A stretch of DNA of 64,000 bases from Acidobacteriota bacterium. Lineage in GTDB: Bacteria > Acidobacteriota > Aminicenantia > UBA2199. The notes below the pieces were generated by a model. The model was not told where the DNA came from. It did no database searches and was given only the letters and a program-made list of their open reading frames with translations. Positions 1 to 64,000 of this stretch are shown here, piece by piece. Numbering within the stretch: the stretch's first letter is position 1; each line of letters begins with the position of its first letter. The stretch is taken from the NCBI GenBank assembly GCA_030837085.1, contig JAUPLE010000150.1, forward strand, positions 3,016 to 67,015. Direction: 5' to 3'. The position numbers and the translations under genes were made by a program.

Positions 1-384
1 CCTCTTAACCGGTAACTGATACGGGCGCCCTGTTCCGACCTGGCTGATGCACTAGTATCGTAAAAAGCCCTCGGGCCCACCGACAAAACCAATCCCATAT
101 TCTCACCAAGACAAATATTAACCATTTCCTTTATATCATCGTCTGTCAGGCGGAATATACCGCGTGTCTCGGTAAACCGATTGGGTTTGAATGAATATTG
201 CTTAATGTACTTAAGCATGGTTCTCATAACATCCGGAGTCTGGGCGCTGGCGATCTCAATACCATACTGCCCTCCGGCAGAAAAACGCTTCCCGGAATCA
301 TCTATTTCATAACTATCCCCTCTGGGGAGACCAATCGATTCCAGGTAATCTCTCACATCTTTGCCAATTAATTCTTTATTCATA
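1..384 (-). CDS. 5'-partial hypothetical protein (start ATG at 382-384, runs off the window start); absent from the ORF track because no stop lies in the window
   Basis: Reverse complement of 1-384 reads MNKELIGKDVRDYLESIGLPRGDSYEIDDSGKRFSAGGQYGIEIASAQTPDV... with no stop; AAGGAGG Shine-Dalgarno lies 6-8 nt upstream of the ATG (revcomp of 388-396). No recognisable family motif. Confidence 0.4.
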
Positions 385-694
385 ATAACCTCCTTTTTTG
401 AACTCAAACCATGAGTCTCTATTTTTATTCATTTTTTTTATTTCTTTCCAAAATATTTTGATATTATCGACCCCAGAATACAGTGCATTTATTTGCTGGA
501 ATAAAAATTGGATACTTACGTTATTGTTCGTGATGCTTAGTTACATCATTAATAATTCCCTTGTCAGCCTAAATGCTGCATGATGGTTGCTGACCGCTGG
601 GTGTATAATAATCAATATTAATTTTTGTTCATTCATCTTTACTACTTATTTCGAACAGTATTTTTAGCAAAACATTCCACCACAAGAAAGGTGT

Positions 695-1666
695 TCACCT
701 GGAAGATGAAGCCGTCCCTTTCTCCTGGAATTTGAGAATGTGAAAGCCCTTTAGAACAAAATAGACGTACTGTCCAGCACAACATATGGTGTGGGTTTTG
801 GGCATTGTTTTGTAAACGCCTATCTGGTAAGGATTCTTTGGATCCTTAACATTAAAGGCCGTCATTTTACCGTCACAGTTCCCGAAAAGATAGTGATCTT
901 TGACACAAATCTCTTTAACTTCTTTAGACTCAAATAGAGTATGAATGAGTCGGGGAGATTCCCGGTCTGAAAGATTGAAAATCTTGATCCCAAACCCCAC
1001 CGAACCTAAATACAAATAATCCTGTTCAACCTGGATATCCCAAACCCCTCTGGTTTCGGGAATTGTTTTGATTTTTCGAGGGGAAACGGGATTAGTGACA
1101 TCAATAATTTCAAGCCCATTATCAACATCGGCAAGATATACGAAATTGTCGACAACATCAAGTCTTACGGTGTGTCCGCCCTCACCGAATTTCCCCACTT
1201 TAACAGGCTTTCGAGGATTACTGATATCCATTATCTCCAATCCGCTGTAATAGTTGGCTACATAAGCATAAGAACCCCTGACTTGAATTTCATTTGTCAT
1301 CCCACCATCGTAACAACTTCCAAGAATTTCCGGGCGTTTCGGATCAGTCACATCTACAATTACCAGCCCTTTACCACTAGCCGAGGCATAGGCAAGGTTG
1401 TCTCTAACGACAATATGAAATACGGGCTGCCCAATCCGAACTTCTCCTACCTTTTCCGGACGGTCCGGTTTTTGAACATCTACGATCATTATTTTATCGT
1501 TATCTGTCAGATAAGCATAATGGCCGTCAACATAAACAGCATAAAATAGACTGGATTTGAATTTACCGATTCGATAGAGTGGGTCATTCGTCTCGGAGCT
1601 GCATGAAAAAATGGTATATCCCAACAAAGCCAGTAAAATTACCAATATAGAAATATTTTTTATCAT
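695..1666 (-). CDS. LVIVD-repeat (beta-propeller) lipoprotein
   Basis: N-terminus MIKNISILVILLALLGYTIFSCSSE is a signal peptide plus lipobox (IFSC). Repeated motifs GLVIVDVTDPKRPE, GLEIMDISNPRKP, GLEIIDVTNPVSP, IKIFNLSDRESP recur with LVIVD-type periodicity. GGAGGA SD before the ATG at 1664-1666. Confidence 0.7.
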   Translation of the reverse strand: MIKNISILVILLALLGYTIFSCSSETNDPLYRIGKFKSSLFYAVYVDGHYAYLTDNDKIMIVDVQKPDRPEKVGEVRIGQPVFHIVVRDNLAYASASGKGLVIVDVTDPKRPEILGSCYDGGMTNEIQVRGSYAYVANYYSGLEIMDISNPRKPVKVGKFGEGGHTVRLDVVDNFVYLADVDNGLEIIDVTNPVSPRKIKTIPETRGVWDIQVEQDYLYLGSVGFGIKIFNLSDRESPRLIHTLFESKEVKEICVKDHYLFGNCDGKMTAFNVKDPKNPYQIGVYKTMPKTHTICCAGQYVYFVLKGFHILKFQEKGTASSSR

Positions 1667-1769
1667 TATCTATCCTCCATTTACTTAATGGTATTTATTA
1701 GTTTGATCTCACTGTATTTTAAAAAAATGTAAATACCAATAGTCGATGAAACCTCGTTTCTATTATATA

Positions 1770-1794
1770 TTGACATAATAGCTCCCTATGTCAA
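1770..1794. promoter_or_regulatory. 8-bp perfect inverted repeat ttgacata-N9-tatgtcaa in the intergenic region upstream of the lipoprotein gene; candidate operator overlapping a possible -35
   Basis: Read directly: ttgacataatagctccctatgtcaa. Each arm contains TTGACA. Confidence 0.3.
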
Positions 1795-1814
1795 CTCCAG
1801 GTAAAACATTTTGT

Positions 1815-4190
1815 TTATTCGAATTTCAGCACATCCACGGGATTGGTTTGCGCAGCTTTTACTGTTTGCGCAATAACGGTTAATACCGCAATGGTCAGCG
1901 CAACTAAACCTGCCATGACAAACATCCACCAACCAATACTGATCCTGTAAGCATAAATCCGCAGCAAGCGATTCATGCCAAACCAGGCAACAGGCCAGGC
2001 AAAAAGATTTGCCCACAATACCCAGCGGGCAAAGCGGCTAGTAAGCAGCATCGTAATCCTGGAAACAGACGCGCCCAGAAGTTTACGGATACCGATCTGC
2101 TTTGTTTGTTGCCGAACCATGAAAGAGGACAAACCGAAAAGTCCAAGGCAAGATACCAATATCGCAAGAAATGTAAAAACTTGTAAAACGGTGCCGATCT
2201 TTCTTTCCACATTATAGAAATTGCTGATGGACTCATCCAGGAATTGATATGCAAAGGGATATTCCTGGCCAACGAATTCTTTCCATTTATTTTTTAAAAA
2301 ATCAATCGTTCCAGAGACCTTTCCAGGCATGATCTTAACGCATATCTCCGAAGGGGAGTTCGCAATTTTTAATACCAACGGTGGTATGCGATTGTGAAGG
2401 GATCCCTGATGAAAATCCCTTACTACACCGATTATCACTCCCTTGTTCCCCCTAAAAGAGAGCCATTTTCCCACAGGCGACTGAAGCCCCATGACCACTG
2501 CTGCGGTTTCATTCACCACATAATTAGAGATATCAGTTGAGAGGTCCGCTGAAAAGAATCTTCCGCTGGACATCTTCATATCAAAAAATTTCATAAAATC
2601 ATAGTCGACATTAAAGGGATGCAATACTACTGTATCTTCGGTATTTTTCCCTTCCCATTGGACATTAATCTCGTCGGATGAAAAGTGTATTGGCGACCAT
2701 GACCCGGTCACGGCGAGGATATCGGGATTCCGCAGCAATTCATTCTTAACAAGTTCAAAGTTTGTCCTGAATTTTCCCTGGGCCGGATAATAGACCACAT
2801 TGTTATTATCGAATCCCAGGTCTTTACTGCTAATATAATTAAGCTGGCTGAATACAACTATGATGCTGATAATTAAAATGATTGCTATAGTGAATTGGAA
2901 TATCACCAGTATCCTTTGCAGGTAGGGTTTGCGGCGCATCTTCTTACCCACCATTCCCTTCAATACCTGCGCCGGTTGAAAAGATGAAAGGAAAAGTGCA
3001 GGATAACCGCCAGAAACGATGCCTGTGAAAACAATGATCCCAATGATGCCCAGGACGATGGAAATGTTTTCGGAAAGATCCAGGGTAAATGTGATCTCTT
3101 TCGCCGATAGTTGATTAAAGGCAGGAAGAAATAGGAAAACCAGGAAAATTGCAATCAAAAACGCAAAAAGCGCTAAAACAATCGATTCACCAAAAAACTG
3201 CTTAATTAAATCCTTTTTTGTGGCCCCAACCACCTTGCGCATGCCCACCTCTTTGGCACGGTTTCCAGAAAGTGCTATTGCCAGGTTTACCGAATTGATG
3301 CAGGCAACCAGTAAAATCCATAGAGCTAACAGCGAGAAAATATATATATATAAAATATTACCCTTTCGAACGTTATCTTCATCATCCCTGTAATTGGAAT
3401 AAAGATGGACCCGTTCCAGGGGCTGGAAAAACACTCTAATGTTTTTCTTTACGGGGAGATAGTCCTTAGCCAGATCAGTGATTTTTTTCGACAATGCATC
3501 GGGGAAACTGTTCTCGCGAAGTTGAACATAGGTTACGAATCGGAATTGGCCCCAATCTTTCAAATTCAAACTCCAGAATGATTCCATATTAATGATGGGA
3601 AATATGCAATCAAACTGCATATGGGAATTATAGGGTATATCTTTCATAACACCTGTCACCTTAAAATCCACACTTGCGATCTTAATTATTTTGCCGATGG
3701 GGTCTTCGCCATCGCTAAAATACTTTTTGGCCATTTTTTCCGTTAACACCACCGAGTACCGGTCTATTAAAGCAGTTTTAGGATCGCCTTTTAGAAGAGG
3801 AAATGAAAACACTTCAAAAAACGATTCATCAGCAGTACCCAATCGATCGTTTGTAAAAAATTTTTCACCATTTTGAACCAACCATCCGTCAAAACTCTGG
3901 AATCTAGGTGAATAAACCACTTCGGGAAACATTTCTTCCAGTACAGGGCCAAGGCCATTGGGTGTTTTGGCATAATCGAAAGAACCGTGCTCAGTGCTTA
4001 ACTGCCCAATAAGTCGATATATGTTTTTCCCATTTACATGGAATTTATCATAGTTTAATTCGTCCCGAACCCATAATAGGATTATAATACAGCAGGCAAT
4101 CCCTATGGCGAGGCCCAAAATATTGATTAATGAATAGATTTTGCGTCTCACTATGTTTCTAATTGCAACTTTTAAATAATTTCTAAGCAT
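1815..4190 (-). CDS. ABC transporter permease, FtsX/MacB-like with duplicated permease modules (about 790 aa). Start refined to the ATG at 4188-4190; the ORF-track start at 4265 is a TTG inside the promoter -35 box.
   Basis: MLRNYLKVAIRNIVRRKIYSLINILGLAIGIACCIIILLWV is a typical MacB_PCD/FtsX N-terminus. Two FtsX-like 4-TM regions sit near the middle and the C-terminus. AAGGAGGA SD (4197-4204) lies 6 nt upstream of ATG 4190. Confidence 0.75.
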   Translation of the reverse strand: MLRNYLKVAIRNIVRRKIYSLINILGLAIGIACCIIILLWVRDELNYDKFHVNGKNIYRLIGQLSTEHGSFDYAKTPNGLGPVLEEMFPEVVYSPRFQSFDGWLVQNGEKFFTNDRLGTADESFFEVFSFPLLKGDPKTALIDRYSVVLTEKMAKKYFSDGEDPIGKIIKIASVDFKVTGVMKDIPYNSHMQFDCIFPIINMESFWSLNLKDWGQFRFVTYVQLRENSFPDALSKKITDLAKDYLPVKKNIRVFFQPLERVHLYSNYRDDEDNVRKGNILYIYIFSLLALWILLVACINSVNLAIALSGNRAKEVGMRKVVGATKKDLIKQFFGESIVLALFAFLIAIFLVFLFLPAFNQLSAKEITFTLDLSENISIVLGIIGIIVFTGIVSGGYPALFLSSFQPAQVLKGMVGKKMRRKPYLQRILVIFQFTIAIILIISIIVVFSQLNYISSKDLGFDNNNVVYYPAQGKFRTNFELVKNELLRNPDILAVTGSWSPIHFSSDEINVQWEGKNTEDTVVLHPFNVDYDFMKFFDMKMSSGRFFSADLSTDISNYVVNETAAVVMGLQSPVGKWLSFRGNKGVIIGVVRDFHQGSLHNRIPPLVLKIANSPSEICVKIMPGKVSGTIDFLKNKWKEFVGQEYPFAYQFLDESISNFYNVERKIGTVLQVFTFLAILVSCLGLFGLSSFMVRQQTKQIGIRKLLGASVSRITMLLTSRFARWVLWANLFAWPVAWFGMNRLLRIYAYRISIGWWMFVMAGLVALTIAVLTVIAQTVKAAQTNPVDVLKFE

Positions 4191-4196
4191 GTAAAT

Positions 4197-4204
4197 CCTC
4201 CTTT
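4197..4204 (-). promoter_or_regulatory. Shine-Dalgarno AAGGAGGA for the permease gene
   Basis: Revcomp of tcctcctt at 4197-4204; 6-nt spacer to the ATG. Confidence 0.6.
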
Positions 4205-4236
4205 TTTGTTTTTTTCGACTCTTCTGATAAAGGTAG

Positions 4237-4265
4237 AGTATACCTGATTTAATAAATATTGTCAA
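4237..4265 (-). promoter_or_regulatory. Near-consensus sigma70-type promoter for the transporter gene: -35 TTGACA (4260-4265), 17-nt spacer, -10 TATACT (4237-4242)
   Basis: Minus strand reads ...aaTTGACAatatttattaaatcaggTATACTct..., about 45 nt upstream of the ATG at 4190 and downstream of the NRPS stop at 4337. Confidence 0.5.
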
Positions 4266-4336
4266 ATTCTTCTTTGAAATCCTCCATCCCAGGAATTTTG
4301 AAACTTTCTAACGGCTCCAATTCACGATCCTAATGA

Positions 4337-7300
4337 TCAAGAGCATTCTTCATTCTCCCGGTCATCCAAAATTTTCCTGATTATCCTAGCATTCTTTTCC
4401 ACCGCACCAGGGTCCAGCATTGCCTGGTGTCTTCCATATCCCCTGTGGACTCGATAATCCCGGTTAGTTATTTTTCGCCAGCAATTGATATCCCGTCCTG
4501 GATTCCAATTATCAGTATCTTCTCCGGAAGTGATCAAATGCACATTGGCATTAATCACCTCCAATTTCTCTAACCCCAGGTAATATTCCAAATATTTTCC
4601 CGATTTTTTCAATATTCTTTCCCTTAGAAAAGCAGCACCTACTTTTTCAAGATATTCATCGATCTCTTTAGATAAAAGCGCCTTGTACCTATCCTTGTCG
4701 AATCCTTTATAATAGGTTTTCCTGTCTTCCACATAATAACAATCGGCAAATATCACAGTCGATACTTCATAACCGCGGTCTTCAAGGGCTTTCGTTACTT
4801 CAAAGCATAGCAACCCCGCAATTGAATGACCAAACATAATATAAGGGCTGTCCGGTTGAATATCTGTGATCAAATCAACATACCGGTCTATGCGATCATC
4901 AGTTTCTATAAAACTTAACGCATAAAACGAGTAATCATTAAAAAAAGATGCCAGGCCGGTATAATAGACTCCATAGCCGATTTGAGGGGGAAAGCAGAAA
5001 ATATTATTCTTTGCCGCCCGGTTCAGTAATGCCACCGGCTTCTCTATAAAATTCTTTGCTCTTATAGAATCCGAGACCCCCATTATAGTGGGATTGTTAA
5101 ATAATTGATTGATTGGTATCTCGATTCCCAATTCTCTATGGATTTTAGAGTTCAATATCATCAATTTCAAGGAATTCCCCCCTATTTCAAAGAAATTACT
5201 ATTAATACTTAGTTTTTTTTCTTGTTTTCCCAGGACTTCAATGCATAATTGGGTTGTTCTTTCCTCGATCTCATCACGCGGTGCCAAATACTGGTGAGCA
5301 GGTTCCGATAATTTGGGATCCGGTAAGGATTTCCGGTCAACTTTCCCACTGGGGGTCAGTGGTATTCTATCGATTGATACAAAATGGTGTGGAACCATGT
5401 AAATCGGCAATCTGCCGGTTAAGTAAGCACTTAATGCAGATTTCTCTATTGCGGTATCAGAAACGATATAGGCACACAAAAAGGCATTGCTGTCTTCTCC
5501 TTTTTTCAAAACGACGGCTTCTTTTATGTTTTCATATGTTAAAAGCTGATTTTCTATTTCTTGCAATTCGATCCTGAATCCCCGAATTTTAACCTGGTGA
5601 TCTGTTCGTCCCAGGAATTCGATATTTCCATCTGTCAACCATCTGGCTAAATCGCCGGTTTTGTAGAGACGCGACAGGTGACGGGTAAGGGGCGATGAAA
5701 TGAATTTCTCTGCGGTTAATTCCGGTCGATTTAAATATCCCCGGGCCACCCCTCGTCCGGCAATACACAATTCTCCAGGTATTCCTAACGGCTGTACACG
5801 ATTATATTTATCAAGTATAAAAAGATTCAAATTCCGAATCGGTTTTCCAATTGGAATACTTCCTGTCCAATCCCATCCGGATATTGAATATTTACTTGAA
5901 TATACTGTTGCTTCCGTTGGGCCGTATAGATTCTCCAATTCGGCACCTATACTAAAGCCCCTGAGTTTTTCGAGATACCCCGGCAGCAGAACTTCTCCTG
6001 CGAGAAAAACATATCTCAGGCTTGCCAGTTGCTTCCTATTCTCTTTGGTTAAATGCTCTAAAAACGCATTAAACATGGAAGGCACAAAGTTGATGTAGTT
6101 GATAAAATTTCGCTCAATCGAGTTCAATATCACCCGGGGATCCTTTTCACCGCCCTTTTCCAATATTACCACTTTTCCTCCCCCCAAATACCATCCGAAT
6201 AATTCTGTTACCGATACATCGAAGATATAAGAGGTTTTTAACAAATAGGTATCCGACACCCCTAACGGATATTCTTTTTGCAGCGAAAATAATAAGTTTA
6301 CTACGGAAGTATGCTCAATCATCGCCCCCTTCGGCCTTCCCGTAGAACCAGAAGTGTAGATGAGGTAAGCAAGGTGACTTGAATGATTGATGAATGATGA
6401 ATGATGAAAAGGCTCCCCAGGCTCAGTCATTAACAATTCACAATTAACAATTGACAATTGACAATTAGCCATTTTTTTCTTTTCATAATCAGTTAATAAA
6501 ATCTTTGCGCCACTGTCTTTCAACATATAATCGATTCTTTCCTGGGGATATTCGGGATCAATGGGCAAATAGGCGCCTCCAAATTTTAATATTCCAATTA
6601 TACCTGTTATCATTTCAGTGGAAGGTTTCATCATAATTCCAACAAAAGGGGGGGTCTCGGAGTTCCTCCCATTGTGTTGTAACACCTGGGCCAATAGGTT
6701 TGACTTTTTATTTAATTCTCTGTAAGTTATATGTAGGAACGATTCATGATTCGCGATTAGGGATGGACCTGCAACGGCAATATTGTCCGGGATTTTAGCC
6801 ACCTGTTCTTCGAATAATTGGTGAATTGTCTTTTCTTTGGGGTACGTCATTTCGGAATCGTTAAAATCATACAATATCCGGTTTTTTTCTTCTTCTGTTA
6901 TGATTTCTATTTGTGCTATTTTCTTATCTTTGTTTTCAATGATCGAAGATACTATTATTTTGAAAAATTCAATAAATTTTAAGATGGTTTCTTCTTTAAA
7001 CAGTTTCGTGCAATATTCGAGTGCAAAAAATAAGTAATTTTTACTTCCCACTCCATTCCAGGTTATATCAAATCGAGACAAGGGTTTCGTATAATTAGAG
7101 GCGCCGGCGCCGGTCCGGTGTGTTTCATTTTCTGCGGAGCTTGCCCTGGTATTTACATTCGAATCGATATCCTGCCAGGCAAACATCACATCAAACAGCG
7201 GATTGCGAGCGACATCTCTTCTTACGCTCAATTTTTCTACCAGGTCTTCAAATTGGTAATCCTGGTTTTCAAAGGCTTCCAGGCTCCGTTGGTTTACTTC

Positions 7301-8415
7301 TTGTAAAAAAGCCTTGAATGTTTTTTCACGGGAAGGATAATTTCTAAGGGCCAGGGTGTTGACAAACATACCGATTATACCTTCTAAATCGGCATGCCTC
7401 CGACCGGCTGTCGGAGTTCCTATAATAATATCATCCTGACCGCTGAGCTTGGTCATCAAAATATATAAAAGGGAAAGCAGCATTGTATATAGTGTGACGC
7501 CATTTTCAACAGCCATATTCATTAACGCCTGCGACTTTTCGGCGGGAATCTTGAAAAAGCGCCTACTACCCTCAAGGCTCTGAATATGGGGCCTGGGAAA
7601 ATCTGTAGGCAGTTCAAGCACCGGTATCTCCCCGGCTAGTTCCTTTAACCAATAGCCTTCCTGTTTCTTCCTTGCTTCTCTTTGCTCCTCACTGTTCTGC
7701 CATTCGGCGTAATCCTTATACTGGATTCTTAGCTTGGGTAACCCGTGATTATAACCTTGAGCATAACTATACATATAGGTAAATTCCCTTACCAGTATAT
7801 TGATAGAAGTGCCGTCGCAAATGATGTGATGCATATCTATCCCCAATATTAGTTCTCCGATCCCCGTTTCTATAATCCCGACTCTCAGCAGCGGCGTCTG
7901 CGACAGATCAAAAGGCCGGACGAAATCATCGACTTTATTATAGTATTCGATCTTAAAATCTACCTCCCGGTGGATTTTTTGGACCGGTTTATCTGCTGCA
8001 ATATAAAAAGATGTTCTTAAGGATTCATGCCTTTCGATCAATCGTTTAAAAGTGCTCTCTAATCTATTCACATCGATTCCCGTATCTGCTTCCTTATTGA
8101 GGTTTTTACCTAGTTTTTTAAATTCGGTAATATTGTAAACCGTACTGTTTAAATTCATTTGCTGGAGAAAATACATTCTCATCTGGGCTGAGGATAATTC
8201 ATAATAGTCCTTTTCAATTGCGGGGGGGATGGAGACATATTTTTGTTTTTGGACGTTCTTTTGGAAAAATTCGATAATTCCCTGTTTTTTTTCTTTTAAT
8301 TCACTTATTAGAGAGGGGGTTAGTTTTCCTTCGGGGGCCTGTACCTTTAATTTATCATCTACCACATCGATTTGAATATGCAACTCGTCCAGTTTTGTTA
8401 AAAATTGGGATATAC

Positions 8416-8419
<4 letters not shown>
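4337..8419 (-). CDS. NRPS termination module: TubC-like N-terminal docking domain - C - A - T - TE
   Basis: Docking-domain motif LKVQAPEGKLTPSLISELKEKKQGIIEFF. C motifs SSAQMRMYFLQQ, RHESLRTSF, HHIICDGTS, QYKDYAEWQ, IGMFVNTLALR. A motifs LAYLIYTSGSTGRPKG, YRTGDLARW, GRTDHQVKIRGFRIEL. T motif FFEIGGNSLK. TE motif FGHSIAGLL. ATGA start/stop overlap with the upstream gene at 8416-8419. Confidence 0.9.
4340..5077 (-). other. Thioesterase (type I TE) domain, active-site GHSIAG, Ser codon near 4823-4825
   Basis: GxSxG nucleophile elbow in an alpha/beta-hydrolase context at the extreme C-terminus of an NRPS. Confidence 0.8.
6431..6465. repeat. Tandem heptamer array (aacaatt cacaatt aacaatt gacaatt gacaatt) in an A-domain loop; adjacent gaatgat repeats at 6380-6404
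   Basis: Read directly; encodes ...MANCQLSIVNCELL... and FHHSSFINHSSHL in the a2-a3 loop of the terminal module A domain. Confidence 0.8.
8264..8419 (-). other. TubC-type N-terminal NRPS docking domain (about aa 3-52 of the terminal module)
   Basis: Matches the TubCdd pattern L..L...G..L..E...L.xxAPxGxLTPELxxxLxxHKxELL: here LDELHIQIDVVDDKLKVQAPEGKLTPSLISELKEKKQGII. Confidence 0.6.
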
Positions 8420-17454
<9,035 letters not shown>

Positions 17455-17487
17455 AACATTAATCTCCTTTGAATAATTTACTCAATT

Positions 17488-18429
17488 TTAAAATTCCCAG
17501 GCTCCATCATCCTCAAGTATACTTTTTGTCGGGAATTTTCTTTTCACACGTATATTTTCGTCGATATATTTTCCAATGTCTTTAAACTCAACCAAAGGCG
17601 GGACTGCATTTTTATGGAGTTTCATCCAACGCTCATCCGCTTTGACAATATCCTGCAATGAATACGGATTGGGGAGATTTAGTTTCTTAATATGTTCGGT
17701 AAATCTCGCCATCCTGCGATACCTTTCTTCTCTTGTGGGTTCGCAATCCAGGTCTCTTTTTTGAAGGAGCAGCAAATGTCTTGCTTTCTCGGGAAAAACA
17801 AGATAGCTTTTTCCCACCCACTCAGCGGAACTTACCTGCCCACCCGAATAATACCAATATGGATTTGTTTCAGCCTGGTAAATGTAATTCTTTAGTTCTG
17901 TAACAATATCAAAAGAATAAACCTTTTGATGTCCCGGGAGTTCGCCCCGTAAAAGCTTTAGAAACAGTATTTCACCTTCGCCGATTATGAATTTGTCGAT
18001 ATACGGTGTCCTTTCAATAAAAAATTCCAGGACCACCGAATCGATAGCAAGTTGGTCGTCAAAAACGCCCCCACCCATTACTGTCTTGATATGGGGATAT
18101 TTCTCCCTGGTGAGGTTAAAGACAAATAAAGACGCGGGGAGCGATCCCTTGAGTACAGAGAGGCACAATAACGCCGGTTTTTCTTCAGACAATATTTGAA
18201 GGATAAACATCCCCAGCCTGAAATAAAACTTATCTAGAATAAGCACTAGTTCCCGTGCCCGGGAATCATCGATATCTAAATAGAATGCCTGATAAAATAG
18301 TATTTTTACCAACTCGAGGTACTCTCCTTCATCTCTATAATGGATATGGGCCATCATATGATTGATTAAGACATCTTTTCCGATGTTATAAAAATTGCTT
18401 CTTTTATTTTGGGGGAAATATCTCTTCAT
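17488..18429 (-). CDS. Stand-alone cobalamin (B12)-binding-domain-like protein with no radical-SAM cysteine motif. A longer form (start 18631-18633) is interrupted by an in-frame TAG at 18580-18582.
   Basis: TVMGGGVFDDQLAIDSVVLEFFIERTPYIDKFIIGEGEILFLKLL matches the class-B rSAM B12-binding segment (GG....D.VV.GEGE). No CxxxCxxC anywhere. The in-frame upstream sequence encodes the canonical start of this domain (see finding). Confidence 0.55.
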   Translation of the reverse strand: MKRYFPQNKRSNFYNIGKDVLINHMMAHIHYRDEGEYLELVKILFYQAFYLDIDDSRARELVLILDKFYFRLGMFILQILSEEKPALLCLSVLKGSLPASLFVFNLTREKYPHIKTVMGGGVFDDQLAIDSVVLEFFIERTPYIDKFIIGEGEILFLKLLRGELPGHQKVYSFDIVTELKNYIYQAETNPYWYYSGGQVSSAEWVGKSYLVFPEKARHLLLLQKRDLDCEPTREERYRRMARFTEHIKKLNLPNPYSLQDIVKADERWMKLHKNAVPPLVEFKDIGKYIDENIRVKRKFPTKSILEDDGAWEF

Positions 18430-18644
18430 GGTCTCAAAATATTCATCATATATTTCTTTGAACTCCTTTTCAACCTTTAAATCGAAGGTTTTGACATTAT
18501 AGCCATGCTGAGCTAAGTAACTTTTGATGCAAGTTATTCCCAGGGTAGGGTTCAGTGGGATACAAAAAGGAAGTAATCCCTATAATATTTTCCCTTCCCA
18601 AATAACGTTATAGTTAGAATTTTTCTTTTTCATTTTTGCTTACA

Positions 18645-18650
18645 CTCCTT
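18645..18650 (-). promoter_or_regulatory. Shine-Dalgarno AAGGAG serving the upstream ATG (18631-18633) of the B12-binding gene
   Basis: Revcomp of 18631-18660 is aacttaaaatAAGGAGtgtaagcaaaaATG, placed 10 nt after the stop of the preceding NRPS gene. Confidence 0.5.
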
Positions 18651-18659
18651 ATTTTAAGT

Positions 18660-21600
18660 TTAGAATTCAAAGGCAATATAATCTTCCAGGGCAAAACCAT
18701 CTTTGCTGGCAAACAGGGAATGAGAAATTTTGATATCTTTCAACTTGATGTCTCTATTCCCTATTACATTCGTCATAATCTGCTTGAAATAGGTGATAAT
18801 CTTTTCTATGGTCTCTTTTTTAAATAAACTTGTGCCATATTCCATTGAAAGAGTGATGTTTTTACCTATATTTGTCCCGGTCAGGGCCAGGTCGAACCTG
18901 GTTATTTTGACTTCATGGGGATAAAAACTCATTTCTAAATCAGGTGTCTTACCATCCGGTTCACCTTCCAATTGAAGTTCCATATCATTGAAAATATAAA
19001 AGAAATCAAAGAGGGGATTCCTTCGAGCATCCCTTTTAGTGATGACCTTCCGTACCAGTTCTTCAAACTGGAAGTCCTGGTTGTCAAATGCTTCCAATGC
19101 CTTCTTTTTTACTTCACTTAGAAACTCCCTAAATGTTTTATCCCCGGCCGGTTCATTGACCAACACCAGCATATTCTGAAATGTTCCAATTATTTGTTCC
19201 AGGTCAGGATGTGTCCGACCTGACGCCCCGGTGCCGATAATGATGGTTTCCTGGGCGCAGATCCTGGATAACCATATGTTACATATTGCCAGGATAACCA
19301 TAAAAAGGGTGGCCCCTTCTTCCTGTGCTATTTTTTTTAACTGGCTCGTTTCTTCAACTCCTAATGCAAAATTGATAAGACTTCCCGCAAAGCTCTGTAT
19401 CTCGGGTCTCTCAAAATCAATGGGTAGGTTCAACTCCGGTATCCCCCTGTTCAAAACCTCTATCCAGTACTCCTCCTGTTTTTTTATCGCATCGCTTCCT
19501 TTTTTACTGTTCTGCCATTCTGAAAAATCCTTATACTGGATAGGTAATACGGGTAGTTCTTTGTCCACATCTCTAACCAGATGCCAGAACTCTTTCAGCA
19601 AAACTCCCTGTGATAATCCGTCGGCAACGATGTGATGCATATCTACCATTAGTATATATTCGTCAACATCCATTTCAATTAACCCTACTCGCAACAAGGG
19701 GGCTTGAGAAAGGTCAAAGGGCCTTAGAAAATGGCCAAAAATTGTCTCTGGGGAATGCCTTTGGGGACGTTCCGAATGATATTCAATTGCAAATTCCACC
19801 TCTCGGTGTATTCTTTGGCAAGGTTCACCTTCTACCAGTAAAAATGAGGTTCTAAAACTTTCATGCCGTTCGATCAGTTTGTTGAAGATATCCTCAAATT
19901 TTTTCTTATCCGGTTTCATTTTAAGTACGGCCATATTCGGCAGGTTGAAACCTGTATTCTCTAAATCTAATTGCTGGAGTACATAAAATCTCTTTTGTGC
20001 TGAAGATAATGGATAATATTCCTTTGCTTCCACCGGCTCGATCGATGCAAATTTATGTTCCTTTGATGCTCTCATGAACTGCACTTGTTCCGCCAGTTCC
20101 CTTATATAGGGAGTTTTAAATAAATCCACCAAAGTTAATTTTACATCCAGTGTTTTATATATTTTCGAGACCAAGATCATTGCGTTTAAAGAGTTCCCAC
20201 CGAGTTGAAAGAAGTTGGAATCTATACCGATCATATCTTTTTCTATTCCCAAAACTTCAGTCCATATCTCTACAAAACTTTCTTCCACCTTATTTCGAGG
20301 TCCAATATATGCTCCCTCTACCGTTTCGATTTGAGGCTCGGGAAGTGCTTTCCTGTCTATCTTCCCATTGGGAGTTACGGGAATGGCATCCAATGGAACA
20401 AAATAGGCTGGGATCATGTAATCCGGTAGTGTTTGTGACAGGTATTCTCTTAATTCTCTATGCTCGGGCATTCCACGGTTATTTTTCTCTAAAACGATAT
20501 AGGCACACAGGTATTTATCGCCGTGACCATTCACCTTACATACCACCACCGCATCTTTGATATTCTTATTGATAATTAACCGGCGCTCTATTTCTTCCAA
20601 TTCAATCCGGTTTCCCCTTATTTTAACCTGGTAGTCAAATCTTCCCAGGCATTCAATAGAACCATCCTCCCTAAAATAACCGATATCACCCGTTTGATAT
20701 AATACGGCAAAATCGGGGTCCTTAATTTTATCAAGAAAGGGATTGGGAATAAAAGAAGCCTGTGTCTTTTCAACATTCTGCCAATATCCTTTTCCAATAC
20801 CCACGCCTGCCACACATATCTCTCCTCTTATTCCCACTGGGCATAAAGCTAAATGCCGGTCCAGGATATAAATATGTAAATTCTGGAGCGGGTTACCTAT
20901 AGGAATAGTACTTTGGGTTTCAGAAAAAAGCACGGGAACCCTGTAGTGGGTAACATCATCCGATGCTTCTGTGGGGCCATAGGCATTTAAAAGGGGTATA
21001 CAGTGAAAATGACGGTACCATTCTCTTACCAGGGAAGGAGTTAGGGGTTCTCCGGTGGGTATCATCCACCTTAAATGCTTAAGTTCCCCTGCATTTTCCT
21101 GCACCACCGTTTCAAGGAAAGCGGTCATTAAGGAGGGTACTGATTCTAAAATGCTAACTCTACCTTTGCGAAGCACCTGAAAAAAATTCCAGGGTTCCAA
21201 AACGGTTTCTTTATCAACGATAAAAGTAGTTGCCCCCAGCAATAAACCGGTAAGAAATTGCCAGACGGATATATCGAAGCAGGAGGAGGCGGTTTGGGCA
21301 ATGGTATCCCCTGATGTCACGGACAGGTCGTTAATCTTGGCATAAAGATGATTGATCATTCCTAACTGGTGAATTAAAACTCCTTTGGGTTTACCCGTGG
21401 TGCCCGAAGTGTAGATCATATAGACAAATTGATCCGCCACACCGATCAATCCAGGGTTCTCCAGCAACTTGCCATGTTCATTGGTACTAAAGGATTTCTC
21501 ATAATCGAGGTAAAAGACCTGGTTCACCTGGATGGAAGAAGATGCCTCTTGAAGCCGGTTCAAATTTTCATGATTGTCCTCACTAGTTATCACTACTTTT

Positions 21601-24600
21601 GATCCGCTGTTCTCAAGTATATAAATAACCCGATCGGGGGGATAATCTACTTCAATGGGTATATAAGCCCCGTTTGTTTTAAAAACACCAATGATGGAAG
21701 CCAACATGGCAATACTTCTTTTAAGGTATAACGCGACGAAGGTATCTCTGATGCCCTTGCTCAATAAAAGATGCGCGATGTGGTTGGCTTCTTCATTTAA
21801 TCTACTGTAGGTGATATGGCGCTGATTGTGAATGGCCGCTATTTTATGGGGAGCCCTGTCCACCTGTTCTTCAAATAATGCCGGAAAACCTTTATCCCTT
21901 ACGACCTCCTTTTTTGTATTATTAAAGATATACAATATTTTTTCTTTCTCTTCTTCCGTTATTATTTCAATTTCTGCAATCCTCCGATCTCTATCACGGA
22001 TAACAGAGTTCACCACCTGTTTGAAGCAATTGACAAAACGTTTGATAGTCTCTTTTCTAAAAAGTTTTGTACAGTATTCGAATGAGAAAAACAGGAATTT
22101 TGGAGTTTTCATCCCGGTTAATGTCAAATCAAATTTCGTGGTTTTCTTTTCATACGAATACATACTCTTCGTTGAATTAAGGCGCTCTGACAGCGGGGAT
22201 TCAGTAGTTCCGCCTATGGCCCCCGTACCGGTATCTTTATCCGTAAAGGAAAACATAACGTCAAAAATGGGATTGCGGCTGGTGTCCCTGGCGACCGCGA
22301 CCTTTTCAACCAGTTCTTCAAATTGATAATCATGGTTTTCAAAAGCTTGTAACGTTCGCTCTTTTAATTCCTGCAAAAATCCTGTGTATACCTTTTCTGC
22401 CGCCGGGAAGTTCCTCAAGGCAAGTGTATTGACAAACATACCGATAATATTCTCCAGGTCAGCATGGTTGCGGCCCGCCACATCAACCCCTACGATGATA
22501 TCTTGCTGATTGCAGATATTTGATAGCGTTATATTGAATAGGGATAATAAAACCATAAATATTGTGGTGTCAGCCTTTGCAGCAATTTTTCCTAACGCTA
22601 TTGTTTCTGTTTCATCCAGGTTAAAGTATACCATAGCCCCTTCAAAACTCTGGACGACAGGTCTTGGGAAATCCGTCGGGATATCTAATACGGGGATTTC
22701 CCCCTGGAATTCTTTTAACCAATATTCTTCCTTTTTTTTCAGGGCTTCTATCACTGCGCGGCTTTGCTGCCACTCCGAATAATCTTTATAGTGAAGTTTC
22801 AACGGAGATAAATCTTCCCCGTTGTATAATGCCGAGATCTCACGGATCAATACTTCTTGCGAAACTCCATCGGTAATGATATGATGCATGTCCAACATCG
22901 CTATATTCTGCAGCCCTTCGGATTTTATCAGCCCTAACCGCAGCAAAGGGGCCAGGGTTAAATCGAAAGGCCGGATAAAATCCCGGAAAATCTCAGTTAC
23001 TGTTTTCTTCGCATTGCCCCCGGCTTCATGATACTCAATTCCGATGTTAATATTGGGATGAATTTTTTGAACCGGTTTTTCATGGATTAACTCAAAGGAG
23101 GTTCTTAAGCTTTCATGCCTGGAGATTAATTTACTGCAAATCTCTTCCATTTTTTTCTCATTCATCCCCTCGCCCAGGTTGAACAGGATCGGCATATTAT
23201 AGCTGGTACCTTCTAAGTCCAATTGCTGTAAAACATACAACCGTTTTTGAGACGATGAGAGGACATAATACTCTTTCTTTTCCACCGGTTCAATGGAGAT
23301 ATAGTTAACCGGAGTTTCTTTTTGGATAATTTGCGCCAATTCCCGAATAGTTTGCGCATCAAAAATTTCGGCCAGGGGTAATTTTATGTTCAGTGCCTTA
23401 TGGATTTTTGAAATCAGTAAGATCGCTTTAAGCGAATGGCCACCCAGTTCAAAAAAATTGCTGTTTATACCAATAACGCTTTTATCAATATCTAAAACCT
23501 CAGCCCAGATATCCGCCAATTTTTCTTCAATTTCATTGCGCGGAGCAATATAGCCGTCTCCTTTTTTTATTTCGGGGTCAGGCAGCGCTTTCCTGTCTAT
23601 TTTTCCATTGGGAGTTAGAGGAATTTTTTCCAAAATCATAAAATACGACGGTATCATATAATAAGGCAGGTTTAATGCTAAATGTTCCCGTAAATTAGGT
23701 AATGCAAGCTGGGCAGAAGGATGGAAAACCACATAAGCGCATAAATATTTCTCACCGTTTTCGTCTTCTTTTGCCACAGCCACTGCTTCTTTTACTGCAT
23801 CCAGGCTTAACAATTGATGTTCGATTTCTTCCAATTCGATTCGGAATCCCCTGACTTTCACCTGGTAGTCCTTGCGGCCCAGGAATTCCAGGTTGCCGTC
23901 TTCCCTAAAATAGCCGATATCACCTGTTTTATAAATAATTTCATAGTCATGGCCGCCAATTTCTGGGGCATAAGGATTGGGGACAAAGGACTTCGCAGTT
24001 TTCGTAGGATTTTTCAGATAACCTTTTCCCACCCCAATCCCGGCAATACAAATTTCGCCGGGAACTTTTGTTGGGCATAACGATAAATTGGTATCCATTA
24101 TGTATATGTGAAGATTTTGCAGCGGTTTGCCGATGGGAATGGTGCCCTGATCTTCCAGGTCAGCCGCCTCGATTACCCAGAGGGTAACATCATCTGATGC
24201 TTCTGCGGGGCCATAGGCATTTACCAACTTTATCCCGGGACAATGTCGGTACCACTGCCGGGCCAGGGCTACCGGCAGCGCTTCTCCGGTGGGTATCATC
24301 CATCTCAAATACTTCAACTCTTTATGGCCTTCCTGCTTAATTACTTCAAGGAAGGCAGCCATTAGCGCCGGCACAGCTTCCAGGATTGTAACCCTACCTT
24401 TCTGCAGCGAATAAATCAGGCGACTGGGTTCGCCTACCTCCTGGCGATCGACAATATAAACGGCACCTCCCAGGATCCCGGCTGTTAAAAATTGCCAGAC
24501 GGAGATATCAAACGAAAGTGAAGCGGTCTGGGCAATAATATCTTCTTCGGTTATACCCAGGAAAGCGATATTGGCATAGATATGATTGAGCATACCCAGG

Positions 24601-25961
24601 TGATGGATCATGACTCCCTTTGGCAATCCGGTAGTCCCGGAGGTGTAAATTATATAGGCGAGATTATCCGATGAAATAGGGAGCCGGGAATTTTCCGTCG
24701 AATATCCATTAAGGGTATGGCTCAATTGGGTGTCGCCATCCAGGTACAGCACCGTCAGCAAACCCGGAAGACGATCTTTTACTTGATTAACCGTTTCAAT
24801 ATTTTCCGTTTGCGTTATCAATACTTTTGCTTCGCAATCTTCAAGGATGTTTTTAATCCTTTCCCCCGGGTAATCGATATCGAGTCCCAGGTAAGCTCCC
24901 CCGGCTTTAAATGTCCCGAAAATGGATGCCAGCATTTTTATGCATCTTTTCATATATATTGCCACAAATGCATCGGCCGCTATTCCGTTACTACTTAAAA
25001 ACCGGGCAATACGGTTGGCCTCCCCGTTTAACTTCTTGTAGGTAATTTGATTGTTACCATTGAATATGGCGGCAATTCGATCCCCACACCGGTGGACCTG
25101 TTCCTCGAACAACTGGTGATAACATATATCTCGCCTGATATCCTTTTGGGTATTATTGAATTCAAAGAGTATCCGTTTCTTTTCCTCTAGTGAGAGGATC
25201 GTCACTGTCGATATGGTCGAATCAACACTAAAAAGGATTTGCTGCAAAAGAGTTTTCAAATGGATAATAAGTCTTTGAAACCTGGCTTGCTCGTACCGCT
25301 GCGAATTGTATTGAATGGAGCCTATAACGTTATCATCTGTTCTGAAAAATGAAAATACTGTGTTGGTCTGAATATTCCGGGTATATCTTTTATCCTGGAT
25401 ATTTTCCATTATAAGCATCACATCAAATAATGGGAAATCAATACCCGTCTCATCATAGGTTAAATCCAGTTGCTCAATCAATACTTCCATGGGGTAATTC
25501 TGATTTTCAATGGCTTCGGTAATAACCTGCAGCACCTGCAGCAACAGCTCTTTAAACGTCATCCCAGGAGCAATTTGACTTCGTAAGGGAAGAACGGTAT
25601 TGATAAATTCAATATCCACATCCTGTTTATAAATGGGGGAACCTAAAATGATATCGGAGTGTCCGGTATATTTATGGAGCAAAATAACCAATGCCGCCAC
25701 CAGGATCATATGCAACCTGGAATCAGCGCCTTTACTTAATTGCATTAACCGGCTAAATAGCTCACCCTCCAGGCAAAAATCCACACGCGCATCAGCTGCG
25801 GCGTATCCATTTTCGGAGGCATCGCTCTTTACGATAAATCGATCGTAATGAAAGTAACTTTTCACCCATTCTCCAGATAGTTTTTGTAACCAATAATCTC
25901 TCTCTTTGAGTTTTTGATTGGCTGCAATCATCAACCGGTCATTTATTTTTCGTTTCAGCAT
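18660..25961 (-). CDS. Bimodular NRPS: Clobe - A - T - C - A - T - C (2433 aa), ending in a full C domain plus tail ...DYIAFEF
   Basis: N-terminal Clobe (DYWLQKLSGEW, FINTVLPLRS, NQNYPME, FPLFDV). Two paralogous A domains (AYIIYTSGTTGLPKG / VYMIYTSGTTGKPKG; FDISVWQF; AYGP(A/T)EASDD; YKTGDIGYF / YQTGDIGYF). T motifs LGGHSLKA and LGGNSLNA. C domains with MHHIITDGVSQ and MHHIVADGLSQ. Confidence 0.9.
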   Translation of the reverse strand: MLKRKINDRLMIAANQKLKERDYWLQKLSGEWVKSYFHYDRFIVKSDASENGYAAADARVDFCLEGELFSRLMQLSKGADSRLHMILVAALVILLHKYTGHSDIILGSPIYKQDVDIEFINTVLPLRSQIAPGMTFKELLLQVLQVITEAIENQNYPMEVLIEQLDLTYDETGIDFPLFDVMLIMENIQDKRYTRNIQTNTVFSFFRTDDNVIGSIQYNSQRYEQARFQRLIIHLKTLLQQILFSVDSTISTVTILSLEEKKRILFEFNNTQKDIRRDICYHQLFEEQVHRCGDRIAAIFNGNNQITYKKLNGEANRIARFLSSNGIAADAFVAIYMKRCIKMLASIFGTFKAGGAYLGLDIDYPGERIKNILEDCEAKVLITQTENIETVNQVKDRLPGLLTVLYLDGDTQLSHTLNGYSTENSRLPISSDNLAYIIYTSGTTGLPKGVMIHHLGMLNHIYANIAFLGITEEDIIAQTASLSFDISVWQFLTAGILGGAVYIVDRQEVGEPSRLIYSLQKGRVTILEAVPALMAAFLEVIKQEGHKELKYLRWMIPTGEALPVALARQWYRHCPGIKLVNAYGPAEASDDVTLWVIEAADLEDQGTIPIGKPLQNLHIYIMDTNLSLCPTKVPGEICIAGIGVGKGYLKNPTKTAKSFVPNPYAPEIGGHDYEIIYKTGDIGYFREDGNLEFLGRKDYQVKVRGFRIELEEIEHQLLSLDAVKEAVAVAKEDENGEKYLCAYVVFHPSAQLALPNLREHLALNLPYYMIPSYFMILEKIPLTPNGKIDRKALPDPEIKKGDGYIAPRNEIEEKLADIWAEVLDIDKSVIGINSNFFELGGHSLKAILLISKIHKALNIKLPLAEIFDAQTIRELAQIIQKETPVNYISIEPVEKKEYYVLSSSQKRLYVLQQLDLEGTSYNMPILFNLGEGMNEKKMEEICSKLISRHESLRTSFELIHEKPVQKIHPNINIGIEYHEAGGNAKKTVTEIFRDFIRPFDLTLAPLLRLGLIKSEGLQNIAMLDMHHIITDGVSQEVLIREISALYNGEDLSPLKLHYKDYSEWQQSRAVIEALKKKEEYWLKEFQGEIPVLDIPTDFPRPVVQSFEGAMVYFNLDETETIALGKIAAKADTTIFMVLLSLFNITLSNICNQQDIIVGVDVAGRNHADLENIIGMFVNTLALRNFPAAEKVYTGFLQELKERTLQAFENHDYQFEELVEKVAVARDTSRNPIFDVMFSFTDKDTGTGAIGGTTESPLSERLNSTKSMYSYEKKTTKFDLTLTGMKTPKFLFFSFEYCTKLFRKETIKRFVNCFKQVVNSVIRDRDRRIAEIEIITEEEKEKILYIFNNTKKEVVRDKGFPALFEEQVDRAPHKIAAIHNQRHITYSRLNEEANHIAHLLLSKGIRDTFVALYLKRSIAMLASIIGVFKTNGAYIPIEVDYPPDRVIYILENSGSKVVITSEDNHENLNRLQEASSSIQVNQVFYLDYEKSFSTNEHGKLLENPGLIGVADQFVYMIYTSGTTGKPKGVLIHQLGMINHLYAKINDLSVTSGDTIAQTASSCFDISVWQFLTGLLLGATTFIVDKETVLEPWNFFQVLRKGRVSILESVPSLMTAFLETVVQENAGELKHLRWMIPTGEPLTPSLVREWYRHFHCIPLLNAYGPTEASDDVTHYRVPVLFSETQSTIPIGNPLQNLHIYILDRHLALCPVGIRGEICVAGVGIGKGYWQNVEKTQASFIPNPFLDKIKDPDFAVLYQTGDIGYFREDGSIECLGRFDYQVKIRGNRIELEEIERRLIINKNIKDAVVVCKVNGHGDKYLCAYIVLEKNNRGMPEHRELREYLSQTLPDYMIPAYFVPLDAIPVTPNGKIDRKALPEPQIETVEGAYIGPRNKVEESFVEIWTEVLGIEKDMIGIDSNFFQLGGNSLNAMILVSKIYKTLDVKLTLVDLFKTPYIRELAEQVQFMRASKEHKFASIEPVEAKEYYPLSSAQKRFYVLQQLDLENTGFNLPNMAVLKMKPDKKKFEDIFNKLIERHESFRTSFLLVEGEPCQRIHREVEFAIEYHSERPQRHSPETIFGHFLRPFDLSQAPLLRVGLIEMDVDEYILMVDMHHIVADGLSQGVLLKEFWHLVRDVDKELPVLPIQYKDFSEWQNSKKGSDAIKKQEEYWIEVLNRGIPELNLPIDFERPEIQSFAGSLINFALGVEETSQLKKIAQEEGATLFMVILAICNIWLSRICAQETIIIGTGASGRTHPDLEQIIGTFQNMLVLVNEPAGDKTFREFLSEVKKKALEAFDNQDFQFEELVRKVITKRDARRNPLFDFFYIFNDMELQLEGEPDGKTPDLEMSFYPHEVKITRFDLALTGTNIGKNITLSMEYGTSLFKKETIEKIITYFKQIMTNVIGNRDIKLKDIKISHSLFASKDGFALEDYIAFEF

Positions 25962-25994
25962 CGGTTATTTTGCTCCCTTTCTTTTTTAATTTTT

Positions 25995-27374
25995 TTAGCC
26001 TAATTCGCGTTCCAATTGATTGTTGACTTTTTCGAAAATTTCGATCGCCTTTTGAACAATTTTGGGAGTTGTTATTAAGGGGGGCAAAAAACGAACCACA
26101 TTGGAGTAGTGCCCACCCAATTCAACCAGCAGGCCATTTTCGAAGCATTTCTTACGCATCTGCTGGGCCATCTCAGGAAACGGTTCTTTACTATTCGGAT
26201 TTTTCACATATTCGATTCCGAAAAACATGCCGATTCCTCTTACCTCACCGATAAATTTCGATTTTTTCTGGATGCATACCAGGCTGCCCAGCATCTCTTT
26301 TCCCAGTTCTTTTACATATTTCTCAATGTGGTGAGATTTTGCGAATCTTATGGCCGATGCAGCGGCTGCAATACTCAACTGGTTTCCCCGGAAGGTCCCG
26401 GCGTGGGTACCTTTCTCCCAGGTATCCAGGTTTTTTTTATAGATCACCATTGCAATAGGCATACCAATACCCCCTAGACCTTTTGAGATTGTAATGATAT
26501 CAGGAACGGCCCTAAAATTTTCAAAAGAGAAAAAGGGACCAGTCCGGTAAAAACCGGATTGAATCTCATCAAAAATCAACGGTATTTCCAAATCATGGCC
26601 TATTTGCACCAGTTCTTCAAGAAAACCTTCTTTGGGAATAATGGTCCCCCCTTCTCCTTGTACCGGTTCAACAATAATGGCCGCCGGTTTTTCAATACCT
26701 GAGCATGGATTTTCCAATGAAATCCGGACATATTGGGCACACTCCACACGGCATGCATCGGGCTGTTTACCAAATGCACAGCGATAACAATAACAATAGG
26801 GCATGAAATGAACCCCAGGTTCTAAAGAAGGGACTTTTTTCCGATGGTGTAAATGGGCGGTGACGCTTAATGCACCACTTGTCATCCCATGATAAGCCCC
26901 CTGGAAGGAGATGATGCTGTGCCTACCGGTATTTATTTTGGCTAATTTTAAAGCGGCCTCAATTGCATCGGTTCCTGCGGGACCACAAAAATTAAACTTT
27001 GAATTTCCCCTTAATTCATCGGGTAATGAGGCATCCAGCTCTTCCATAAAGTCTACTTTATTCCTGGTGGGGAAATCCAACGATTGGATCATTTTTTTTT
27101 GCTGCTTTTCCATATCAGCCATTACATCTTTATTATTGTGCCCCAGGTTCAATACACCGCATCCGGCAAAAAAGTCTATATATTGATTGCCGTCTATGTC
27201 TTCTATAATAGAGCCCAAAGCTCTTTCAAAAGCGACCGGAATACTCTGGGGATAAGAGCGGTTATTTGCTTCCAACTCCCTCTGTTTTTCAAGCAATTTG
27301 AGAGAATTGGGCCCCGGTATATTCTCTGTCACAATAGCTGCTTCTTCAGTTAAATGATAACTTTCAAAACTCAT
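25995..27374 (-). CDS. Class-III (GABA/DABA/GSA-type) PLP-dependent aminotransferase with a Cys-rich insertion
   Basis: Family motifs DFFAGCGVLNLGHN, IISFQGAYHGMT, IVEPVQGEGG, LIFDEIQSGFYRTG, ITISKGLGGIGMP (putative PLP Lys). The insertion PYCYCYRCAFGKQPDACRVECAQY contains 7 Cys. Confidence 0.8.
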   Translation of the reverse strand: MSFESYHLTEEAAIVTENIPGPNSLKLLEKQRELEANNRSYPQSIPVAFERALGSIIEDIDGNQYIDFFAGCGVLNLGHNNKDVMADMEKQQKKMIQSLDFPTRNKVDFMEELDASLPDELRGNSKFNFCGPAGTDAIEAALKLAKINTGRHSIISFQGAYHGMTSGALSVTAHLHHRKKVPSLEPGVHFMPYCYCYRCAFGKQPDACRVECAQYVRISLENPCSGIEKPAAIIVEPVQGEGGTIIPKEGFLEELVQIGHDLEIPLIFDEIQSGFYRTGPFFSFENFRAVPDIITISKGLGGIGMPIAMVIYKKNLDTWEKGTHAGTFRGNQLSIAAAASAIRFAKSHHIEKYVKELGKEMLGSLVCIQKKSKFIGEVRGIGMFFGIEYVKNPNSKEPFPEMAQQMRKKCFENGLLVELGGHYSNVVRFLPPLITTPKIVQKAIEIFEKVNNQLERELG

Positions 27375-27414
27375 AATATCCTCCTATTTATAAATTATTT
27401 TCTATTCTTTGCTA

Positions 27415-30400
27415 TTAAAAACCAAAATCTTCGTTATTGCCCAGGAAGACAGGCAATGCCTCTCCCAGACCAGTTGAAACTGTAATGCTTTTCAATAAAA
27501 TATCCTTGTTTTGTGTCACCGTTCGTAATACCTCTTTATAAGAATCGATAAACTTTTCGATTGTTTCTCTTTTAAATAATTTGGTGCAATACATCAATGT
27601 GAAAGAAAAGTCGTTCCCTGATTCCACTACAGCCAACGTAATATCAACCGGAGACGTCCCCACATTGAATTCAGTAGGCACAAACTTCAGCCCCTCGACT
27701 TCCAAAAGGGATAAATTATTCCTTATCATAATGAATTCCACATCATTCAACGGATTCCTGCTCAAATTTTTAATGATACCCAACTTCTCCGCCAGCATTC
27801 CCAGGGGGTATAGATGATTTTTAAAGGCCATAAGTAGATTTTCTTTCACGCTGCTTAAAAAACCGGCAAAAGTTTTTTCTTCTTCTATGAGAGTCCTCAT
27901 GGGTATAACATTCATAAACACCCCGATGACTCTTTCTAATTCCTCCAGGTCCCTGCCAGCAATCGGTGAACCGACGATGATGTCTTTCTGCCCGGTATAA
28001 CGGGATAATAATATATTAAAAGCAGCTAATAATACCATGTACACCGTTGCGCCGGTATCTTCAGCCAATACATGGATGTTTTGGGTCACATGGTTCTCCA
28101 ACTTGAAATGAATCCATTCACCTTCAAAGCTTTGAGATTTGGGACGTGGATAATCGGTAGGCATATTTAACAACGGTATTTCCCCGGAAAATTTCTCCAG
28201 CCAATAAACTTCCTGTTTTTTGCACTCCCTGAACTCCAGGAATCGGTGCTGCCATTGGGCATAATCTTTGTATTGCAATTTTAATCCAGGTAATTGCTTA
28301 CCTCCATATAAAGCGACTAACTCTTCAAATATGATCTCCATGGAGTAACCATCGGTTATAATATGATGCATCCCGAAAAGCATAACATGATTCTCACCAG
28401 ACATTTTTACCAATTTCACCCTCATCAACGGCGGCTGTGTGAGATCAAAGGGGGTTCTGAATTTATTGATGATCGTCTTCATTTCATATTCCGGGTTCCC
28501 AGATTCAATCAGATCAACATATTCAATTTCGAAATCAGCGGTTTCATGGACTTTTATGACGGGTTGACCGGCGATTAAATGGAAGGATGTACGTAAACTT
28601 TCCTGTCTTCGGATTAATGCCCGCCACGCATTTTCAAAACGGGCAATATTTAATTTTCCCGATAAAGGAACATAACGAAATGTATTATAGGTTTCACTAA
28701 TATTTTCGAATTCATTGATAATAAAAAATTTTTTTTGAGCCACAGAAGCGGGATAATATTCTTTTTTTTCCACCGGTTCCAGGGATAAGCGGTCACTCTT
28801 AATTGATTTGTACCCGAACTTTTCCGCCATTTTCCAGGTGACATCTCCGAGGAAATCGGTATGATAATGATCCCTCCAATTATCTGCGACACCAGGATCA
28901 ATATGTTTGTGCCGCATGAATTTTACATCTCCTATCATACGTCCTTCCGAGTGAGTACTATCCGTCATTCGCCGATTTTGCTCTTTATAGGGTTGGATCA
29001 TTCCCGGGTGAAATTCCAGGTTAAGAAAACGGCAAATTCCTTCCATGCAATGATAGGGATCATACACCAGGTCTTCGAACTTTATCCAATGTTGACGGTT
29101 TTGGGGGATATTCTCCAAAAACTCCAGGATGTTCCGATGGGAAATAAACCAGATGGCTTCAGCTATCCGGCGCCTGGAGAGGGATAGATCGTGGGTGCTT
29201 TGATTACTAAAAAGTAAATCCAACCGTGCTTCTTCAAAAGAGTGAATCATCCCGTAAGGATGACGTATGAGATGGATATAGAGTGAGTTTGAAAAATCAC
29301 TTTCAGCCTTTTTCAACACCTCAAGGCTAAATGAATAATCCGGGGTTTTATCCACCAATAACCGATCGCCAATACCTTCTTGCAGCACCCGGTAAAACTG
29401 CTTAGTCGTCATAATCCGCTGCTGGAACTCCCGGATCATACGCCCGGCTTCTTCCACATCACACCCCTTAATTTCCATAAGCGCACGGATGGAAGATTGC
29501 AGGGTAAAGTTCACTTCATTGAGAGTATTATAAGAGAGTAAGCCTAATTCGGGAGGAGCAAATAATTTTGGATGTCCGGCCAGCATGACCCGTAGTAAAG
29601 TCGTACCGGAACGAGGGGGGGAGAGAATAAAAATTGCCGGTGGGTTCGCAGGAGATTGAGTTTCAAAAAGGGAAGGGGGAGATGGCAGCAAGTGCCGGAC
29701 CCTTTCAATGATCTCCATATCGACTCCCGGCTCCCCTCCAGGGGAATCAGGGGATATTGGCCTACCTGTTATTGCCCCTGCTGCTTCCGGATAGTTTTTA
29801 ATAATATAGCCAGCCAATTCAGTAATGGTGGGCGCTTCGAATATTATATTAATATGTACAATCTCATTCAACAACGTATTGTACCTGTTGACAAACTTCA
29901 TACCTTTAAGAGAATCCCCTCCTAATTCAAAAAAATTATCATGGATACCCACACGGTCAATCCCCAGGAGTTCCTGCCAGATTTCAACCAGTTTTTGCTC
30001 TATTTCATTTCCCGGTTCCACGTAACTCACGCTCAATTCAGGGCGCTGATGGCGTGGTTTTGCAGTACTTTGCTCTTCGACAATATCAATATCGGTAGAC
30101 AACATGCCGGAGGCATTGAAACGGTCTGTCATATGTTCTAAATCGATGGTAGATACCACCACACGGGGCATGGGATCAGCTAATATACGGCGAAATACAT
30201 CGATTCCTTCGGGAGGAGTAATACCTTCTTCCATAGCTTTGCCCCACAAATCCTTGTGTTTTTGCTCCGCAATCACTGAAACGCCGACATTTTGCCATCT
30301 ATCCCAGTTGATAGAGATGGCAATTGTACCGCTGTTAAAAAACCTGCTGGCCGCAAAGGCATCAAGAAAAGCGTTGGCAGCCGCATAAGCGGTTTGACCG

Positions 30401-33400
30401 GGTAAAGGAAAAATGGCCGCCATAGAAGAGCAAAAAATAAAGAAATCTAATTCATAATATTGCACCAGACGATGAATAACCAACGTTCCCATGACTTTGG
30501 GGGCTAATATTTCTTCCGACAATTCCCGTGTCCGCCTCATGATCATTGCCCCATCGGCGATACCGGCCGCATGGATGATACCGTTGATGGAACCGAAATG
30601 CTGTTGAGCCTGGGAAATCACCTGCTGCATTTGACTCTCATCCGTCACGTCGGCGCAGGACAGGAGAACTTCTGCGCCCGATGCTTCCAATTCCCGGATT
30701 TTACGAATTTTTTCGCCGGTTTTATCTTCATTGGGATGAGAAGATAACCAATTGTCCCACTCATCGCGCCCAGGCAGGGAGACTCGATCTATCAATACTA
30801 ATTTTGCTTTTACGCTCACTGCCAGGTACTCAGCCAGGATCAAACCCATCCCGCCAAGCCCCCCGGTAACCAGGTAAACACCTTTTTCTCTTAACCCTGC
30901 TGCCGGCAAAGAACCGGATTTCTTCATATTTACTGGTTCAAAGGCCAAAATCCATCGATGGTTGTTACGGTATGCAATGATTATATCTTTATCCTGGTTA
31001 TAATTTTCATGGCCATCCCGGGTTTTAATTTTGAATTCTCGCATCAGTTGACCTACCAGGACCTCTGATTCAGGTAGAGTAATATCTATTAAACAACAAC
31101 CAATGTTGCTGAATTCTTGTGCTATGGCTTTCACCGGTCCCATCAATGTTGCCTTCTCCGGGCATATAAGGTCTCCTCCGATGACATCCTGCGCATTGTT
31201 GGTAACCACTTTTAATTGGAAGTGATGACCGGCGTTCATCTTCCCTAAGGCCTGCGCCAGGGCCAGAAGGCTGTAAAATCCTTTATCAAGATATCTTTCC
31301 ACCTCCCCAAGTCCTAGACACCCGTTACCGGCGACAGAAACACTCCACAGGTGAATGATCGTATGCGGCAATTGTCCGGTTGCCCTTAATTTCCCGAACA
31401 ATGCATCATAATCATGAGTAACGGCCGGTTTAACCGTATACTCATCTTCTTTTAAATTGGTAAAGTCATCCCCCTCCCGCACAATCAATACCCGAAATCC
31501 TTCCTGCCTTAATTGCATTTCAATTTTATTTCCCAACCCGCCTTCATCTATAAAAAGTAATATTGTCCCGACCGGATCGTCCCAGGCAGAGGGTTCAAGG
31601 GGTCCCGGTAACCGGGTTCTCTTCCACGAAGGAATGTACAACCATTGGTCAATATCACTTCTTTTCTGCATCGGGGTTTCGAGGTACTTTTCCATACGGT
31701 TCTTTAAGTGGATATAATCGACATCCAACGGGAAACGCTGATGCTGGAAATTGTAGACAGGCAATGAAACTCGACGTCTTTTTTCATCCACATAAAACTT
31801 TTCCCAATCAATATCAATCCCATAAAGCCATAAATGCCCCAGCCTGTTCAACAGATAATAAATATCCGGCACAGTTTTTTTCTCATGCCGCACCAGGTTG
31901 ACCAACCGCTGTTCGGTTGTATAGTTTTCATGGTTCTTTACCAGGGCACACAAATCCTGCCCGGGACCGATTTCGAGAAATATAGAGTTCGGGGTTTTCA
32001 GCAACTCCCCAATCCCTTCGCCAAACCGGACAGTATCTTTCATATGCTTTACCCAATATTGGGAGTTCGTGGCTTCCTCCGCAGTAATCGTTTGAGCAGT
32101 TACATTTGAAATAAAGGGAATCCCCGGTGGATTTAATGTTGTTTTTCGTACTTCGTTTTCGAATTCCGCTAAAATTGGTTCCATAAGGGTTGAATGTCCT
32201 GCATAGGAAACATTTACTCGGACACTTAAATAACCCTTGTCTTTAAGTTCGTTTTCAAAGGCCTCGATGGCATTCGAGGTCCCGGATACGATGCAAGATG
32301 CCCCATTATCGATCGCGAGGGATAATTCACCATTAAGAAAGGGATTAACCTTTTTCATTGAGAGTGGAACACTCAACATCGCCCCCTTCGGCATTTTTTG
32401 CATCAATTGGCCGCGTAAAATCACCAACTTTAGCGCATCCTCCAGCGAGAAAACCCCTGACAAGCAAGCGGCTGTATATTCGCCAAAACTATAACCGATC
32501 ATTACTTCGGGTTTGATACCCCAACTGAGCAACAGCTTTGCCAGGGCATATTCAAATATAAATACTAACGGTTGGGTGATTTCTGTTTTTTTGACACTTT
32601 TTGCGGCCTGGTCCAGGTTTTCGGAAGGGTACAAAATCTCTTTCAAGTCATAACCTGCAATCGATTGAAACACATTAAAACAAATATCCATTTCCTCACG
32701 GAATATTCTCTCAATTCGATATAATCCCAATCCCATATTTACATACTGCGCCCCCTGGCCGGAAAACATAAAAACAATCCTTTTAACCTGGTTTTGGGAA
32801 TCGCTCGTATAAATTTTCCCCGCCTTGGGAGAAGAAATTATCTCAATCGCGTTCTTATTATCTGAACAAAGCAACATTTTGCGATACTGGAACGATTTTC
32901 TACCCACTTGAAGCGTATAAGCGATATCTGCTAGATCCATGGTTGGATGTCGGTTTAAGTATTCCAAAAAACTCTTTATGGCGCTGTCAAGAGACTCCTG
33001 GGTACGGGCTGAAAGTATTAAGATTTTCCATTCCCTTCCTATGGAAGATTCACCCAACGGAGGTGCTTCTTCAAGTACGGCATGAGCATTGGTTCCGCCG
33101 ATGCCAAAAGAACTGACCCCTGCCCGGCGCGGCGATGATGGATAAATATCATTCTTGCTCCATTCCTTTAACCGGATATTCACATAAAAAGGACTATTTT
33201 CAAAATCAATCCTATTGTTTGGTTTCCGGAAATGAAGACTGGGGGGAATTAAACAGTAGTACAGTGATAAAACCGTTTTAATGAATCCTGCTACACCGGC
33301 AGCAGCATTGAGATGCCCGATATTGGATTTAACCGAACCGATCGCGCAGTAGCCTGTTTTTTGTGTTTGAAAGGCCAGGGTCAGCGCTTTCATTTCAATG

Positions 33401-36400
33401 ACATCACCAAGGGAGGTTGCCGTACCATGGGCTTCTACATAACCGATAGTTTCCGGGTCTATTCCTGCAGCCTGATGTGCAACGGCAATAACCTCGGCCT
33501 GCCCCTCCAGCGCAGGTGCCGTATACCCCACTTTGCGGCTGCCATCATTATTAACGGCAGAACCTTTTACCACCGCATAAATGTGGTCACCATCGGCCAT
33601 TGCCTCTTCCAACCGTTTCAGCACCACAATACCAGCGCCATCACTAAATACGGTTCCACTGGCCTGTTCATCAAAAGTACGGTTGTGACCATCCCGGGAA
33701 AAAAGCATTCCTGCTTCATAAAGGTAACCCGTTTTGTAAGGCAGAGATAAGGAAACACCACCTGCCAGCGCCAGGTCGCATTTAGCCGTTAATAAGCCCT
33801 GGCAAGCCAGATCAATAGCTACCAATGAAGTGGAGCAGGCTGTATACATGTTAAAACTAGGACCTTTTAAATTCAATTTATAGGAAAGCCTCGTAGCCAT
33901 AAAATCCTTATCCAGCAACTGGATATCCATAAATTGTTCCGACGCGCTAATTCTTCCTAACAGGAGCGGTTTCGAGTTCCAGATAGGATTGGGTGATGCC
34001 CCGGCATAGACACCAATCAGCCCACGATATTTGTCCGGATCATACCCGGCATCCTCCAGGGCTTCCCATAAACACAAATGAAATATTCGCGTCTGGGGAT
34101 CCATTTCCCCTGCTTCCTGGGGAGAATAACCGAAAAAGAAAGCGTCAAAGTATTCGATATTTTCCAATACGCCTTTGGCTCTTACATAATCAGTATTTTC
34201 CAGTAATGCCTGATCGATACCGCATGCCGATAATTCTTCTTGTGAAAAGAAAGTAATCGATTCAATACCATTTATTAAATTGTTCCAGAAGTCATCGATA
34301 TTTCCTGCGCCCGGGAATCTCCCGGACATGCCGATAACAGCAATATCCAATCCGCTTCTCCCCGAATTTTCCCCGGTTTCATTTATTAAATATTTTTTAA
34401 TTCTCTCCTGAATGCGATATCTATCATGGCAAAATAAATCCAGGTTCTCTCTTTGCAATTTGGCAAATTTCATATCCGGCTCATTGGTGCTTAAATAGTC
34501 AGTTAAAGCGTTGATCGTCGGGTATCGAAATATGACCGCATCATCGATAGCTTTTCCTATGGCTTCTTGCAATCTACCTTTTATCTGTACTGCCCGGGTA
34601 GAATCACCTCCCACGTCGAAGAAGTTATCAAATTCCCCTACATTATCTTTTCCAAGCACATGTTTCCAGGTCTCCGCAATAATTTTTCGTATCTCAGTTT
34701 TTGTCAATTGTAATTTTGAAAGAGTTATCTCATTTTGTAAACCGGATAATTCACGAATTACCGGATTGTACATCCCGTCTAAATATTCCTTGCGTAATTT
34801 ATATCTCTGTACTTTTCCACTGGTAGTTTTAGGGATTATTTTTACCGGGATTATTTTGTCAATTTCAATACTCATTTTCTCTGCGATATGTTTTTTTAAA
34901 GCCGAGACCAACGGCAAGAAATCCTCCAGATTTCTTTTAAAAACAACAAAACAAATGATTTCATCCGACTGGCTGGCCTCATTATAAACACCACAAACAG
35001 CAATTTTTTCAAAATCCATTCCTTCCAACTTTTCGGCTTCCCTTTCTATATCATGAGGATAAACATTTTGAGCGTTTACAAAGATAATTTCTTTAGCTCT
35101 ACCGGTAATCACCAGGCGACCTTCCCGGGAGAATCCGATATCGCCTGTTTTAAGCCAACCGTCGGGGCGGATAGCCTCGGTAGTCGCTTCATCATTGTTG
35201 TAGTAACCACCGGTGACATTCTCACCCTTTATTTCGATGCCGCCAATGATTCTATCTGCAACTCGCTCACCCGCTTCATCCACGATTCGGACAAAACAAT
35301 CCGGAATTGGGGTGCCTACTTCCACAAAAGATATTGCCTTTACCCCCTTTTCCCTTTCTGTCACCTTTTGGCCAATGGAAAGACTATCCCTGTCAACGTT
35401 CACCACAACCATTTCATCCTCCGGTTCGGAAAATGAAACGGCAAGAGAAGCTTCAGCAAGACCATATACAGGAAAAATTACGGTTTTCTTAAGCCCAAAA
35501 GGAGTAAATTTATTAAGGAATTCCTGGCATACGTCAGCAGAAATCGGTTCTGCGCCATTGACGATCAATCGTAATGAAGATAAATCCAATTGATTATATT
35601 TATCCGGTTCAAAATGTTTCAGTACATATTTATAACCAAAATTCGGCGATACAGTCATGGTACTTTTAGTTTCGGCGATTTTCCGCAACCACAAGTGCGG
35701 ACGCCGAATAAACAGTTGCGGTATCATCAAATAATGATTCCAATCCGCAGTGTAAGGTACCATATGAAATCCAATAATTCCCATATCATGGGTCAACGGC
35801 ATCCAACTAAAAAACACATCCCCTTCTACTGGCGGTTTAATGCCTTTTATTATCGCTTTAATATTGGTCAATAAATTCTTATGTGTCAGCACGACTCCTT
35901 TAGGACTACCCGTGGATCCGGATGAAAATTGAATATAGGCAATATCCGACTCATCCGGGATATAAATATGGCCATGCCCTGCGGTTCTATGCAATTTCTC
36001 GATAAACATGGCGCTTTTTTCCATCTGGGCAATCATATCAGGGTAATTATTGTTTACGGCAAAGGCCTTTAAGGTTTCCAAATGCTTTTCAAAGGTAATT
36101 AAATATGGCCGGCTCAATAAGCGCCAGATGTTGAAGAGTTTGCACATGTACTCATCATTGGCAGCCAATGTAACAGGGATCGGGATTATCTTTCCCAATA
36201 AACAGGCCCAGAAAAATATTACAAAATCCCTGTTATCATTTATTTGAAATACCAATTGATCACCTGGTTTTACTCCGGCGGATTGGAGATTGAAAAGTAT
36301 TGCTCCCGCTTCCAGGTATATTTCATCATACGATAGAAAACGCTTTTCTTCAGCACTATCGATAAATGTAATGCCGATATCTTGCCTTCGCCTACTGCAA

Positions 36401-36429
36401 AACATTTCTACAAGATTTTTATAATTCAT
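27415..36429 (-). CDS. Hybrid initiation megasynthase: FAAL - ACP - KS - AT - KR - ACP - sulfotransferase (ST) - C (3004 aa), Ols/CurM-like with C in place of TE
   Basis: FAAL motifs IAYIQFSSGSTGSPKG, LKTGDIGF, GRAKEIIFVNAQNVYP. ACP FFDVGGDST. KS TACSTSLVAIDLAC, EAHGTATSLGD, NIGHLNAAAG. AT FMFSGQGAQY, GYSFGE, YAGHS. KR YLVTGGLGGMG, SSMAAIFPLPGQTAYAAAN. ACP FFELGGDSLK. ST ILSPPRSGTTLL (5'-PSB loop) and IHLIRHPYGMIHS (3'-PB). C domain YPASVAQKKFF, RQESLRTSF, MHHIITDGYSM. Tail ...GNNEDFGF. Confidence 0.9.
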   Translation of the reverse strand: MNYKNLVEMFCSRRRQDIGITFIDSAEEKRFLSYDEIYLEAGAILFNLQSAGVKPGDQLVFQINDNRDFVIFFWACLLGKIIPIPVTLAANDEYMCKLFNIWRLLSRPYLITFEKHLETLKAFAVNNNYPDMIAQMEKSAMFIEKLHRTAGHGHIYIPDESDIAYIQFSSGSTGSPKGVVLTHKNLLTNIKAIIKGIKPPVEGDVFFSWMPLTHDMGIIGFHMVPYTADWNHYLMIPQLFIRRPHLWLRKIAETKSTMTVSPNFGYKYVLKHFEPDKYNQLDLSSLRLIVNGAEPISADVCQEFLNKFTPFGLKKTVIFPVYGLAEASLAVSFSEPEDEMVVVNVDRDSLSIGQKVTEREKGVKAISFVEVGTPIPDCFVRIVDEAGERVADRIIGGIEIKGENVTGGYYNNDEATTEAIRPDGWLKTGDIGFSREGRLVITGRAKEIIFVNAQNVYPHDIEREAEKLEGMDFEKIAVCGVYNEASQSDEIICFVVFKRNLEDFLPLVSALKKHIAEKMSIEIDKIIPVKIIPKTTSGKVQRYKLRKEYLDGMYNPVIRELSGLQNEITLSKLQLTKTEIRKIIAETWKHVLGKDNVGEFDNFFDVGGDSTRAVQIKGRLQEAIGKAIDDAVIFRYPTINALTDYLSTNEPDMKFAKLQRENLDLFCHDRYRIQERIKKYLINETGENSGRSGLDIAVIGMSGRFPGAGNIDDFWNNLINGIESITFFSQEELSACGIDQALLENTDYVRAKGVLENIEYFDAFFFGYSPQEAGEMDPQTRIFHLCLWEALEDAGYDPDKYRGLIGVYAGASPNPIWNSKPLLLGRISASEQFMDIQLLDKDFMATRLSYKLNLKGPSFNMYTACSTSLVAIDLACQGLLTAKCDLALAGGVSLSLPYKTGYLYEAGMLFSRDGHNRTFDEQASGTVFSDGAGIVVLKRLEEAMADGDHIYAVVKGSAVNNDGSRKVGYTAPALEGQAEVIAVAHQAAGIDPETIGYVEAHGTATSLGDVIEMKALTLAFQTQKTGYCAIGSVKSNIGHLNAAAGVAGFIKTVLSLYYCLIPPSLHFRKPNNRIDFENSPFYVNIRLKEWSKNDIYPSSPRRAGVSSFGIGGTNAHAVLEEAPPLGESSIGREWKILILSARTQESLDSAIKSFLEYLNRHPTMDLADIAYTLQVGRKSFQYRKMLLCSDNKNAIEIISSPKAGKIYTSDSQNQVKRIVFMFSGQGAQYVNMGLGLYRIERIFREEMDICFNVFQSIAGYDLKEILYPSENLDQAAKSVKKTEITQPLVFIFEYALAKLLLSWGIKPEVMIGYSFGEYTAACLSGVFSLEDALKLVILRGQLMQKMPKGAMLSVPLSMKKVNPFLNGELSLAIDNGASCIVSGTSNAIEAFENELKDKGYLSVRVNVSYAGHSTLMEPILAEFENEVRKTTLNPPGIPFISNVTAQTITAEEATNSQYWVKHMKDTVRFGEGIGELLKTPNSIFLEIGPGQDLCALVKNHENYTTEQRLVNLVRHEKKTVPDIYYLLNRLGHLWLYGIDIDWEKFYVDEKRRRVSLPVYNFQHQRFPLDVDYIHLKNRMEKYLETPMQKRSDIDQWLYIPSWKRTRLPGPLEPSAWDDPVGTILLFIDEGGLGNKIEMQLRQEGFRVLIVREGDDFTNLKEDEYTVKPAVTHDYDALFGKLRATGQLPHTIIHLWSVSVAGNGCLGLGEVERYLDKGFYSLLALAQALGKMNAGHHFQLKVVTNNAQDVIGGDLICPEKATLMGPVKAIAQEFSNIGCCLIDITLPESEVLVGQLMREFKIKTRDGHENYNQDKDIIIAYRNNHRWILAFEPVNMKKSGSLPAAGLREKGVYLVTGGLGGMGLILAEYLAVSVKAKLVLIDRVSLPGRDEWDNWLSSHPNEDKTGEKIRKIRELEASGAEVLLSCADVTDESQMQQVISQAQQHFGSINGIIHAAGIADGAMIMRRTRELSEEILAPKVMGTLVIHRLVQYYELDFFIFCSSMAAIFPLPGQTAYAAANAFLDAFAASRFFNSGTIAISINWDRWQNVGVSVIAEQKHKDLWGKAMEEGITPPEGIDVFRRILADPMPRVVVSTIDLEHMTDRFNASGMLSTDIDIVEEQSTAKPRHQRPELSVSYVEPGNEIEQKLVEIWQELLGIDRVGIHDNFFELGGDSLKGMKFVNRYNTLLNEIVHINIIFEAPTITELAGYIIKNYPEAAGAITGRPISPDSPGGEPGVDMEIIERVRHLLPSPPSLFETQSPANPPAIFILSPPRSGTTLLRVMLAGHPKLFAPPELGLLSYNTLNEVNFTLQSSIRALMEIKGCDVEEAGRMIREFQQRIMTTKQFYRVLQEGIGDRLLVDKTPDYSFSLEVLKKAESDFSNSLYIHLIRHPYGMIHSFEEARLDLLFSNQSTHDLSLSRRRIAEAIWFISHRNILEFLENIPQNRQHWIKFEDLVYDPYHCMEGICRFLNLEFHPGMIQPYKEQNRRMTDSTHSEGRMIGDVKFMRHKHIDPGVADNWRDHYHTDFLGDVTWKMAEKFGYKSIKSDRLSLEPVEKKEYYPASVAQKKFFIINEFENISETYNTFRYVPLSGKLNIARFENAWRALIRRQESLRTSFHLIAGQPVIKVHETADFEIEYVDLIESGNPEYEMKTIINKFRTPFDLTQPPLMRVKLVKMSGENHVMLFGMHHIITDGYSMEIIFEELVALYGGKQLPGLKLQYKDYAQWQHRFLEFRECKKQEVYWLEKFSGEIPLLNMPTDYPRPKSQSFEGEWIHFKLENHVTQNIHVLAEDTGATVYMVLLAAFNILLSRYTGQKDIIVGSPIAGRDLEELERVIGVFMNVIPMRTLIEEEKTFAGFLSSVKENLLMAFKNHLYPLGMLAEKLGIIKNLSRNPLNDVEFIMIRNNLSLLEVEGLKFVPTEFNVGTSPVDITLAVVESGNDFSFTLMYCTKLFKRETIEKFIDSYKEVLRTVTQNKDILLKSITVSTGLGEALPVFLGNNEDFGF
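28810..29652 (-). other. PAPS-dependent sulfotransferase (ST) domain, CurM/Ols-type, between ACP2 and the C domain
   Basis: PPRSGTTLL near aa 2271-2279 and RHPYGMIHS near aa 2389-2397 are the sulfotransferase PAPS-binding signatures; the domain is about 280 aa. Confidence 0.75.
34750..36429 (-). other. Fatty acyl-AMP ligase (FAAL) loading domain (about aa 1-560)
   Basis: The adenylate-forming core has no downstream CoA-ligase features and is followed directly by an ACP, as in lipopeptide and olefin-synthase loading modules. Confidence 0.75.
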
Positions 36430-36477
36430 TGCTTGTTCCTTTAATGGCGGGATTCAACTTTCATAATACGATACAGA

Positions 36478-39400
36478 TCAAAAACCGAAACCGATTTCGT
36501 CCGCAGGCACCATTCCGGAAGTTGCCACCCCCAGATCACTGGAAATGGAAATATCCTTCAAATAAATGTCATTGTTTTCCATCACAGAAGCAATAATCTC
36601 TTCTAAATAAACAATAAACCTCTTAACCGTTTCCTTTTTAAAGAGGCATTTCCGATAAAATAATATGAGGGCCAACTCATTATTATATTCCATACCCACC
36701 AACCCCAGATCAAATTTCGCCTGTATATTAACATCGATTTGCTTTTGATTAACCAAAAGTTCACTATATCTAGCTTTTTCGTCGCGGGAATAAAAAGTCA
36801 AAAATACATCAAATAACGGATTGCGCATCCCTGTTCTCGTTATTACCAACTTATCCACTAGTTCTTCGAATTGATAGTCCTGGTTAGCAAAGGCATCCAT
36901 CGCCCTCTTTTTTACATTTCCCAGGAACTCCCTAAAGGTTATATTTTCGGAGGGGAAATTCTTCATTACCAAAGTATTTACAAACATACCAACAATTTTT
37001 TCTAAATCCGCATGCCTGCGGCCCATTATCACGGTACCGATGTTTATTTCCTCCTGACCGCTCAGTTTAAACAGCAATACATTAAGCAAAGAAAGAACAA
37101 TCATAAACATTGTAACATTTTCACGTCTTTCCAGCCCCCTTATTTTTCCCAGGTCATTTTTTTCTATCACAGAGATTACGTAGTCTCCCTCAATATTTTG
37201 ATAATTGGACCTCTGGAAATCAGTAGCTAAATTCAGATGAGTCATATCTCCTTTGAACTCCGTTAACCAATATTCTTCTTGCTGTTTAAGAGCATTTCGT
37301 TGTTCCCTGCAATTTTGCCACTCAGCATAATCTTTGTACTGAATCCGCAGTGGAGGTAATTCTTCTCCCCGGCTCAAAGCCATACTATCATCCATTAATA
37401 TATAGTGAGAAATTTCATCAGATATCACATGATGCATGTCCACCATCAATATATTTTCTTTCCTCCCGGTTAAAATAAAGCCCACCCGAAGGAGGGGGGG
37501 GTAGTGCAAATCAAACGAGCGGATGAAAATTTTCATTATATCTTTGATCTTAGCATCAGCCGCTTCTACGGAAGAGATATCAAAATCTTCTATTTCAAAT
37601 TCGATTTTATGGAACTCATGAACCCTCTGTCGTGGCTGATCTTCTATTATTTCCAGGGAGGTTCTCAAGCTTTCATGCCGTTGGATCAGTTTTCTAAAAA
37701 CATCCTCCAATTTTTTCTTTTCCAGGTCTTTTTGAATTTTAAACACCTGGGGTACGTTGTAAGCAGTACTCTTCATGCTCAATTGTTGTAAAAAATACAT
37801 CCGTTTCTGTGCTGACGATAATGAATAATACTCCTTTTTTTCCACGGGATATATCGATAAATATTTATCTTCAGCGGAGTAACTGATATAATGAGCTAAT
37901 GCTTCAACTGTGGGCGTTTTGAAAAAGTCTGCCAGGGGCATTTTCACATGAAACTCCTTATGAATTTTTGCCAACAGTATGGCTGATCTTAACGAGTGAC
38001 CACCTATTTCAAAAAAGTTAGAATGGATGCCTATTAACTCTTTTTCCCTTTCCAGAACGTTAGCGTACATCTCGATCAACTTCTCTTCTATTTTATTTCT
38101 CGGTCCGATATATTGTTTTCGTATCTCCCCGTCAGGGATCGGAAGTGCCTCTTTATCTATTTTCCCATTACGAGTTAAAGGGATGTTATCCAAATGAACA
38201 AAAAAGGAGGGGACCATATAATGCGGCAATTTCCCGGACAAATATTCCCGCAATTCCATACTATCAAATGTTTTTTCTGTCCCCATTACAGGAACAATAT
38301 AAGCACAAAGGTAACAATCTCCATTCTCTGCTGTCCGGGCAACGACAACGGTTTCTTTAATGTTCTTATGTCTTAATAAATGACTTTCTATTTCCCCCAA
38401 TTCGATCCGAAATCCCCTGATCTTAACCTGGTTATCGAGCCTCCCAAGGAATTCGATATTTCCATCAGGAAGCCATCGGACCAAGTCACCGGTGCGGTAA
38501 ACTTTGTCACTGGTCGTAAGCGATTGGTCATTTGTGAATGTGTTGGGAATGAATTTCTCTCCTGTCATGTCCGGGTTGTTTAAATATCCCCTACCGACAC
38601 CTATCCCGGCGATATGTAATTCACCTGGAGCGCCCGGGGGTTGAAGCTTCCCGCCAGAGCAAAGGATATAGGTTCTCATATTCACCAGGGGTTTACCGAT
38701 GGGAATACAATCCCGCTGTTTCATGTCGCCAGAAATTATGGTATAAGAAGTGGTCACATCACAGCACTCGGTGGGACCGTAAACATTAGTGATGGAGGTT
38801 CCCCCGTGGCCAAATCCGGTGAAAAACTGTTTCACCAACTTAGTGGATAAAGCTTCTCCCCCGATAACGAACTCCTTTACCTGGGGTGGAGGTACGTCTT
38901 GTTCCAGGCATTCCGATAATATTCGCATATGGGCAGGCGTTCCATCCACAATATCTACCCTATACCGCCTGTAAAATTCCAATAAACCAAAACCATCCAA
39001 CCGGGTATCCTCAGGGACAATATGCAAAGAATATCCAGACAATAATACCGTAAATACTTGTTTTACCGAAGCGTCAAATTCAAAAGGAGAAACCAAGCAT
39101 ACCTTCAACTCATTATCGCTATAACGATGGTAGATTCTTTCCCGCAAACCATGTACAAGGTTATTTACATTTCGATGTTCGAGCAACACCCCTTTAGGTG
39201 TTCCGGTAGAACCGGAAGTAAAGAAGACGTAAGCTAAATTACTGGGCCGATTGACAGGCAGCGGATTGGGAACCGATTCAGCCGGTAGTACTGCCATGGC
39301 ATCCAGGAGCAGGACTTTCCTTAAGGCCGATTTCGCAACATCAGTACTCCCTGAACATTGTTCAAGGAAGGCAAGTCCGGGAACTTTTTTCAATACCTCT

Positions 39401-42162
39401 TTAGTGGGTAATTTCCCTTTATTTTCAATGACCTTCCCTATCAATTCACAAAAGGTGTTTTCACCTTCCCCCAGCACCACTAAGTCAATGTTACTGTCCT
39501 GCAAGATAGCTTCATAATCACTTGTAGCGTAGGGTCCGCCAACAATAATGGGCACATCGATGCCCCATTGTCTCACATTGGCAGCAGTTTTATGGAAAAA
39601 CTGGCGGTAAAAGGTTAAGGTACGGATACCGATCAAATCAGGTTTGAAATCCTCGAGTAGTAATTTCAATTCCCCGTAACTATCAAAATCAATGCGGGAT
39701 TTGGCTATTTTACCGTTAATATTTTCCCCATACTGCTCTTTTAAAACGGTCATGAGATAAATCAATCCCAACGGCGGTTCCACTACATCATAGAGCATAT
39801 TATCGCTCTGATGAGTAAAAAATTGGGATAAATCCAGGAGCAATACTTTCAATGCATTGGCTGCCGGGGCGAGGGAAGGAAAATATTGGCTCAATTTCTT
39901 ATTCATATCGGGGATGGCCACCTTCTCTTCCCCAAGGCACGACGCTGTCCCTAATTCTTGCTTGGAAATATCAATAAATTGCAGCAGATCGTCGAAGGTC
40001 TTAATATCAACCGGTAAATAACTGTTATACTTCTGGATAATTTCATCTTCGGTCAATAGTTTCATCTGGTACGGCAACACATGCAGTAAACGCTCCCGGG
40101 AAATGAAATATTCGTTGAAAAATTCTGCCTGGTACTTCAGGGTAAATGCTTTATTAAAGGGCAACGTATCGGGCAATTCATGATACGCCAGGTCGGAGGA
40201 ATCCACAATAGCCTGCCGGGAAATACCGTTTTCCAGGGCCAACTTTTCCATTTCGGTATTGGGATAAATCTTCAATACATGCACATAGGGAAAGTGGACC
40301 CACTTAAAGCTTTTAATGAATTCCAGGGTCATCATGGCTTCTGCTTCTGTCTCGGTAGGGAAGCCATGAATTGTATTAAGCTCCAAGATAACGTTGGGGT
40401 ATTTTTGGCATATGTACTCTACATTTTGACGGAACCGTTGGAGATTTAATTTCTTACCGATCAGTTCCTGGAGCCTGGCCGAAGCAGTTTCCAGTGCCAA
40501 TGCAATACGAACGGTCCCGGCTCTAACCATTAGGTCGATATACTCCTCGGTTAATATATCCCCTCGCAAACATAAAAAAAGCTGGAGGTCCAGGCCATTT
40601 TCAATAATTAATTCCAAGAATCTTCGGCTATTTTTCTGATTGACATTGAATACATCATCCAGAAAAGTAAACCGTTTTACCCCTATCTTGTAATAAAACT
40701 TCACTTCCTCGAAAAGATATTCTGCGGAATGAGCCTCATGGGTTTTGGGCCAAATTTTGTGGCAGAAGGCGCAATTATAAGGGCAGCCACGAGTTCCTAG
40801 CATAGCGATGTTATGTTTAACGAGGGATTGACCGATATAGCGGTTGTACTTCTCATAATCCACCAAGGATCTGTTCGCACGAGGTAACCGATCCAGGTTT
40901 TTAATCATCGGTCGTTTGGCAGTAATTGATACACTGCGGTCACCGGATTGGAGATTTTGCAATTTAGTAAACATAAACTTCTTTACAGCGTTATTGACTG
41001 TTACCAGGACAGGAGTATTGGCTTCATTCAACATTGTAGTGATCCGTTTCTCCGGGAATGCCGGATTAATCGGTAAATAAGCGCCCCCAGCTTTTAAAAT
41101 ACCCAGTATCCCCACTATCATCTCGATAGACCGATCTACCATGAGCCCCACGATACAATCAGAGGTCACTCCATTTGCTCTTAATTCACTGGCCAATTGG
41201 TTTGCCTTACCGTTTAAACCCAAATAGGTCAACTGCTGATCCTGGTATACAGCCACTACGGCATCCGGAGTTTTGTCCACCTGTTCTTCAAATAACTGGG
41301 GAATTGTCTTATCCCCGAGATACCCTGCAGTTATCGCGTCACCATTATTAAAATCAAAAAGCAATCGCTTCTTTTCCACTTCGGACAAAAACGAGATATT
41401 GGAAACAACCTGTTTTATATCCTTAAGCGCATTCTCGGCCAAATTGATAAAATGGTTCACCAACTGTATGATATAATTTTTGTGGAATAGACTGTTATCG
41501 TACAGGAGATTGCCCTCTATCAGATCTGCCTCCCGCCGGAAGCAAAAGTGGAGTTTTGTGCCCAATCCACTACCGCTGGTTTTACTATGAATATTTTCAA
41601 ATGAACAGAATATCTGAGATAAAGTAGTCCCAGGTTGAAATGAAACACCGCCGAATATATTTTCCATCAGATTATCAAAAGGATAATCCTGGTTTTCATA
41701 AGCATCCAGAAGCGACTTTCGGGTTTTTAGCAGTAAGTCGATGAAGGGAAGGTCCCTGTCAAGGGGAACGCGGATTAACAAGTAACGGTTTACAGTATCA
41801 CGTTTTACATTGAGCCTGTACAGGGGTGACACAACACTGATGTCCCGGCTTCCAGTGTAACGATAAATTAGCAATTTTACAATGGTGAGAAAAAAGATAT
41901 ATAATGAAAGATCGGAATTTTTACTAAATTTTATTAATCGCCGACACAAATCTTCCGGGAAACAAATGCCGGTTTTTCCTATCCCTCCCCGGGACTCGGG
42001 CGCTGGTACATTCCCGTCGACCGGAATCTCCGTTACTTCCATATCAGAAGTCAATGTATTCACCCAATACTCCCTTTGTTTTGCAAATTTGGGACTTGAT
42101 AGTAAAATATTCTCGTCGATCTTCAGAATCTTTTCAAACACCATTTTTTTCTCCTTTCGCAT
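36478..42162 (-). CDS. NRPS module Clobe - A[rSAM-B12 insertion between a2 and a3] - T - C (1894 aa), tail ...EIGFGF
   Basis: A1/A2 LTYLGLNGKANQLA and LKAGGAYLPIN. Then about 515 aa containing GCPYNCAFC plus a B12 Rossmann segment. Then A3 LAYVFFTSGSTGTPKG, A8 GRLDNQVKIRGFRIELGEIE. T FFEIGGHSL. C MHHVISDEISH. Confidence 0.85.
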   Translation of the reverse strand: MRKEKKMVFEKILKIDENILLSSPKFAKQREYWVNTLTSDMEVTEIPVDGNVPAPESRGGIGKTGICFPEDLCRRLIKFSKNSDLSLYIFFLTIVKLLIYRYTGSRDISVVSPLYRLNVKRDTVNRYLLIRVPLDRDLPFIDLLLKTRKSLLDAYENQDYPFDNLMENIFGGVSFQPGTTLSQIFCSFENIHSKTSGSGLGTKLHFCFRREADLIEGNLLYDNSLFHKNYIIQLVNHFINLAENALKDIKQVVSNISFLSEVEKKRLLFDFNNGDAITAGYLGDKTIPQLFEEQVDKTPDAVVAVYQDQQLTYLGLNGKANQLASELRANGVTSDCIVGLMVDRSIEMIVGILGILKAGGAYLPINPAFPEKRITTMLNEANTPVLVTVNNAVKKFMFTKLQNLQSGDRSVSITAKRPMIKNLDRLPRANRSLVDYEKYNRYIGQSLVKHNIAMLGTRGCPYNCAFCHKIWPKTHEAHSAEYLFEEVKFYYKIGVKRFTFLDDVFNVNQKNSRRFLELIIENGLDLQLFLCLRGDILTEEYIDLMVRAGTVRIALALETASARLQELIGKKLNLQRFRQNVEYICQKYPNVILELNTIHGFPTETEAEAMMTLEFIKSFKWVHFPYVHVLKIYPNTEMEKLALENGISRQAIVDSSDLAYHELPDTLPFNKAFTLKYQAEFFNEYFISRERLLHVLPYQMKLLTEDEIIQKYNSYLPVDIKTFDDLLQFIDISKQELGTASCLGEEKVAIPDMNKKLSQYFPSLAPAANALKVLLLDLSQFFTHQSDNMLYDVVEPPLGLIYLMTVLKEQYGENINGKIAKSRIDFDSYGELKLLLEDFKPDLIGIRTLTFYRQFFHKTAANVRQWGIDVPIIVGGPYATSDYEAILQDSNIDLVVLGEGENTFCELIGKVIENKGKLPTKEVLKKVPGLAFLEQCSGSTDVAKSALRKVLLLDAMAVLPAESVPNPLPVNRPSNLAYVFFTSGSTGTPKGVLLEHRNVNNLVHGLRERIYHRYSDNELKVCLVSPFEFDASVKQVFTVLLSGYSLHIVPEDTRLDGFGLLEFYRRYRVDIVDGTPAHMRILSECLEQDVPPPQVKEFVIGGEALSTKLVKQFFTGFGHGGTSITNVYGPTECCDVTTSYTIISGDMKQRDCIPIGKPLVNMRTYILCSGGKLQPPGAPGELHIAGIGVGRGYLNNPDMTGEKFIPNTFTNDQSLTTSDKVYRTGDLVRWLPDGNIEFLGRLDNQVKIRGFRIELGEIESHLLRHKNIKETVVVARTAENGDCYLCAYIVPVMGTEKTFDSMELREYLSGKLPHYMVPSFFVHLDNIPLTRNGKIDKEALPIPDGEIRKQYIGPRNKIEEKLIEMYANVLEREKELIGIHSNFFEIGGHSLRSAILLAKIHKEFHVKMPLADFFKTPTVEALAHYISYSAEDKYLSIYPVEKKEYYSLSSAQKRMYFLQQLSMKSTAYNVPQVFKIQKDLEKKKLEDVFRKLIQRHESLRTSLEIIEDQPRQRVHEFHKIEFEIEDFDISSVEAADAKIKDIMKIFIRSFDLHYPPLLRVGFILTGRKENILMVDMHHVISDEISHYILMDDSMALSRGEELPPLRIQYKDYAEWQNCREQRNALKQQEEYWLTEFKGDMTHLNLATDFQRSNYQNIEGDYVISVIEKNDLGKIRGLERRENVTMFMIVLSLLNVLLFKLSGQEEINIGTVIMGRRHADLEKIVGMFVNTLVMKNFPSENITFREFLGNVKKRAMDAFANQDYQFEELVDKLVITRTGMRNPLFDVFLTFYSRDEKARYSELLVNQKQIDVNIQAKFDLGLVGMEYNNELALILFYRKCLFKKETVKRFIVYLEEIIASVMENNDIYLKDISISSDLGVATSGMVPADEIGFGF
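39328..40875 (-). other. Embedded radical-SAM core followed by a B12-binding Rossmann domain (rSAM then B12 order) inside the A domain
   Basis: rSAM motifs GTRGCPYNCAFCHKIW (CxxxCxxC), GVKRFTFLDDVFN, ALETASARLQELIGKK, IHGFPTETEAEA. Then B12 motifs LLLDLSQ..EPPLGLIYLMTVLK, PIIVGGPYATSDYE, DLVVLGEGENTFCELI. Confidence 0.8.
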
Positions 42163-42231
42163 TTTTCAATGGCTACCCTCTACAAGGTTGTTGGGGAATA
42201 CTTACCCAACGCTGAAAACGGCTGCTTTATA

Positions 42232-45200
42232 TTAATAGTCGAATTCGGCCTCCAATTCAGTTGTGCGCTCCGAAGCAGACTGTACTACATCTACACAGCT
42301 ATAATCGTCACCCCGCATTTTTTTGATAAGCTCCTCTCGATCGGTTTCACTCAGGATGCATATCTCTGAAATTTTTTGCCTTGGATTAACCAGAACAGAA
42401 GAGACAATGGCCTTGAAATATTTGATCAACCGTGATATTGTTTCCGCCCTATATAGTTTGGTGCAGTACTGGAAGGTAAAATATAATTTTTCTCCTCTCT
42501 CGTTGGCAGTGAGAGTCAATTCGAATTTTGTTGTGTTATTCTCAAAGCCGATGATCGGAGCTTTCACTGCGACCTGGGATTGTGAGACTGGCAAAGGTGG
42601 TTCCTGTGGCACAATCTTACTCATATTTTCCATGGCAAAGACCACATCAAATAAGAGGTGGTGGCCGATATCCCTTCCCTGTGCTACTTTCTCTATCAGG
42701 TCTTCAAAACGGTAGTCCTGGTTTTCAAAGGCTTCCAGCGATCGTAACTTCACTTCATCAAGAAAATCGACGAAACGTTTCTCTCCTGAAGGAAAATTTC
42801 GCAGTGCTAACATGTTGACAAACATTCCAATGATCTTTTCCAGATCGGCATGCCCTCGGCCAGCCGTGGCAGTGCCCACAAGGATGTCTTCCTGGTGGGA
42901 AACGTGAAATAACAATATATAATATATGGACAGTAATACCATGAACAAGGTACTTTCTTCTTGCCGTGCCATTTCATTCAACGCCATTGTTATTTCAGCA
43001 TCAAGCTCGAACGCAATAACCCTTCCTTCGAAGCTCTGTAAAAAGGTCCTGGGATAATCAAGGGGCATTTTCAACCGGGGAATTTCTCCAGCTAACTGCT
43101 TTAGCCAGTACTCTTGCTGTCGTTTGAAAGCGTTGGTTTCGGACTGCTGATGTTGCCATTGGGAATAATCTTTATATTGGAGTTTTAAAGGAGGTAATTG
43201 GTTTCCCACATACAATGCGTTGTAATCCTGTTCTAATACCTGTTGAGAAACGCCATCCGATATGATGTGATGCATGTCTACCATCAGGATGTACCCTCCA
43301 TTCTTGGATTTTGTGATTCCCACTCTCAAAAGCGGCACCTGGGATAAATCAAAAGCCCGGACAAAACGTTGGATCCTTTTTCCAGCTTCCCGGGGAGAGT
43401 CCGATGAGTCGTAACCATCATCATATTGTTCTAATTCAATAGCGATGTCGTCGAATATCCGCTGAGCAGGTTCCCCATCGATCAATTCAAAAGAAGTTCT
43501 TAAGCTTTCATGCCTTTGTATTAATTTCTTGAAGGTATTCTTCAATCTATCCTTATCCACCTCACCTTCAAATACCAGGATTTTAGTCAGGTTGTAAGAG
43601 ATACTATCCGGGTTCATTTGCTGGAAGAAGAACAGTCTCTCCTGTGCAGGAGAGAGTGGATAGTATTCTTTCTTCTCCACAGAATCAATCGATAGGTATT
43701 TAGCTTTTTTATCTTTATCATTCCTAGCATCCTTCATTGTTATGTACCCGCTCAATCCCATTAATGTGGGTGTTTTAAATAACTGGACGAGGGGGATTTT
43801 CACGTCAAAGGTCTTGTGAATTTTCGAAATTAAGATGGTGGCTTTTAAGGAATGTCCGCCCAGATCGAAAAAATTGGCATTCAAACTAATGGTATTTTCA
43901 GCTATTCCCAGTACATCCGACCATATCTGTACTAGTTTTCTTTCTACCTCAGTCGTGGGGGGTATATACTCGGCTTTTACTTGTAAAGTCATCTTCCGCA
44001 ATCCTCGGGTGTCTATTTTACCACTGGCAGTGAGAGGCATTTTATCTACCTGGACAATGTAGGTGGGGATCATATAATTGGGCAATTTCGCACCCAGGCA
44101 GTCTCTAATTTCTGATGCCACTTGCAGTCTACTCGATACCACATAAGCACAGAAGTTTTTATCTCCCCTTTCATCTTCTTTTACCAAAACTACAGCCTCT
44201 TTTATATCTTCCATTTCCCGGAGGTGTTTTTCAATCTCCCCCAATTCAATGCGGAATCCCCTTATTTTTACTTGCTGGTCCACACGACCCAGGAATTCAA
44301 TATTCCCATCCGGCAGCCATCGGGCTTGATCTCCGCTTCGGTACATGATCGCTCTTTCTACAAATGGATTAGGTATAAATTTTTCAGCAGTCAACTGAGG
44401 CTGGTTCAAATATCCCCGAGCCACACCTTCTCCTGAAATGCAAAGCTCTCCCTGACCACCGATGGGCACCGGATTGAAATCATTGTCTAGTATATACAAC
44501 CTGTAATTCATCAAAGGTTTTCCAATGGGTATCCGTTGATTCAATGTAATTCCGTCGCATAGATAAAGGGCCGCGTTGATGGTAGTTTCTGTAGGACCGT
44601 ATATATTGAGAATACTCTCTGTTCTAAAAGTCTCTTTTAGCGCGACATAGAGCTCAGGGCTGAAGGTATCACCCCCCACAAACAAGTATTTTATCCAAAT
44701 CTTATCCTTTTCTATATTCTCTAGAAGCACCTTCATGAAGGCGGGAACGATATTCAATATGTTGATTTTGTTATCATGGATAAAGGGCCATAGTTTTAAG
44801 GGATCTTTCTTGACCTCTTCGCTAACCAGGAAAATTTTCGCACCAGTGGTTAGTGCAGAAAACAGATGCATCACCGAAACATCAAAGGTAATGGCTGCCA
44901 GCAGTAGATAATTGAAAGAGGCGTCCAGTTGGAACTTTTTCTTCAGACCTGTCAATTGATTGACTATATTACGGTGTTGGATCAGGGCGCCTTTGGGAAT
45001 ACCTGTGGAGCCGGAGGTGTAAATGATATAAGCAAGGTCATTGGAATTATTAATAGGTTCCGGGTTCTGATTGGATTCCCCATACAGGATGTCCGCAATG
45101 CGATCCGACAAAACCACTTCTCGGCACCTCTGCCGAAGTCTCGACTTTTCATCTTTTTCCAAAAAGGCGATTCCCTGGATATTCTTCAATACCTCGTCAT

Positions 45201-47943
45201 CCGGTAATTTTCCCCCGTTGTTCATGATTGCGGTCATCAACTCCGCCATGGTAATCTCGCCTTCCTCCAAGACAGCAAGATCGATATTAGTATCTTGCAG
45301 CATAATGTCGTAACTGCTGGTCGCGTAAGGTCCACCGGCAATAATAGGCCCATCGAAACCCCATTGACGAATTAAAGCGAGGCTTTTGTGGCAAAAGTTC
45401 CTGAAGTAATTCATACTACGCACGCCAATAATATCGGGTTTGAAATTTTCCACTAGTGCCTTCATCTCGGCATAGTTATCGAAATCTACCTGGGATTTAG
45501 CTATCTTTCCAGTAATCCGTTCCCCAAAGATTTTATTCAAATAGGTCAACAAATACATCAGCCCCAAAGGCGGGTCTACTACATGGTACATCTCCAGTCT
45601 TTCATGTGAAAAATGCTGCGATAGATCCAGTAACAGCAGACGTGTGGAGGAAGGATTATTTTTATGTACGGGGAAATATTGCCTCACTTTTTCATTAAAA
45701 TTTTCTACTTTCCCGTAATCTTCGGGTAAAAACTCCCCTTTGATCTCATCCCTGGCGATGCCGATATAATTAAGCAAGTCTAAAAAAGTTTTGATATCTA
45801 CCGGGAGGTAACTGTTGTACTTTTGAACCAATTCATCTTCTGTTAGCATAGCCATTTGATTGGGCAGCACATTTCGCAATCGTTCTTTGTTCAGAAAAAA
45901 TTCTCCCAGATACTCTGCCTGACATTGGCGAGTAAAACTCTCCGAGAAGGGCAAGGTATAAGGTAGTTCATGGTATCCCAGGTCCATTGATTTCACAATA
46001 GATTCCTCAGAGATGCCGTGCTCCATGGCAAATCGAGCCATGGCGGTGTTGGGGTAAATTTTTAATATGTGCATATAGCCGAAAGGAAGCCAGCGGAAAC
46101 TTTTTATAAATTCCAATGAAGCCCTGGCTTCTTCTTCGGTCTCAGTGGGGAAACCGTGCATAATTTGAACTCCCAGTATAGCCCGTGGATAGTTTTCGAT
46201 AATATATTCGACATTCCTATGCAGCCTTTCGATATTCACATTCTTGCGGATCAATTTTTGCAGCCGGGGGGAGGCGGTCTCCAATGCCAGGTCCATTGTA
46301 ACTGCTCCAGCTTCCATCATGAGGTCGATAAAATCCGGCGTCAGGATATCCCCCCGGATGCCGTTGGGATAGTGCATGTGTATTTTTAATTTGTTTTTGA
46401 TCACCAATTGGTAAAATTTACCGATTTCCTTTTTATTGAAATTAGGCAGGTCATCGGTGAATCCAAATCGCCGAATGCCCATATTGTAATACATATTGAC
46501 TTCCTCGAAAAGGTTCTCGCCTGAGCGCAGCGAGTATTTATCGGGCCAGATTTTAAAACAATAGAGGCATTTAAAAATACATCCCCTACTGAATTGAACT
46601 GTAATGCTGTTTTTAACCATGGATTGTCCGATATAAGGATGATACTTTTCATAATCCACCAATGAACGATTGGGGAACTGCAGTGTATCTAGGTCCATCA
46701 CCTGAGGTCGTTTAGGGGTAACGATTTTTTTACTACATCTTCCTTCAAAATTCTGAAAATTGATATACTTAAATTTACAAATCAGTTCATCTTTGGTTAG
46801 TAATAGAGAGGCACTGCTGTCATCCAGCATAGTGAGGCTTCGTGCTTCTGGCAAATCTGCGCTAATAGGTAGATAAGCCCCCCCGGCTTTTAGAATTGCC
46901 AGTATGCTCACCACCATATCCAAGGAATTATCCATCAGGATGCCTGCAATTTTGTCTGATCCGAGCCCTCTTTTTCTCAACATTCGTGCCAGCCGATTTG
47001 CCATCTCATTTAATTGGTTGTAAGACAGGCATTGAATTCCATCCGTCGCCACAACAGCGATTTTGTGGGGTGTCTTTTCCACCTGCTCTTCAAATAAGAG
47101 ATGAAGGGTTTTCTGATTCGGGTAGTCAGCATCGGTACGATTAAAATGAAACAAAAGTTGATTTCGTTCTTCTTCTGAAAGAAAATTTACAAGGGATAAT
47201 GGGACATTAACCCCAGGCAACGCACGGTTCAATAAATGAATTAAGTTAGAAATAATCCCTTGAATAGTACTTTTCCGATAAACCAGAGGATTGTACTCTA
47301 CCTTCCCTTCAATACTCCCTCCATCTACTCGGAGAAAAGAAAAAATCAAATGAAGGTGGAGATGAAGGCGTTGCAAATATTTTGGCTCATGAATATTTTC
47401 AAGTAGTACCACTGTATCAAATAACCGGAAATCCCCCTCAGCGGCAGGTATATTCAACTGTTCTGCCAAAATCTCCACCGGGAAATTCTGGTGTTCCACT
47501 GCCTCTTGAAGGGTCTCTCTTACTCGCAGCAGGAGATCCTTAAAAGTCATGCCATCACTCAACTGTGCCCTTACAGCCAGGAGTGTATTGATAAACTCGC
47601 GATCAGCTTCCTGCTTATAGATGGGCGTTCCGACAATGATATCGTTTATTCCTGTATATTTATTTAATAATTGCATCAGGCCTGCCAGCAAAAGAATATG
47701 TAGTGTGTAATCATTGCCGCCGCAGATATTCATTATACTGGACGTCAGAGAGTCACTAAATTTAAAATCTACTTCCTCCGGTTCTTTGGGTTGATACCCG
47801 GGGACACTGTGTTTTATCACAAAATCATATGGAAAACTGCTCTTTATCCATTCGCCAGCCAAATGCTTTAACCAATAATTTTTTTCTTTAAGATTCTGAT
47901 TGGCTGCGATCAATTGCTCTTCTGAATAATATATACTTCTCAT
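42232..47943 (-). CDS. NRPS module Clobe - A[rSAM-B12 insertion between a2 and a3] - T - C (1903 aa), tail ...ELEAEFDY; paralog of 36478..42162
   Basis: A1/A2 LSYNQLNEMANRLA and LKAGGAYLPIS. Insertion with SRGCIFKCLYCFKIW and B12 segment. A3 LAYIIYTSGSTGIPKG, YRSGDQARW, GRVDQQVKIRGFRIELGEIE. T FFDLGGHSLKA. C MHHIISDGVSQ. Confidence 0.85.
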   Translation of the reverse strand: MRSIYYSEEQLIAANQNLKEKNYWLKHLAGEWIKSSFPYDFVIKHSVPGYQPKEPEEVDFKFSDSLTSSIMNICGGNDYTLHILLLAGLMQLLNKYTGINDIIVGTPIYKQEADREFINTLLAVRAQLSDGMTFKDLLLRVRETLQEAVEHQNFPVEILAEQLNIPAAEGDFRLFDTVVLLENIHEPKYLQRLHLHLHLIFSFLRVDGGSIEGKVEYNPLVYRKSTIQGIISNLIHLLNRALPGVNVPLSLVNFLSEEERNQLLFHFNRTDADYPNQKTLHLLFEEQVEKTPHKIAVVATDGIQCLSYNQLNEMANRLARMLRKRGLGSDKIAGILMDNSLDMVVSILAILKAGGAYLPISADLPEARSLTMLDDSSASLLLTKDELICKFKYINFQNFEGRCSKKIVTPKRPQVMDLDTLQFPNRSLVDYEKYHPYIGQSMVKNSITVQFSRGCIFKCLYCFKIWPDKYSLRSGENLFEEVNMYYNMGIRRFGFTDDLPNFNKKEIGKFYQLVIKNKLKIHMHYPNGIRGDILTPDFIDLMMEAGAVTMDLALETASPRLQKLIRKNVNIERLHRNVEYIIENYPRAILGVQIMHGFPTETEEEARASLEFIKSFRWLPFGYMHILKIYPNTAMARFAMEHGISEESIVKSMDLGYHELPYTLPFSESFTRQCQAEYLGEFFLNKERLRNVLPNQMAMLTEDELVQKYNSYLPVDIKTFLDLLNYIGIARDEIKGEFLPEDYGKVENFNEKVRQYFPVHKNNPSSTRLLLLDLSQHFSHERLEMYHVVDPPLGLMYLLTYLNKIFGERITGKIAKSQVDFDNYAEMKALVENFKPDIIGVRSMNYFRNFCHKSLALIRQWGFDGPIIAGGPYATSSYDIMLQDTNIDLAVLEEGEITMAELMTAIMNNGGKLPDDEVLKNIQGIAFLEKDEKSRLRQRCREVVLSDRIADILYGESNQNPEPINNSNDLAYIIYTSGSTGIPKGALIQHRNIVNQLTGLKKKFQLDASFNYLLLAAITFDVSVMHLFSALTTGAKIFLVSEEVKKDPLKLWPFIHDNKINILNIVPAFMKVLLENIEKDKIWIKYLFVGGDTFSPELYVALKETFRTESILNIYGPTETTINAALYLCDGITLNQRIPIGKPLMNYRLYILDNDFNPVPIGGQGELCISGEGVARGYLNQPQLTAEKFIPNPFVERAIMYRSGDQARWLPDGNIEFLGRVDQQVKIRGFRIELGEIEKHLREMEDIKEAVVLVKEDERGDKNFCAYVVSSRLQVASEIRDCLGAKLPNYMIPTYIVQVDKMPLTASGKIDTRGLRKMTLQVKAEYIPPTTEVERKLVQIWSDVLGIAENTISLNANFFDLGGHSLKATILISKIHKTFDVKIPLVQLFKTPTLMGLSGYITMKDARNDKDKKAKYLSIDSVEKKEYYPLSPAQERLFFFQQMNPDSISYNLTKILVFEGEVDKDRLKNTFKKLIQRHESLRTSFELIDGEPAQRIFDDIAIELEQYDDGYDSSDSPREAGKRIQRFVRAFDLSQVPLLRVGITKSKNGGYILMVDMHHIISDGVSQQVLEQDYNALYVGNQLPPLKLQYKDYSQWQHQQSETNAFKRQQEYWLKQLAGEIPRLKMPLDYPRTFLQSFEGRVIAFELDAEITMALNEMARQEESTLFMVLLSIYYILLFHVSHQEDILVGTATAGRGHADLEKIIGMFVNMLALRNFPSGEKRFVDFLDEVKLRSLEAFENQDYRFEDLIEKVAQGRDIGHHLLFDVVFAMENMSKIVPQEPPLPVSQSQVAVKAPIIGFENNTTKFELTLTANERGEKLYFTFQYCTKLYRAETISRLIKYFKAIVSSVLVNPRQKISEICILSETDREELIKKMRGDDYSCVDVVQSASERTTELEAEFDY
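45124..46671 (-). other. Embedded radical-SAM core followed by a B12-binding domain inside the A domain
   Basis: CxxxCxxC encoded at 46558-46581 (revcomp gga tgt att ttt aaa tgc ctc tat tgt = GCIFKCLYC). rSAM motifs GIRRFGFTDD, ALETASPRLQKLIRK, MHGFPTETEEEA. B12 motifs LLLLDLSQ..DPPLGLMYLLTYLNK, PIIAGGPYATSSYD, DLAVLEEGEITMAELM. Confidence 0.8.
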
Positions 47944-47965
47944 GGTACGATCTCCTTTTTCTTTT

Positions 47966-50900
47966 TTAAAAATTAAAATTTACCTCCGGCATATTAACCT
48001 GAGCCGTCTCCAGCCGGTGAGAAACTTTGATGTCTTTTAGTTTAATATTTTTATTTTCAGTCACAATACGAGAAATTTCTTCATAATGTTTGGCAAATCT
48101 CTCAATAGTTTCCCTTTTAAATAACTTTGTACAATATCTTAATGTAAAATGAACAACCTCAGAAATTTCATTAGCATGAATAATAATATCAAATTGTGTG
48201 GTCTTCACCTCTATAGGATAGAGACTAAAAACCAAATTACCAAGTCCCGGTCCCTCTTTGGGTACATTTGAATTCTCGACATAAATATTATGGAGGGTAA
48301 AATGAGTATCAAATAATACCTGCCGTCCGGCATCCCGCTGGATACCGAGCAGGTTAACCAGTTCATCGAATTGATAATCTTGGTTTTCATAGGCTTTTAA
48401 TGCATTGGTTTTTACTTCTTTTAGAAAATCAAGAAAGGTAATTTCTCCGTAGGGGTGATTACGCATAGCCAATGTATTCACAAAAAATCCGATAACATGC
48501 TCCAGGTCTACATGGGGACGCCCCGCGCTGGAACTTCCCACCACTATATCTTCCTGCCCGGTGTATTTATACAAAAGGATATTATAAATAGCTAATAATG
48601 CCATGTAAAGGGTGGCCCCCACTTTTGAGGCAATTTCATAAATGTCCGCTATTAGATTTTTATCTAGGACAAATATGATGGTATCTCCTTCAAAGCTCTG
48701 GACCTTCTGCCTAGGGTAATCGGTAGATAAATTGAGCGTCGGGATATCACCGGAAAAGACATTTAGCCAGTATTCTTCTTGCTTTTTGAGAACACCGGAT
48801 TCTCTTAGATTATTTTGCCAGATGGAAAAATCTTTATACTGGATTCTTATAGAGGGAAGTTCCATTCCGGCAAACAATGATATAAATTCTCTGATATATA
48901 GCTGGAATGATGTCCCGTCACTAATGATATGATGCATATCGTATATTAACAGATGGTTCTCTTCTGCCAATTTTAACAGCCCCACCCTCTGCAAGGGAGC
49001 TTTACCCAGATCAAAAGGCTGCACAAAAGCATTGATGATGTCTTTGATTTGCTGGTTTGAAATGGCGTGGATTTCGCTGTTTGCGTCTATCTGGGTAATT
49101 TTTAAACCGACACTTTCATGCACTCTCTGTACCGGATGATGATCCACCATTTCAAAGGAAGTCCGAAGCAACTCATGCCGTTCTATCATTCGATTAATTG
49201 TGCTCTCTAAGCATTCATAGTCTAGGGGACCATCAACTTGATACACCCCCGGGATATTATCACTGGTTGTAGTCTTGATCTGACTTAACAAAAACATGCG
49301 CATCTGTGCGGAGGATAATGGATAATATTCCTTTTTTTCTACCGGCTGAATCGAGGTATATATCTCTTCCTCCGATCCCATCAAGTACCGGGATAATTCT
49401 CTTATAGTTGGAGTTTTAAACACTTCTCCCACAGGTAATTTCATATTTAATTCTTTATTTACCCTTGCAGCCATTATCGTGGCGTTTAACGAGTGCCCAC
49501 CTAGTTCGAAGAAATTGGAATCGATGCCGAAGGTATTTTTTTCCTTCCCCAGCAATGCAGACCATATCTTCATGAGTGTTTCTTCAACATCATTCCGGGG
49601 AGCTACCAATTCCTTCCTTGTTTCTAATCCAGGTTCCGGCAGTGCTTTTATATCAACCTTACCATTTGGAGTTAATGGCAACCGCTCCAGCGAAATAAAA
49701 TACATTGGGATCATATAATCCGGTAATTCTTCCCGCAGGTATTCCCTCAGTTCTTTGGATAAAGAGCCTGTATCCGGCATCCTATTATTTACTTCAAATG
49801 TATATTCAACTCCATTAAACAGCGCTTCGTAAAATTGTTTCATGGAAATATCTTTCCTTTCGAGGTTCCCGCTTGATCCGGGAGAATAGATCATATACGC
49901 AGGCCGATCCGGCCGGATTTCAGTGGGAATTTCGATCATATTGGGAGTATCGTCTTCCTTTTCCATTTCTTCGATATGGGTTATATTAATAATGGCTATA
50001 TTCATATTAACTCTATTTCTCAATTTTTCCGCTGTGTCCACCCAATCATCATTGGTTACTATAATTCGACTTTCGGAATCTTCAAGGATATTAGTCAATT
50101 CTTCCAGGGAAGAAGAAGTATCTAAATGAACATATACCTTACCGGATTTCATCGCTCCAACGGCTCCAATTGCCAGGTGAGTATCCTGGTTGACTAGTAG
50201 TGCAATGGTTTCCAGTTTTTCTTCTTCTCTTTTTTCTTCCTGGATATAAGTGACCGAATGGGCTTTTTCCCTTTGTTCTTCAAGGGCTTTTCGCATTTCC
50301 ATACCTCTTGAACCACACACCGGGCAATCGGGATCCGGTTCTATTTTAAGCTCTTCCAGGAAATTCCCTCTCCAACCGATTTCCCAATCAAATCCCTGCT
50401 CTTTACATAGCCTTATGAAATGATCACTGAAAAGATGAGTCATTGCTTTATATCCTGGAGTAAAAGCCAGGTCAGTGGCGGCACCTCTTTGATTAAAATA
50501 AAAAAATTTGTTATAAGCCGGTTCTTCAAATCCCAATAAAATTTTCAATGCTTCATTTACTACTACTCCAGTACTGATGAAAAGGGATGTTGATACGACA
50601 GGAAGGGGGTTTTTACTATAATTCGCGACATAATGTTTCATCGCATTAACTATAGTTTCCAGCTTTGCCTTATCGAATAGGCAGTGATAACATGGAGTAT
50701 GGGGTGAATGTAATACCGCCGCATAAGCATTAATATCCGTCATAGATATGATCAAATGAGGAATTTGTTTAACAATTGCACATTCAGATAAGATGAACTT
50801 ATCTGCCGGGCCATCGAACATATCGAAAATAATGGCCGAATCTCCTACTAGTTCAAATACGTTTTCACGGGTTAGTTTCTGGGTGCATGGTACTACCTTA

Positions 50901-53900
50901 ACATGGGGATTGGTTTTGCCGACCGTAATTTGGGCAGAGATTGCTTTGTTCATTCCCAGGCGTTCGTCGTTATGTAAGAACTGACGGTTTAAGTTACTTA
51001 ATTCAACTGTATCAAAATCGCAGATTTTAATAGTCCCAAAACCAGCTAATGCCAGTTGAGTAACTGTGGGAGAAGCACCGCCGCCGGCACCGGCAACAAA
51101 TACGGTGGTGCTCTTCAATTTTTCCTGGGAAGCCTGGCCCCAACCGGCCAAAAGCATCTGGCGAATGTACCTGATTCGTTCTTGCTTCGATAATTTGTAT
51201 CGGTCATCATACTTCTCAAGGATGAGACAGGCCAACCGATTGGCATATTGATCCAAGGTTTCAAAGGTTAACGAGCGCTTGTTGGATTTTACAGCGATTT
51301 TCTTGCGGTTCATTCCCGCTTGCTCAATATAATGTTTTTTAATTCCTAACTCCCGGAAAGTAATTACTTTTTTCTGATTTTCCATTTTCTCTTTCCGGTC
51401 GACCCGAGGAGGAGATATCCCCTCATTTGCTTTTGAAACGATGTAGGCACATATGTATTTCTCTCCCTGCTCGTCGCCAGGTTTGACACCGAGCATTGCG
51501 GCAGCCTTTACAATCACCAGCGCATCATCCACAATAGGATGTTTACGCAACCGATTCTCTATCTCTCCCAATTCGATCCGGTATCCCCTAATCTTTACTT
51601 GTTTATCGATTCTTCCAAGGAATGCTATAGTACCATTGGACAGCCAGCAGGCAAGATCGCCAGTACGGTAGGCAGGATAATGAAGTGACGAAGTGATGGT
51701 GGAATGCAGTGATGGAAAGACAAACTTATCTATGGTTAATTCCGGTTGGTTCAAATAGCCCCTAGCCAGACAGGTTCCAGATATGCACAATTCACCCGGA
51801 ACACTTATGGGTAATAAATTCAAATCCTTCCCCAATACATATATATTGGCATTATAGATGGGTTTTCCTATTACCGGTTGTTGTTGATATTTTTCAAAAT
51901 TTTCAAAATCGACAAAGGTGGAAATGCAACCGATGGTAGCTTCCGTGGGACCGTAATGATTCATGATATGAAGATGGGGACAAAGTGCATGGGCTTTTTC
52001 AAGGTCTTTCACGTTAATGGGTTCACCACCTATCACAGCCAATCGCAACGTCCGGCATTTCAGCAGGGAAAAACCGGGCGCATTAATAATTGCTGAGAAA
52101 AGAGAAGGAGTTACCTTTAAATAAGTAATTTCCTTCTGCAGAATGTAGTCCAATAACCCGTCGGGCAATAAATACATTTCCCTGGATAATATGTGTAATT
52201 GGCCGCCGTTTAAAATCGAGGGGAATAATGTAGTATAACCTAGGTCAAAGGCAAAAGAAGATGTCAATATGGCCTTATCACATGGAGTTAAACTTGTGGT
52301 TTTGGTGAACCAATGAACATAATTGACTACGCTCCGATGGGAAAGGATAGTGCCTTTTGGTTTACCGGTGGTGCCGGAGGTGTAGATGACGTAAGCATCA
52401 TTGTCTGCTAAGGCAGTTAATCCGAAGGTTGAGATTGAGAGAGATGATAGATTTGAGATATCGATTATTCCAAAAGATACCTTCTCTATCCCAGCTTTAA
52501 GCTTAGCTATGGTTTCTGGTGTTGCCACCAAAGTTTTTGCATTGCTATCCTTTAACATATATTCAATTCGACCACTGGGGAATTCCGGATCTATTGGCAT
52601 AAAAGCACAGCCAGCTTTCATTATTCCCAAAATTCCTACAGGTATATCTACAGAACGCTCCAACATGATGCCCACAACTTGATTCGGAGTTACCCCCTTT
52701 AACTTTAACTCCATTGACAGTTGATTTGCTTTTTCATGCAACTGTCGATAAGTCAGCACTTGGTTAACAATTAATCCTCTTCTGATGTCTTTTTTGTATT
52801 GATCTACCTTTTTATTCATTTCCAGATAAAAGCTGGTGATCATGGAATTCATTCGATCATCTTTAAAATAAATGTATGGATAATTAAGTTCTTCAGTTGT
52901 TAAATAATTAGAGTTATTGTTAAAGCTTTTTTGACTGTAGGTTAAAAACTCCTCAAAATTAGAGGCATAAGCATACATCTGGTATTTTCCAGCATCCTCT
53001 AAGATTGGTGCCCCCGGTTGAGCATGCAAACGCGCCCAATGTAGTTCACCAAAACATGAATGGTTATTTATAATTTTAGACAGCAATTGTTTACTAGGCT
53101 CAATATCTTCCTGAGTAAAACAAGGGAGACCAGTGATTAAATTCAACCTTACTTCAATATTAGGATATTCATCACATCGGTCCATAAACTGCATAATATC
53201 TTCATCAGTAGGCTGGGGCTTGACCAATCCCATGGAGAATAACAACTTCCTGTGCGTCTCGGAGGGAGTACAAATATCGAAATCCCAGTATACATATTTA
53301 AAGGTTTGGCTGACCAACTTGATCAATTGCGCGGATGGGGGTGTTAATGTAGAAAAAATACAAAAGTGCCCGGAGAGATCAATTCCCTCCCATATCTGTC
53401 GACAATATTCAACTAGACGCTTATCCAGGATATCAAATTCGAACATAAAAGTAGATGTATATGGTTTGGCCTCCATTATATCTTTCCTGACTTCTTCTAC
53501 TCCACGTTTAAATACTTTTTTTCGGTTGAATGCCTTTTGATGTACTCGATTACAACCGCCACAGTATAGGCAGTTCATTTCACACCCTTTATGGGTAACG
53601 ATAAAAAATGTGCCCAAACGTGAAGTATAATGGGAAAGTAATATTTCATCCAGGTGTGATAGATAAACTTCCCGACTGACGGTCTCATCCTGAACATAAC
53701 CGATTGGATTCACAATAATCCGCCCGTCATTTTTATATACGCAATTGGGGATACTACCAATATCCTCTCCCCGGCATATTCTCAACAGTGGGTCCTCACC
53801 ATCCCCTCGAACCAGGATATCAAAACAGTCATACATCATTATTTTTTCCGGGTAATAGGAAGCAGTATTGCCCCCCACAACAATTTTTATTTCTAATGAA

Positions 53901-55630
53901 TTATTTCGGGCATATTCTTTTATGATTGTCCCCATTTCGATTACCCGTGCGATGTAGAGAAACCACTTCATACTAATGGCAACAATTTCCGGCTGAACCT
54001 GCTGCAAAAGTGTCTCAATATTTTTTTTCATGGAAGCATAGTCCGTACTATTATCATAGAACTGGCAGCGTGTTTTGATCCCCTTCCGCATTAAATAAGA
54101 ACCCAGGTATAATAAACCAGTAGAAGGAGTCCCCGATGTATCTCCCAGAAGTAACACTTGGGCTTTAGTTATTTCTTCATCTTTAAATTTCCGCCAAAAC
54201 CAGTCTATACTTAATTCTGTGACCACTTCCTTTTCAAAACTACCGCTGTGCGACTTCGACGATCGGGCTTCCATTCCATCGTCATTAACTCCCACCAGAT
54301 CGATCAAATGGTTCCGGTAAAGAGTTTGAACCAATGGAACCAAATCTTCAAATTCATCCACAGTATAAATCTCCGGCCGGTTATTGAATTGAAAGAAAAC
54401 TTCCAAGAGGTCGGTCTTGTTCATAGTATATATGAGAAATGCAGCTTCATTATCTTCCATGGTTTTAATTTGTTTATAAATGGTTTTTAAATTTCTCCTG
54501 CCGTCAAAAAGTACAATTAACTCAGCCATATTCTTATTGACAATCACACTGTTGTGCCAATTTGTTTTTAACAATTTCCAACCACTTTTAGAGAAAGGCT
54601 GCTCCAGATCAGCATGATAAATAAAAAGATTCTTATTAAAACAACAGGTTTCCATTTGTTTATTCACCCCGACGTCTGTGCCTATGGATTCCAACAAGTT
54701 ATATATATCACTCAGATCAATAGGAGAAAACACAGCGGTTTTATCCGGAGTTTTTTCCACCTGCTCTTCAAACCATTGATGGATGGTCTTTCCAGAAGGG
54801 TATCCTGTCTCAGTATTATTAAAATCCAGTAGAATCTGCTTTTTCTCTTGCGGAGTTAGCATGCCCAGGTGAGAAAGCGGTAAATCTACATTAAAAATGG
54901 CCTCCCGAAGCAGTTGGTTAAAATGGCCGACCAGCTTTTCTAGGGTGGTTTTCTTATACAATGCCGTGTTATATTCCAAAATTCCTATGATATAGGGAAT
55001 ACTCCCATCTGCTTCTTCTATCCGGAAAATAAATGTCAGACTGCACGGAGTATGTCGGAGATATTTTTTATTATGGATATTTTCAAGTAGAACCGCCACA
55101 TCAAAAAGTGGCGATCCCTCTTCAAATGTATCTGCATCAAACTTTAGTTTTTCTGTTAACAGTTCGATCGGATAATTTTGATTATCAATAGCATCGGTGA
55201 GGGTTTGTCTTACCTGCAATATGAATTCTCTAAAAGAGACATTCTTTCCCACCCTATTTCTCAACACCAATATCGTATTTATAAAATCACCGTCCATTTC
55301 TTGTTCATAAATAGGTGTTCCGACAATAATGTCTCGATTGCCGATATACTTGTGCAGTAAAAGGATGACGCCAGCAATAAACAGCAAGTTCAAGGTGAAA
55401 TTTGAACCTTTACTCAACACCATTAATTTAGCTGCAATTTCCTCATCAAATTTAAAAATGGTGGAATCAAACTCAGCGGCTTCATCAATATAGGTACTTG
55501 TTTTTTTGTAGTCATAGGGGAAATGGGCTTTTACCAATTCTCCAGCCAATTGCTTTAGCCAAAAATCCTTTTCCTTTAAATTTTGTTCTGCGGCTATTCT
55601 CAACAATTTTGGATAATTCTTATGGATCAT
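47966..55630 (-). CDS. NRPS module Clobe - unknown 200-aa region - [B12 then rSAM] - A[ThiF/E1-like domain plus degenerate A fragment at a8-a9] - T - C (2554 aa), tail ...EVNFNF
   Basis: Clobe (DFWLKQLAGE, FINTILVLRN, NQNYPIE, SPLFDV). A core A1 LTYRQLHEKANQLS, A3 AYVIYTSGTTGKPKG, A5 NHYGPTEAT, A7 YRTGDLACW, A8 GRIDKQVKIRGYRIELGEIE, A9/A10 LPDYMIP..PNGKVD. T FFELGGHSLNA. C MHHIISDGTSF. Confidence 0.85.
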   Translation of the reverse strand: MIHKNYPKLLRIAAEQNLKEKDFWLKQLAGELVKAHFPYDYKKTSTYIDEAAEFDSTIFKFDEEIAAKLMVLSKGSNFTLNLLFIAGVILLLHKYIGNRDIIVGTPIYEQEMDGDFINTILVLRNRVGKNVSFREFILQVRQTLTDAIDNQNYPIELLTEKLKFDADTFEEGSPLFDVAVLLENIHNKKYLRHTPCSLTFIFRIEEADGSIPYIIGILEYNTALYKKTTLEKLVGHFNQLLREAIFNVDLPLSHLGMLTPQEKKQILLDFNNTETGYPSGKTIHQWFEEQVEKTPDKTAVFSPIDLSDIYNLLESIGTDVGVNKQMETCCFNKNLFIYHADLEQPFSKSGWKLLKTNWHNSVIVNKNMAELIVLFDGRRNLKTIYKQIKTMEDNEAAFLIYTMNKTDLLEVFFQFNNRPEIYTVDEFEDLVPLVQTLYRNHLIDLVGVNDDGMEARSSKSHSGSFEKEVVTELSIDWFWRKFKDEEITKAQVLLLGDTSGTPSTGLLYLGSYLMRKGIKTRCQFYDNSTDYASMKKNIETLLQQVQPEIVAISMKWFLYIARVIEMGTIIKEYARNNSLEIKIVVGGNTASYYPEKIMMYDCFDILVRGDGEDPLLRICRGEDIGSIPNCVYKNDGRIIVNPIGYVQDETVSREVYLSHLDEILLSHYTSRLGTFFIVTHKGCEMNCLYCGGCNRVHQKAFNRKKVFKRGVEEVRKDIMEAKPYTSTFMFEFDILDKRLVEYCRQIWEGIDLSGHFCIFSTLTPPSAQLIKLVSQTFKYVYWDFDICTPSETHRKLLFSMGLVKPQPTDEDIMQFMDRCDEYPNIEVRLNLITGLPCFTQEDIEPSKQLLSKIINNHSCFGELHWARLHAQPGAPILEDAGKYQMYAYASNFEEFLTYSQKSFNNNSNYLTTEELNYPYIYFKDDRMNSMITSFYLEMNKKVDQYKKDIRRGLIVNQVLTYRQLHEKANQLSMELKLKGVTPNQVVGIMLERSVDIPVGILGIMKAGCAFMPIDPEFPSGRIEYMLKDSNAKTLVATPETIAKLKAGIEKVSFGIIDISNLSSLSISTFGLTALADNDAYVIYTSGTTGKPKGTILSHRSVVNYVHWFTKTTSLTPCDKAILTSSFAFDLGYTTLFPSILNGGQLHILSREMYLLPDGLLDYILQKEITYLKVTPSLFSAIINAPGFSLLKCRTLRLAVIGGEPINVKDLEKAHALCPHLHIMNHYGPTEATIGCISTFVDFENFEKYQQQPVIGKPIYNANIYVLGKDLNLLPISVPGELCISGTCLARGYLNQPELTIDKFVFPSLHSTITSSLHYPAYRTGDLACWLSNGTIAFLGRIDKQVKIRGYRIELGEIENRLRKHPIVDDALVIVKAAAMLGVKPGDEQGEKYICAYIVSKANEGISPPRVDRKEKMENQKKVITFRELGIKKHYIEQAGMNRKKIAVKSNKRSLTFETLDQYANRLACLILEKYDDRYKLSKQERIRYIRQMLLAGWGQASQEKLKSTTVFVAGAGGGASPTVTQLALAGFGTIKICDFDTVELSNLNRQFLHNDERLGMNKAISAQITVGKTNPHVKVVPCTQKLTRENVFELVGDSAIIFDMFDGPADKFILSECAIVKQIPHLIISMTDINAYAAVLHSPHTPCYHCLFDKAKLETIVNAMKHYVANYSKNPLPVVSTSLFISTGVVVNEALKILLGFEEPAYNKFFYFNQRGAATDLAFTPGYKAMTHLFSDHFIRLCKEQGFDWEIGWRGNFLEELKIEPDPDCPVCGSRGMEMRKALEEQREKAHSVTYIQEEKREEEKLETIALLVNQDTHLAIGAVGAMKSGKVYVHLDTSSSLEELTNILEDSESRIIVTNDDWVDTAEKLRNRVNMNIAIINITHIEEMEKEDDTPNMIEIPTEIRPDRPAYMIYSPGSSGNLERKDISMKQFYEALFNGVEYTFEVNNRMPDTGSLSKELREYLREELPDYMIPMYFISLERLPLTPNGKVDIKALPEPGLETRKELVAPRNDVEETLMKIWSALLGKEKNTFGIDSNFFELGGHSLNATIMAARVNKELNMKLPVGEVFKTPTIRELSRYLMGSEEEIYTSIQPVEKKEYYPLSSAQMRMFLLSQIKTTTSDNIPGVYQVDGPLDYECLESTINRMIERHELLRTSFEMVDHHPVQRVHESVGLKITQIDANSEIHAISNQQIKDIINAFVQPFDLGKAPLQRVGLLKLAEENHLLIYDMHHIISDGTSFQLYIREFISLFAGMELPSIRIQYKDFSIWQNNLRESGVLKKQEEYWLNVFSGDIPTLNLSTDYPRQKVQSFEGDTIIFVLDKNLIADIYEIASKVGATLYMALLAIYNILLYKYTGQEDIVVGSSSAGRPHVDLEHVIGFFVNTLAMRNHPYGEITFLDFLKEVKTNALKAYENQDYQFDELVNLLGIQRDAGRQVLFDTHFTLHNIYVENSNVPKEGPGLGNLVFSLYPIEVKTTQFDIIIHANEISEVVHFTLRYCTKLFKRETIERFAKHYEEISRIVTENKNIKLKDIKVSHRLETAQVNMPEVNFNF
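49853..50179 (-). other. Degenerate duplicate of an A-domain a2-a3 segment, following the ThiF-like domain
   Basis: LAIGAVGAMKSGKVYVHLD resembles A2 LAILKAGGAYVPLD. PAYMIYSPGSSGNLERKD resembles A3 LAYxIYTSGSTGxPKG but has lost the P-loop Thr/Gly and Lys residues. Confidence 0.5.
50306..51118 (-). other. ThiF/MoeB (E1-like adenylyltransferase) domain embedded between A8 and A9 of the A domain
   Basis: VFVAGAGGGASPTVTQLALAGFGTIKICDFDTVELSNLNRQ is the E1 nucleotide-binding signature. Downstream zinc-knuckle CYHC...CPVCGS. DNA checked at 51061-51120. Confidence 0.8.
52931..54163 (-). other. B12-binding domain followed by a radical-SAM core (canonical class-B order), located before core motif A1 of the A domain
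   Basis: B12 motifs AQVLLLGDTSGTPSTGLLYLGSYL, IKIVVGGNTASYYPEKI, DILVRGDGEDPLLRI. rSAM motif THKGCEMNCLYCGGC (CxxxCxxC), followed by about 200 aa of rSAM-like barrel sequence. Confidence 0.75.
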
Positions 55631-55644
55631 AAAACACTCCTTTC

Positions 55645-58600
55645 TTAAAATTCCAATTCCATTTTCGGCTGATCAACTGTGGCACTTAAAAAATGGTGCG
55701 AAATGGTGATATCTTTTATTTTGATATCTTTATTATCTATTACGCTGGCTATAATTTGTTTGAAGTAAGCTATGAACTTCTCTATGGTTTCTTGTTTAAA
55801 CAATTTCGAACAGTATTCGACTGTGAATCTCACCTTTCCCTGAATATCCTCGCAAAAAAAGGCCATATCAAACTTTGAGGCCTGGTTATCATACTTATAC
55901 GGTCTAAATTTCAATCCAGATGGCCCGGTTCCAGAAATATCATCTACCGCTCTTGTCTCATTCTTTTGGTTCTGTAGAATAAGGGCGACATCGAACAATG
56001 GATTTCTGCCCATTTTTCTGGATACTAATATTTTTTCTACCAGCTCTTCAAATTGGTAATCCTGGTTTTCAAATGCCAACAAAGCTTTTTCTCTGACTTC
56101 CGCTAAAAATACTTTGAATGTCTTTTCTTTGCAGGGATAATTCCTTATTGCCAGTGTATTTACAAACATACCGATGAGAGGTTCAATATCCGGGAATCTC
56201 CTCCCTGCAATCCCCGTACCAATAATGATATCTTCCTGGCCACTGAGTTTGGCCAGTAATACACTATAAAACGCAATCAATACCATAAACAGGGTGACAT
56301 CTTCTTCCCGGGCTAATTCTTTAATATCTGTGGTTTCCTTTTCGGTTATTTCAGACTTTACCCAACCACCCTCAAAACTCTGATAAGGCGGTCTTTCATA
56401 ATCGAATGGCATATTCAATTCTGGAATACCTCCGCTAAACTCTTTTAACCAATAATCCTCCTGGTGCTTTAGCGCCAACTTGACTTCAGGATTGCTCTGC
56501 CATTCCGAATAATCTTTGAATTGAAGTTTTAAGGATGTCAATTCTTTGCCAACCATGAGAATCATGAACTCCCTTACAAATATTCCCATTGAAATACCGT
56601 CCGATATTATATGATGTGTATCTACAATTAAAAAATGTTCTGTCTCAGCTATTTTTATCACTCCCACTCTTAATAAAGGCGCTTTTGATAAATCAAAAGC
56701 TCTAACAAAAGTTTTTATCATTTTATCGATTTTTTCGTTTACTAAGATCGAGGCCCCGGGTGATATATCGTTTTTTGAAAGGTCATAATAGTCTATCTCA
56801 AAATCCACAGATTTGTGTACCTTCTGCACGGGTGTATCATTTACCATTACAAATGATGTTCTCAAACTCTCATGTCTTTCGATCAGCTTCCTAAAAATTT
56901 TCCCCAGTCTATCTTTATCGCACTCCCCCTCCAGTATCACCATATTGGGCATGTTATAACCGAAGCTGTCTGGTTGAATTTCCTGCATGAGGTAAATTCT
57001 TTTTTGCGCAGAAGATAAGGAATAATATTCTTTTTCCTCAGTAAGCTCTATCTCCATAAGTACAAGCGGTATTTCATTATCTAATTTCCCTGAAATATAA
57101 TTAGCTAAACCTTTTATTGTAGGTGTGTTAAAAAACTCAGGAATTGGTACCCGGGTTCCTATCTCTTTCTGAATTCTTGCAACAACAGCTATAATTTTCA
57201 GAGAGTCCCCCCCCAATTCGAAAAAATCATCATCAATACCCACAGGTTTAATACCAAAAAACCTCTGCCAGATATTAACCAATTCTTGCTGAGTTTTATT
57301 TTCTGGGGGAGTATAGGAAGTAGAAATTTTAGGTCTCTCATAAAACGTATCGAAATGATCATCATCAAGTGAATCAACAATGCCCGATTCTAATTTTATG
57401 TTATAATTATCTACATATTTAACTACTTCTCCTAAATCGCGTGATGAAATAATTACATGAGCCAAATCATTCTCAAGTATACGGTCAAAAACCTGGATAC
57501 CTTGCGAAGGTGATATGGCCAAAATATTATCACTAAGGTCGGTGGAGAGATTTGCTGCTTTCGCAGCTTTGATTGCCATGCCCACTTCACTCCAATCACA
57601 CCAATCGATAGTTACTGTATAGGTACCTTGTTTCTGTTTATAATAAGCAAATACTCCCAGGAATTCATGGCCTGCGTTATATCCAACCTGACCGAATTTT
57701 ATTTTATATAGGAGATTGCCGATGGATGAAAAAAGGACCATAAAATCCAATTTATTATTTGCCAGGAGTTCATTTATTACTAGAGTACCTCTCACTTTTG
57801 CAGCCAAGAGTTCTTCTGTCATCTCGCGTGTCCGACGATGAATAACACCTGCATAATCGATAAGTCCTGCTGCATGGATAACTCCGTTTATTTTCCCGAA
57901 ACGTTCCTCTGATTTCCCGATAGCTTCTTTCATTCGTTCATAATTTGATACATCGACATGATGAATATATATCTCCGCTCCGAGGTTTTCCATTTCTCTT
58001 ATTTTTCGTATCTGCTGGCAAAAGGTTTCCCCCTCTTTGTCATCGCGCGTCAAACAATCATCCCATTGATCGCGTGGTGGGAAATCCAAAATATCGATTA
58101 ATATTAACCTGCTCTTATGTCTTCGCGCCATATGTTCAGCGATAGTAAATCCCATGCCTCCTAATCCACCGGTAATCAAGTAAACACCATTTTCCTTGAA
58201 ACGACAACTATTTTGGGAGTTGCCATTCAGTCGGATGGGTTCGTAGCTTTCTTTCCAGCGATAACTGCCGCGATAAGCCACCACTAAATGCTCAGAAAAG
58301 TTCGTAGAAAACTCCCGGAGAATTTGAGTTACGAGTAAATCCATTTTATCAACATCCAGACCAGGATCAATAATATCGATACTCCGACAGCAAACATTAC
58401 TATATTCTAGGGGAATTACCTTGACAGGTCCAAGAATGGTCGCTTTTTCAGGGCATAATGCTTCCTCTCCTGTTGCGGACTGCATACTACTGGTAATAAC
58501 TCCTAGTTGAATTTCATGATAAATACTATTTTTTCCGATGGCCTGGGCGATATTAAGCAGGCTATAAAGTCCTAAATCTTGCACTTGATCGATTATTCCT

Positions 58601-60759
58601 AATTTCAGCCTATTTTCATTGCCAGAAGCTATAGACCAACAATGGATAATATTATCAGGTACATTCCCGGATTTCAAAAGCTCTTTGAATAACATGTCGT
58701 AACTATTAGTGTCCTGTGGATTAACTGTATACTCATTGAAATTAATCCCTCGATAGGCTGCCCCGGGTCTAACAATCACCATATTAGTATTTTCTTCTTT
58801 CAACCGTTCTGCCAGATGCTCCCCCACCGGAACACCATTCAAAAACAAAAGCCAAATAGATTGCGTTCGCGATCTTTCTATACTATTAGGAAGGGGTGAA
58901 TATGTCCATGTCGGTATATAAAACCAACCTGTCATATCATGAATTTTTTCCAGACGCTTTTTTGGAAAAAGAGATTCTTCTTTAATAAATGGATCCATAT
59001 CAATCCAATAACGTTGCTTTTCAAAGGGATATTTAGGAAGTGGGACACAGTAGCCATTGTTGTTTTTTGAATAAAATTCCTTCCAGTCAATTTTTCGTCC
59101 ATTTAACCATAACCGACCGATACGAATTAATGATTCCCTATCCACCGTGTTTTCTATTTTAATGGGAGAAGTGACTTCATCTTCAGCTAAAAGCACGTGA
59201 GTTTCACCTGCTTCCGGTGACTTTAAGGCATGTATGATTTCTTCCACCATCGAACATACCGCCATCCACCTGTATTTGAATTCCTTCCGGCCTAAATGCA
59301 ATGTATAAACAACATCTGCAAGGTTTATGCTGGGATTCTTTTCGAGATAATTTGCTAAATTTTGAGTCATTTTTTGCAAAGCGATTTCACTTTTAGCAGA
59401 TAATAATATTAACTGGTATGGTCGTAATAGAGACGACTCTTCATCGACTCCCGCCCTTTTGGGGGGTTCCTCAAGAATAATATGGGCGTTGGTGCCGCCC
59501 TGGCCAAAGGAACTGATCCCTGCTCGCAATGGATATCGCCCATTTTCCCACGCCGTCGGTTTTGAATTGACATAAAAGGGGCTGCTTATAAAATCGATGC
59601 CGGGATTGGGTATTTCAAAATACAAACTGGAAGGAATATAGCTATGTTTTAATACCAATACGGTTTTAATAAATCCTACCACCCCGGCAGCAGAATCCAG
59701 GTGTCCCACATTGGTTTTTACGGAGCCAAGGGCGCAAAAACCTTTTTTATTAGTATTGAAGGCCAATTTTAGCCCTTCGATTTCAACCGGGTCTCCCAGG
59801 GCTGTTCCGGTTCCGTGGGCTTCAATGTAACCAATGCTCTCAGCTTCCACTTCCGCCATTTGAAAAGCCGTTTTAATGACTTCGGCCTGGCCATCAACAC
59901 TGGGGGCGGTGAAACCGGCCTTCCTGACGCCGTCATTGTTTATTGCAGACCCCTTTACCACTGCATAAATATGATCCCTATCAGCAATGGCATCCTGGAG
60001 GCGTTTCAAAACCACAACACCGGCGCCATCCCCAGCGGCAAATCCATTGCCCCCAGCATCAAAAGCCCGACAGTGGCCATCCGGCGATCCGATCATCCCC
60101 TCCTGGTATGTATAACCCCTTTTACGAAAGCGGATAACGGTAACACCGCCGGCTAATGCTATATCGCATTCGCCGTTCAATATGGACTGGCAGCCCAGGT
60201 GTATAGCCACTAATGATGTGGAACAGGCGGTGTATAATACAAAACTCGGCCCCTTTAAATCCAGCTTATAGGAGATACGCAGCGTTAAATAATCCTTCTG
60301 GCTCAACTGATTGGCTGCAAAACTTCCAATTTCACTATCTTTGCCGGATAATAAGACACGTGCTTGCCAGTTGAAATTGGGGGTGGCACCGGCATAAAGA
60401 CCGATTAAACCATCATATATCCCGGGAATACAGCCGGCATCTTCTAATGCCGCCCATACGCATTCATGAAAAATCCGCACCTGGGGATCCATAATTTCGG
60501 CTTCTCTCGGTGTATATCCAAAAAAAGGGGCGTCAAAGCACTCGATTCCTTCGATTATGCCGCTGGCTTTTACATAATGAGGATGCTCCAGTAACGCCGG
60601 ATCAAGACCATCGTCAAGCAATTCTTCATCGCTGAAAAACGAGATGGACTCCCTACCGTTTTTTATATTATCCCAGAATTCATGAATATCCACTGCACCG
60701 GGAAATTTCCCTGCCATTCCGATCACAGCGATCTCCAATCCTGTTCGTTCTTTCTCCAT
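55645..60759 (-). CDS. PKS-NRPS protein KS - (AT excised) - KR - ACP - C (1704 aa), tail ...PKMELEF
   Basis: KS motifs YTACSTSLVAIHLGC, EAHGTGTALGD, NVGHLDSAAG. The KS-AT linker (ILLSAKSEIALQ...) joins the post-AT linker (IRIGRLWLNGRKIDWKEFY) with no GQGAQ/GHSxG between. KR YLITGGLGGMG, FSSIGNLLYKIKFGQVGYNAG. ACP FFELGGDSLK. C THHIISDGISM. Confidence 0.85.
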   Translation of the reverse strand: MEKERTGLEIAVIGMAGKFPGAVDIHEFWDNIKNGRESISFFSDEELLDDGLDPALLEHPHYVKASGIIEGIECFDAPFFGYTPREAEIMDPQVRIFHECVWAALEDAGCIPGIYDGLIGLYAGATPNFNWQARVLLSGKDSEIGSFAANQLSQKDYLTLRISYKLDLKGPSFVLYTACSTSLVAIHLGCQSILNGECDIALAGGVTVIRFRKRGYTYQEGMIGSPDGHCRAFDAGGNGFAAGDGAGVVVLKRLQDAIADRDHIYAVVKGSAINNDGVRKAGFTAPSVDGQAEVIKTAFQMAEVEAESIGYIEAHGTGTALGDPVEIEGLKLAFNTNKKGFCALGSVKTNVGHLDSAAGVVGFIKTVLVLKHSYIPSSLYFEIPNPGIDFISSPFYVNSKPTAWENGRYPLRAGISSFGQGGTNAHIILEEPPKRAGVDEESSLLRPYQLILLSAKSEIALQKMTQNLANYLEKNPSINLADVVYTLHLGRKEFKYRWMAVCSMVEEIIHALKSPEAGETHVLLAEDEVTSPIKIENTVDRESLIRIGRLWLNGRKIDWKEFYSKNNNGYCVPLPKYPFEKQRYWIDMDPFIKEESLFPKKRLEKIHDMTGWFYIPTWTYSPLPNSIERSRTQSIWLLFLNGVPVGEHLAERLKEENTNMVIVRPGAAYRGINFNEYTVNPQDTNSYDMLFKELLKSGNVPDNIIHCWSIASGNENRLKLGIIDQVQDLGLYSLLNIAQAIGKNSIYHEIQLGVITSSMQSATGEEALCPEKATILGPVKVIPLEYSNVCCRSIDIIDPGLDVDKMDLLVTQILREFSTNFSEHLVVAYRGSYRWKESYEPIRLNGNSQNSCRFKENGVYLITGGLGGMGFTIAEHMARRHKSRLILIDILDFPPRDQWDDCLTRDDKEGETFCQQIRKIREMENLGAEIYIHHVDVSNYERMKEAIGKSEERFGKINGVIHAAGLIDYAGVIHRRTREMTEELLAAKVRGTLVINELLANNKLDFMVLFSSIGNLLYKIKFGQVGYNAGHEFLGVFAYYKQKQGTYTVTIDWCDWSEVGMAIKAAKAANLSTDLSDNILAISPSQGIQVFDRILENDLAHVIISSRDLGEVVKYVDNYNIKLESGIVDSLDDDHFDTFYERPKISTSYTPPENKTQQELVNIWQRFFGIKPVGIDDDFFELGGDSLKIIAVVARIQKEIGTRVPIPEFFNTPTIKGLANYISGKLDNEIPLVLMEIELTEEKEYYSLSSAQKRIYLMQEIQPDSFGYNMPNMVILEGECDKDRLGKIFRKLIERHESLRTSFVMVNDTPVQKVHKSVDFEIDYYDLSKNDISPGASILVNEKIDKMIKTFVRAFDLSKAPLLRVGVIKIAETEHFLIVDTHHIISDGISMGIFVREFMILMVGKELTSLKLQFKDYSEWQSNPEVKLALKHQEDYWLKEFSGGIPELNMPFDYERPPYQSFEGGWVKSEITEKETTDIKELAREEDVTLFMVLIAFYSVLLAKLSGQEDIIIGTGIAGRRFPDIEPLIGMFVNTLAIRNYPCKEKTFKVFLAEVREKALLAFENQDYQFEELVEKILVSRKMGRNPLFDVALILQNQKNETRAVDDISGTGPSGLKFRPYKYDNQASKFDMAFFCEDIQGKVRFTVEYCSKLFKQETIEKFIAYFKQIIASVIDNKDIKIKDITISHHFLSATVDQPKMELEF

Positions 60760-60762
60760 TTT

Positions 60763-63477
60763 TTATCCTTTCCCAGCTTCCAGTCGCTTCTGAAGTCGCT
60801 GCCGCCGGTCCATTTTGCCTCTTTCAAGGGCTGCCGATCGATCGCGATGGTCTGCCATTGATACCTCTTTTTTAGCGTTGGGATTTAAATACTCCGCTAA
60901 CGAATGCACGGTGGTATACCGGAACATGCTGACTATCGGTATTTCCAACTGGAATACTTCTCTTAACTTGCCATTTATCCTGATAATATCGAAAGAGGTT
61001 CCACCCACCTCGAAATAGTTGTCGTGGATGCCGACTTTATCCCGGTTTAAAACTTCCTGCCATATCCCGGCGATCTTTTTCTCTATTTCATTTTGTGGGG
61101 CCACATAAGTGGCGCTGGGATCTATTCGTTTGGCCAATAACTCCAGGGCCTTGCGGTCCACTTTCCCATTGAGAGTCAGGGGTATTTTTTCTACTTGCAT
61201 AAAATGCGCCGGAATCATATAGTCGGGCAGTACACCGGCCAGGTATTCCCTCAATTGGGGAATATTAAATTCTTTTTCCGTCGCAATATATGCAAATAGG
61301 GACGGAACAGCGCCAGCGCTTTCCTTAAATAATACTACGGCCCCTTTTATGTCTTCATGCTTCAATAGTTGAGTTTCGATTTCTCCCAATTCGATGCGGA
61401 AACCCCTTATCTTTACCTGGTGATCGATGCGGCCTAAAAATTCGATGTTACCGTCGGGCAACCACCGGGCCAGGTCGCCGGTACGATAAAACTTTGAATG
61501 ATGAGTGATGAATGATGAATGATGAAGATCGATAAATTTTTCCGCGGTTAATTCCGGGCGGTTCAAATATCCCCTGGCTAACCCTACTCCTGAGATGCAC
61601 AGCTCCCCTTTTACTCCAATGGGTTGGAAACGCTGGTTTTGATCTACTATGTGTAAATTGATATTATCGATAGGTCTACCGATTGGTATCTCATTGATGT
61701 TTTCTCCAGCCAAACAATTAAAGAAAGAGACATCTACGGTGGCTTCCGTAGGGCCGTATAAATTTACCAAATTGACGCCGAATTTGGCGGTCAACAATTG
61801 TCGGAACATTGCAACCTGACGCCCCCCTAATGCTTCCCCACTGGAAAATACCTGTCTTAAATTGGAAAGCCCGGTCAGGTTGACGGAATATTCACAATAT
61901 TCCAGAAAAACCTGCAACATGGAGGGGACAAAGTGTATTGTACTGATCTTGTTTCTTGCGATGGTTTTTATTATCGCTTCCGGGCTTTTTTCTTCATCGA
62001 CGCCCAGAAGGCAAAGCGAAGCGCCCTGGAAGGACCACCAGAATAATTCCCATACAGACACATCGAAAACTGCAGGTGTTTTTTGCAAGATCACATCCCC
62101 TGGGTTGATTGGGTAATATTTTTGCATCCAATGGAGCCGATTCACCACTGAGTGATGTTCGATCATTACACCTTTTGGATTCCCTGTGGATCCAGATGTG
62201 TAAATGACATAGGCGATATTTGAAGAATTGGAAGCGTGGCAGCATGGAAGCGTGGAAGGGTGGAAATTAGAAGGTTCTAAAGAATCTATAAAAATAATTT
62301 CAACATCCTTCTTCTCTTTTGCTATTCCACTCTTCCAATCTTCCGCCCTTCTTATCATTATCTTTGCTGCACTGTCCTTCAACATGTAATTGATGCGTGC
62401 TTCCGGGTATTGCGGGTTGATGGGCAAATATGCGCCCCCGGATTTTAAGATACCGAAAATTCCGATAATCATCTCCAGGGACCGTACCACCATAATACCC
62501 ACTATGATATTGGGTTTCACTCCTTTTTCTCTTAATAGGCCGGCCAATTTACCGGAGCTTTCGTTCAATTCCCGATAAGAAAGATACGTCTTCTCTTCTT
62601 CTCTTCTTCTCTTCTTCGCATCTCCTTCTGCTCCTACAACCGCGATATGGTCCGGCGATCTCTCAGCCTGCGCCTCGAACAATTGATGTATGGTTTTATC
62701 CCTTGGATATTCCGCTGCCGTATCGTTAAATTCATATAATAATTGCTGTTTTTCTTCAACGGTCAAGACATCCAACAGATACACCTTCTGTCCCGGGTTC
62801 TCTACCATGCCATCCAGCAAGTGGAGCACATTCCTGCTGAATCGTTCAGCCGTTTCCCCGGCATGGGGGGATGAAGGATATTTTACTGTTATAACCATTT
62901 GTGTATTAGACTCAGATAGGACAAACACCAGGTCGAAACGGTCAAGATACCGGTTTTCCACTTGCAGCGAATCATAAGTTAGAGCAATCTTGAAGATGTT
63001 TATAGATCTGTTATTATTTATTTCCTGTAATTCCGCTAAAATACAATCTAAAGAGAATTCCGAATAATTAACCGCCTCGATCACTTCCTGTTTAGTTTGA
63101 TCAATCAACTCTTTAACGGTCAAAGGAGAGGAAATCCGGTTCCTGCAAAATAGTATATTCCTATCCTTCCCGTCATTTCCGCCTGCTACAGGGGGCATTA
63201 TACCCACGATCAAATCTTCAATACCTGTATATTTGTTCAGAACGATATTCAAGGCGCTGAGAAACAAAATAAACAAACCGATATCGGAATTTTTAGCTAT
63301 TTTTTTCAATTTAACTATTAACTCCTCCGGGATGTTTAATTGAAAGGAAAGGGCCTGAGATTTCGCTGTGGTTTCTTTTATTATATCATGTATTGATGGC
63401 AACGATATTACCGGCAATTCTCCCGACAGTTTTTTCAGCCAGTATTCGTCGATAACTGTCTTTTTTATCTGCTCCAT
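60763..63477 (-). CDS. NRPS module Clobe - A - T (904 aa) with a basic C-terminal tail, feeding the downstream KS
   Basis: Clobe (DEYWLKKLSGE, NYSEFSLD). A motifs LSYRELNESSGKLA, AYVIYTSGSTGNPKG, FDVSVWELF, NLYGPTEAT, YRTGDLARW, GRIDHQVKIRGFRIELGEIE, LPDYMIP, LNGKVDRKAL. T YFEVGGTSF. Tail ...RRQRLQKRLEAGKG. Confidence 0.85.
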   Translation of the reverse strand: MEQIKKTVIDEYWLKKLSGELPVISLPSIHDIIKETTAKSQALSFQLNIPEELIVKLKKIAKNSDIGLFILFLSALNIVLNKYTGIEDLIVGIMPPVAGGNDGKDRNILFCRNRISSPLTVKELIDQTKQEVIEAVNYSEFSLDCILAELQEINNNRSINIFKIALTYDSLQVENRYLDRFDLVFVLSESNTQMVITVKYPSSPHAGETAERFSRNVLHLLDGMVENPGQKVYLLDVLTVEEKQQLLYEFNDTAAEYPRDKTIHQLFEAQAERSPDHIAVVGAEGDAKKRRREEEKTYLSYRELNESSGKLAGLLREKGVKPNIIVGIMVVRSLEMIIGIFGILKSGGAYLPINPQYPEARINYMLKDSAAKIMIRRAEDWKSGIAKEKKDVEIIFIDSLEPSNFHPSTLPCCHASNSSNIAYVIYTSGSTGNPKGVMIEHHSVVNRLHWMQKYYPINPGDVILQKTPAVFDVSVWELFWWSFQGASLCLLGVDEEKSPEAIIKTIARNKISTIHFVPSMLQVFLEYCEYSVNLTGLSNLRQVFSSGEALGGRQVAMFRQLLTAKFGVNLVNLYGPTEATVDVSFFNCLAGENINEIPIGRPIDNINLHIVDQNQRFQPIGVKGELCISGVGLARGYLNRPELTAEKFIDLHHSSFITHHSKFYRTGDLARWLPDGNIEFLGRIDHQVKIRGFRIELGEIETQLLKHEDIKGAVVLFKESAGAVPSLFAYIATEKEFNIPQLREYLAGVLPDYMIPAHFMQVEKIPLTLNGKVDRKALELLAKRIDPSATYVAPQNEIEKKIAGIWQEVLNRDKVGIHDNYFEVGGTSFDIIRINGKLREVFQLEIPIVSMFRYTTVHSLAEYLNPNAKKEVSMADHRDRSAALERGKMDRRQRLQKRLEAGKG
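61496..61523. repeat. Tandem heptamer gaatgat gagtgat gaatgat gaatgat in an A domain; encodes HHSSFITHHS before YRTGDL
   Basis: Read directly. Confidence 0.8.
62591..62614. repeat. Perfect 3x tandem octamer (ttctcttc)3 in the A-domain N-terminal coding region; encodes KKRRREEEK
   Basis: Read directly. Nearby at 62221-62270 there are tggaagcgtgg-type imperfect repeats. Confidence 0.8.
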
Positions 63478-63505
63478 ATATATTTTTCTCCGGGGCTATC
63501 ACATT

Positions 63506-64000
63506 TTAAAAATCAAACTCAATCTCTTTTACCTTACCAAGTTCTTTTTCGACGGGAATCGTATAATCCAGGTACTGGAGTTTAGCTTGCCGGTTGTTCA
63601 ATATATTTTCGACCAGGATTAAAAAACGTTCCTTCATCAACTCGATGGTCTCACGTTTGAACAATTTTGAACAATACTGGAAAGTACAGGAAATGCCGTT
63701 CTCTCTTTCCGATGCTTCTAAAGTTAAATCAAACTTGGATGTTTTCATTTCTAGCCCGTATGGCGCCGCCTTTACTTCCATTACAACTACACCTTTATCG
63801 CCCATCGACGTTATGGTCTGCAGTACAAAGGCGACATCGAACAGGGGATTTCGGCTGCGATTGTTTCTTAAGTTCAGCTTATTTACCAATAAACTGAAAG
63901 GATAGTCCTGGTTATCAAATGCTTCCAGGGTATTTTGTTTCACTTCCCGTAACAAGTCTTCAAAAGTTTTATGGGCCGCCGGCCGGTTTCTTAAAGCCAG
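63506..64000 (-). CDS. 3'-terminal part (end of a C domain) of an upstream NRPS gene that continues beyond the window; tail ...KEIEFDF
   Basis: AFDNQDYPFSLL (C6-like), RNPLFDVAFVLQ (C7-like), FQYCSKLFKRETIE. The reading frame is open to position 64000. Confidence 0.8.
   Translation of the reverse strand: MALRNRPAAHKTFEDLLREVKQNTLEAFDNQDYPFSLLVNKLNLRNNRSRNPLFDVAFVLQTITSMGDKGVVVMEVKAAPYGLEMKTSKFDLTLEASERENGISCTFQYCSKLFKRETIELMKERFLILVENILNNRQAKLQYLDYTIPVEKELGKVKEIEFDF

What the first reader, a model, noticed from the sequence alone, without database searches (positions are those of the whole stretch)
52931..54163. Third embedded B12/radical-SAM unit, in canonical order (B12 then rSAM), placed before core motif A1 of the next module
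In 47966..55630 the A-domain leader (FEEQVEKTPDKTAV) is followed by about 190 aa of unassigned sequence. Next comes a B12-binding segment (LLLGDTSGTPSTGLLYLGSYL, IKIVVGGNTASYY, DILVRGDGEDP) and then a CxxxCxxC radical-SAM core (HKGCEMNCLYCGGC). Only after that do A1 (LTYRQLHEKANQLS) and the rest of an intact A domain follow. The same enzymatic unit therefore appears in the cluster in two topologies and at two insertion points: before A1 here, and between a2 and a3 in the two downstream modules. This argues for independent recruitment events rather than a single duplicated cassette. The unassigned 190-aa region (about 54160-54730) may be a substrate- or partner-recognition element.
Basis: partly seen in the sequence, partly recalled or inferred. 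Interest (0 to 1): 0.8.

Follow-up and report, generated by a model that had tools for sequence, protein, structure and literature searches.

The report
B12-radical-SAM enzyme built into NRPS adenylation domain
A peptide-assembly-line enzyme carries, spliced into the very start of its amino-acid-activating domain, a complete vitamin-B12-type radical-SAM enzyme plus a small peptide-recognition-like domain, a built-in tailoring unit that I could not find described in the literature and that recurs in many uncultured anaerobes.

Summary
In ORF 47966..55630 (-), 658 aa separate the A-domain leader (aa 287-300) from core motif a1 (aa 959). This insert has four parts:
- a folded 150-aa N-domain
- a linker
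- a Rossmann-type B12 domain (PF02310, above the Pfam cut-off)
- a radical-SAM barrel with CxxxCxxC at aa 683-690

The AlphaFold model (pLDDT 87) superposes on MgmA, TsrM, OxsB and TokK. The three structural cobalamin-binding motifs (AxSxKW, GG, GE) are present and invariant or nearly so in the family.

The p1 unit and the two downstream units belong to different radical-SAM families, with at most 40 bits of cross-similarity. Each family has free-standing relatives that keep its own domain order. Independent recruitment is therefore supported, but "the same unit" is not.

The A domain is not otherwise uninterrupted: a ThiF-like unit sits between a8 and a9. The pre-a1 unit recurs in about 25 loci from Aminicenantes, Clostridia and other MAGs.

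The most likely function is in-cis cobalamin-dependent C-methylation of PCP-bound Asp; this is inferred. I found no literature precedent. I rate it a new variant of interrupted A domains.

The parts
54821..55630 (-). N-terminal fragment resembling only the C-terminal lobe of a condensation domain (aa 1-270). It has no HHxxxDG motif.
   Evidence: blastp against the N- and C-lobes of the full C domain of the same protein; Pfam Condensation.
54731..54820 (-). A-domain leader (aa 271-300, including FEEQVEKTPDKTAV 287-300). It corresponds to the first ~14-18 positions of Pfam AMP-binding.
   Evidence: blastp against the canonical A domain of the Ser module aligns A5 1-30 to aa 271-300. In LgrA the same leader is followed 4 residues later by a1.
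54275..54730 (-). N-domain of the insert (aa 301-452). It is a folded winged-helix / PqqD-like (RRE-like) domain with the conserved motifs DLxDIYxxLE, CCFKKNPY, LLKTHxHN and NLIEL.
54161..54274 (-). Low-confidence linker (aa 453-490).
   Evidence: pLDDT 43-62 in the model; 50% identity to the ortholog P0147.
53711..54160 (-). Cobalamin-binding-type Rossmann domain (aa 491-640). It has five parallel strands, a long His-less loop after beta1, A551-x-S553-x-K555-W556, G586-G587 and G611-E612.
   Evidence: PF02310 at 39.9 bits against a cut-off of 32.1. Model secondary structure. Invariant or nearly invariant columns S253, K255, W256, G286, G287, G311, E312 in insert numbering. Motif definitions from PMC9204698.
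53021..53710 (-). Radical-SAM (beta/alpha)6 core (aa 641-870), with the [4Fe-4S] motif C683-x3-C687-x2-C690 at nt 53561-53584.
   Evidence: Motif located. The three Cys are invariant in the B12-rSAM-only alignment and at least 90% conserved in the wider one. TIGR04190 E 9e-32. Foldseek to MgmA, TsrM, OxsB and TokK.
52757..53020 (-). C-terminal helical extension of the rSAM unit (aa 871-958). It ends 8 residues before a1.
   Evidence: Helices to insert residue 650 in the model. No Cys-rich SPASM/twitch pattern.
51497..52756 (-). A-domain core a1-a8 (aa 959-1378). Specificity code DLTKVGHIGK (Asp).
   Evidence: Pfam AMP-binding 956-1293 matches profile positions 19-384. Motifs a1 and a3-a8 located. 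Code from a mafft alignment to GrsA.
49754..51496 (-). Second insertion between a8 and a9 (aa 1379-1959). It holds a ThiF/MoeB-like E1 domain (aa 1488-1714, nt 50489-51169), flanked by a degenerate A fragment on the C-terminal side and by an a1-like stretch seen by eye on the N-terminal side.
   Evidence: Pfam ThiF E 6e-47 and an AMP-binding fragment. NCBIfam MoeB/ThiF E 2e-40. blastp places the degenerate A fragment at aa 1809-1922.
49382..49753 (-). a9-a10 (LPDYMIP at 1969, NGKVD at 1989) and the PCP domain (aa 2018-2083, GGHS at 2044). The PCP is the presumed carrier of the substrate of the embedded units.
   Evidence: Pfam AMP-binding_C and PP-binding; motifs.

Best explanation
The segment is a complete class-B-type (cobalamin-binding) radical-SAM enzyme. 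It is preceded by its own small winged-helix domain. The whole unit is inserted as one 658-aa cassette into the first beta-hairpin of an otherwise functional Asp-activating adenylation domain, between the leader strand and core motif a1.

It most likely acts in cis as an assembly-line tailoring domain. After the A domain loads Asp onto the downstream PCP, the phosphopantetheine arm delivers the thioester to the rSAM active site. There a 5'-deoxyadenosyl radical abstracts an unactivated C-H, probably the beta-C-H, and methylcobalamin donates a methyl group. The N-domain would help position the tethered substrate, the nascent chain or a partner domain.

What is shown: the anatomy, fold, cofactor motifs, insertion site, conservation and recurrence.
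What is inferred: the chemistry (methylation), the substrate (aminoacyl- or peptidyl-S-PCP) and the role of the N-domain.

The cassette was recruited separately from the permuted rSAM-B12 units of the two downstream modules.

The confidence of 0.55 is for the whole statement including methylation. I would put about 0.97 on a B12-type rSAM unit embedded before a1, and about 0.8 on its being catalytically active.
For: Anatomy and insertion site. In LgrA the leader and a1 are 4 aa apart; here they are 658 aa apart.

Fold: the model has pLDDT 87 and pTM 0.88. Foldseek gives MgmA E 9e-18, TsrM 3e-17, OxsB 1e-14 and TokK 2e-13, with alignments of about 450-660 columns that span both domains.

Profiles: PF02310 is above its cut-off. 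TIGR04190 matches collinearly at E 9e-32, and all 10 family members tested hit it best.

Cofactor features: the three cluster Cys are conserved, as are AxSxKW, GG and GE. These match the Cbl-binding motifs defined from the OxsB, TsrM and TokK structures (PMC9204698).

Selection: against the 63%-identical ortholog P0147, the B12 domain is 70% identical, the rSAM core 68% and the N-domain 65%. The A core is 57%. All A motifs are present.

Recurrence: the same C-lobe / leader / N-domain / B12-rSAM / a1 layout occurs in about 25 loci from Aminicenantes, Deferrimicrobium, Clostridia, Bacillota, Chloroflexota and Bacteroidales MAGs. It sits next to A domains of varied specificity.

Precedent for the chemistry: ThnK, TokK and CysS act on pantetheinyl substrates (PMC8950095). 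The free-standing B12-rSAM DscE has been studied as the C-methylase of the nonribosomal discodermins (PMC12858407).

Independent origin.
Against: - No member of this rSAM subfamily has been characterised. The score against the nearest curated family is far below its cut-off (110 against 500 bits).
- The generic Pfam Radical_SAM model is not significant (E 0.07).
- No canonical GGE SAM-binding motif is visible at beta2 (FMFEFD).
- B12-type rSAM enzymes also catalyse non-methylating reactions (OxsB, BchE). AprD4, which is among the fold hits, is a diol dehydratase rather than a methylase.
- The product of the cluster is unknown.
- Association with several A specificities (Asp, Tyr-like and others) means the modified position cannot be read from the substrate.
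Confidence: 0.55

Rival explanations
1. The unit is a functional embedded radical-SAM domain, but it catalyses something other than methyl transfer. Candidates are C-alpha epimerisation, C-C/C-S/C-O cross-linking of the chain, dehydrogenation, or a rearrangement of the Asp skeleton. It may cooperate with the ThiF-like domain in the same A domain.
For: B12-rSAM folds support ring contraction (OxsB) and dehydration (AprD4), both among the fold hits. BchE-type cyclases appear among the weak NCBIfam hits. All 7 related loci that have a ThiF insert plus the pre-a1 unit carry an Asp code, so a joint Asp transformation is conceivable. The subfamily is uncharacterised.
Against: The pre-a1 unit occurs 21 times without ThiF and with non-Asp codes, so its chemistry is not Asp- or ThiF-specific. 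Most characterised Cbl-rSAM enzymes are methylases (PMC9204698, PMC8950095), and the Cbl motifs are intact.
Confidence: 0.25
2. The Rossmann domain no longer binds cobalamin. It would be an AprD4- or MiaB-like N-terminal domain, and the unit would work as a plain radical-SAM enzyme.
For: AprD4, MiaB and RimO are significant fold matches (E 1e-10 to 1e-13). RimO is among the few sequence-level PDB hits.
Against: PF02310 is above its cut-off. The GG, GE and AxSxKW motifs used by OxsB, TsrM and TokK to hold base-off Cbl are invariant or nearly so. No MiaB-type N-terminal Cys triad is conserved. The best fold and profile hits are Cbl-dependent enzymes.
Confidence: 0.1
3. The cassette is a catalytically dead relic that now serves only as a scaffold or docking element.
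For: Weak generic rSAM profile score. No GGE motif. Truncated or degenerate versions exist: P0001 ends after a3, and Clostridium P0008 keeps only A stubs.
Against: The cluster Cys and Cbl motifs are conserved across phyla. The B12 and rSAM parts are better conserved than the A core between orthologs. The ORF is intact at 2554 aa. The unit recurs in about 25 loci.
Confidence: 0.06
4. All three units in the cluster descend from one cassette that was duplicated inside the cluster and then circularly permuted or relocated.
For: All three combine a B12-type domain and an rSAM core, and all lie in consecutive modules.
Against: The p1 unit shares only 23-29% identity (27-34 bits) with the p2/p3 units. 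The p3 unit is 64% identical to the ~550-aa database protein P0028 and 49% identical to the isolate-genome protein P0131, which has the same rSAM-then-B12 order. Both layouts occur as separate, conserved module types in other genomes, and sometimes in the same A domain (L008, L012, L025).
Confidence: 0.02

Closest known systems
Cobalamin-dependent (class B) radical-SAM enzymes with solved structures: MgmA (9ccb), TsrM (6wte), TokK (7kdx), OxsB (5ul3)
   Same: N-terminal Rossmann Cbl domain followed by a CxxxCxxC (beta/alpha)6 barrel. GG and GE motifs and a Ser-containing downstream motif. Joint superposition of both domains.
   Different: Only 12-16% identity. The sequence-level PDB hits are marginal (E 0.003-0.014). 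This unit is not free-standing: it is embedded in an NRPS A domain and preceded by a winged-helix domain. The residues at the lower-axial position are Lys/Trp.
TIGR04190 (Ta0216 family) B12-binding/radical-SAM proteins
   Same: Best-scoring curated family for all 10 members tested. The match is collinear over profile positions 38-443 of 554.
   Different: Score 110 bits against the equivalog cut-off of 500, so this is not a member. That family is itself uncharacterised.
Interrupted adenylation domains (Labby 2015; Lundy 2020, PMC8341866), e.g. A domains carrying M domains between a2-a3, a6-a7 or a8-a9
   Same: A tailoring enzyme is spliced into a surface loop of an A domain that keeps all its core motifs. 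It presumably acts on the PCP-tethered substrate. Multiply interrupted examples exist.
   Different: The cargo is a ~660-aa metallo-radical enzyme with two cofactors, not a ~400-aa SAM methyltransferase. The site is upstream of a1, which the catalogue does not list. The words radical, B12, cobalamin and ThiF do not occur in that survey.
Trans-acting B12-rSAM methylases linked to nonribosomal peptides or pantetheinyl substrates: DscE (discodermin), CysS (cystobactamid), ThnK/TokK
   Same: Radical C-methylation chemistry applied to NRPS products or Ppant-linked substrates (PMC12858407; PMC8950095).
   Different: Those are separate proteins. Here the enzyme is covalently part of the module.
RiPP recognition elements (PqqD-like): TbiB1, TfuB1, PbtF-RRE, PqqD, and the RRE domains of NisB, LynD and MccB
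   Different: No PF05402 or any other sequence signal. Foldseek finds nothing significant. There is an extra N-terminal hairpin and a 35-aa insertion between helices 2 and 3. No leader peptide exists in an NRPS.
Mmp10-type enzymes (rSAM N-terminal, Cbl domain C-terminal)
   Same: A precedent for the reversed order seen in the p2/p3 units (PMC8950095).
   Different: Relevant to the neighbouring units only. The unit of this finding has the canonical order.

Membership tests
Cobalamin-dependent (class B) radical-SAM enzymes | CxxxCxxC [4Fe-4S]-binding motif at the start of a (beta/alpha)6 partial TIM barrel | tested here: met
   C683/C687/C690. Invariant in the B12-rSAM alignment and at least 90% conserved in the wider one. 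Six beta/alpha repeats in the model. Foldseek hits to rSAM enzymes.
Cobalamin-dependent (class B) radical-SAM enzymes | Rossmann-type Cbl-binding domain N-terminal to the rSAM core | tested here: met
   PF02310 at 39.9 bits against a cut-off of 32.1, aa 502-615. Five parallel strands in the model. Both domains superpose on TsrM, TokK and OxsB.
Cobalamin-dependent (class B) radical-SAM enzymes | Base-off Cbl-binding motifs: Ser-containing downstream motif after beta3, Gly-Gly on beta4, Gly-Glu at alpha5, long His-less loop after beta1 (PMC9204698) | tested here: met
   A551-I-S553-M-K555-W556, G586-G587, G611-E612, loop GDTSGTPSTG without His. The corresponding columns are invariant or nearly so. 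Motif definitions.
Cobalamin-dependent (class B) radical-SAM enzymes | Canonical SAM-binding GGE motif at beta2 | tested here: inconclusive
   Beta2 reads STFMFEFD, with no GGE. [quoted passage not shown]
Cobalamin-dependent (class B) radical-SAM enzymes | Actual binding of cobalamin and Cbl-dependent catalysis | not testable with these tools
   Requires anaerobic reconstitution and assay.
TIGR04190 (Ta0216) equivalog | Score at or above the curated cut-off (500 bits) | tested here: not met
   110.3 bits, E 9e-32. It is the nearest curated family only.
Pfam Radical_SAM (PF04055) | Score at or above the gathering threshold (29.5 bits) | tested here: not met
   13.7 bits, E 0.07 on the excised insert. 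The p2/p3 units pass with 72 and 71 bits.
Interrupted adenylation domains | Host A domain keeps its core motifs and flanks the cargo on both sides | tested here: met
   Leader (Pfam positions ~1-14) upstream; Pfam positions 19-384 downstream. Motifs a1 and a3-a10 present.
Interrupted adenylation domains | Interruption at a catalogued site (a2-a3, a6-a7, a8-a9) by a methyltransferase-type domain | tested here: not met
   The site is before a1 and the cargo is a B12-rSAM unit. Neither is listed in PMC8341866. The second insert in the same domain does use the a8-a9 site, but it carries ThiF.
RiPP recognition element (PqqD-like) | Three-stranded sheet plus three-helix winged-helix fold | tested here: inconclusive
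RiPP recognition element (PqqD-like) | Sequence-profile membership (PF05402 or related) | tested here: not met
   No hit at E up to 10 for any of 11 members. No PDB sequence hit.
RiPP recognition element (PqqD-like) | Binds a leader or substrate peptide as an added beta-strand | not testable with these tools
   Needs binding assays or a complex structure.
SPASM/twitch radical-SAM enzymes | C-terminal Cys-rich motif for auxiliary Fe-S cluster(s) | tested here: not met
   Downstream of the barrel there are only isolated Cys. Only the three cluster Cys are conserved across the whole family.

The most novel reading that the evidence does not exclude
The winged-helix N-domain is a working RiPP-type recognition element transplanted into an assembly line. 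It would bind the nascent peptidyl chain, or a segment of the synthetase, as an extra beta-strand. The embedded B12-rSAM would then modify the growing peptide by leader-peptide-like logic rather than modifying the monomer. Together with the ThiF-like and second rSAM inserts, which occur as up to three cargo enzymes in one A domain in related loci, this would define a class of anaerobe NRPS modules that carry out multi-step radical and adenylating side-chain chemistry entirely in cis.
Probability: 0.2. Interest if true: 0.88.

Novelty: new variant of a known kind. Interest (0 to 1): 0.72.

Why it matters
Radical-SAM chemistry on peptides is generally treated as a hallmark of ribosomal (RiPP) pathways or of free-standing tailoring enzymes (for example the review PMC8842026). 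Here a two-cofactor radical enzyme is hard-wired into an NRPS adenylation domain at a site that the survey of interrupted A domains does not list. It recurs across several uncultured anaerobic phyla.

If it is active:
- It predicts C-alkylated or otherwise radical-modified residues in an unexplored group of nonribosomal peptides.
- It gives a natural template for installing unactivated C-H functionalisation into engineered assembly lines.
- It offers a tethered-substrate system for studying Cbl-rSAM enzymes.

It also shows that standard domain annotation misses most of this module. The generic rSAM model fails on the unit, and the N-domain has no family.

Tried and rejected
1. Sequence searches for the N-domain found nothing meaningful. 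I tried Pfam at E up to 10 on 11 members and a PDB profile search.
3. I tested whether the N-domain is the same element as the PqqD-looking C-terminal tail of the free-standing Myxococcaceae homologs, merely relocated. hhalign gave probability 0.1%, so I rejected this.
4. An exact look-up of the p1 protein to identify the source contig found nothing on record. The closest relatives are P0147, 63% identical along the BLAST alignment (JGI metagenome), and Aminicenantes sequences.
5. The afdb50 fold library was not available.
6. The first pairwise Stachelhaus extraction mis-gapped the p1 code (DLTKRAHICK). I replaced it with a multiple alignment (DLTKVGHIGK).
7. The first PDB profile search was dominated by the flanking A-domain columns. 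I repeated it on the B12-rSAM part alone.
8. Nine literature searches for rSAM, B12 or ThiF domains inside NRPS A domains found no description. The library excludes most subscription-journal papers, so absence is not proof.
9. I considered a SPASM/twitch reading of the unassigned regions and rejected it for lack of Cys-rich motifs.
Full report
CONTEXT. The window is one long minus-strand NRPS/PKS cluster: every large ORF from 695 to 63955 is on the minus strand. Pfam shows C, A, PCP, KS, AT, KR, sulfotransferase, aminotransferase and TE domains, followed by a MacB-type ABC permease. The finding lies in ORF 47966..55630 (-), 2554 aa, here called p1. G+C is about 0.40. The closest relatives come from Candidatus Aminicenantes MAGs and a JGI metagenome, so the source is probably an uncultured anaerobe of that kind. 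The exact protein is not on record.

OBSERVATION. All quoted motifs are present at the stated places.
- Leader FEEQVEKTPDKTAV: aa 287-300.
- B12 segment: aa 493-614.
- CxxxCxxC: aa 683-690.
- a1 LTYRQL: aa 959.

Alignment to the uninterrupted Ser-activating A domain of the same cluster puts its residues 1-30 on p1 271-300 and its residues 49-471 on p1 959-1378. Pfam AMP-binding resumes at profile position 19 at aa 956. In the solved LgrA structure the same leader is followed 4 residues later by a1. So 658 aa (aa 301-958, nt 52757-54730) are inserted inside the A domain, in the turn between its first strand and a1.

WHAT THE INSERT IS. Pfam B12-binding passes its curated cut-off (39.9 against 32.1 bits). 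The generic Radical_SAM model does not (E 0.07). However, NCBIfam TIGR04190, a B12-plus-rSAM family, matches aa 504-897 collinearly at E 9e-32, far below its equivalog cut-off. All ten family members tested hit it best.

An AlphaFold model built on 21 homologs is confident (pLDDT 87, pTM 0.88). It shows a five-stranded Rossmann domain followed by six beta/alpha repeats. Foldseek against the PDB returns Cbl-dependent rSAM enzymes first: MgmA 9e-18, TsrM 3e-17, OxsB 1e-14, TokK 2e-13. MiaB/RimO and AprD4 follow.

The review of OxsB, TsrM and TokK structures defines the base-off cobalamin features: a long His-less loop after beta1, a Ser-containing motif after beta3, Gly-Gly on beta4 and Gly-Glu at alpha5 (PMC9204698). 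p1 has GDTSGTPSTG, A551-I-S553-M-K555-W556, G586-G587 and G611-E612. These columns and the three cluster Cys are invariant or nearly so across the family. There is no Cys-rich SPASM/twitch element. Sequence similarity to any solved structure is marginal (E 0.003 or weaker), so this is a divergent, uncharacterised subfamily.

Against this:
- Foldseek finds nothing significant.
- Neither Pfam nor a PDB profile search sees any relative.
- The domain is unrelated by hhalign to the PqqD-looking C-terminal tails of the free-standing Myxococcaceae homologs.

An exhaustive phmmer search of 1.84 billion representative proteins finds only 64 relatives. Nearly all are 1000-5600 aa, with the domain at about residue 285-300. 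I therefore call it an RRE-like winged-helix domain at fold level, essentially specific to this large-protein context. Its function is untested.

RELATION TO THE OTHER TWO UNITS. In p2 and p3 the inserts lie between a2 and a3, with the rSAM first (CxxxCxxC at 455 and 460) and the B12 domain second. The p1 insert matches them only in two swapped blocks at 23-24% identity. Best-HSP bit scores separate two families: 258-872 bits within the p1 type, 494-705 within the p2/p3 type, and at most 40 across.

Each family has free-standing members with its own order. Myxococcaceae proteins of about 570 aa start directly with the B12 domain. P0131 from an isolate Clostridium has rSAM at 62-224 and B12 at 436-516. 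Mmp10 is a published precedent for the reversed order (PMC8950095). Independent recruitment is thus well supported. The units are not "the same enzyme in two topologies".

RECURRENCE AND SELECTION. A scan of 185,579 species genomes finds 257 loci with a relative. Mapping the window's domains onto the fetched loci shows the same C-lobe / leader / N-domain / B12-rSAM / a1 layout in about 25 loci. These come from Aminicenantes, Deferrimicrobium, Clostridia, Bacillota, Chloroflexota and Bacteroidales MAGs.

The ortholog P0147 (2591 aa) is 63% identical along the BLAST alignment. By domain, B12 is 70% identical, rSAM 68% and the N-domain 65%, against 57% for the A core. The cargo is at least as constrained as the host.

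Specificity codes of the host A domains vary. p1 is DLTKVGHIGK, which I recognise as the canonical Asp code. Others are DGTITAEVAK (Tyr), DGSSVAEVTK-like, DAWTVAAVCK and more. The unit is therefore not tied to one amino acid.

MECHANISM. Shown: an apparently complete Cbl-type rSAM enzyme sits inside a complete A domain next to a PCP. Inferred: it acts on the PCP-tethered thioester. Two analogies support this. M domains in interrupted A domains work that way (PMC8341866). [quoted passage not shown] C-methylation is the commonest Cbl-rSAM reaction, and it is the reaction studied for the free-standing enzyme DscE in discodermin biosynthesis (PMC12858407). Beta-methylation would suit both Asp and aromatic residues. 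Other radical chemistry cannot be excluded.

COMPARISON AND NOVELTY. The survey of bacterial interrupted A domains lists a2-a3, a6-a7 and a8-a9 sites and M-domain cargo. The words radical, B12, cobalamin and ThiF do not occur in it. Nine full-text searches found no description of an rSAM domain inside an A domain. The library is incomplete, so this is absence of evidence. I rate the finding a new variant of a known kind: an interrupted A domain with a new cargo class, a new site and an extra RRE-like domain.

VERDICT.
- The unit is real, conserved and probably active.
- Its chemistry is unproven.

Noticed in passing
window 49754-51496 (-), p1 aa 1379-1959; also L005, L006, L007, L008, L009, L011, L021: The same A domain carries a second, 581-aa insertion between a8 and a9. 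It is a ThiF/MoeB-like E1 domain (Gly-rich loop, NRQ, two CxxC pairs) flanked by a degenerate A fragment on the C-terminal side and an a1-like stretch, seen by eye, on the N-terminal side. In the related loci, all 7 A domains that have ThiF plus the pre-a1 unit carry an Asp code. The one ThiF-bearing A domain without the rSAM unit has a Glu-like code. This suggests activation of the acidic side chain. I found no literature on it.
   Followed up: partly
L008 9083-17740 (one 2885-aa ORF); L012 and L025 around 10000-15000: Related genomes contain A domains with three cargo units at once: pre-a1 B12-rSAM, a2-a3 rSAM-B12 and a8-a9 ThiF. Others contain two different radical-SAM units in one A domain.
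   Followed up: partly
window 36478-47943 (-), inserts p2 aa 387-964 and p3 aa 388-948: The a2-a3 units belong to a large family (596+ database hits) that includes many ~550-aa proteins with the same rSAM-then-B12 order, among them one from an isolate genome. The p3 unit is closer to one such protein, P0028 (64% identity), than to the p2 unit (53%).
   Followed up: partly
window: N-termini of ORFs 60763-63477, 47966-55630, 42232-47943, 36478-42162, 18660-25961, 8416-17454 (all -): Each of these proteins begins with a fragment resembling only the C-terminal lobe of a condensation domain, with no HHxxxDG. The preceding protein (the aminotransferase gene 25995-27374 intervenes before 18660-25961) ends with a complete C domain. 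The result is an unusual 'full C | extra C-lobe - A' junction at protein boundaries. The paired C-lobe hits upstream of the unit in related loci suggest the same arrangement there.
   Followed up: partly
L002/L003 10001-12412 (Clostridium sp. CF011, P0008, 803 aa): This is a free-standing version of the cassette. It has a degenerate leader, the N-domain, the B12-rSAM unit and only an a1-a2 stub of an A domain. It lies next to type II FAS/PKS-like genes (two KS, KR, FabA-like, ACP, acyl-AMP ligase) on an 89-kb record.
   Followed up: no
L027, L034, L038, L039 (Eubacterium / Firmicutes MAGs): In these loci the tblastn match to the p1 insert begins at the B12 domain, with no hit to the window's N-domain, and a divergent A domain follows directly. 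In L038 both lie in one 1196-aa ORF. These may be intermediates in which the rSAM was fused N-terminally to an A domain.
   Followed up: no
window 27415-36429 (-), aa 2264-2474: A sulfotransferase domain sits between an ACP and a C domain in the PKS/NRPS hybrid protein (A/FAAL-ACP-KS-AT-KR-ACP-ST-C).
   Followed up: no
window 17488-18429 (-): A 313-aa ORF inside the cluster has no Pfam family at E up to 0.001.
   Followed up: no
P0193 (197 aa, JGI metagenome contig of 23 kb): A short 'hypothetical protein' consists essentially of the N-domain alone (residues 13-143 match). It may be a free-standing form of the winged-helix domain.
   Followed up: no
L001 (Myxococcus sp.), 6467-9719: The free-standing Myxococcaceae homolog lies next to a deoxyhypusine-synthase-like gene and a TetR regulator, not in an obvious NRPS or RiPP cluster. 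Relatives were found in many Myxococcaceae genomes.
   Followed up: no

Follow-up and report, generated by a model that had tools for sequence, protein, structure and literature searches.

Type I polyketide synthase (PKS) modules without a fused acyltransferase (AT), which are referred to as AT-less or trans-AT modules, occur for instance in the leinamycin, oxazolomycin and bacillaene synthases. In these no AT separates the KS-AT linker from the post-AT linker (LPxYPFxxxRYW), the one running directly on into the other, and the carrier is loaded in trans, a design to which the module described here appears to conform. DepB and DepC belong to the hybrid NRPS-PKS assembly line for FK228 (romidepsin) of Chromobacterium violaceum, and the kirromycin synthase has two discrete ATs of its own, KirCI and KirCII. 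According to a review, trans-AT KSs retain the KS-AT linker as a structurally conserved subdomain (PMC11907408). In FK228 biosynthesis DepB and DepC are without an AT, the cluster and its surroundings hold no AT gene, and the malonyl-CoA acyltransferase of the fatty acid synthase, fabD1, is required (PMC12994790). The kirromycin synthase combines AT-containing, AT-less and NRPS modules within one assembly line (PMC5818483), and KirCII is mentioned in a separate paper (PMC6164871).

The module considered here is encoded in a 64-kb window (the whole stretch of DNA that was analysed) from the metagenome-assembled genome of an uncultured, Aminicenantes-like Acidobacteriota bacterium, which also encodes an intact, AT-containing PKS module. 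What, then, is the role of a module that has no AT of its own, and which enzyme would load it? The best explanation, to which we assign a probability of about three in four, is that it represents a functional AT-less elongation module that is loaded in trans inside a mainly NRPS assembly line.

Domain organisation of the AT-less protein

The protein, which carries the NCBI name 'hypothetical protein QG657_973', combines a ketosynthase (KS), linkers, a ketoreductase (KR), a carrier and a condensation (C) domain (Table 1).

Table 1. Features of the AT-less protein, of its upstream neighbour and of the AT-containing protein; positions are those of the window
Feature	Position	Strand	Remarks
AT-less PKS/NRPS hybrid gene	55645..60759	(-)	1704 aa; KS, linker, KR, carrier, C
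Ketosynthase, residues 9-381	59617..60735	(-)	Pfam PF00109 + PF02801
KS catalytic codons	Cys179 60223-60225; His315 59815-59817; His353 59701-59703	(-)	
KS C-terminal extension and KS-AT linker (flanking subdomain), residues 384-514	59218..59610	(-)	PF16197, PF22621, PF22336
Short acidic junction, residues 515-543, PEAGETHVLLAEDEVTSPIKIENTVDRES	59131..59217	(-)	site of the ~300-aa AT in relatives
Post-AT linker, residues 544-587, LIRIGRLWLNG...LPKYPFEKQRYWID	58999..59130	(-)	aligns with intact module from residue 1527
Ketoreductase, structural 647-808 and catalytic 858-1057	57589..58821	(-)	PF21394, PF08659
Single carrier, residues 1158-1222, PCP-like GGDSL	57094..57288	(-)	PF00550, one stretch
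Phosphopantetheine-attachment Ser1186 codon	57202-57204	(-)	carrier of the AT-less protein
Full condensation domain, residues 1244-1686	55702..57030	(-)	PF00668, 363 bits; motifs C1-C7 read directly
Upstream gene, 904 aa: C-terminal half of C domain, A, PCP	60763..63477	(-)	A-PCP order
Only AT of the window, in the 27415..36429 protein (FAAL-ACP-KS-AT-KR-ACP-sulfotransferase-C, 3004 aa)	31936..32775	(-)	PF00698, 162 bits
Active-site Ser1314 codon of that AT	32488-32490	(-)	

The KS appears active, as a sequence-only reading of this DNA had proposed, with Cys179, His315 and His353 all present and invariant across a 19-sequence alignment. A predicted structure of residues 1-620 made from the same number of aligned sequences was poor, with a mean pLDDT of 41.7. 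In the KR the catalytic Lys, Ser and Tyr are kept, the conserved Asn of YxxxN is replaced by His (YNAGH) and there is a two-residue insertion; in the homologues P0065 and P0119 it is the catalytic Tyr that is replaced, by Phe. Because of these changes ketoreduction by the module is uncertain, and parts of the AT-less family may be decaying. The carrier is represented by a single PP-binding domain in Pfam, in agreement with the earlier view that tandem ACPs are absent from the window. The terminal C domain, for which the alternative of an epimerase was rejected on account of its C1-C7 condensation motifs, is assigned to the handover of the product to the next NRPS protein.

Loss of the acyltransferase

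The sequence-only reading had placed the loss of an AT at 59110..59247, which on the minus strand encodes residues 505-550, and the peptide strings that it quoted are all present in the protein. The absence of the AT is borne out by Pfam, by pairwise BLASTP and by a purpose-built AT profile. Pfam reports no Acyl_transf_1 (PF00698) in the AT-less protein and places this domain at residues 1219-1498 of the 27415..36429 protein. With the pairwise alignment of the two PKS modules, which the earlier reading had recommended and from which the junction boundaries were taken, residues 5-529 match 691-1215 of the intact protein (55% identity) and residues 544-1222 match 1527-2209 (38% identity), such that about 311 residues of the intact module, including the whole AT, face only about 14 unaligned residues at the junction. 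The junction as a whole, some 29 residues long, stands at the place of an AT of roughly 310 aa. A profile built from 75 related cis-ATs gave a negative score against the AT-less protein with all filters off. The spacing from YTLxxGR to LPxYPF is 89 aa in this protein and 88-102 aa in its 11 AT-less homologues, as against 379-436 aa in AT-containing relatives. The intact module does hold the AT ascribed to it, although the motif of this AT reads GYSFGE and not GHSxG.

The remaining linkers are informative about what kind of module this is. Residues 5-587 align end to end with the AT-less KS structures 7zma, 4wky, PksJ, PksL and RhiE, with 734 bits for 7zma and 571 bits for 4wky (residues 6-587 against 5-586 of a 595-residue chain), and the solved structures that score best are AT-less KSs, whereas the cis-AT KS-AT structures of CurL and DEBS align only up to about residue 520. 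The solved AT-less KSs include 4wky, 4tkt, 4zdn, 4qyr (entitled 'AT-less polyketide synthase'), 7zma, PksJ (4na1), PksL (5e5n) and RhiE (4kc5); 4wky, whose database title is only 'Beta-ketoacyl synthase', we take to be an oxazolomycin KS. In Pfam both a CurL-like domain (PF22621) and a RhiE-like linker (PF22336) are assigned at residues 449-514, and the post-AT linker also matches the C-terminal end of the AT-less KS crystal constructs. Since the alignment with AT-less KS structures extends through residues 5-587, the retained linker can be regarded as a standard trans-AT hallmark, and the fusion of the KS-AT linker to the post-AT linker is, as judged from these alignments, canonical AT-less KS anatomy. 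The earlier remark that no trans-AT docking features are visible was therefore wrong in spirit, the linker-to-linker join being itself the AT-less KS anatomy.

Homologues and origin of the AT-less state

The 11 AT-less homologues are 47-51% identical to the protein, come mostly from Aminicenantes, and have both the same junction and the same KS-KR-carrier-C order. Two of their clusters are partly syntenic with this one, L078 in its downstream genes and L164 in its upstream genes; the B12/ThiF NRPS and radical-SAM NRPS genes follow P0119 as they follow the AT-less gene here, and the half-C-A-PCP and A-PCP-C genes likewise precede P0033. As the junction is common to all 11 at this level of divergence, and two of the clusters are partly syntenic, the AT-less state is, on comparative grounds, old and inherited. 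The description of the AT as cleanly excised, in the sense of a local and recent event, is not supported by this comparison, nor does it suit two modules that are only 55% and 38% identical over their aligned parts.

How might such a state have arisen? The closest relatives of the KS are cis-AT modules, with 57-68% identity over the KS region, and a neighbour-joining tree, made without a reference set of trans-AT KSs, puts it among cis-AT KSs; the KS may thus lie outside the classical trans-AT KS clade. Remnants of an AT in which the GxSxG serine motif is unrecognisable are found in P0103, P0007, P0012, P0031, P0044, P0080 and P0108, and P0103 is the sister of the AT-less protein in the KS tree. 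These stump-bearing relatives look like intermediates. The AT-less state would go back to the ancestor of a small family of modules in Aminicenantes and Acidobacteriota, and would have arisen within a cis-AT-type KS lineage. A broader and tentative proposal, which we hold to be possible but somewhat against the odds, is that hybrid lines of Aminicenantes and Acidobacteriota became AT-less independently of the classical trans-AT lineage, through decay and then deletion of the AT with stump-bearing intermediates persisting, and that they borrow a fused AT or FabD with no free-standing AT encoded in the cluster.

Neighbourhood and search for a loading acyltransferase

The A domain of the upstream protein has the code DVWHFSLVDK, which when read by eye is Ser-like, and this protein is likely to be the aminoacyl starter donor to the KS. 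The order of A-PCP before KS is also seen at L079, L081, L162 and L164; at every locus with an annotated upstream gene, the AT-less module comes after an NRPS protein with A-PCP at its end or, at L077, after a fragment with only the end of an A domain and a PCP. A protein search with the C-domain fragment of the upstream protein returned only two distant matches. At its upstream end the window cuts through an NRPS gene, and about 17 kb of the 81,060-bp contig lies outside the window, so that absence of an AT from the window does not equate to absence from the cluster.

A six-frame search with the AT profile finds one AT in the window, which is fused, and this upholds the earlier claim that the window has no discrete AT gene. 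The catalytic Ser, Arg and His columns of this AT are conserved, and its specificity motif is YAGH as compared to HAFH in relatives. With the same profile no discrete AT was found in eight related loci, as far as these are visible; L002 and L164 (identified through upstream-gene matches) are two of them, and L078, L080, L081, L082 and L162 gave the same result. As a control, stand-alone ATs of about 425 aa were detected by it in unrelated loci. A 313-aa open reading frame at 17488..18429 has neither a Pfam match nor an AT-profile match, and was for this reason dismissed as a hidden AT. When the intact 3004-aa protein was used as the query, no partner turned up on the contigs that hold L080 and L081. 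Among the matches listed from a metagenome scan with the junction alignment, most were AT-containing modules in which only the post-AT linker was matched.

Alternative explanations

The idea that a collapsed or chimeric assembly dropped AT-coding DNA has hardly any probability left. The DNA does come from a metagenome-assembled genome, and an assembler could in principle be misled by PKS modules as similar as the two on this contig, but a separate Logan assembly of run SRR24011133, in which the contig with the gene is 23.8 kb long and starts inside the upstream gene, encodes an identical 1704-aa protein, the same junction occurs in 11 homologues from other samples, and at 55% and 38% identity the modules are too unlike to recombine in silico. 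A little more weight, although still very little, attaches to a module that is skipped, with a KS that only passes on the chain (KS0-like), or to a gene that is becoming a pseudogene after the loss of its AT. In keeping with this, no loader is visible, catalytic residues of the KR have changed, Asn to His here and Tyr to Phe in P0065 and P0119, and P0049, from the complete Aminicenantes genome CP070627.1, is annotated as partial and found in a small, possibly degenerate cluster beside toxin-antitoxin-like genes. Non-elongating KSs (KS0) of trans-AT systems are, however, typically without the catalytic His, and the intact Cys-His-His triad, invariant in all 19 sequences, speaks against the non-elongating shuttle that the sequence-only reading had entertained; the frame is also open for 1704 codons, the architecture has been kept through about 50% divergence with matching neighbours, and neither the carrier serine nor any of the C-domain motifs has been lost.

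A different rival concerns only the choice of loader, namely that the AT of the 27415..36429 protein also loads the carrier of the AT-less protein in trans, with one cis-AT thereby serving two modules. This is the only AT within 64 kb and its catalytic columns are intact; of the nine clusters of the family that were viewed, four (the window, L077, L078 and L079) have a cis-AT module beside or near the AT-less one, P0125, an orthologue of the intact protein, is on the same contig as the AT-less P0086, and none of the nine shows a discrete AT in its visible part. Among the matches listed, the unrelated metagenome loci L094, L107, L139 and L155 also combine cis-AT with AT-less modules and have no discrete AT within 10 kb. 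On the other hand, no AT of any sort appears in the partial views, of up to 26 kb, of L080, L081, L082, L162 and L164, the YAGH motif of the window AT, as against HAFH, may reflect the choice of a different extender, and to our knowledge no natural system has been characterised in which a fused cis-AT routinely serves the carrier of another subunit. Sharing of the cluster's own AT is for these reasons unlikely, if well ahead of the artefact and of the skipped module, and is only the second choice of loader. The loader is most likely to be an AT outside the window, either the housekeeping FabD or a distant discrete AT, but its identity is far less certain than loading in trans.

Proposed role of the module

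Loading in trans is, from the domain content, a logical consequence: there is no fused AT, and therefore the carrier has to be loaded by another protein. The need for malonylation in trans that the sequence-only reading had deduced is sustained in this way, with the AT absent, no discrete AT found and the KS competent. In the trans-loaded elongation module that we favour, the preceding A-PCP protein would load an amino acid, probably serine, and pass it on to Cys179 of the KS, and a free-standing or foreign acyltransferase would put a malonyl (or similar) unit on Ser1186, after which the KS would carry out the decarboxylative condensation. The KR, if the change from Asn to His is tolerated, would reduce the beta-keto group to generate a statine-like gamma-amino-beta-hydroxy acyl unit, which the C domain would then join to the next amino acid. 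With serine as the starter, the predicted unit is 4-amino-3,5-dihydroxypentanoyl (or its 3-keto form).

For genome mining the appropriate annotation is that of an AT-less elongation module rather than a broken one, and the predicted product then gains a two-carbon-extended (statine-like) amino-acid unit. The family is also a possible natural case study of the conversion of a cis-AT module into a trans-loaded one, complete with dead-stump relatives, and could be useful for PKS engineering in which ATs are deleted or inactivated on purpose. The current view of PKS enzymology is left unchanged by this module.

Comparison with known systems

The features that mark an AT-less elongation module, that is the lack of a fused AT, linkers that are joined directly, the Cys-His-His residues and the carrier serine, are all found in the protein, while a free-standing AT encoded with the cluster is not seen within the 64-kb window. 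It differs from the AT-less type I modules in being a lone AT-less module in a mostly NRPS line that includes a cis-AT module, in having no discrete AT in view in its cluster, and in having cis-AT modules from its own phylum as its nearest relatives. Close to it as well are its paralogue in the 27415..36429 protein, with which it has in common the KS, the two linkers, a KR that bears an unusual insertion, a PCP-like carrier and a C domain, and the cis-AT hybrid KS-AT-KR-ACP modules (CurL-like) of Aminicenantes and cyanobacteria.

With DepB and DepC of FK228 it has in common that AT-less modules are placed in a hybrid NRPS-PKS line, but the FK228 cluster is without an AT in or near it, whereas here one cis-AT domain lies 23 kb downstream in a cluster that holds one cis-AT module, and the organism and the product are unrelated. 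The kirromycin synthase resembles the present cluster in its mixture of cis-AT, AT-less and NRPS modules, and differs in its dedicated discrete ATs, of which none was seen around this module. Taken by its sequence features, the module is a further case of the known AT-less, or trans-AT, module design.

Anatomy of the AT-less module

The large genes of the window all lie on the minus strand and together form one NRPS/PKS cluster, within which the protein under study, annotated as 'hypothetical protein QG657_973' in an Acidobacteriota MAG (81,060 bp contig), is a hybrid PKS/NRPS of 1704 residues. A Pfam search over its whole length returned no Acyl_transf_1 domain, and comparison by BLASTP with the intact module in a 3004-aa protein of the same cluster gives the extent of the gap. 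On the ketosynthase (KS) side target residues 5-529 match residues 691-1215 of the intact protein at 55% identity, and on the ketoreductase (KR)/carrier side 544-1222 match 1527-2209 at 38% identity, such that about 311 residues of the intact module are gone, with about 14 unaligned residues in their stead.

Features of the AT-less protein and of the surrounding cluster
Feature	Residues	Position	Strand	Remark
AT-less protein (target)	1-1704	55645..60759	minus	
KS	9-381			Pfam
KS C-terminal extension and KS-AT linker	384-514			PF16197, PF22621 'CurL-like', PF22336 'RhiE-like linker'
Site of the gap	505-550	59110..59247	minus	
KR structural half	647-808			Pfam
KR catalytic half	858-1057	57589..58188	minus	Pfam
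PP-binding domain	1158-1222			Pfam, one copy
Condensation domain, full	1244-1686			Pfam
A-PCP protein upstream of target		60763..63477		904 aa
3004-aa protein		27415..36429	minus	FAAL-ACP-KS-AT-KR-ACP-sulfotransferase-C
AT of the intact module	1219-1498	31936..32775	minus	Acyl_transf_1 (Pfam)
Half-C N-termini		proteins starting at 63477, 55630, 47943, 42162, 25961, 17454	minus	
Interrupted adenylation domains		proteins 42232..47943, 36478..42162, 47966..55630	minus	large inserts
Class-III aminotransferase gene		25995..27374	minus	after the 3004-aa protein
313-aa ORF		17488..18429	minus	between two NRPS genes

The absence of the acyltransferase (AT), proposed in the sequence-only reading, is also seen with a profile made from 75 related cis-AT domains. 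In a six-frame translation of the window this profile found a single AT, that of the 3004-aa protein, and it scored the target below zero with every filter off; because it detects stand-alone ATs of about 425 aa in unrelated loci, the profile is able to see discrete ATs. In the target 89 aa separate YTLxxGR, the linker motif, from LPxYPF, the post-AT motif. Eleven homologues have 88-102 aa here and relatives with an AT 379-436 aa, and a third group has 201-317 aa. An AT-like fold in residues 505-550, which the sequence-only reading named as a ground for refuting the gap, is not borne out, the two linkers being just 29 residues apart. A frameshift or assembly collapse is an unlikely cause of the gap, since the identical protein is present in a second assembly (Logan contig, SRR24011133).

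Inheritance of the AT-less state

Did the gap arise in this gene, as the initial idea of a clean local excision supposed? Eleven proteins have the same KS-linker-KR-carrier-C order without an AT, at 47-51% identity to the target and 99-100% query coverage, and where a source is named it is Candidatus Aminicenantes (one, P0050, has an extra sulfotransferase). The target and eight of these homologues, nine proteins out of twelve, have identical junction boundaries and a similar short acidic sequence. Homologue P0119 is followed, as in the window, by NRPS genes of an unusual kind, with B12-binding/ThiF-interrupted and radical-SAM-interrupted adenylation domains, and upstream of P0033 lie half-C-A-PCP and A-PCP-C genes matching those of the window. 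Together, the shared junction and matching neighbours indicate that the AT-less state has been kept through about 50% sequence divergence, throughout which the Cys-His-His triad of the KS is invariant. Judged by these sequence comparisons the gap is inherited, and the local excision is abandoned.

The third group of relatives (P0103, P0007, P0012, P0031, P0044, P0080 and P0108) holds AT fragments scoring 20-92 bits with the AT profile, in which the catalytic GxSxG serine motif is unrecognisable (GCGIGE in P0103, for instance). In a neighbour-joining KS tree P0103 is sister to the target, and both, with six AT-less homologues, fall inside a set of cis-AT KSs; this distance tree, which places other AT-less members elsewhere, is suggestive of a route from intact AT through dead AT to deletion. 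The evolutionary interest is modest: an AT-less family has been conserved inside a lineage of the cis-AT type, some relatives still have a dead AT, and no AT encoded with the cluster is in view.

Proposed function and loading of the carrier

In every family locus with an annotated upstream gene the AT-less module is preceded by an NRPS protein ending A-PCP, with the exception of L077, where the gene is a fragment with merely the A-domain end and the PCP. The specificity code of the 904-aa protein upstream of the target, read by eye, is DVWHFSLVDK, which we take to be a serine code. The aminoacyl group would pass to Cys179 of the KS, malonyl would be put on Ser1186 of the carrier by an external AT and the KS would carry out the condensation, after which the beta-keto group would possibly be reduced by the KR and a gamma-amino-beta-hydroxy (or beta-keto) acyl unit handed to the next module by the C domain. 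Reduction is uncertain because the target KR, which keeps its Lys, Ser and Tyr, has His for the Asn of YxxxN (YNAGH), and two homologues, P0065 and P0119, have Phe in place of the catalytic Tyr; a two-residue insertion also stands immediately ahead of YNAGH. Some family members may have a KR of reduced activity or none.

With no AT in the target, the earlier proposal that its carrier would need loading in trans appears right. A discrete AT was not found in the 64-kb window, in the 10 kb upstream in L002 and L164, two relatives that match the target in their upstream genes, or in L078, L080, L081, L082 and L162. The cluster is itself cut by the window, with an NRPS gene continuing past the upstream end. 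FK228 offers a precedent, where the cluster and its surroundings lack an AT and the AT-less modules are served by the FabD of fatty acid synthase (PMC12994790), and an AT encoded outside the window, either FabD or a distant discrete AT, is ranked first as the loader. The cluster's own cis-AT, working in trans, is placed second. Of the nine clusters viewed, four have a cis-AT module nearby (that of the window, L077, L078 and L079). In the window's cis-AT the catalytic Ser, Arg and His are all present, but the extender-specificity motif is an unusual YAGH, where most relatives have HAFH, which hints at a non-standard extender unit. Its active site reads GYSFGE, with a Tyr for the usual His that is shared by 30 of 75 relatives. 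That the module does not elongate at all comes a distant third, because the KS catalytic triad is intact.

Other features of the cluster and its relatives

At the start of every NRPS protein of the cluster stands a C domain reduced to its C-terminal lobe (about positions 185-456 of the 456 of the Pfam model), then an A domain, and the protein preceding each ends in a full C domain, so that gene breaks fall between a complete C and a 'half-C'-A-T unit. Two of the three proteins with interrupted A domains have Radical_SAM together with B12-binding domains; in the third, B12-binding lies close to the beginning of the protein and ThiF inside the A domain. The related loci L078, L079 and L081 show the same architectures, and we know of no characterised NRPS whose A domains contain radical-SAM/B12 domains. 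The 313-aa ORF matched neither Pfam nor the AT profile.

The sulfotransferase of the 3004-aa protein sits between carrier and condensation domain, unlike in curacin-type terminal-alkene formation, where it comes before a thioesterase. An orthologue of this protein, P0125 (51% identity, full length), shares a contig with AT-less P0086. In L002 and L164 the A-PCP-C gene has on its upstream side two or three ORFs of about 460 aa, arranged in tandem. Those of L002 (3132..7317) are at best weakly similar to circularly permuted ATP-grasp proteins, those of L164 (1359..4170) have no recorded Pfam match, and such ORFs probably also lie just past the upstream end of the window. In the P0065 cluster (L162 12215..15804, also L163) several small genes separate the AT-less module from the next NRPS gene that follows it; in L162 they encode a triose-phosphate-isomerase-like protein, a PLP-dependent enzyme, a short-chain dehydrogenase and an inositol-phosphatase-like protein, which may supply a precursor.

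Relationship to known AT-less ketosynthases

Solved AT-less ketosynthases align end to end with target residues 5-587. These include 7zma (734 bits over two KSs), 4wky (571 bits; target 6-587 against 5-586 of the 595-residue chain), PksL, PksJ, RhiE and several 'AT-less polyketide synthase' entries; with the cis-AT KS-AT structures of CurL (4mz0) and DEBS (2hg4) the alignment ends near residue 520. According to a recent review, the KS-AT linker subdomain is retained in trans-AT KSs and its structure is conserved (PMC11907408), and in leinamycin the AT-docking domain was originally proposed to be the region C-terminal to the KS (PMC6164871). The sequence-only reading, which saw no trans-AT features here, was thus mistaken, and the anatomy it thought odd, with the KS-AT linker running into the post-AT linker, is the textbook form of AT-less modules, of which the target, as far as alignment can tell, is a further case of an already known type.
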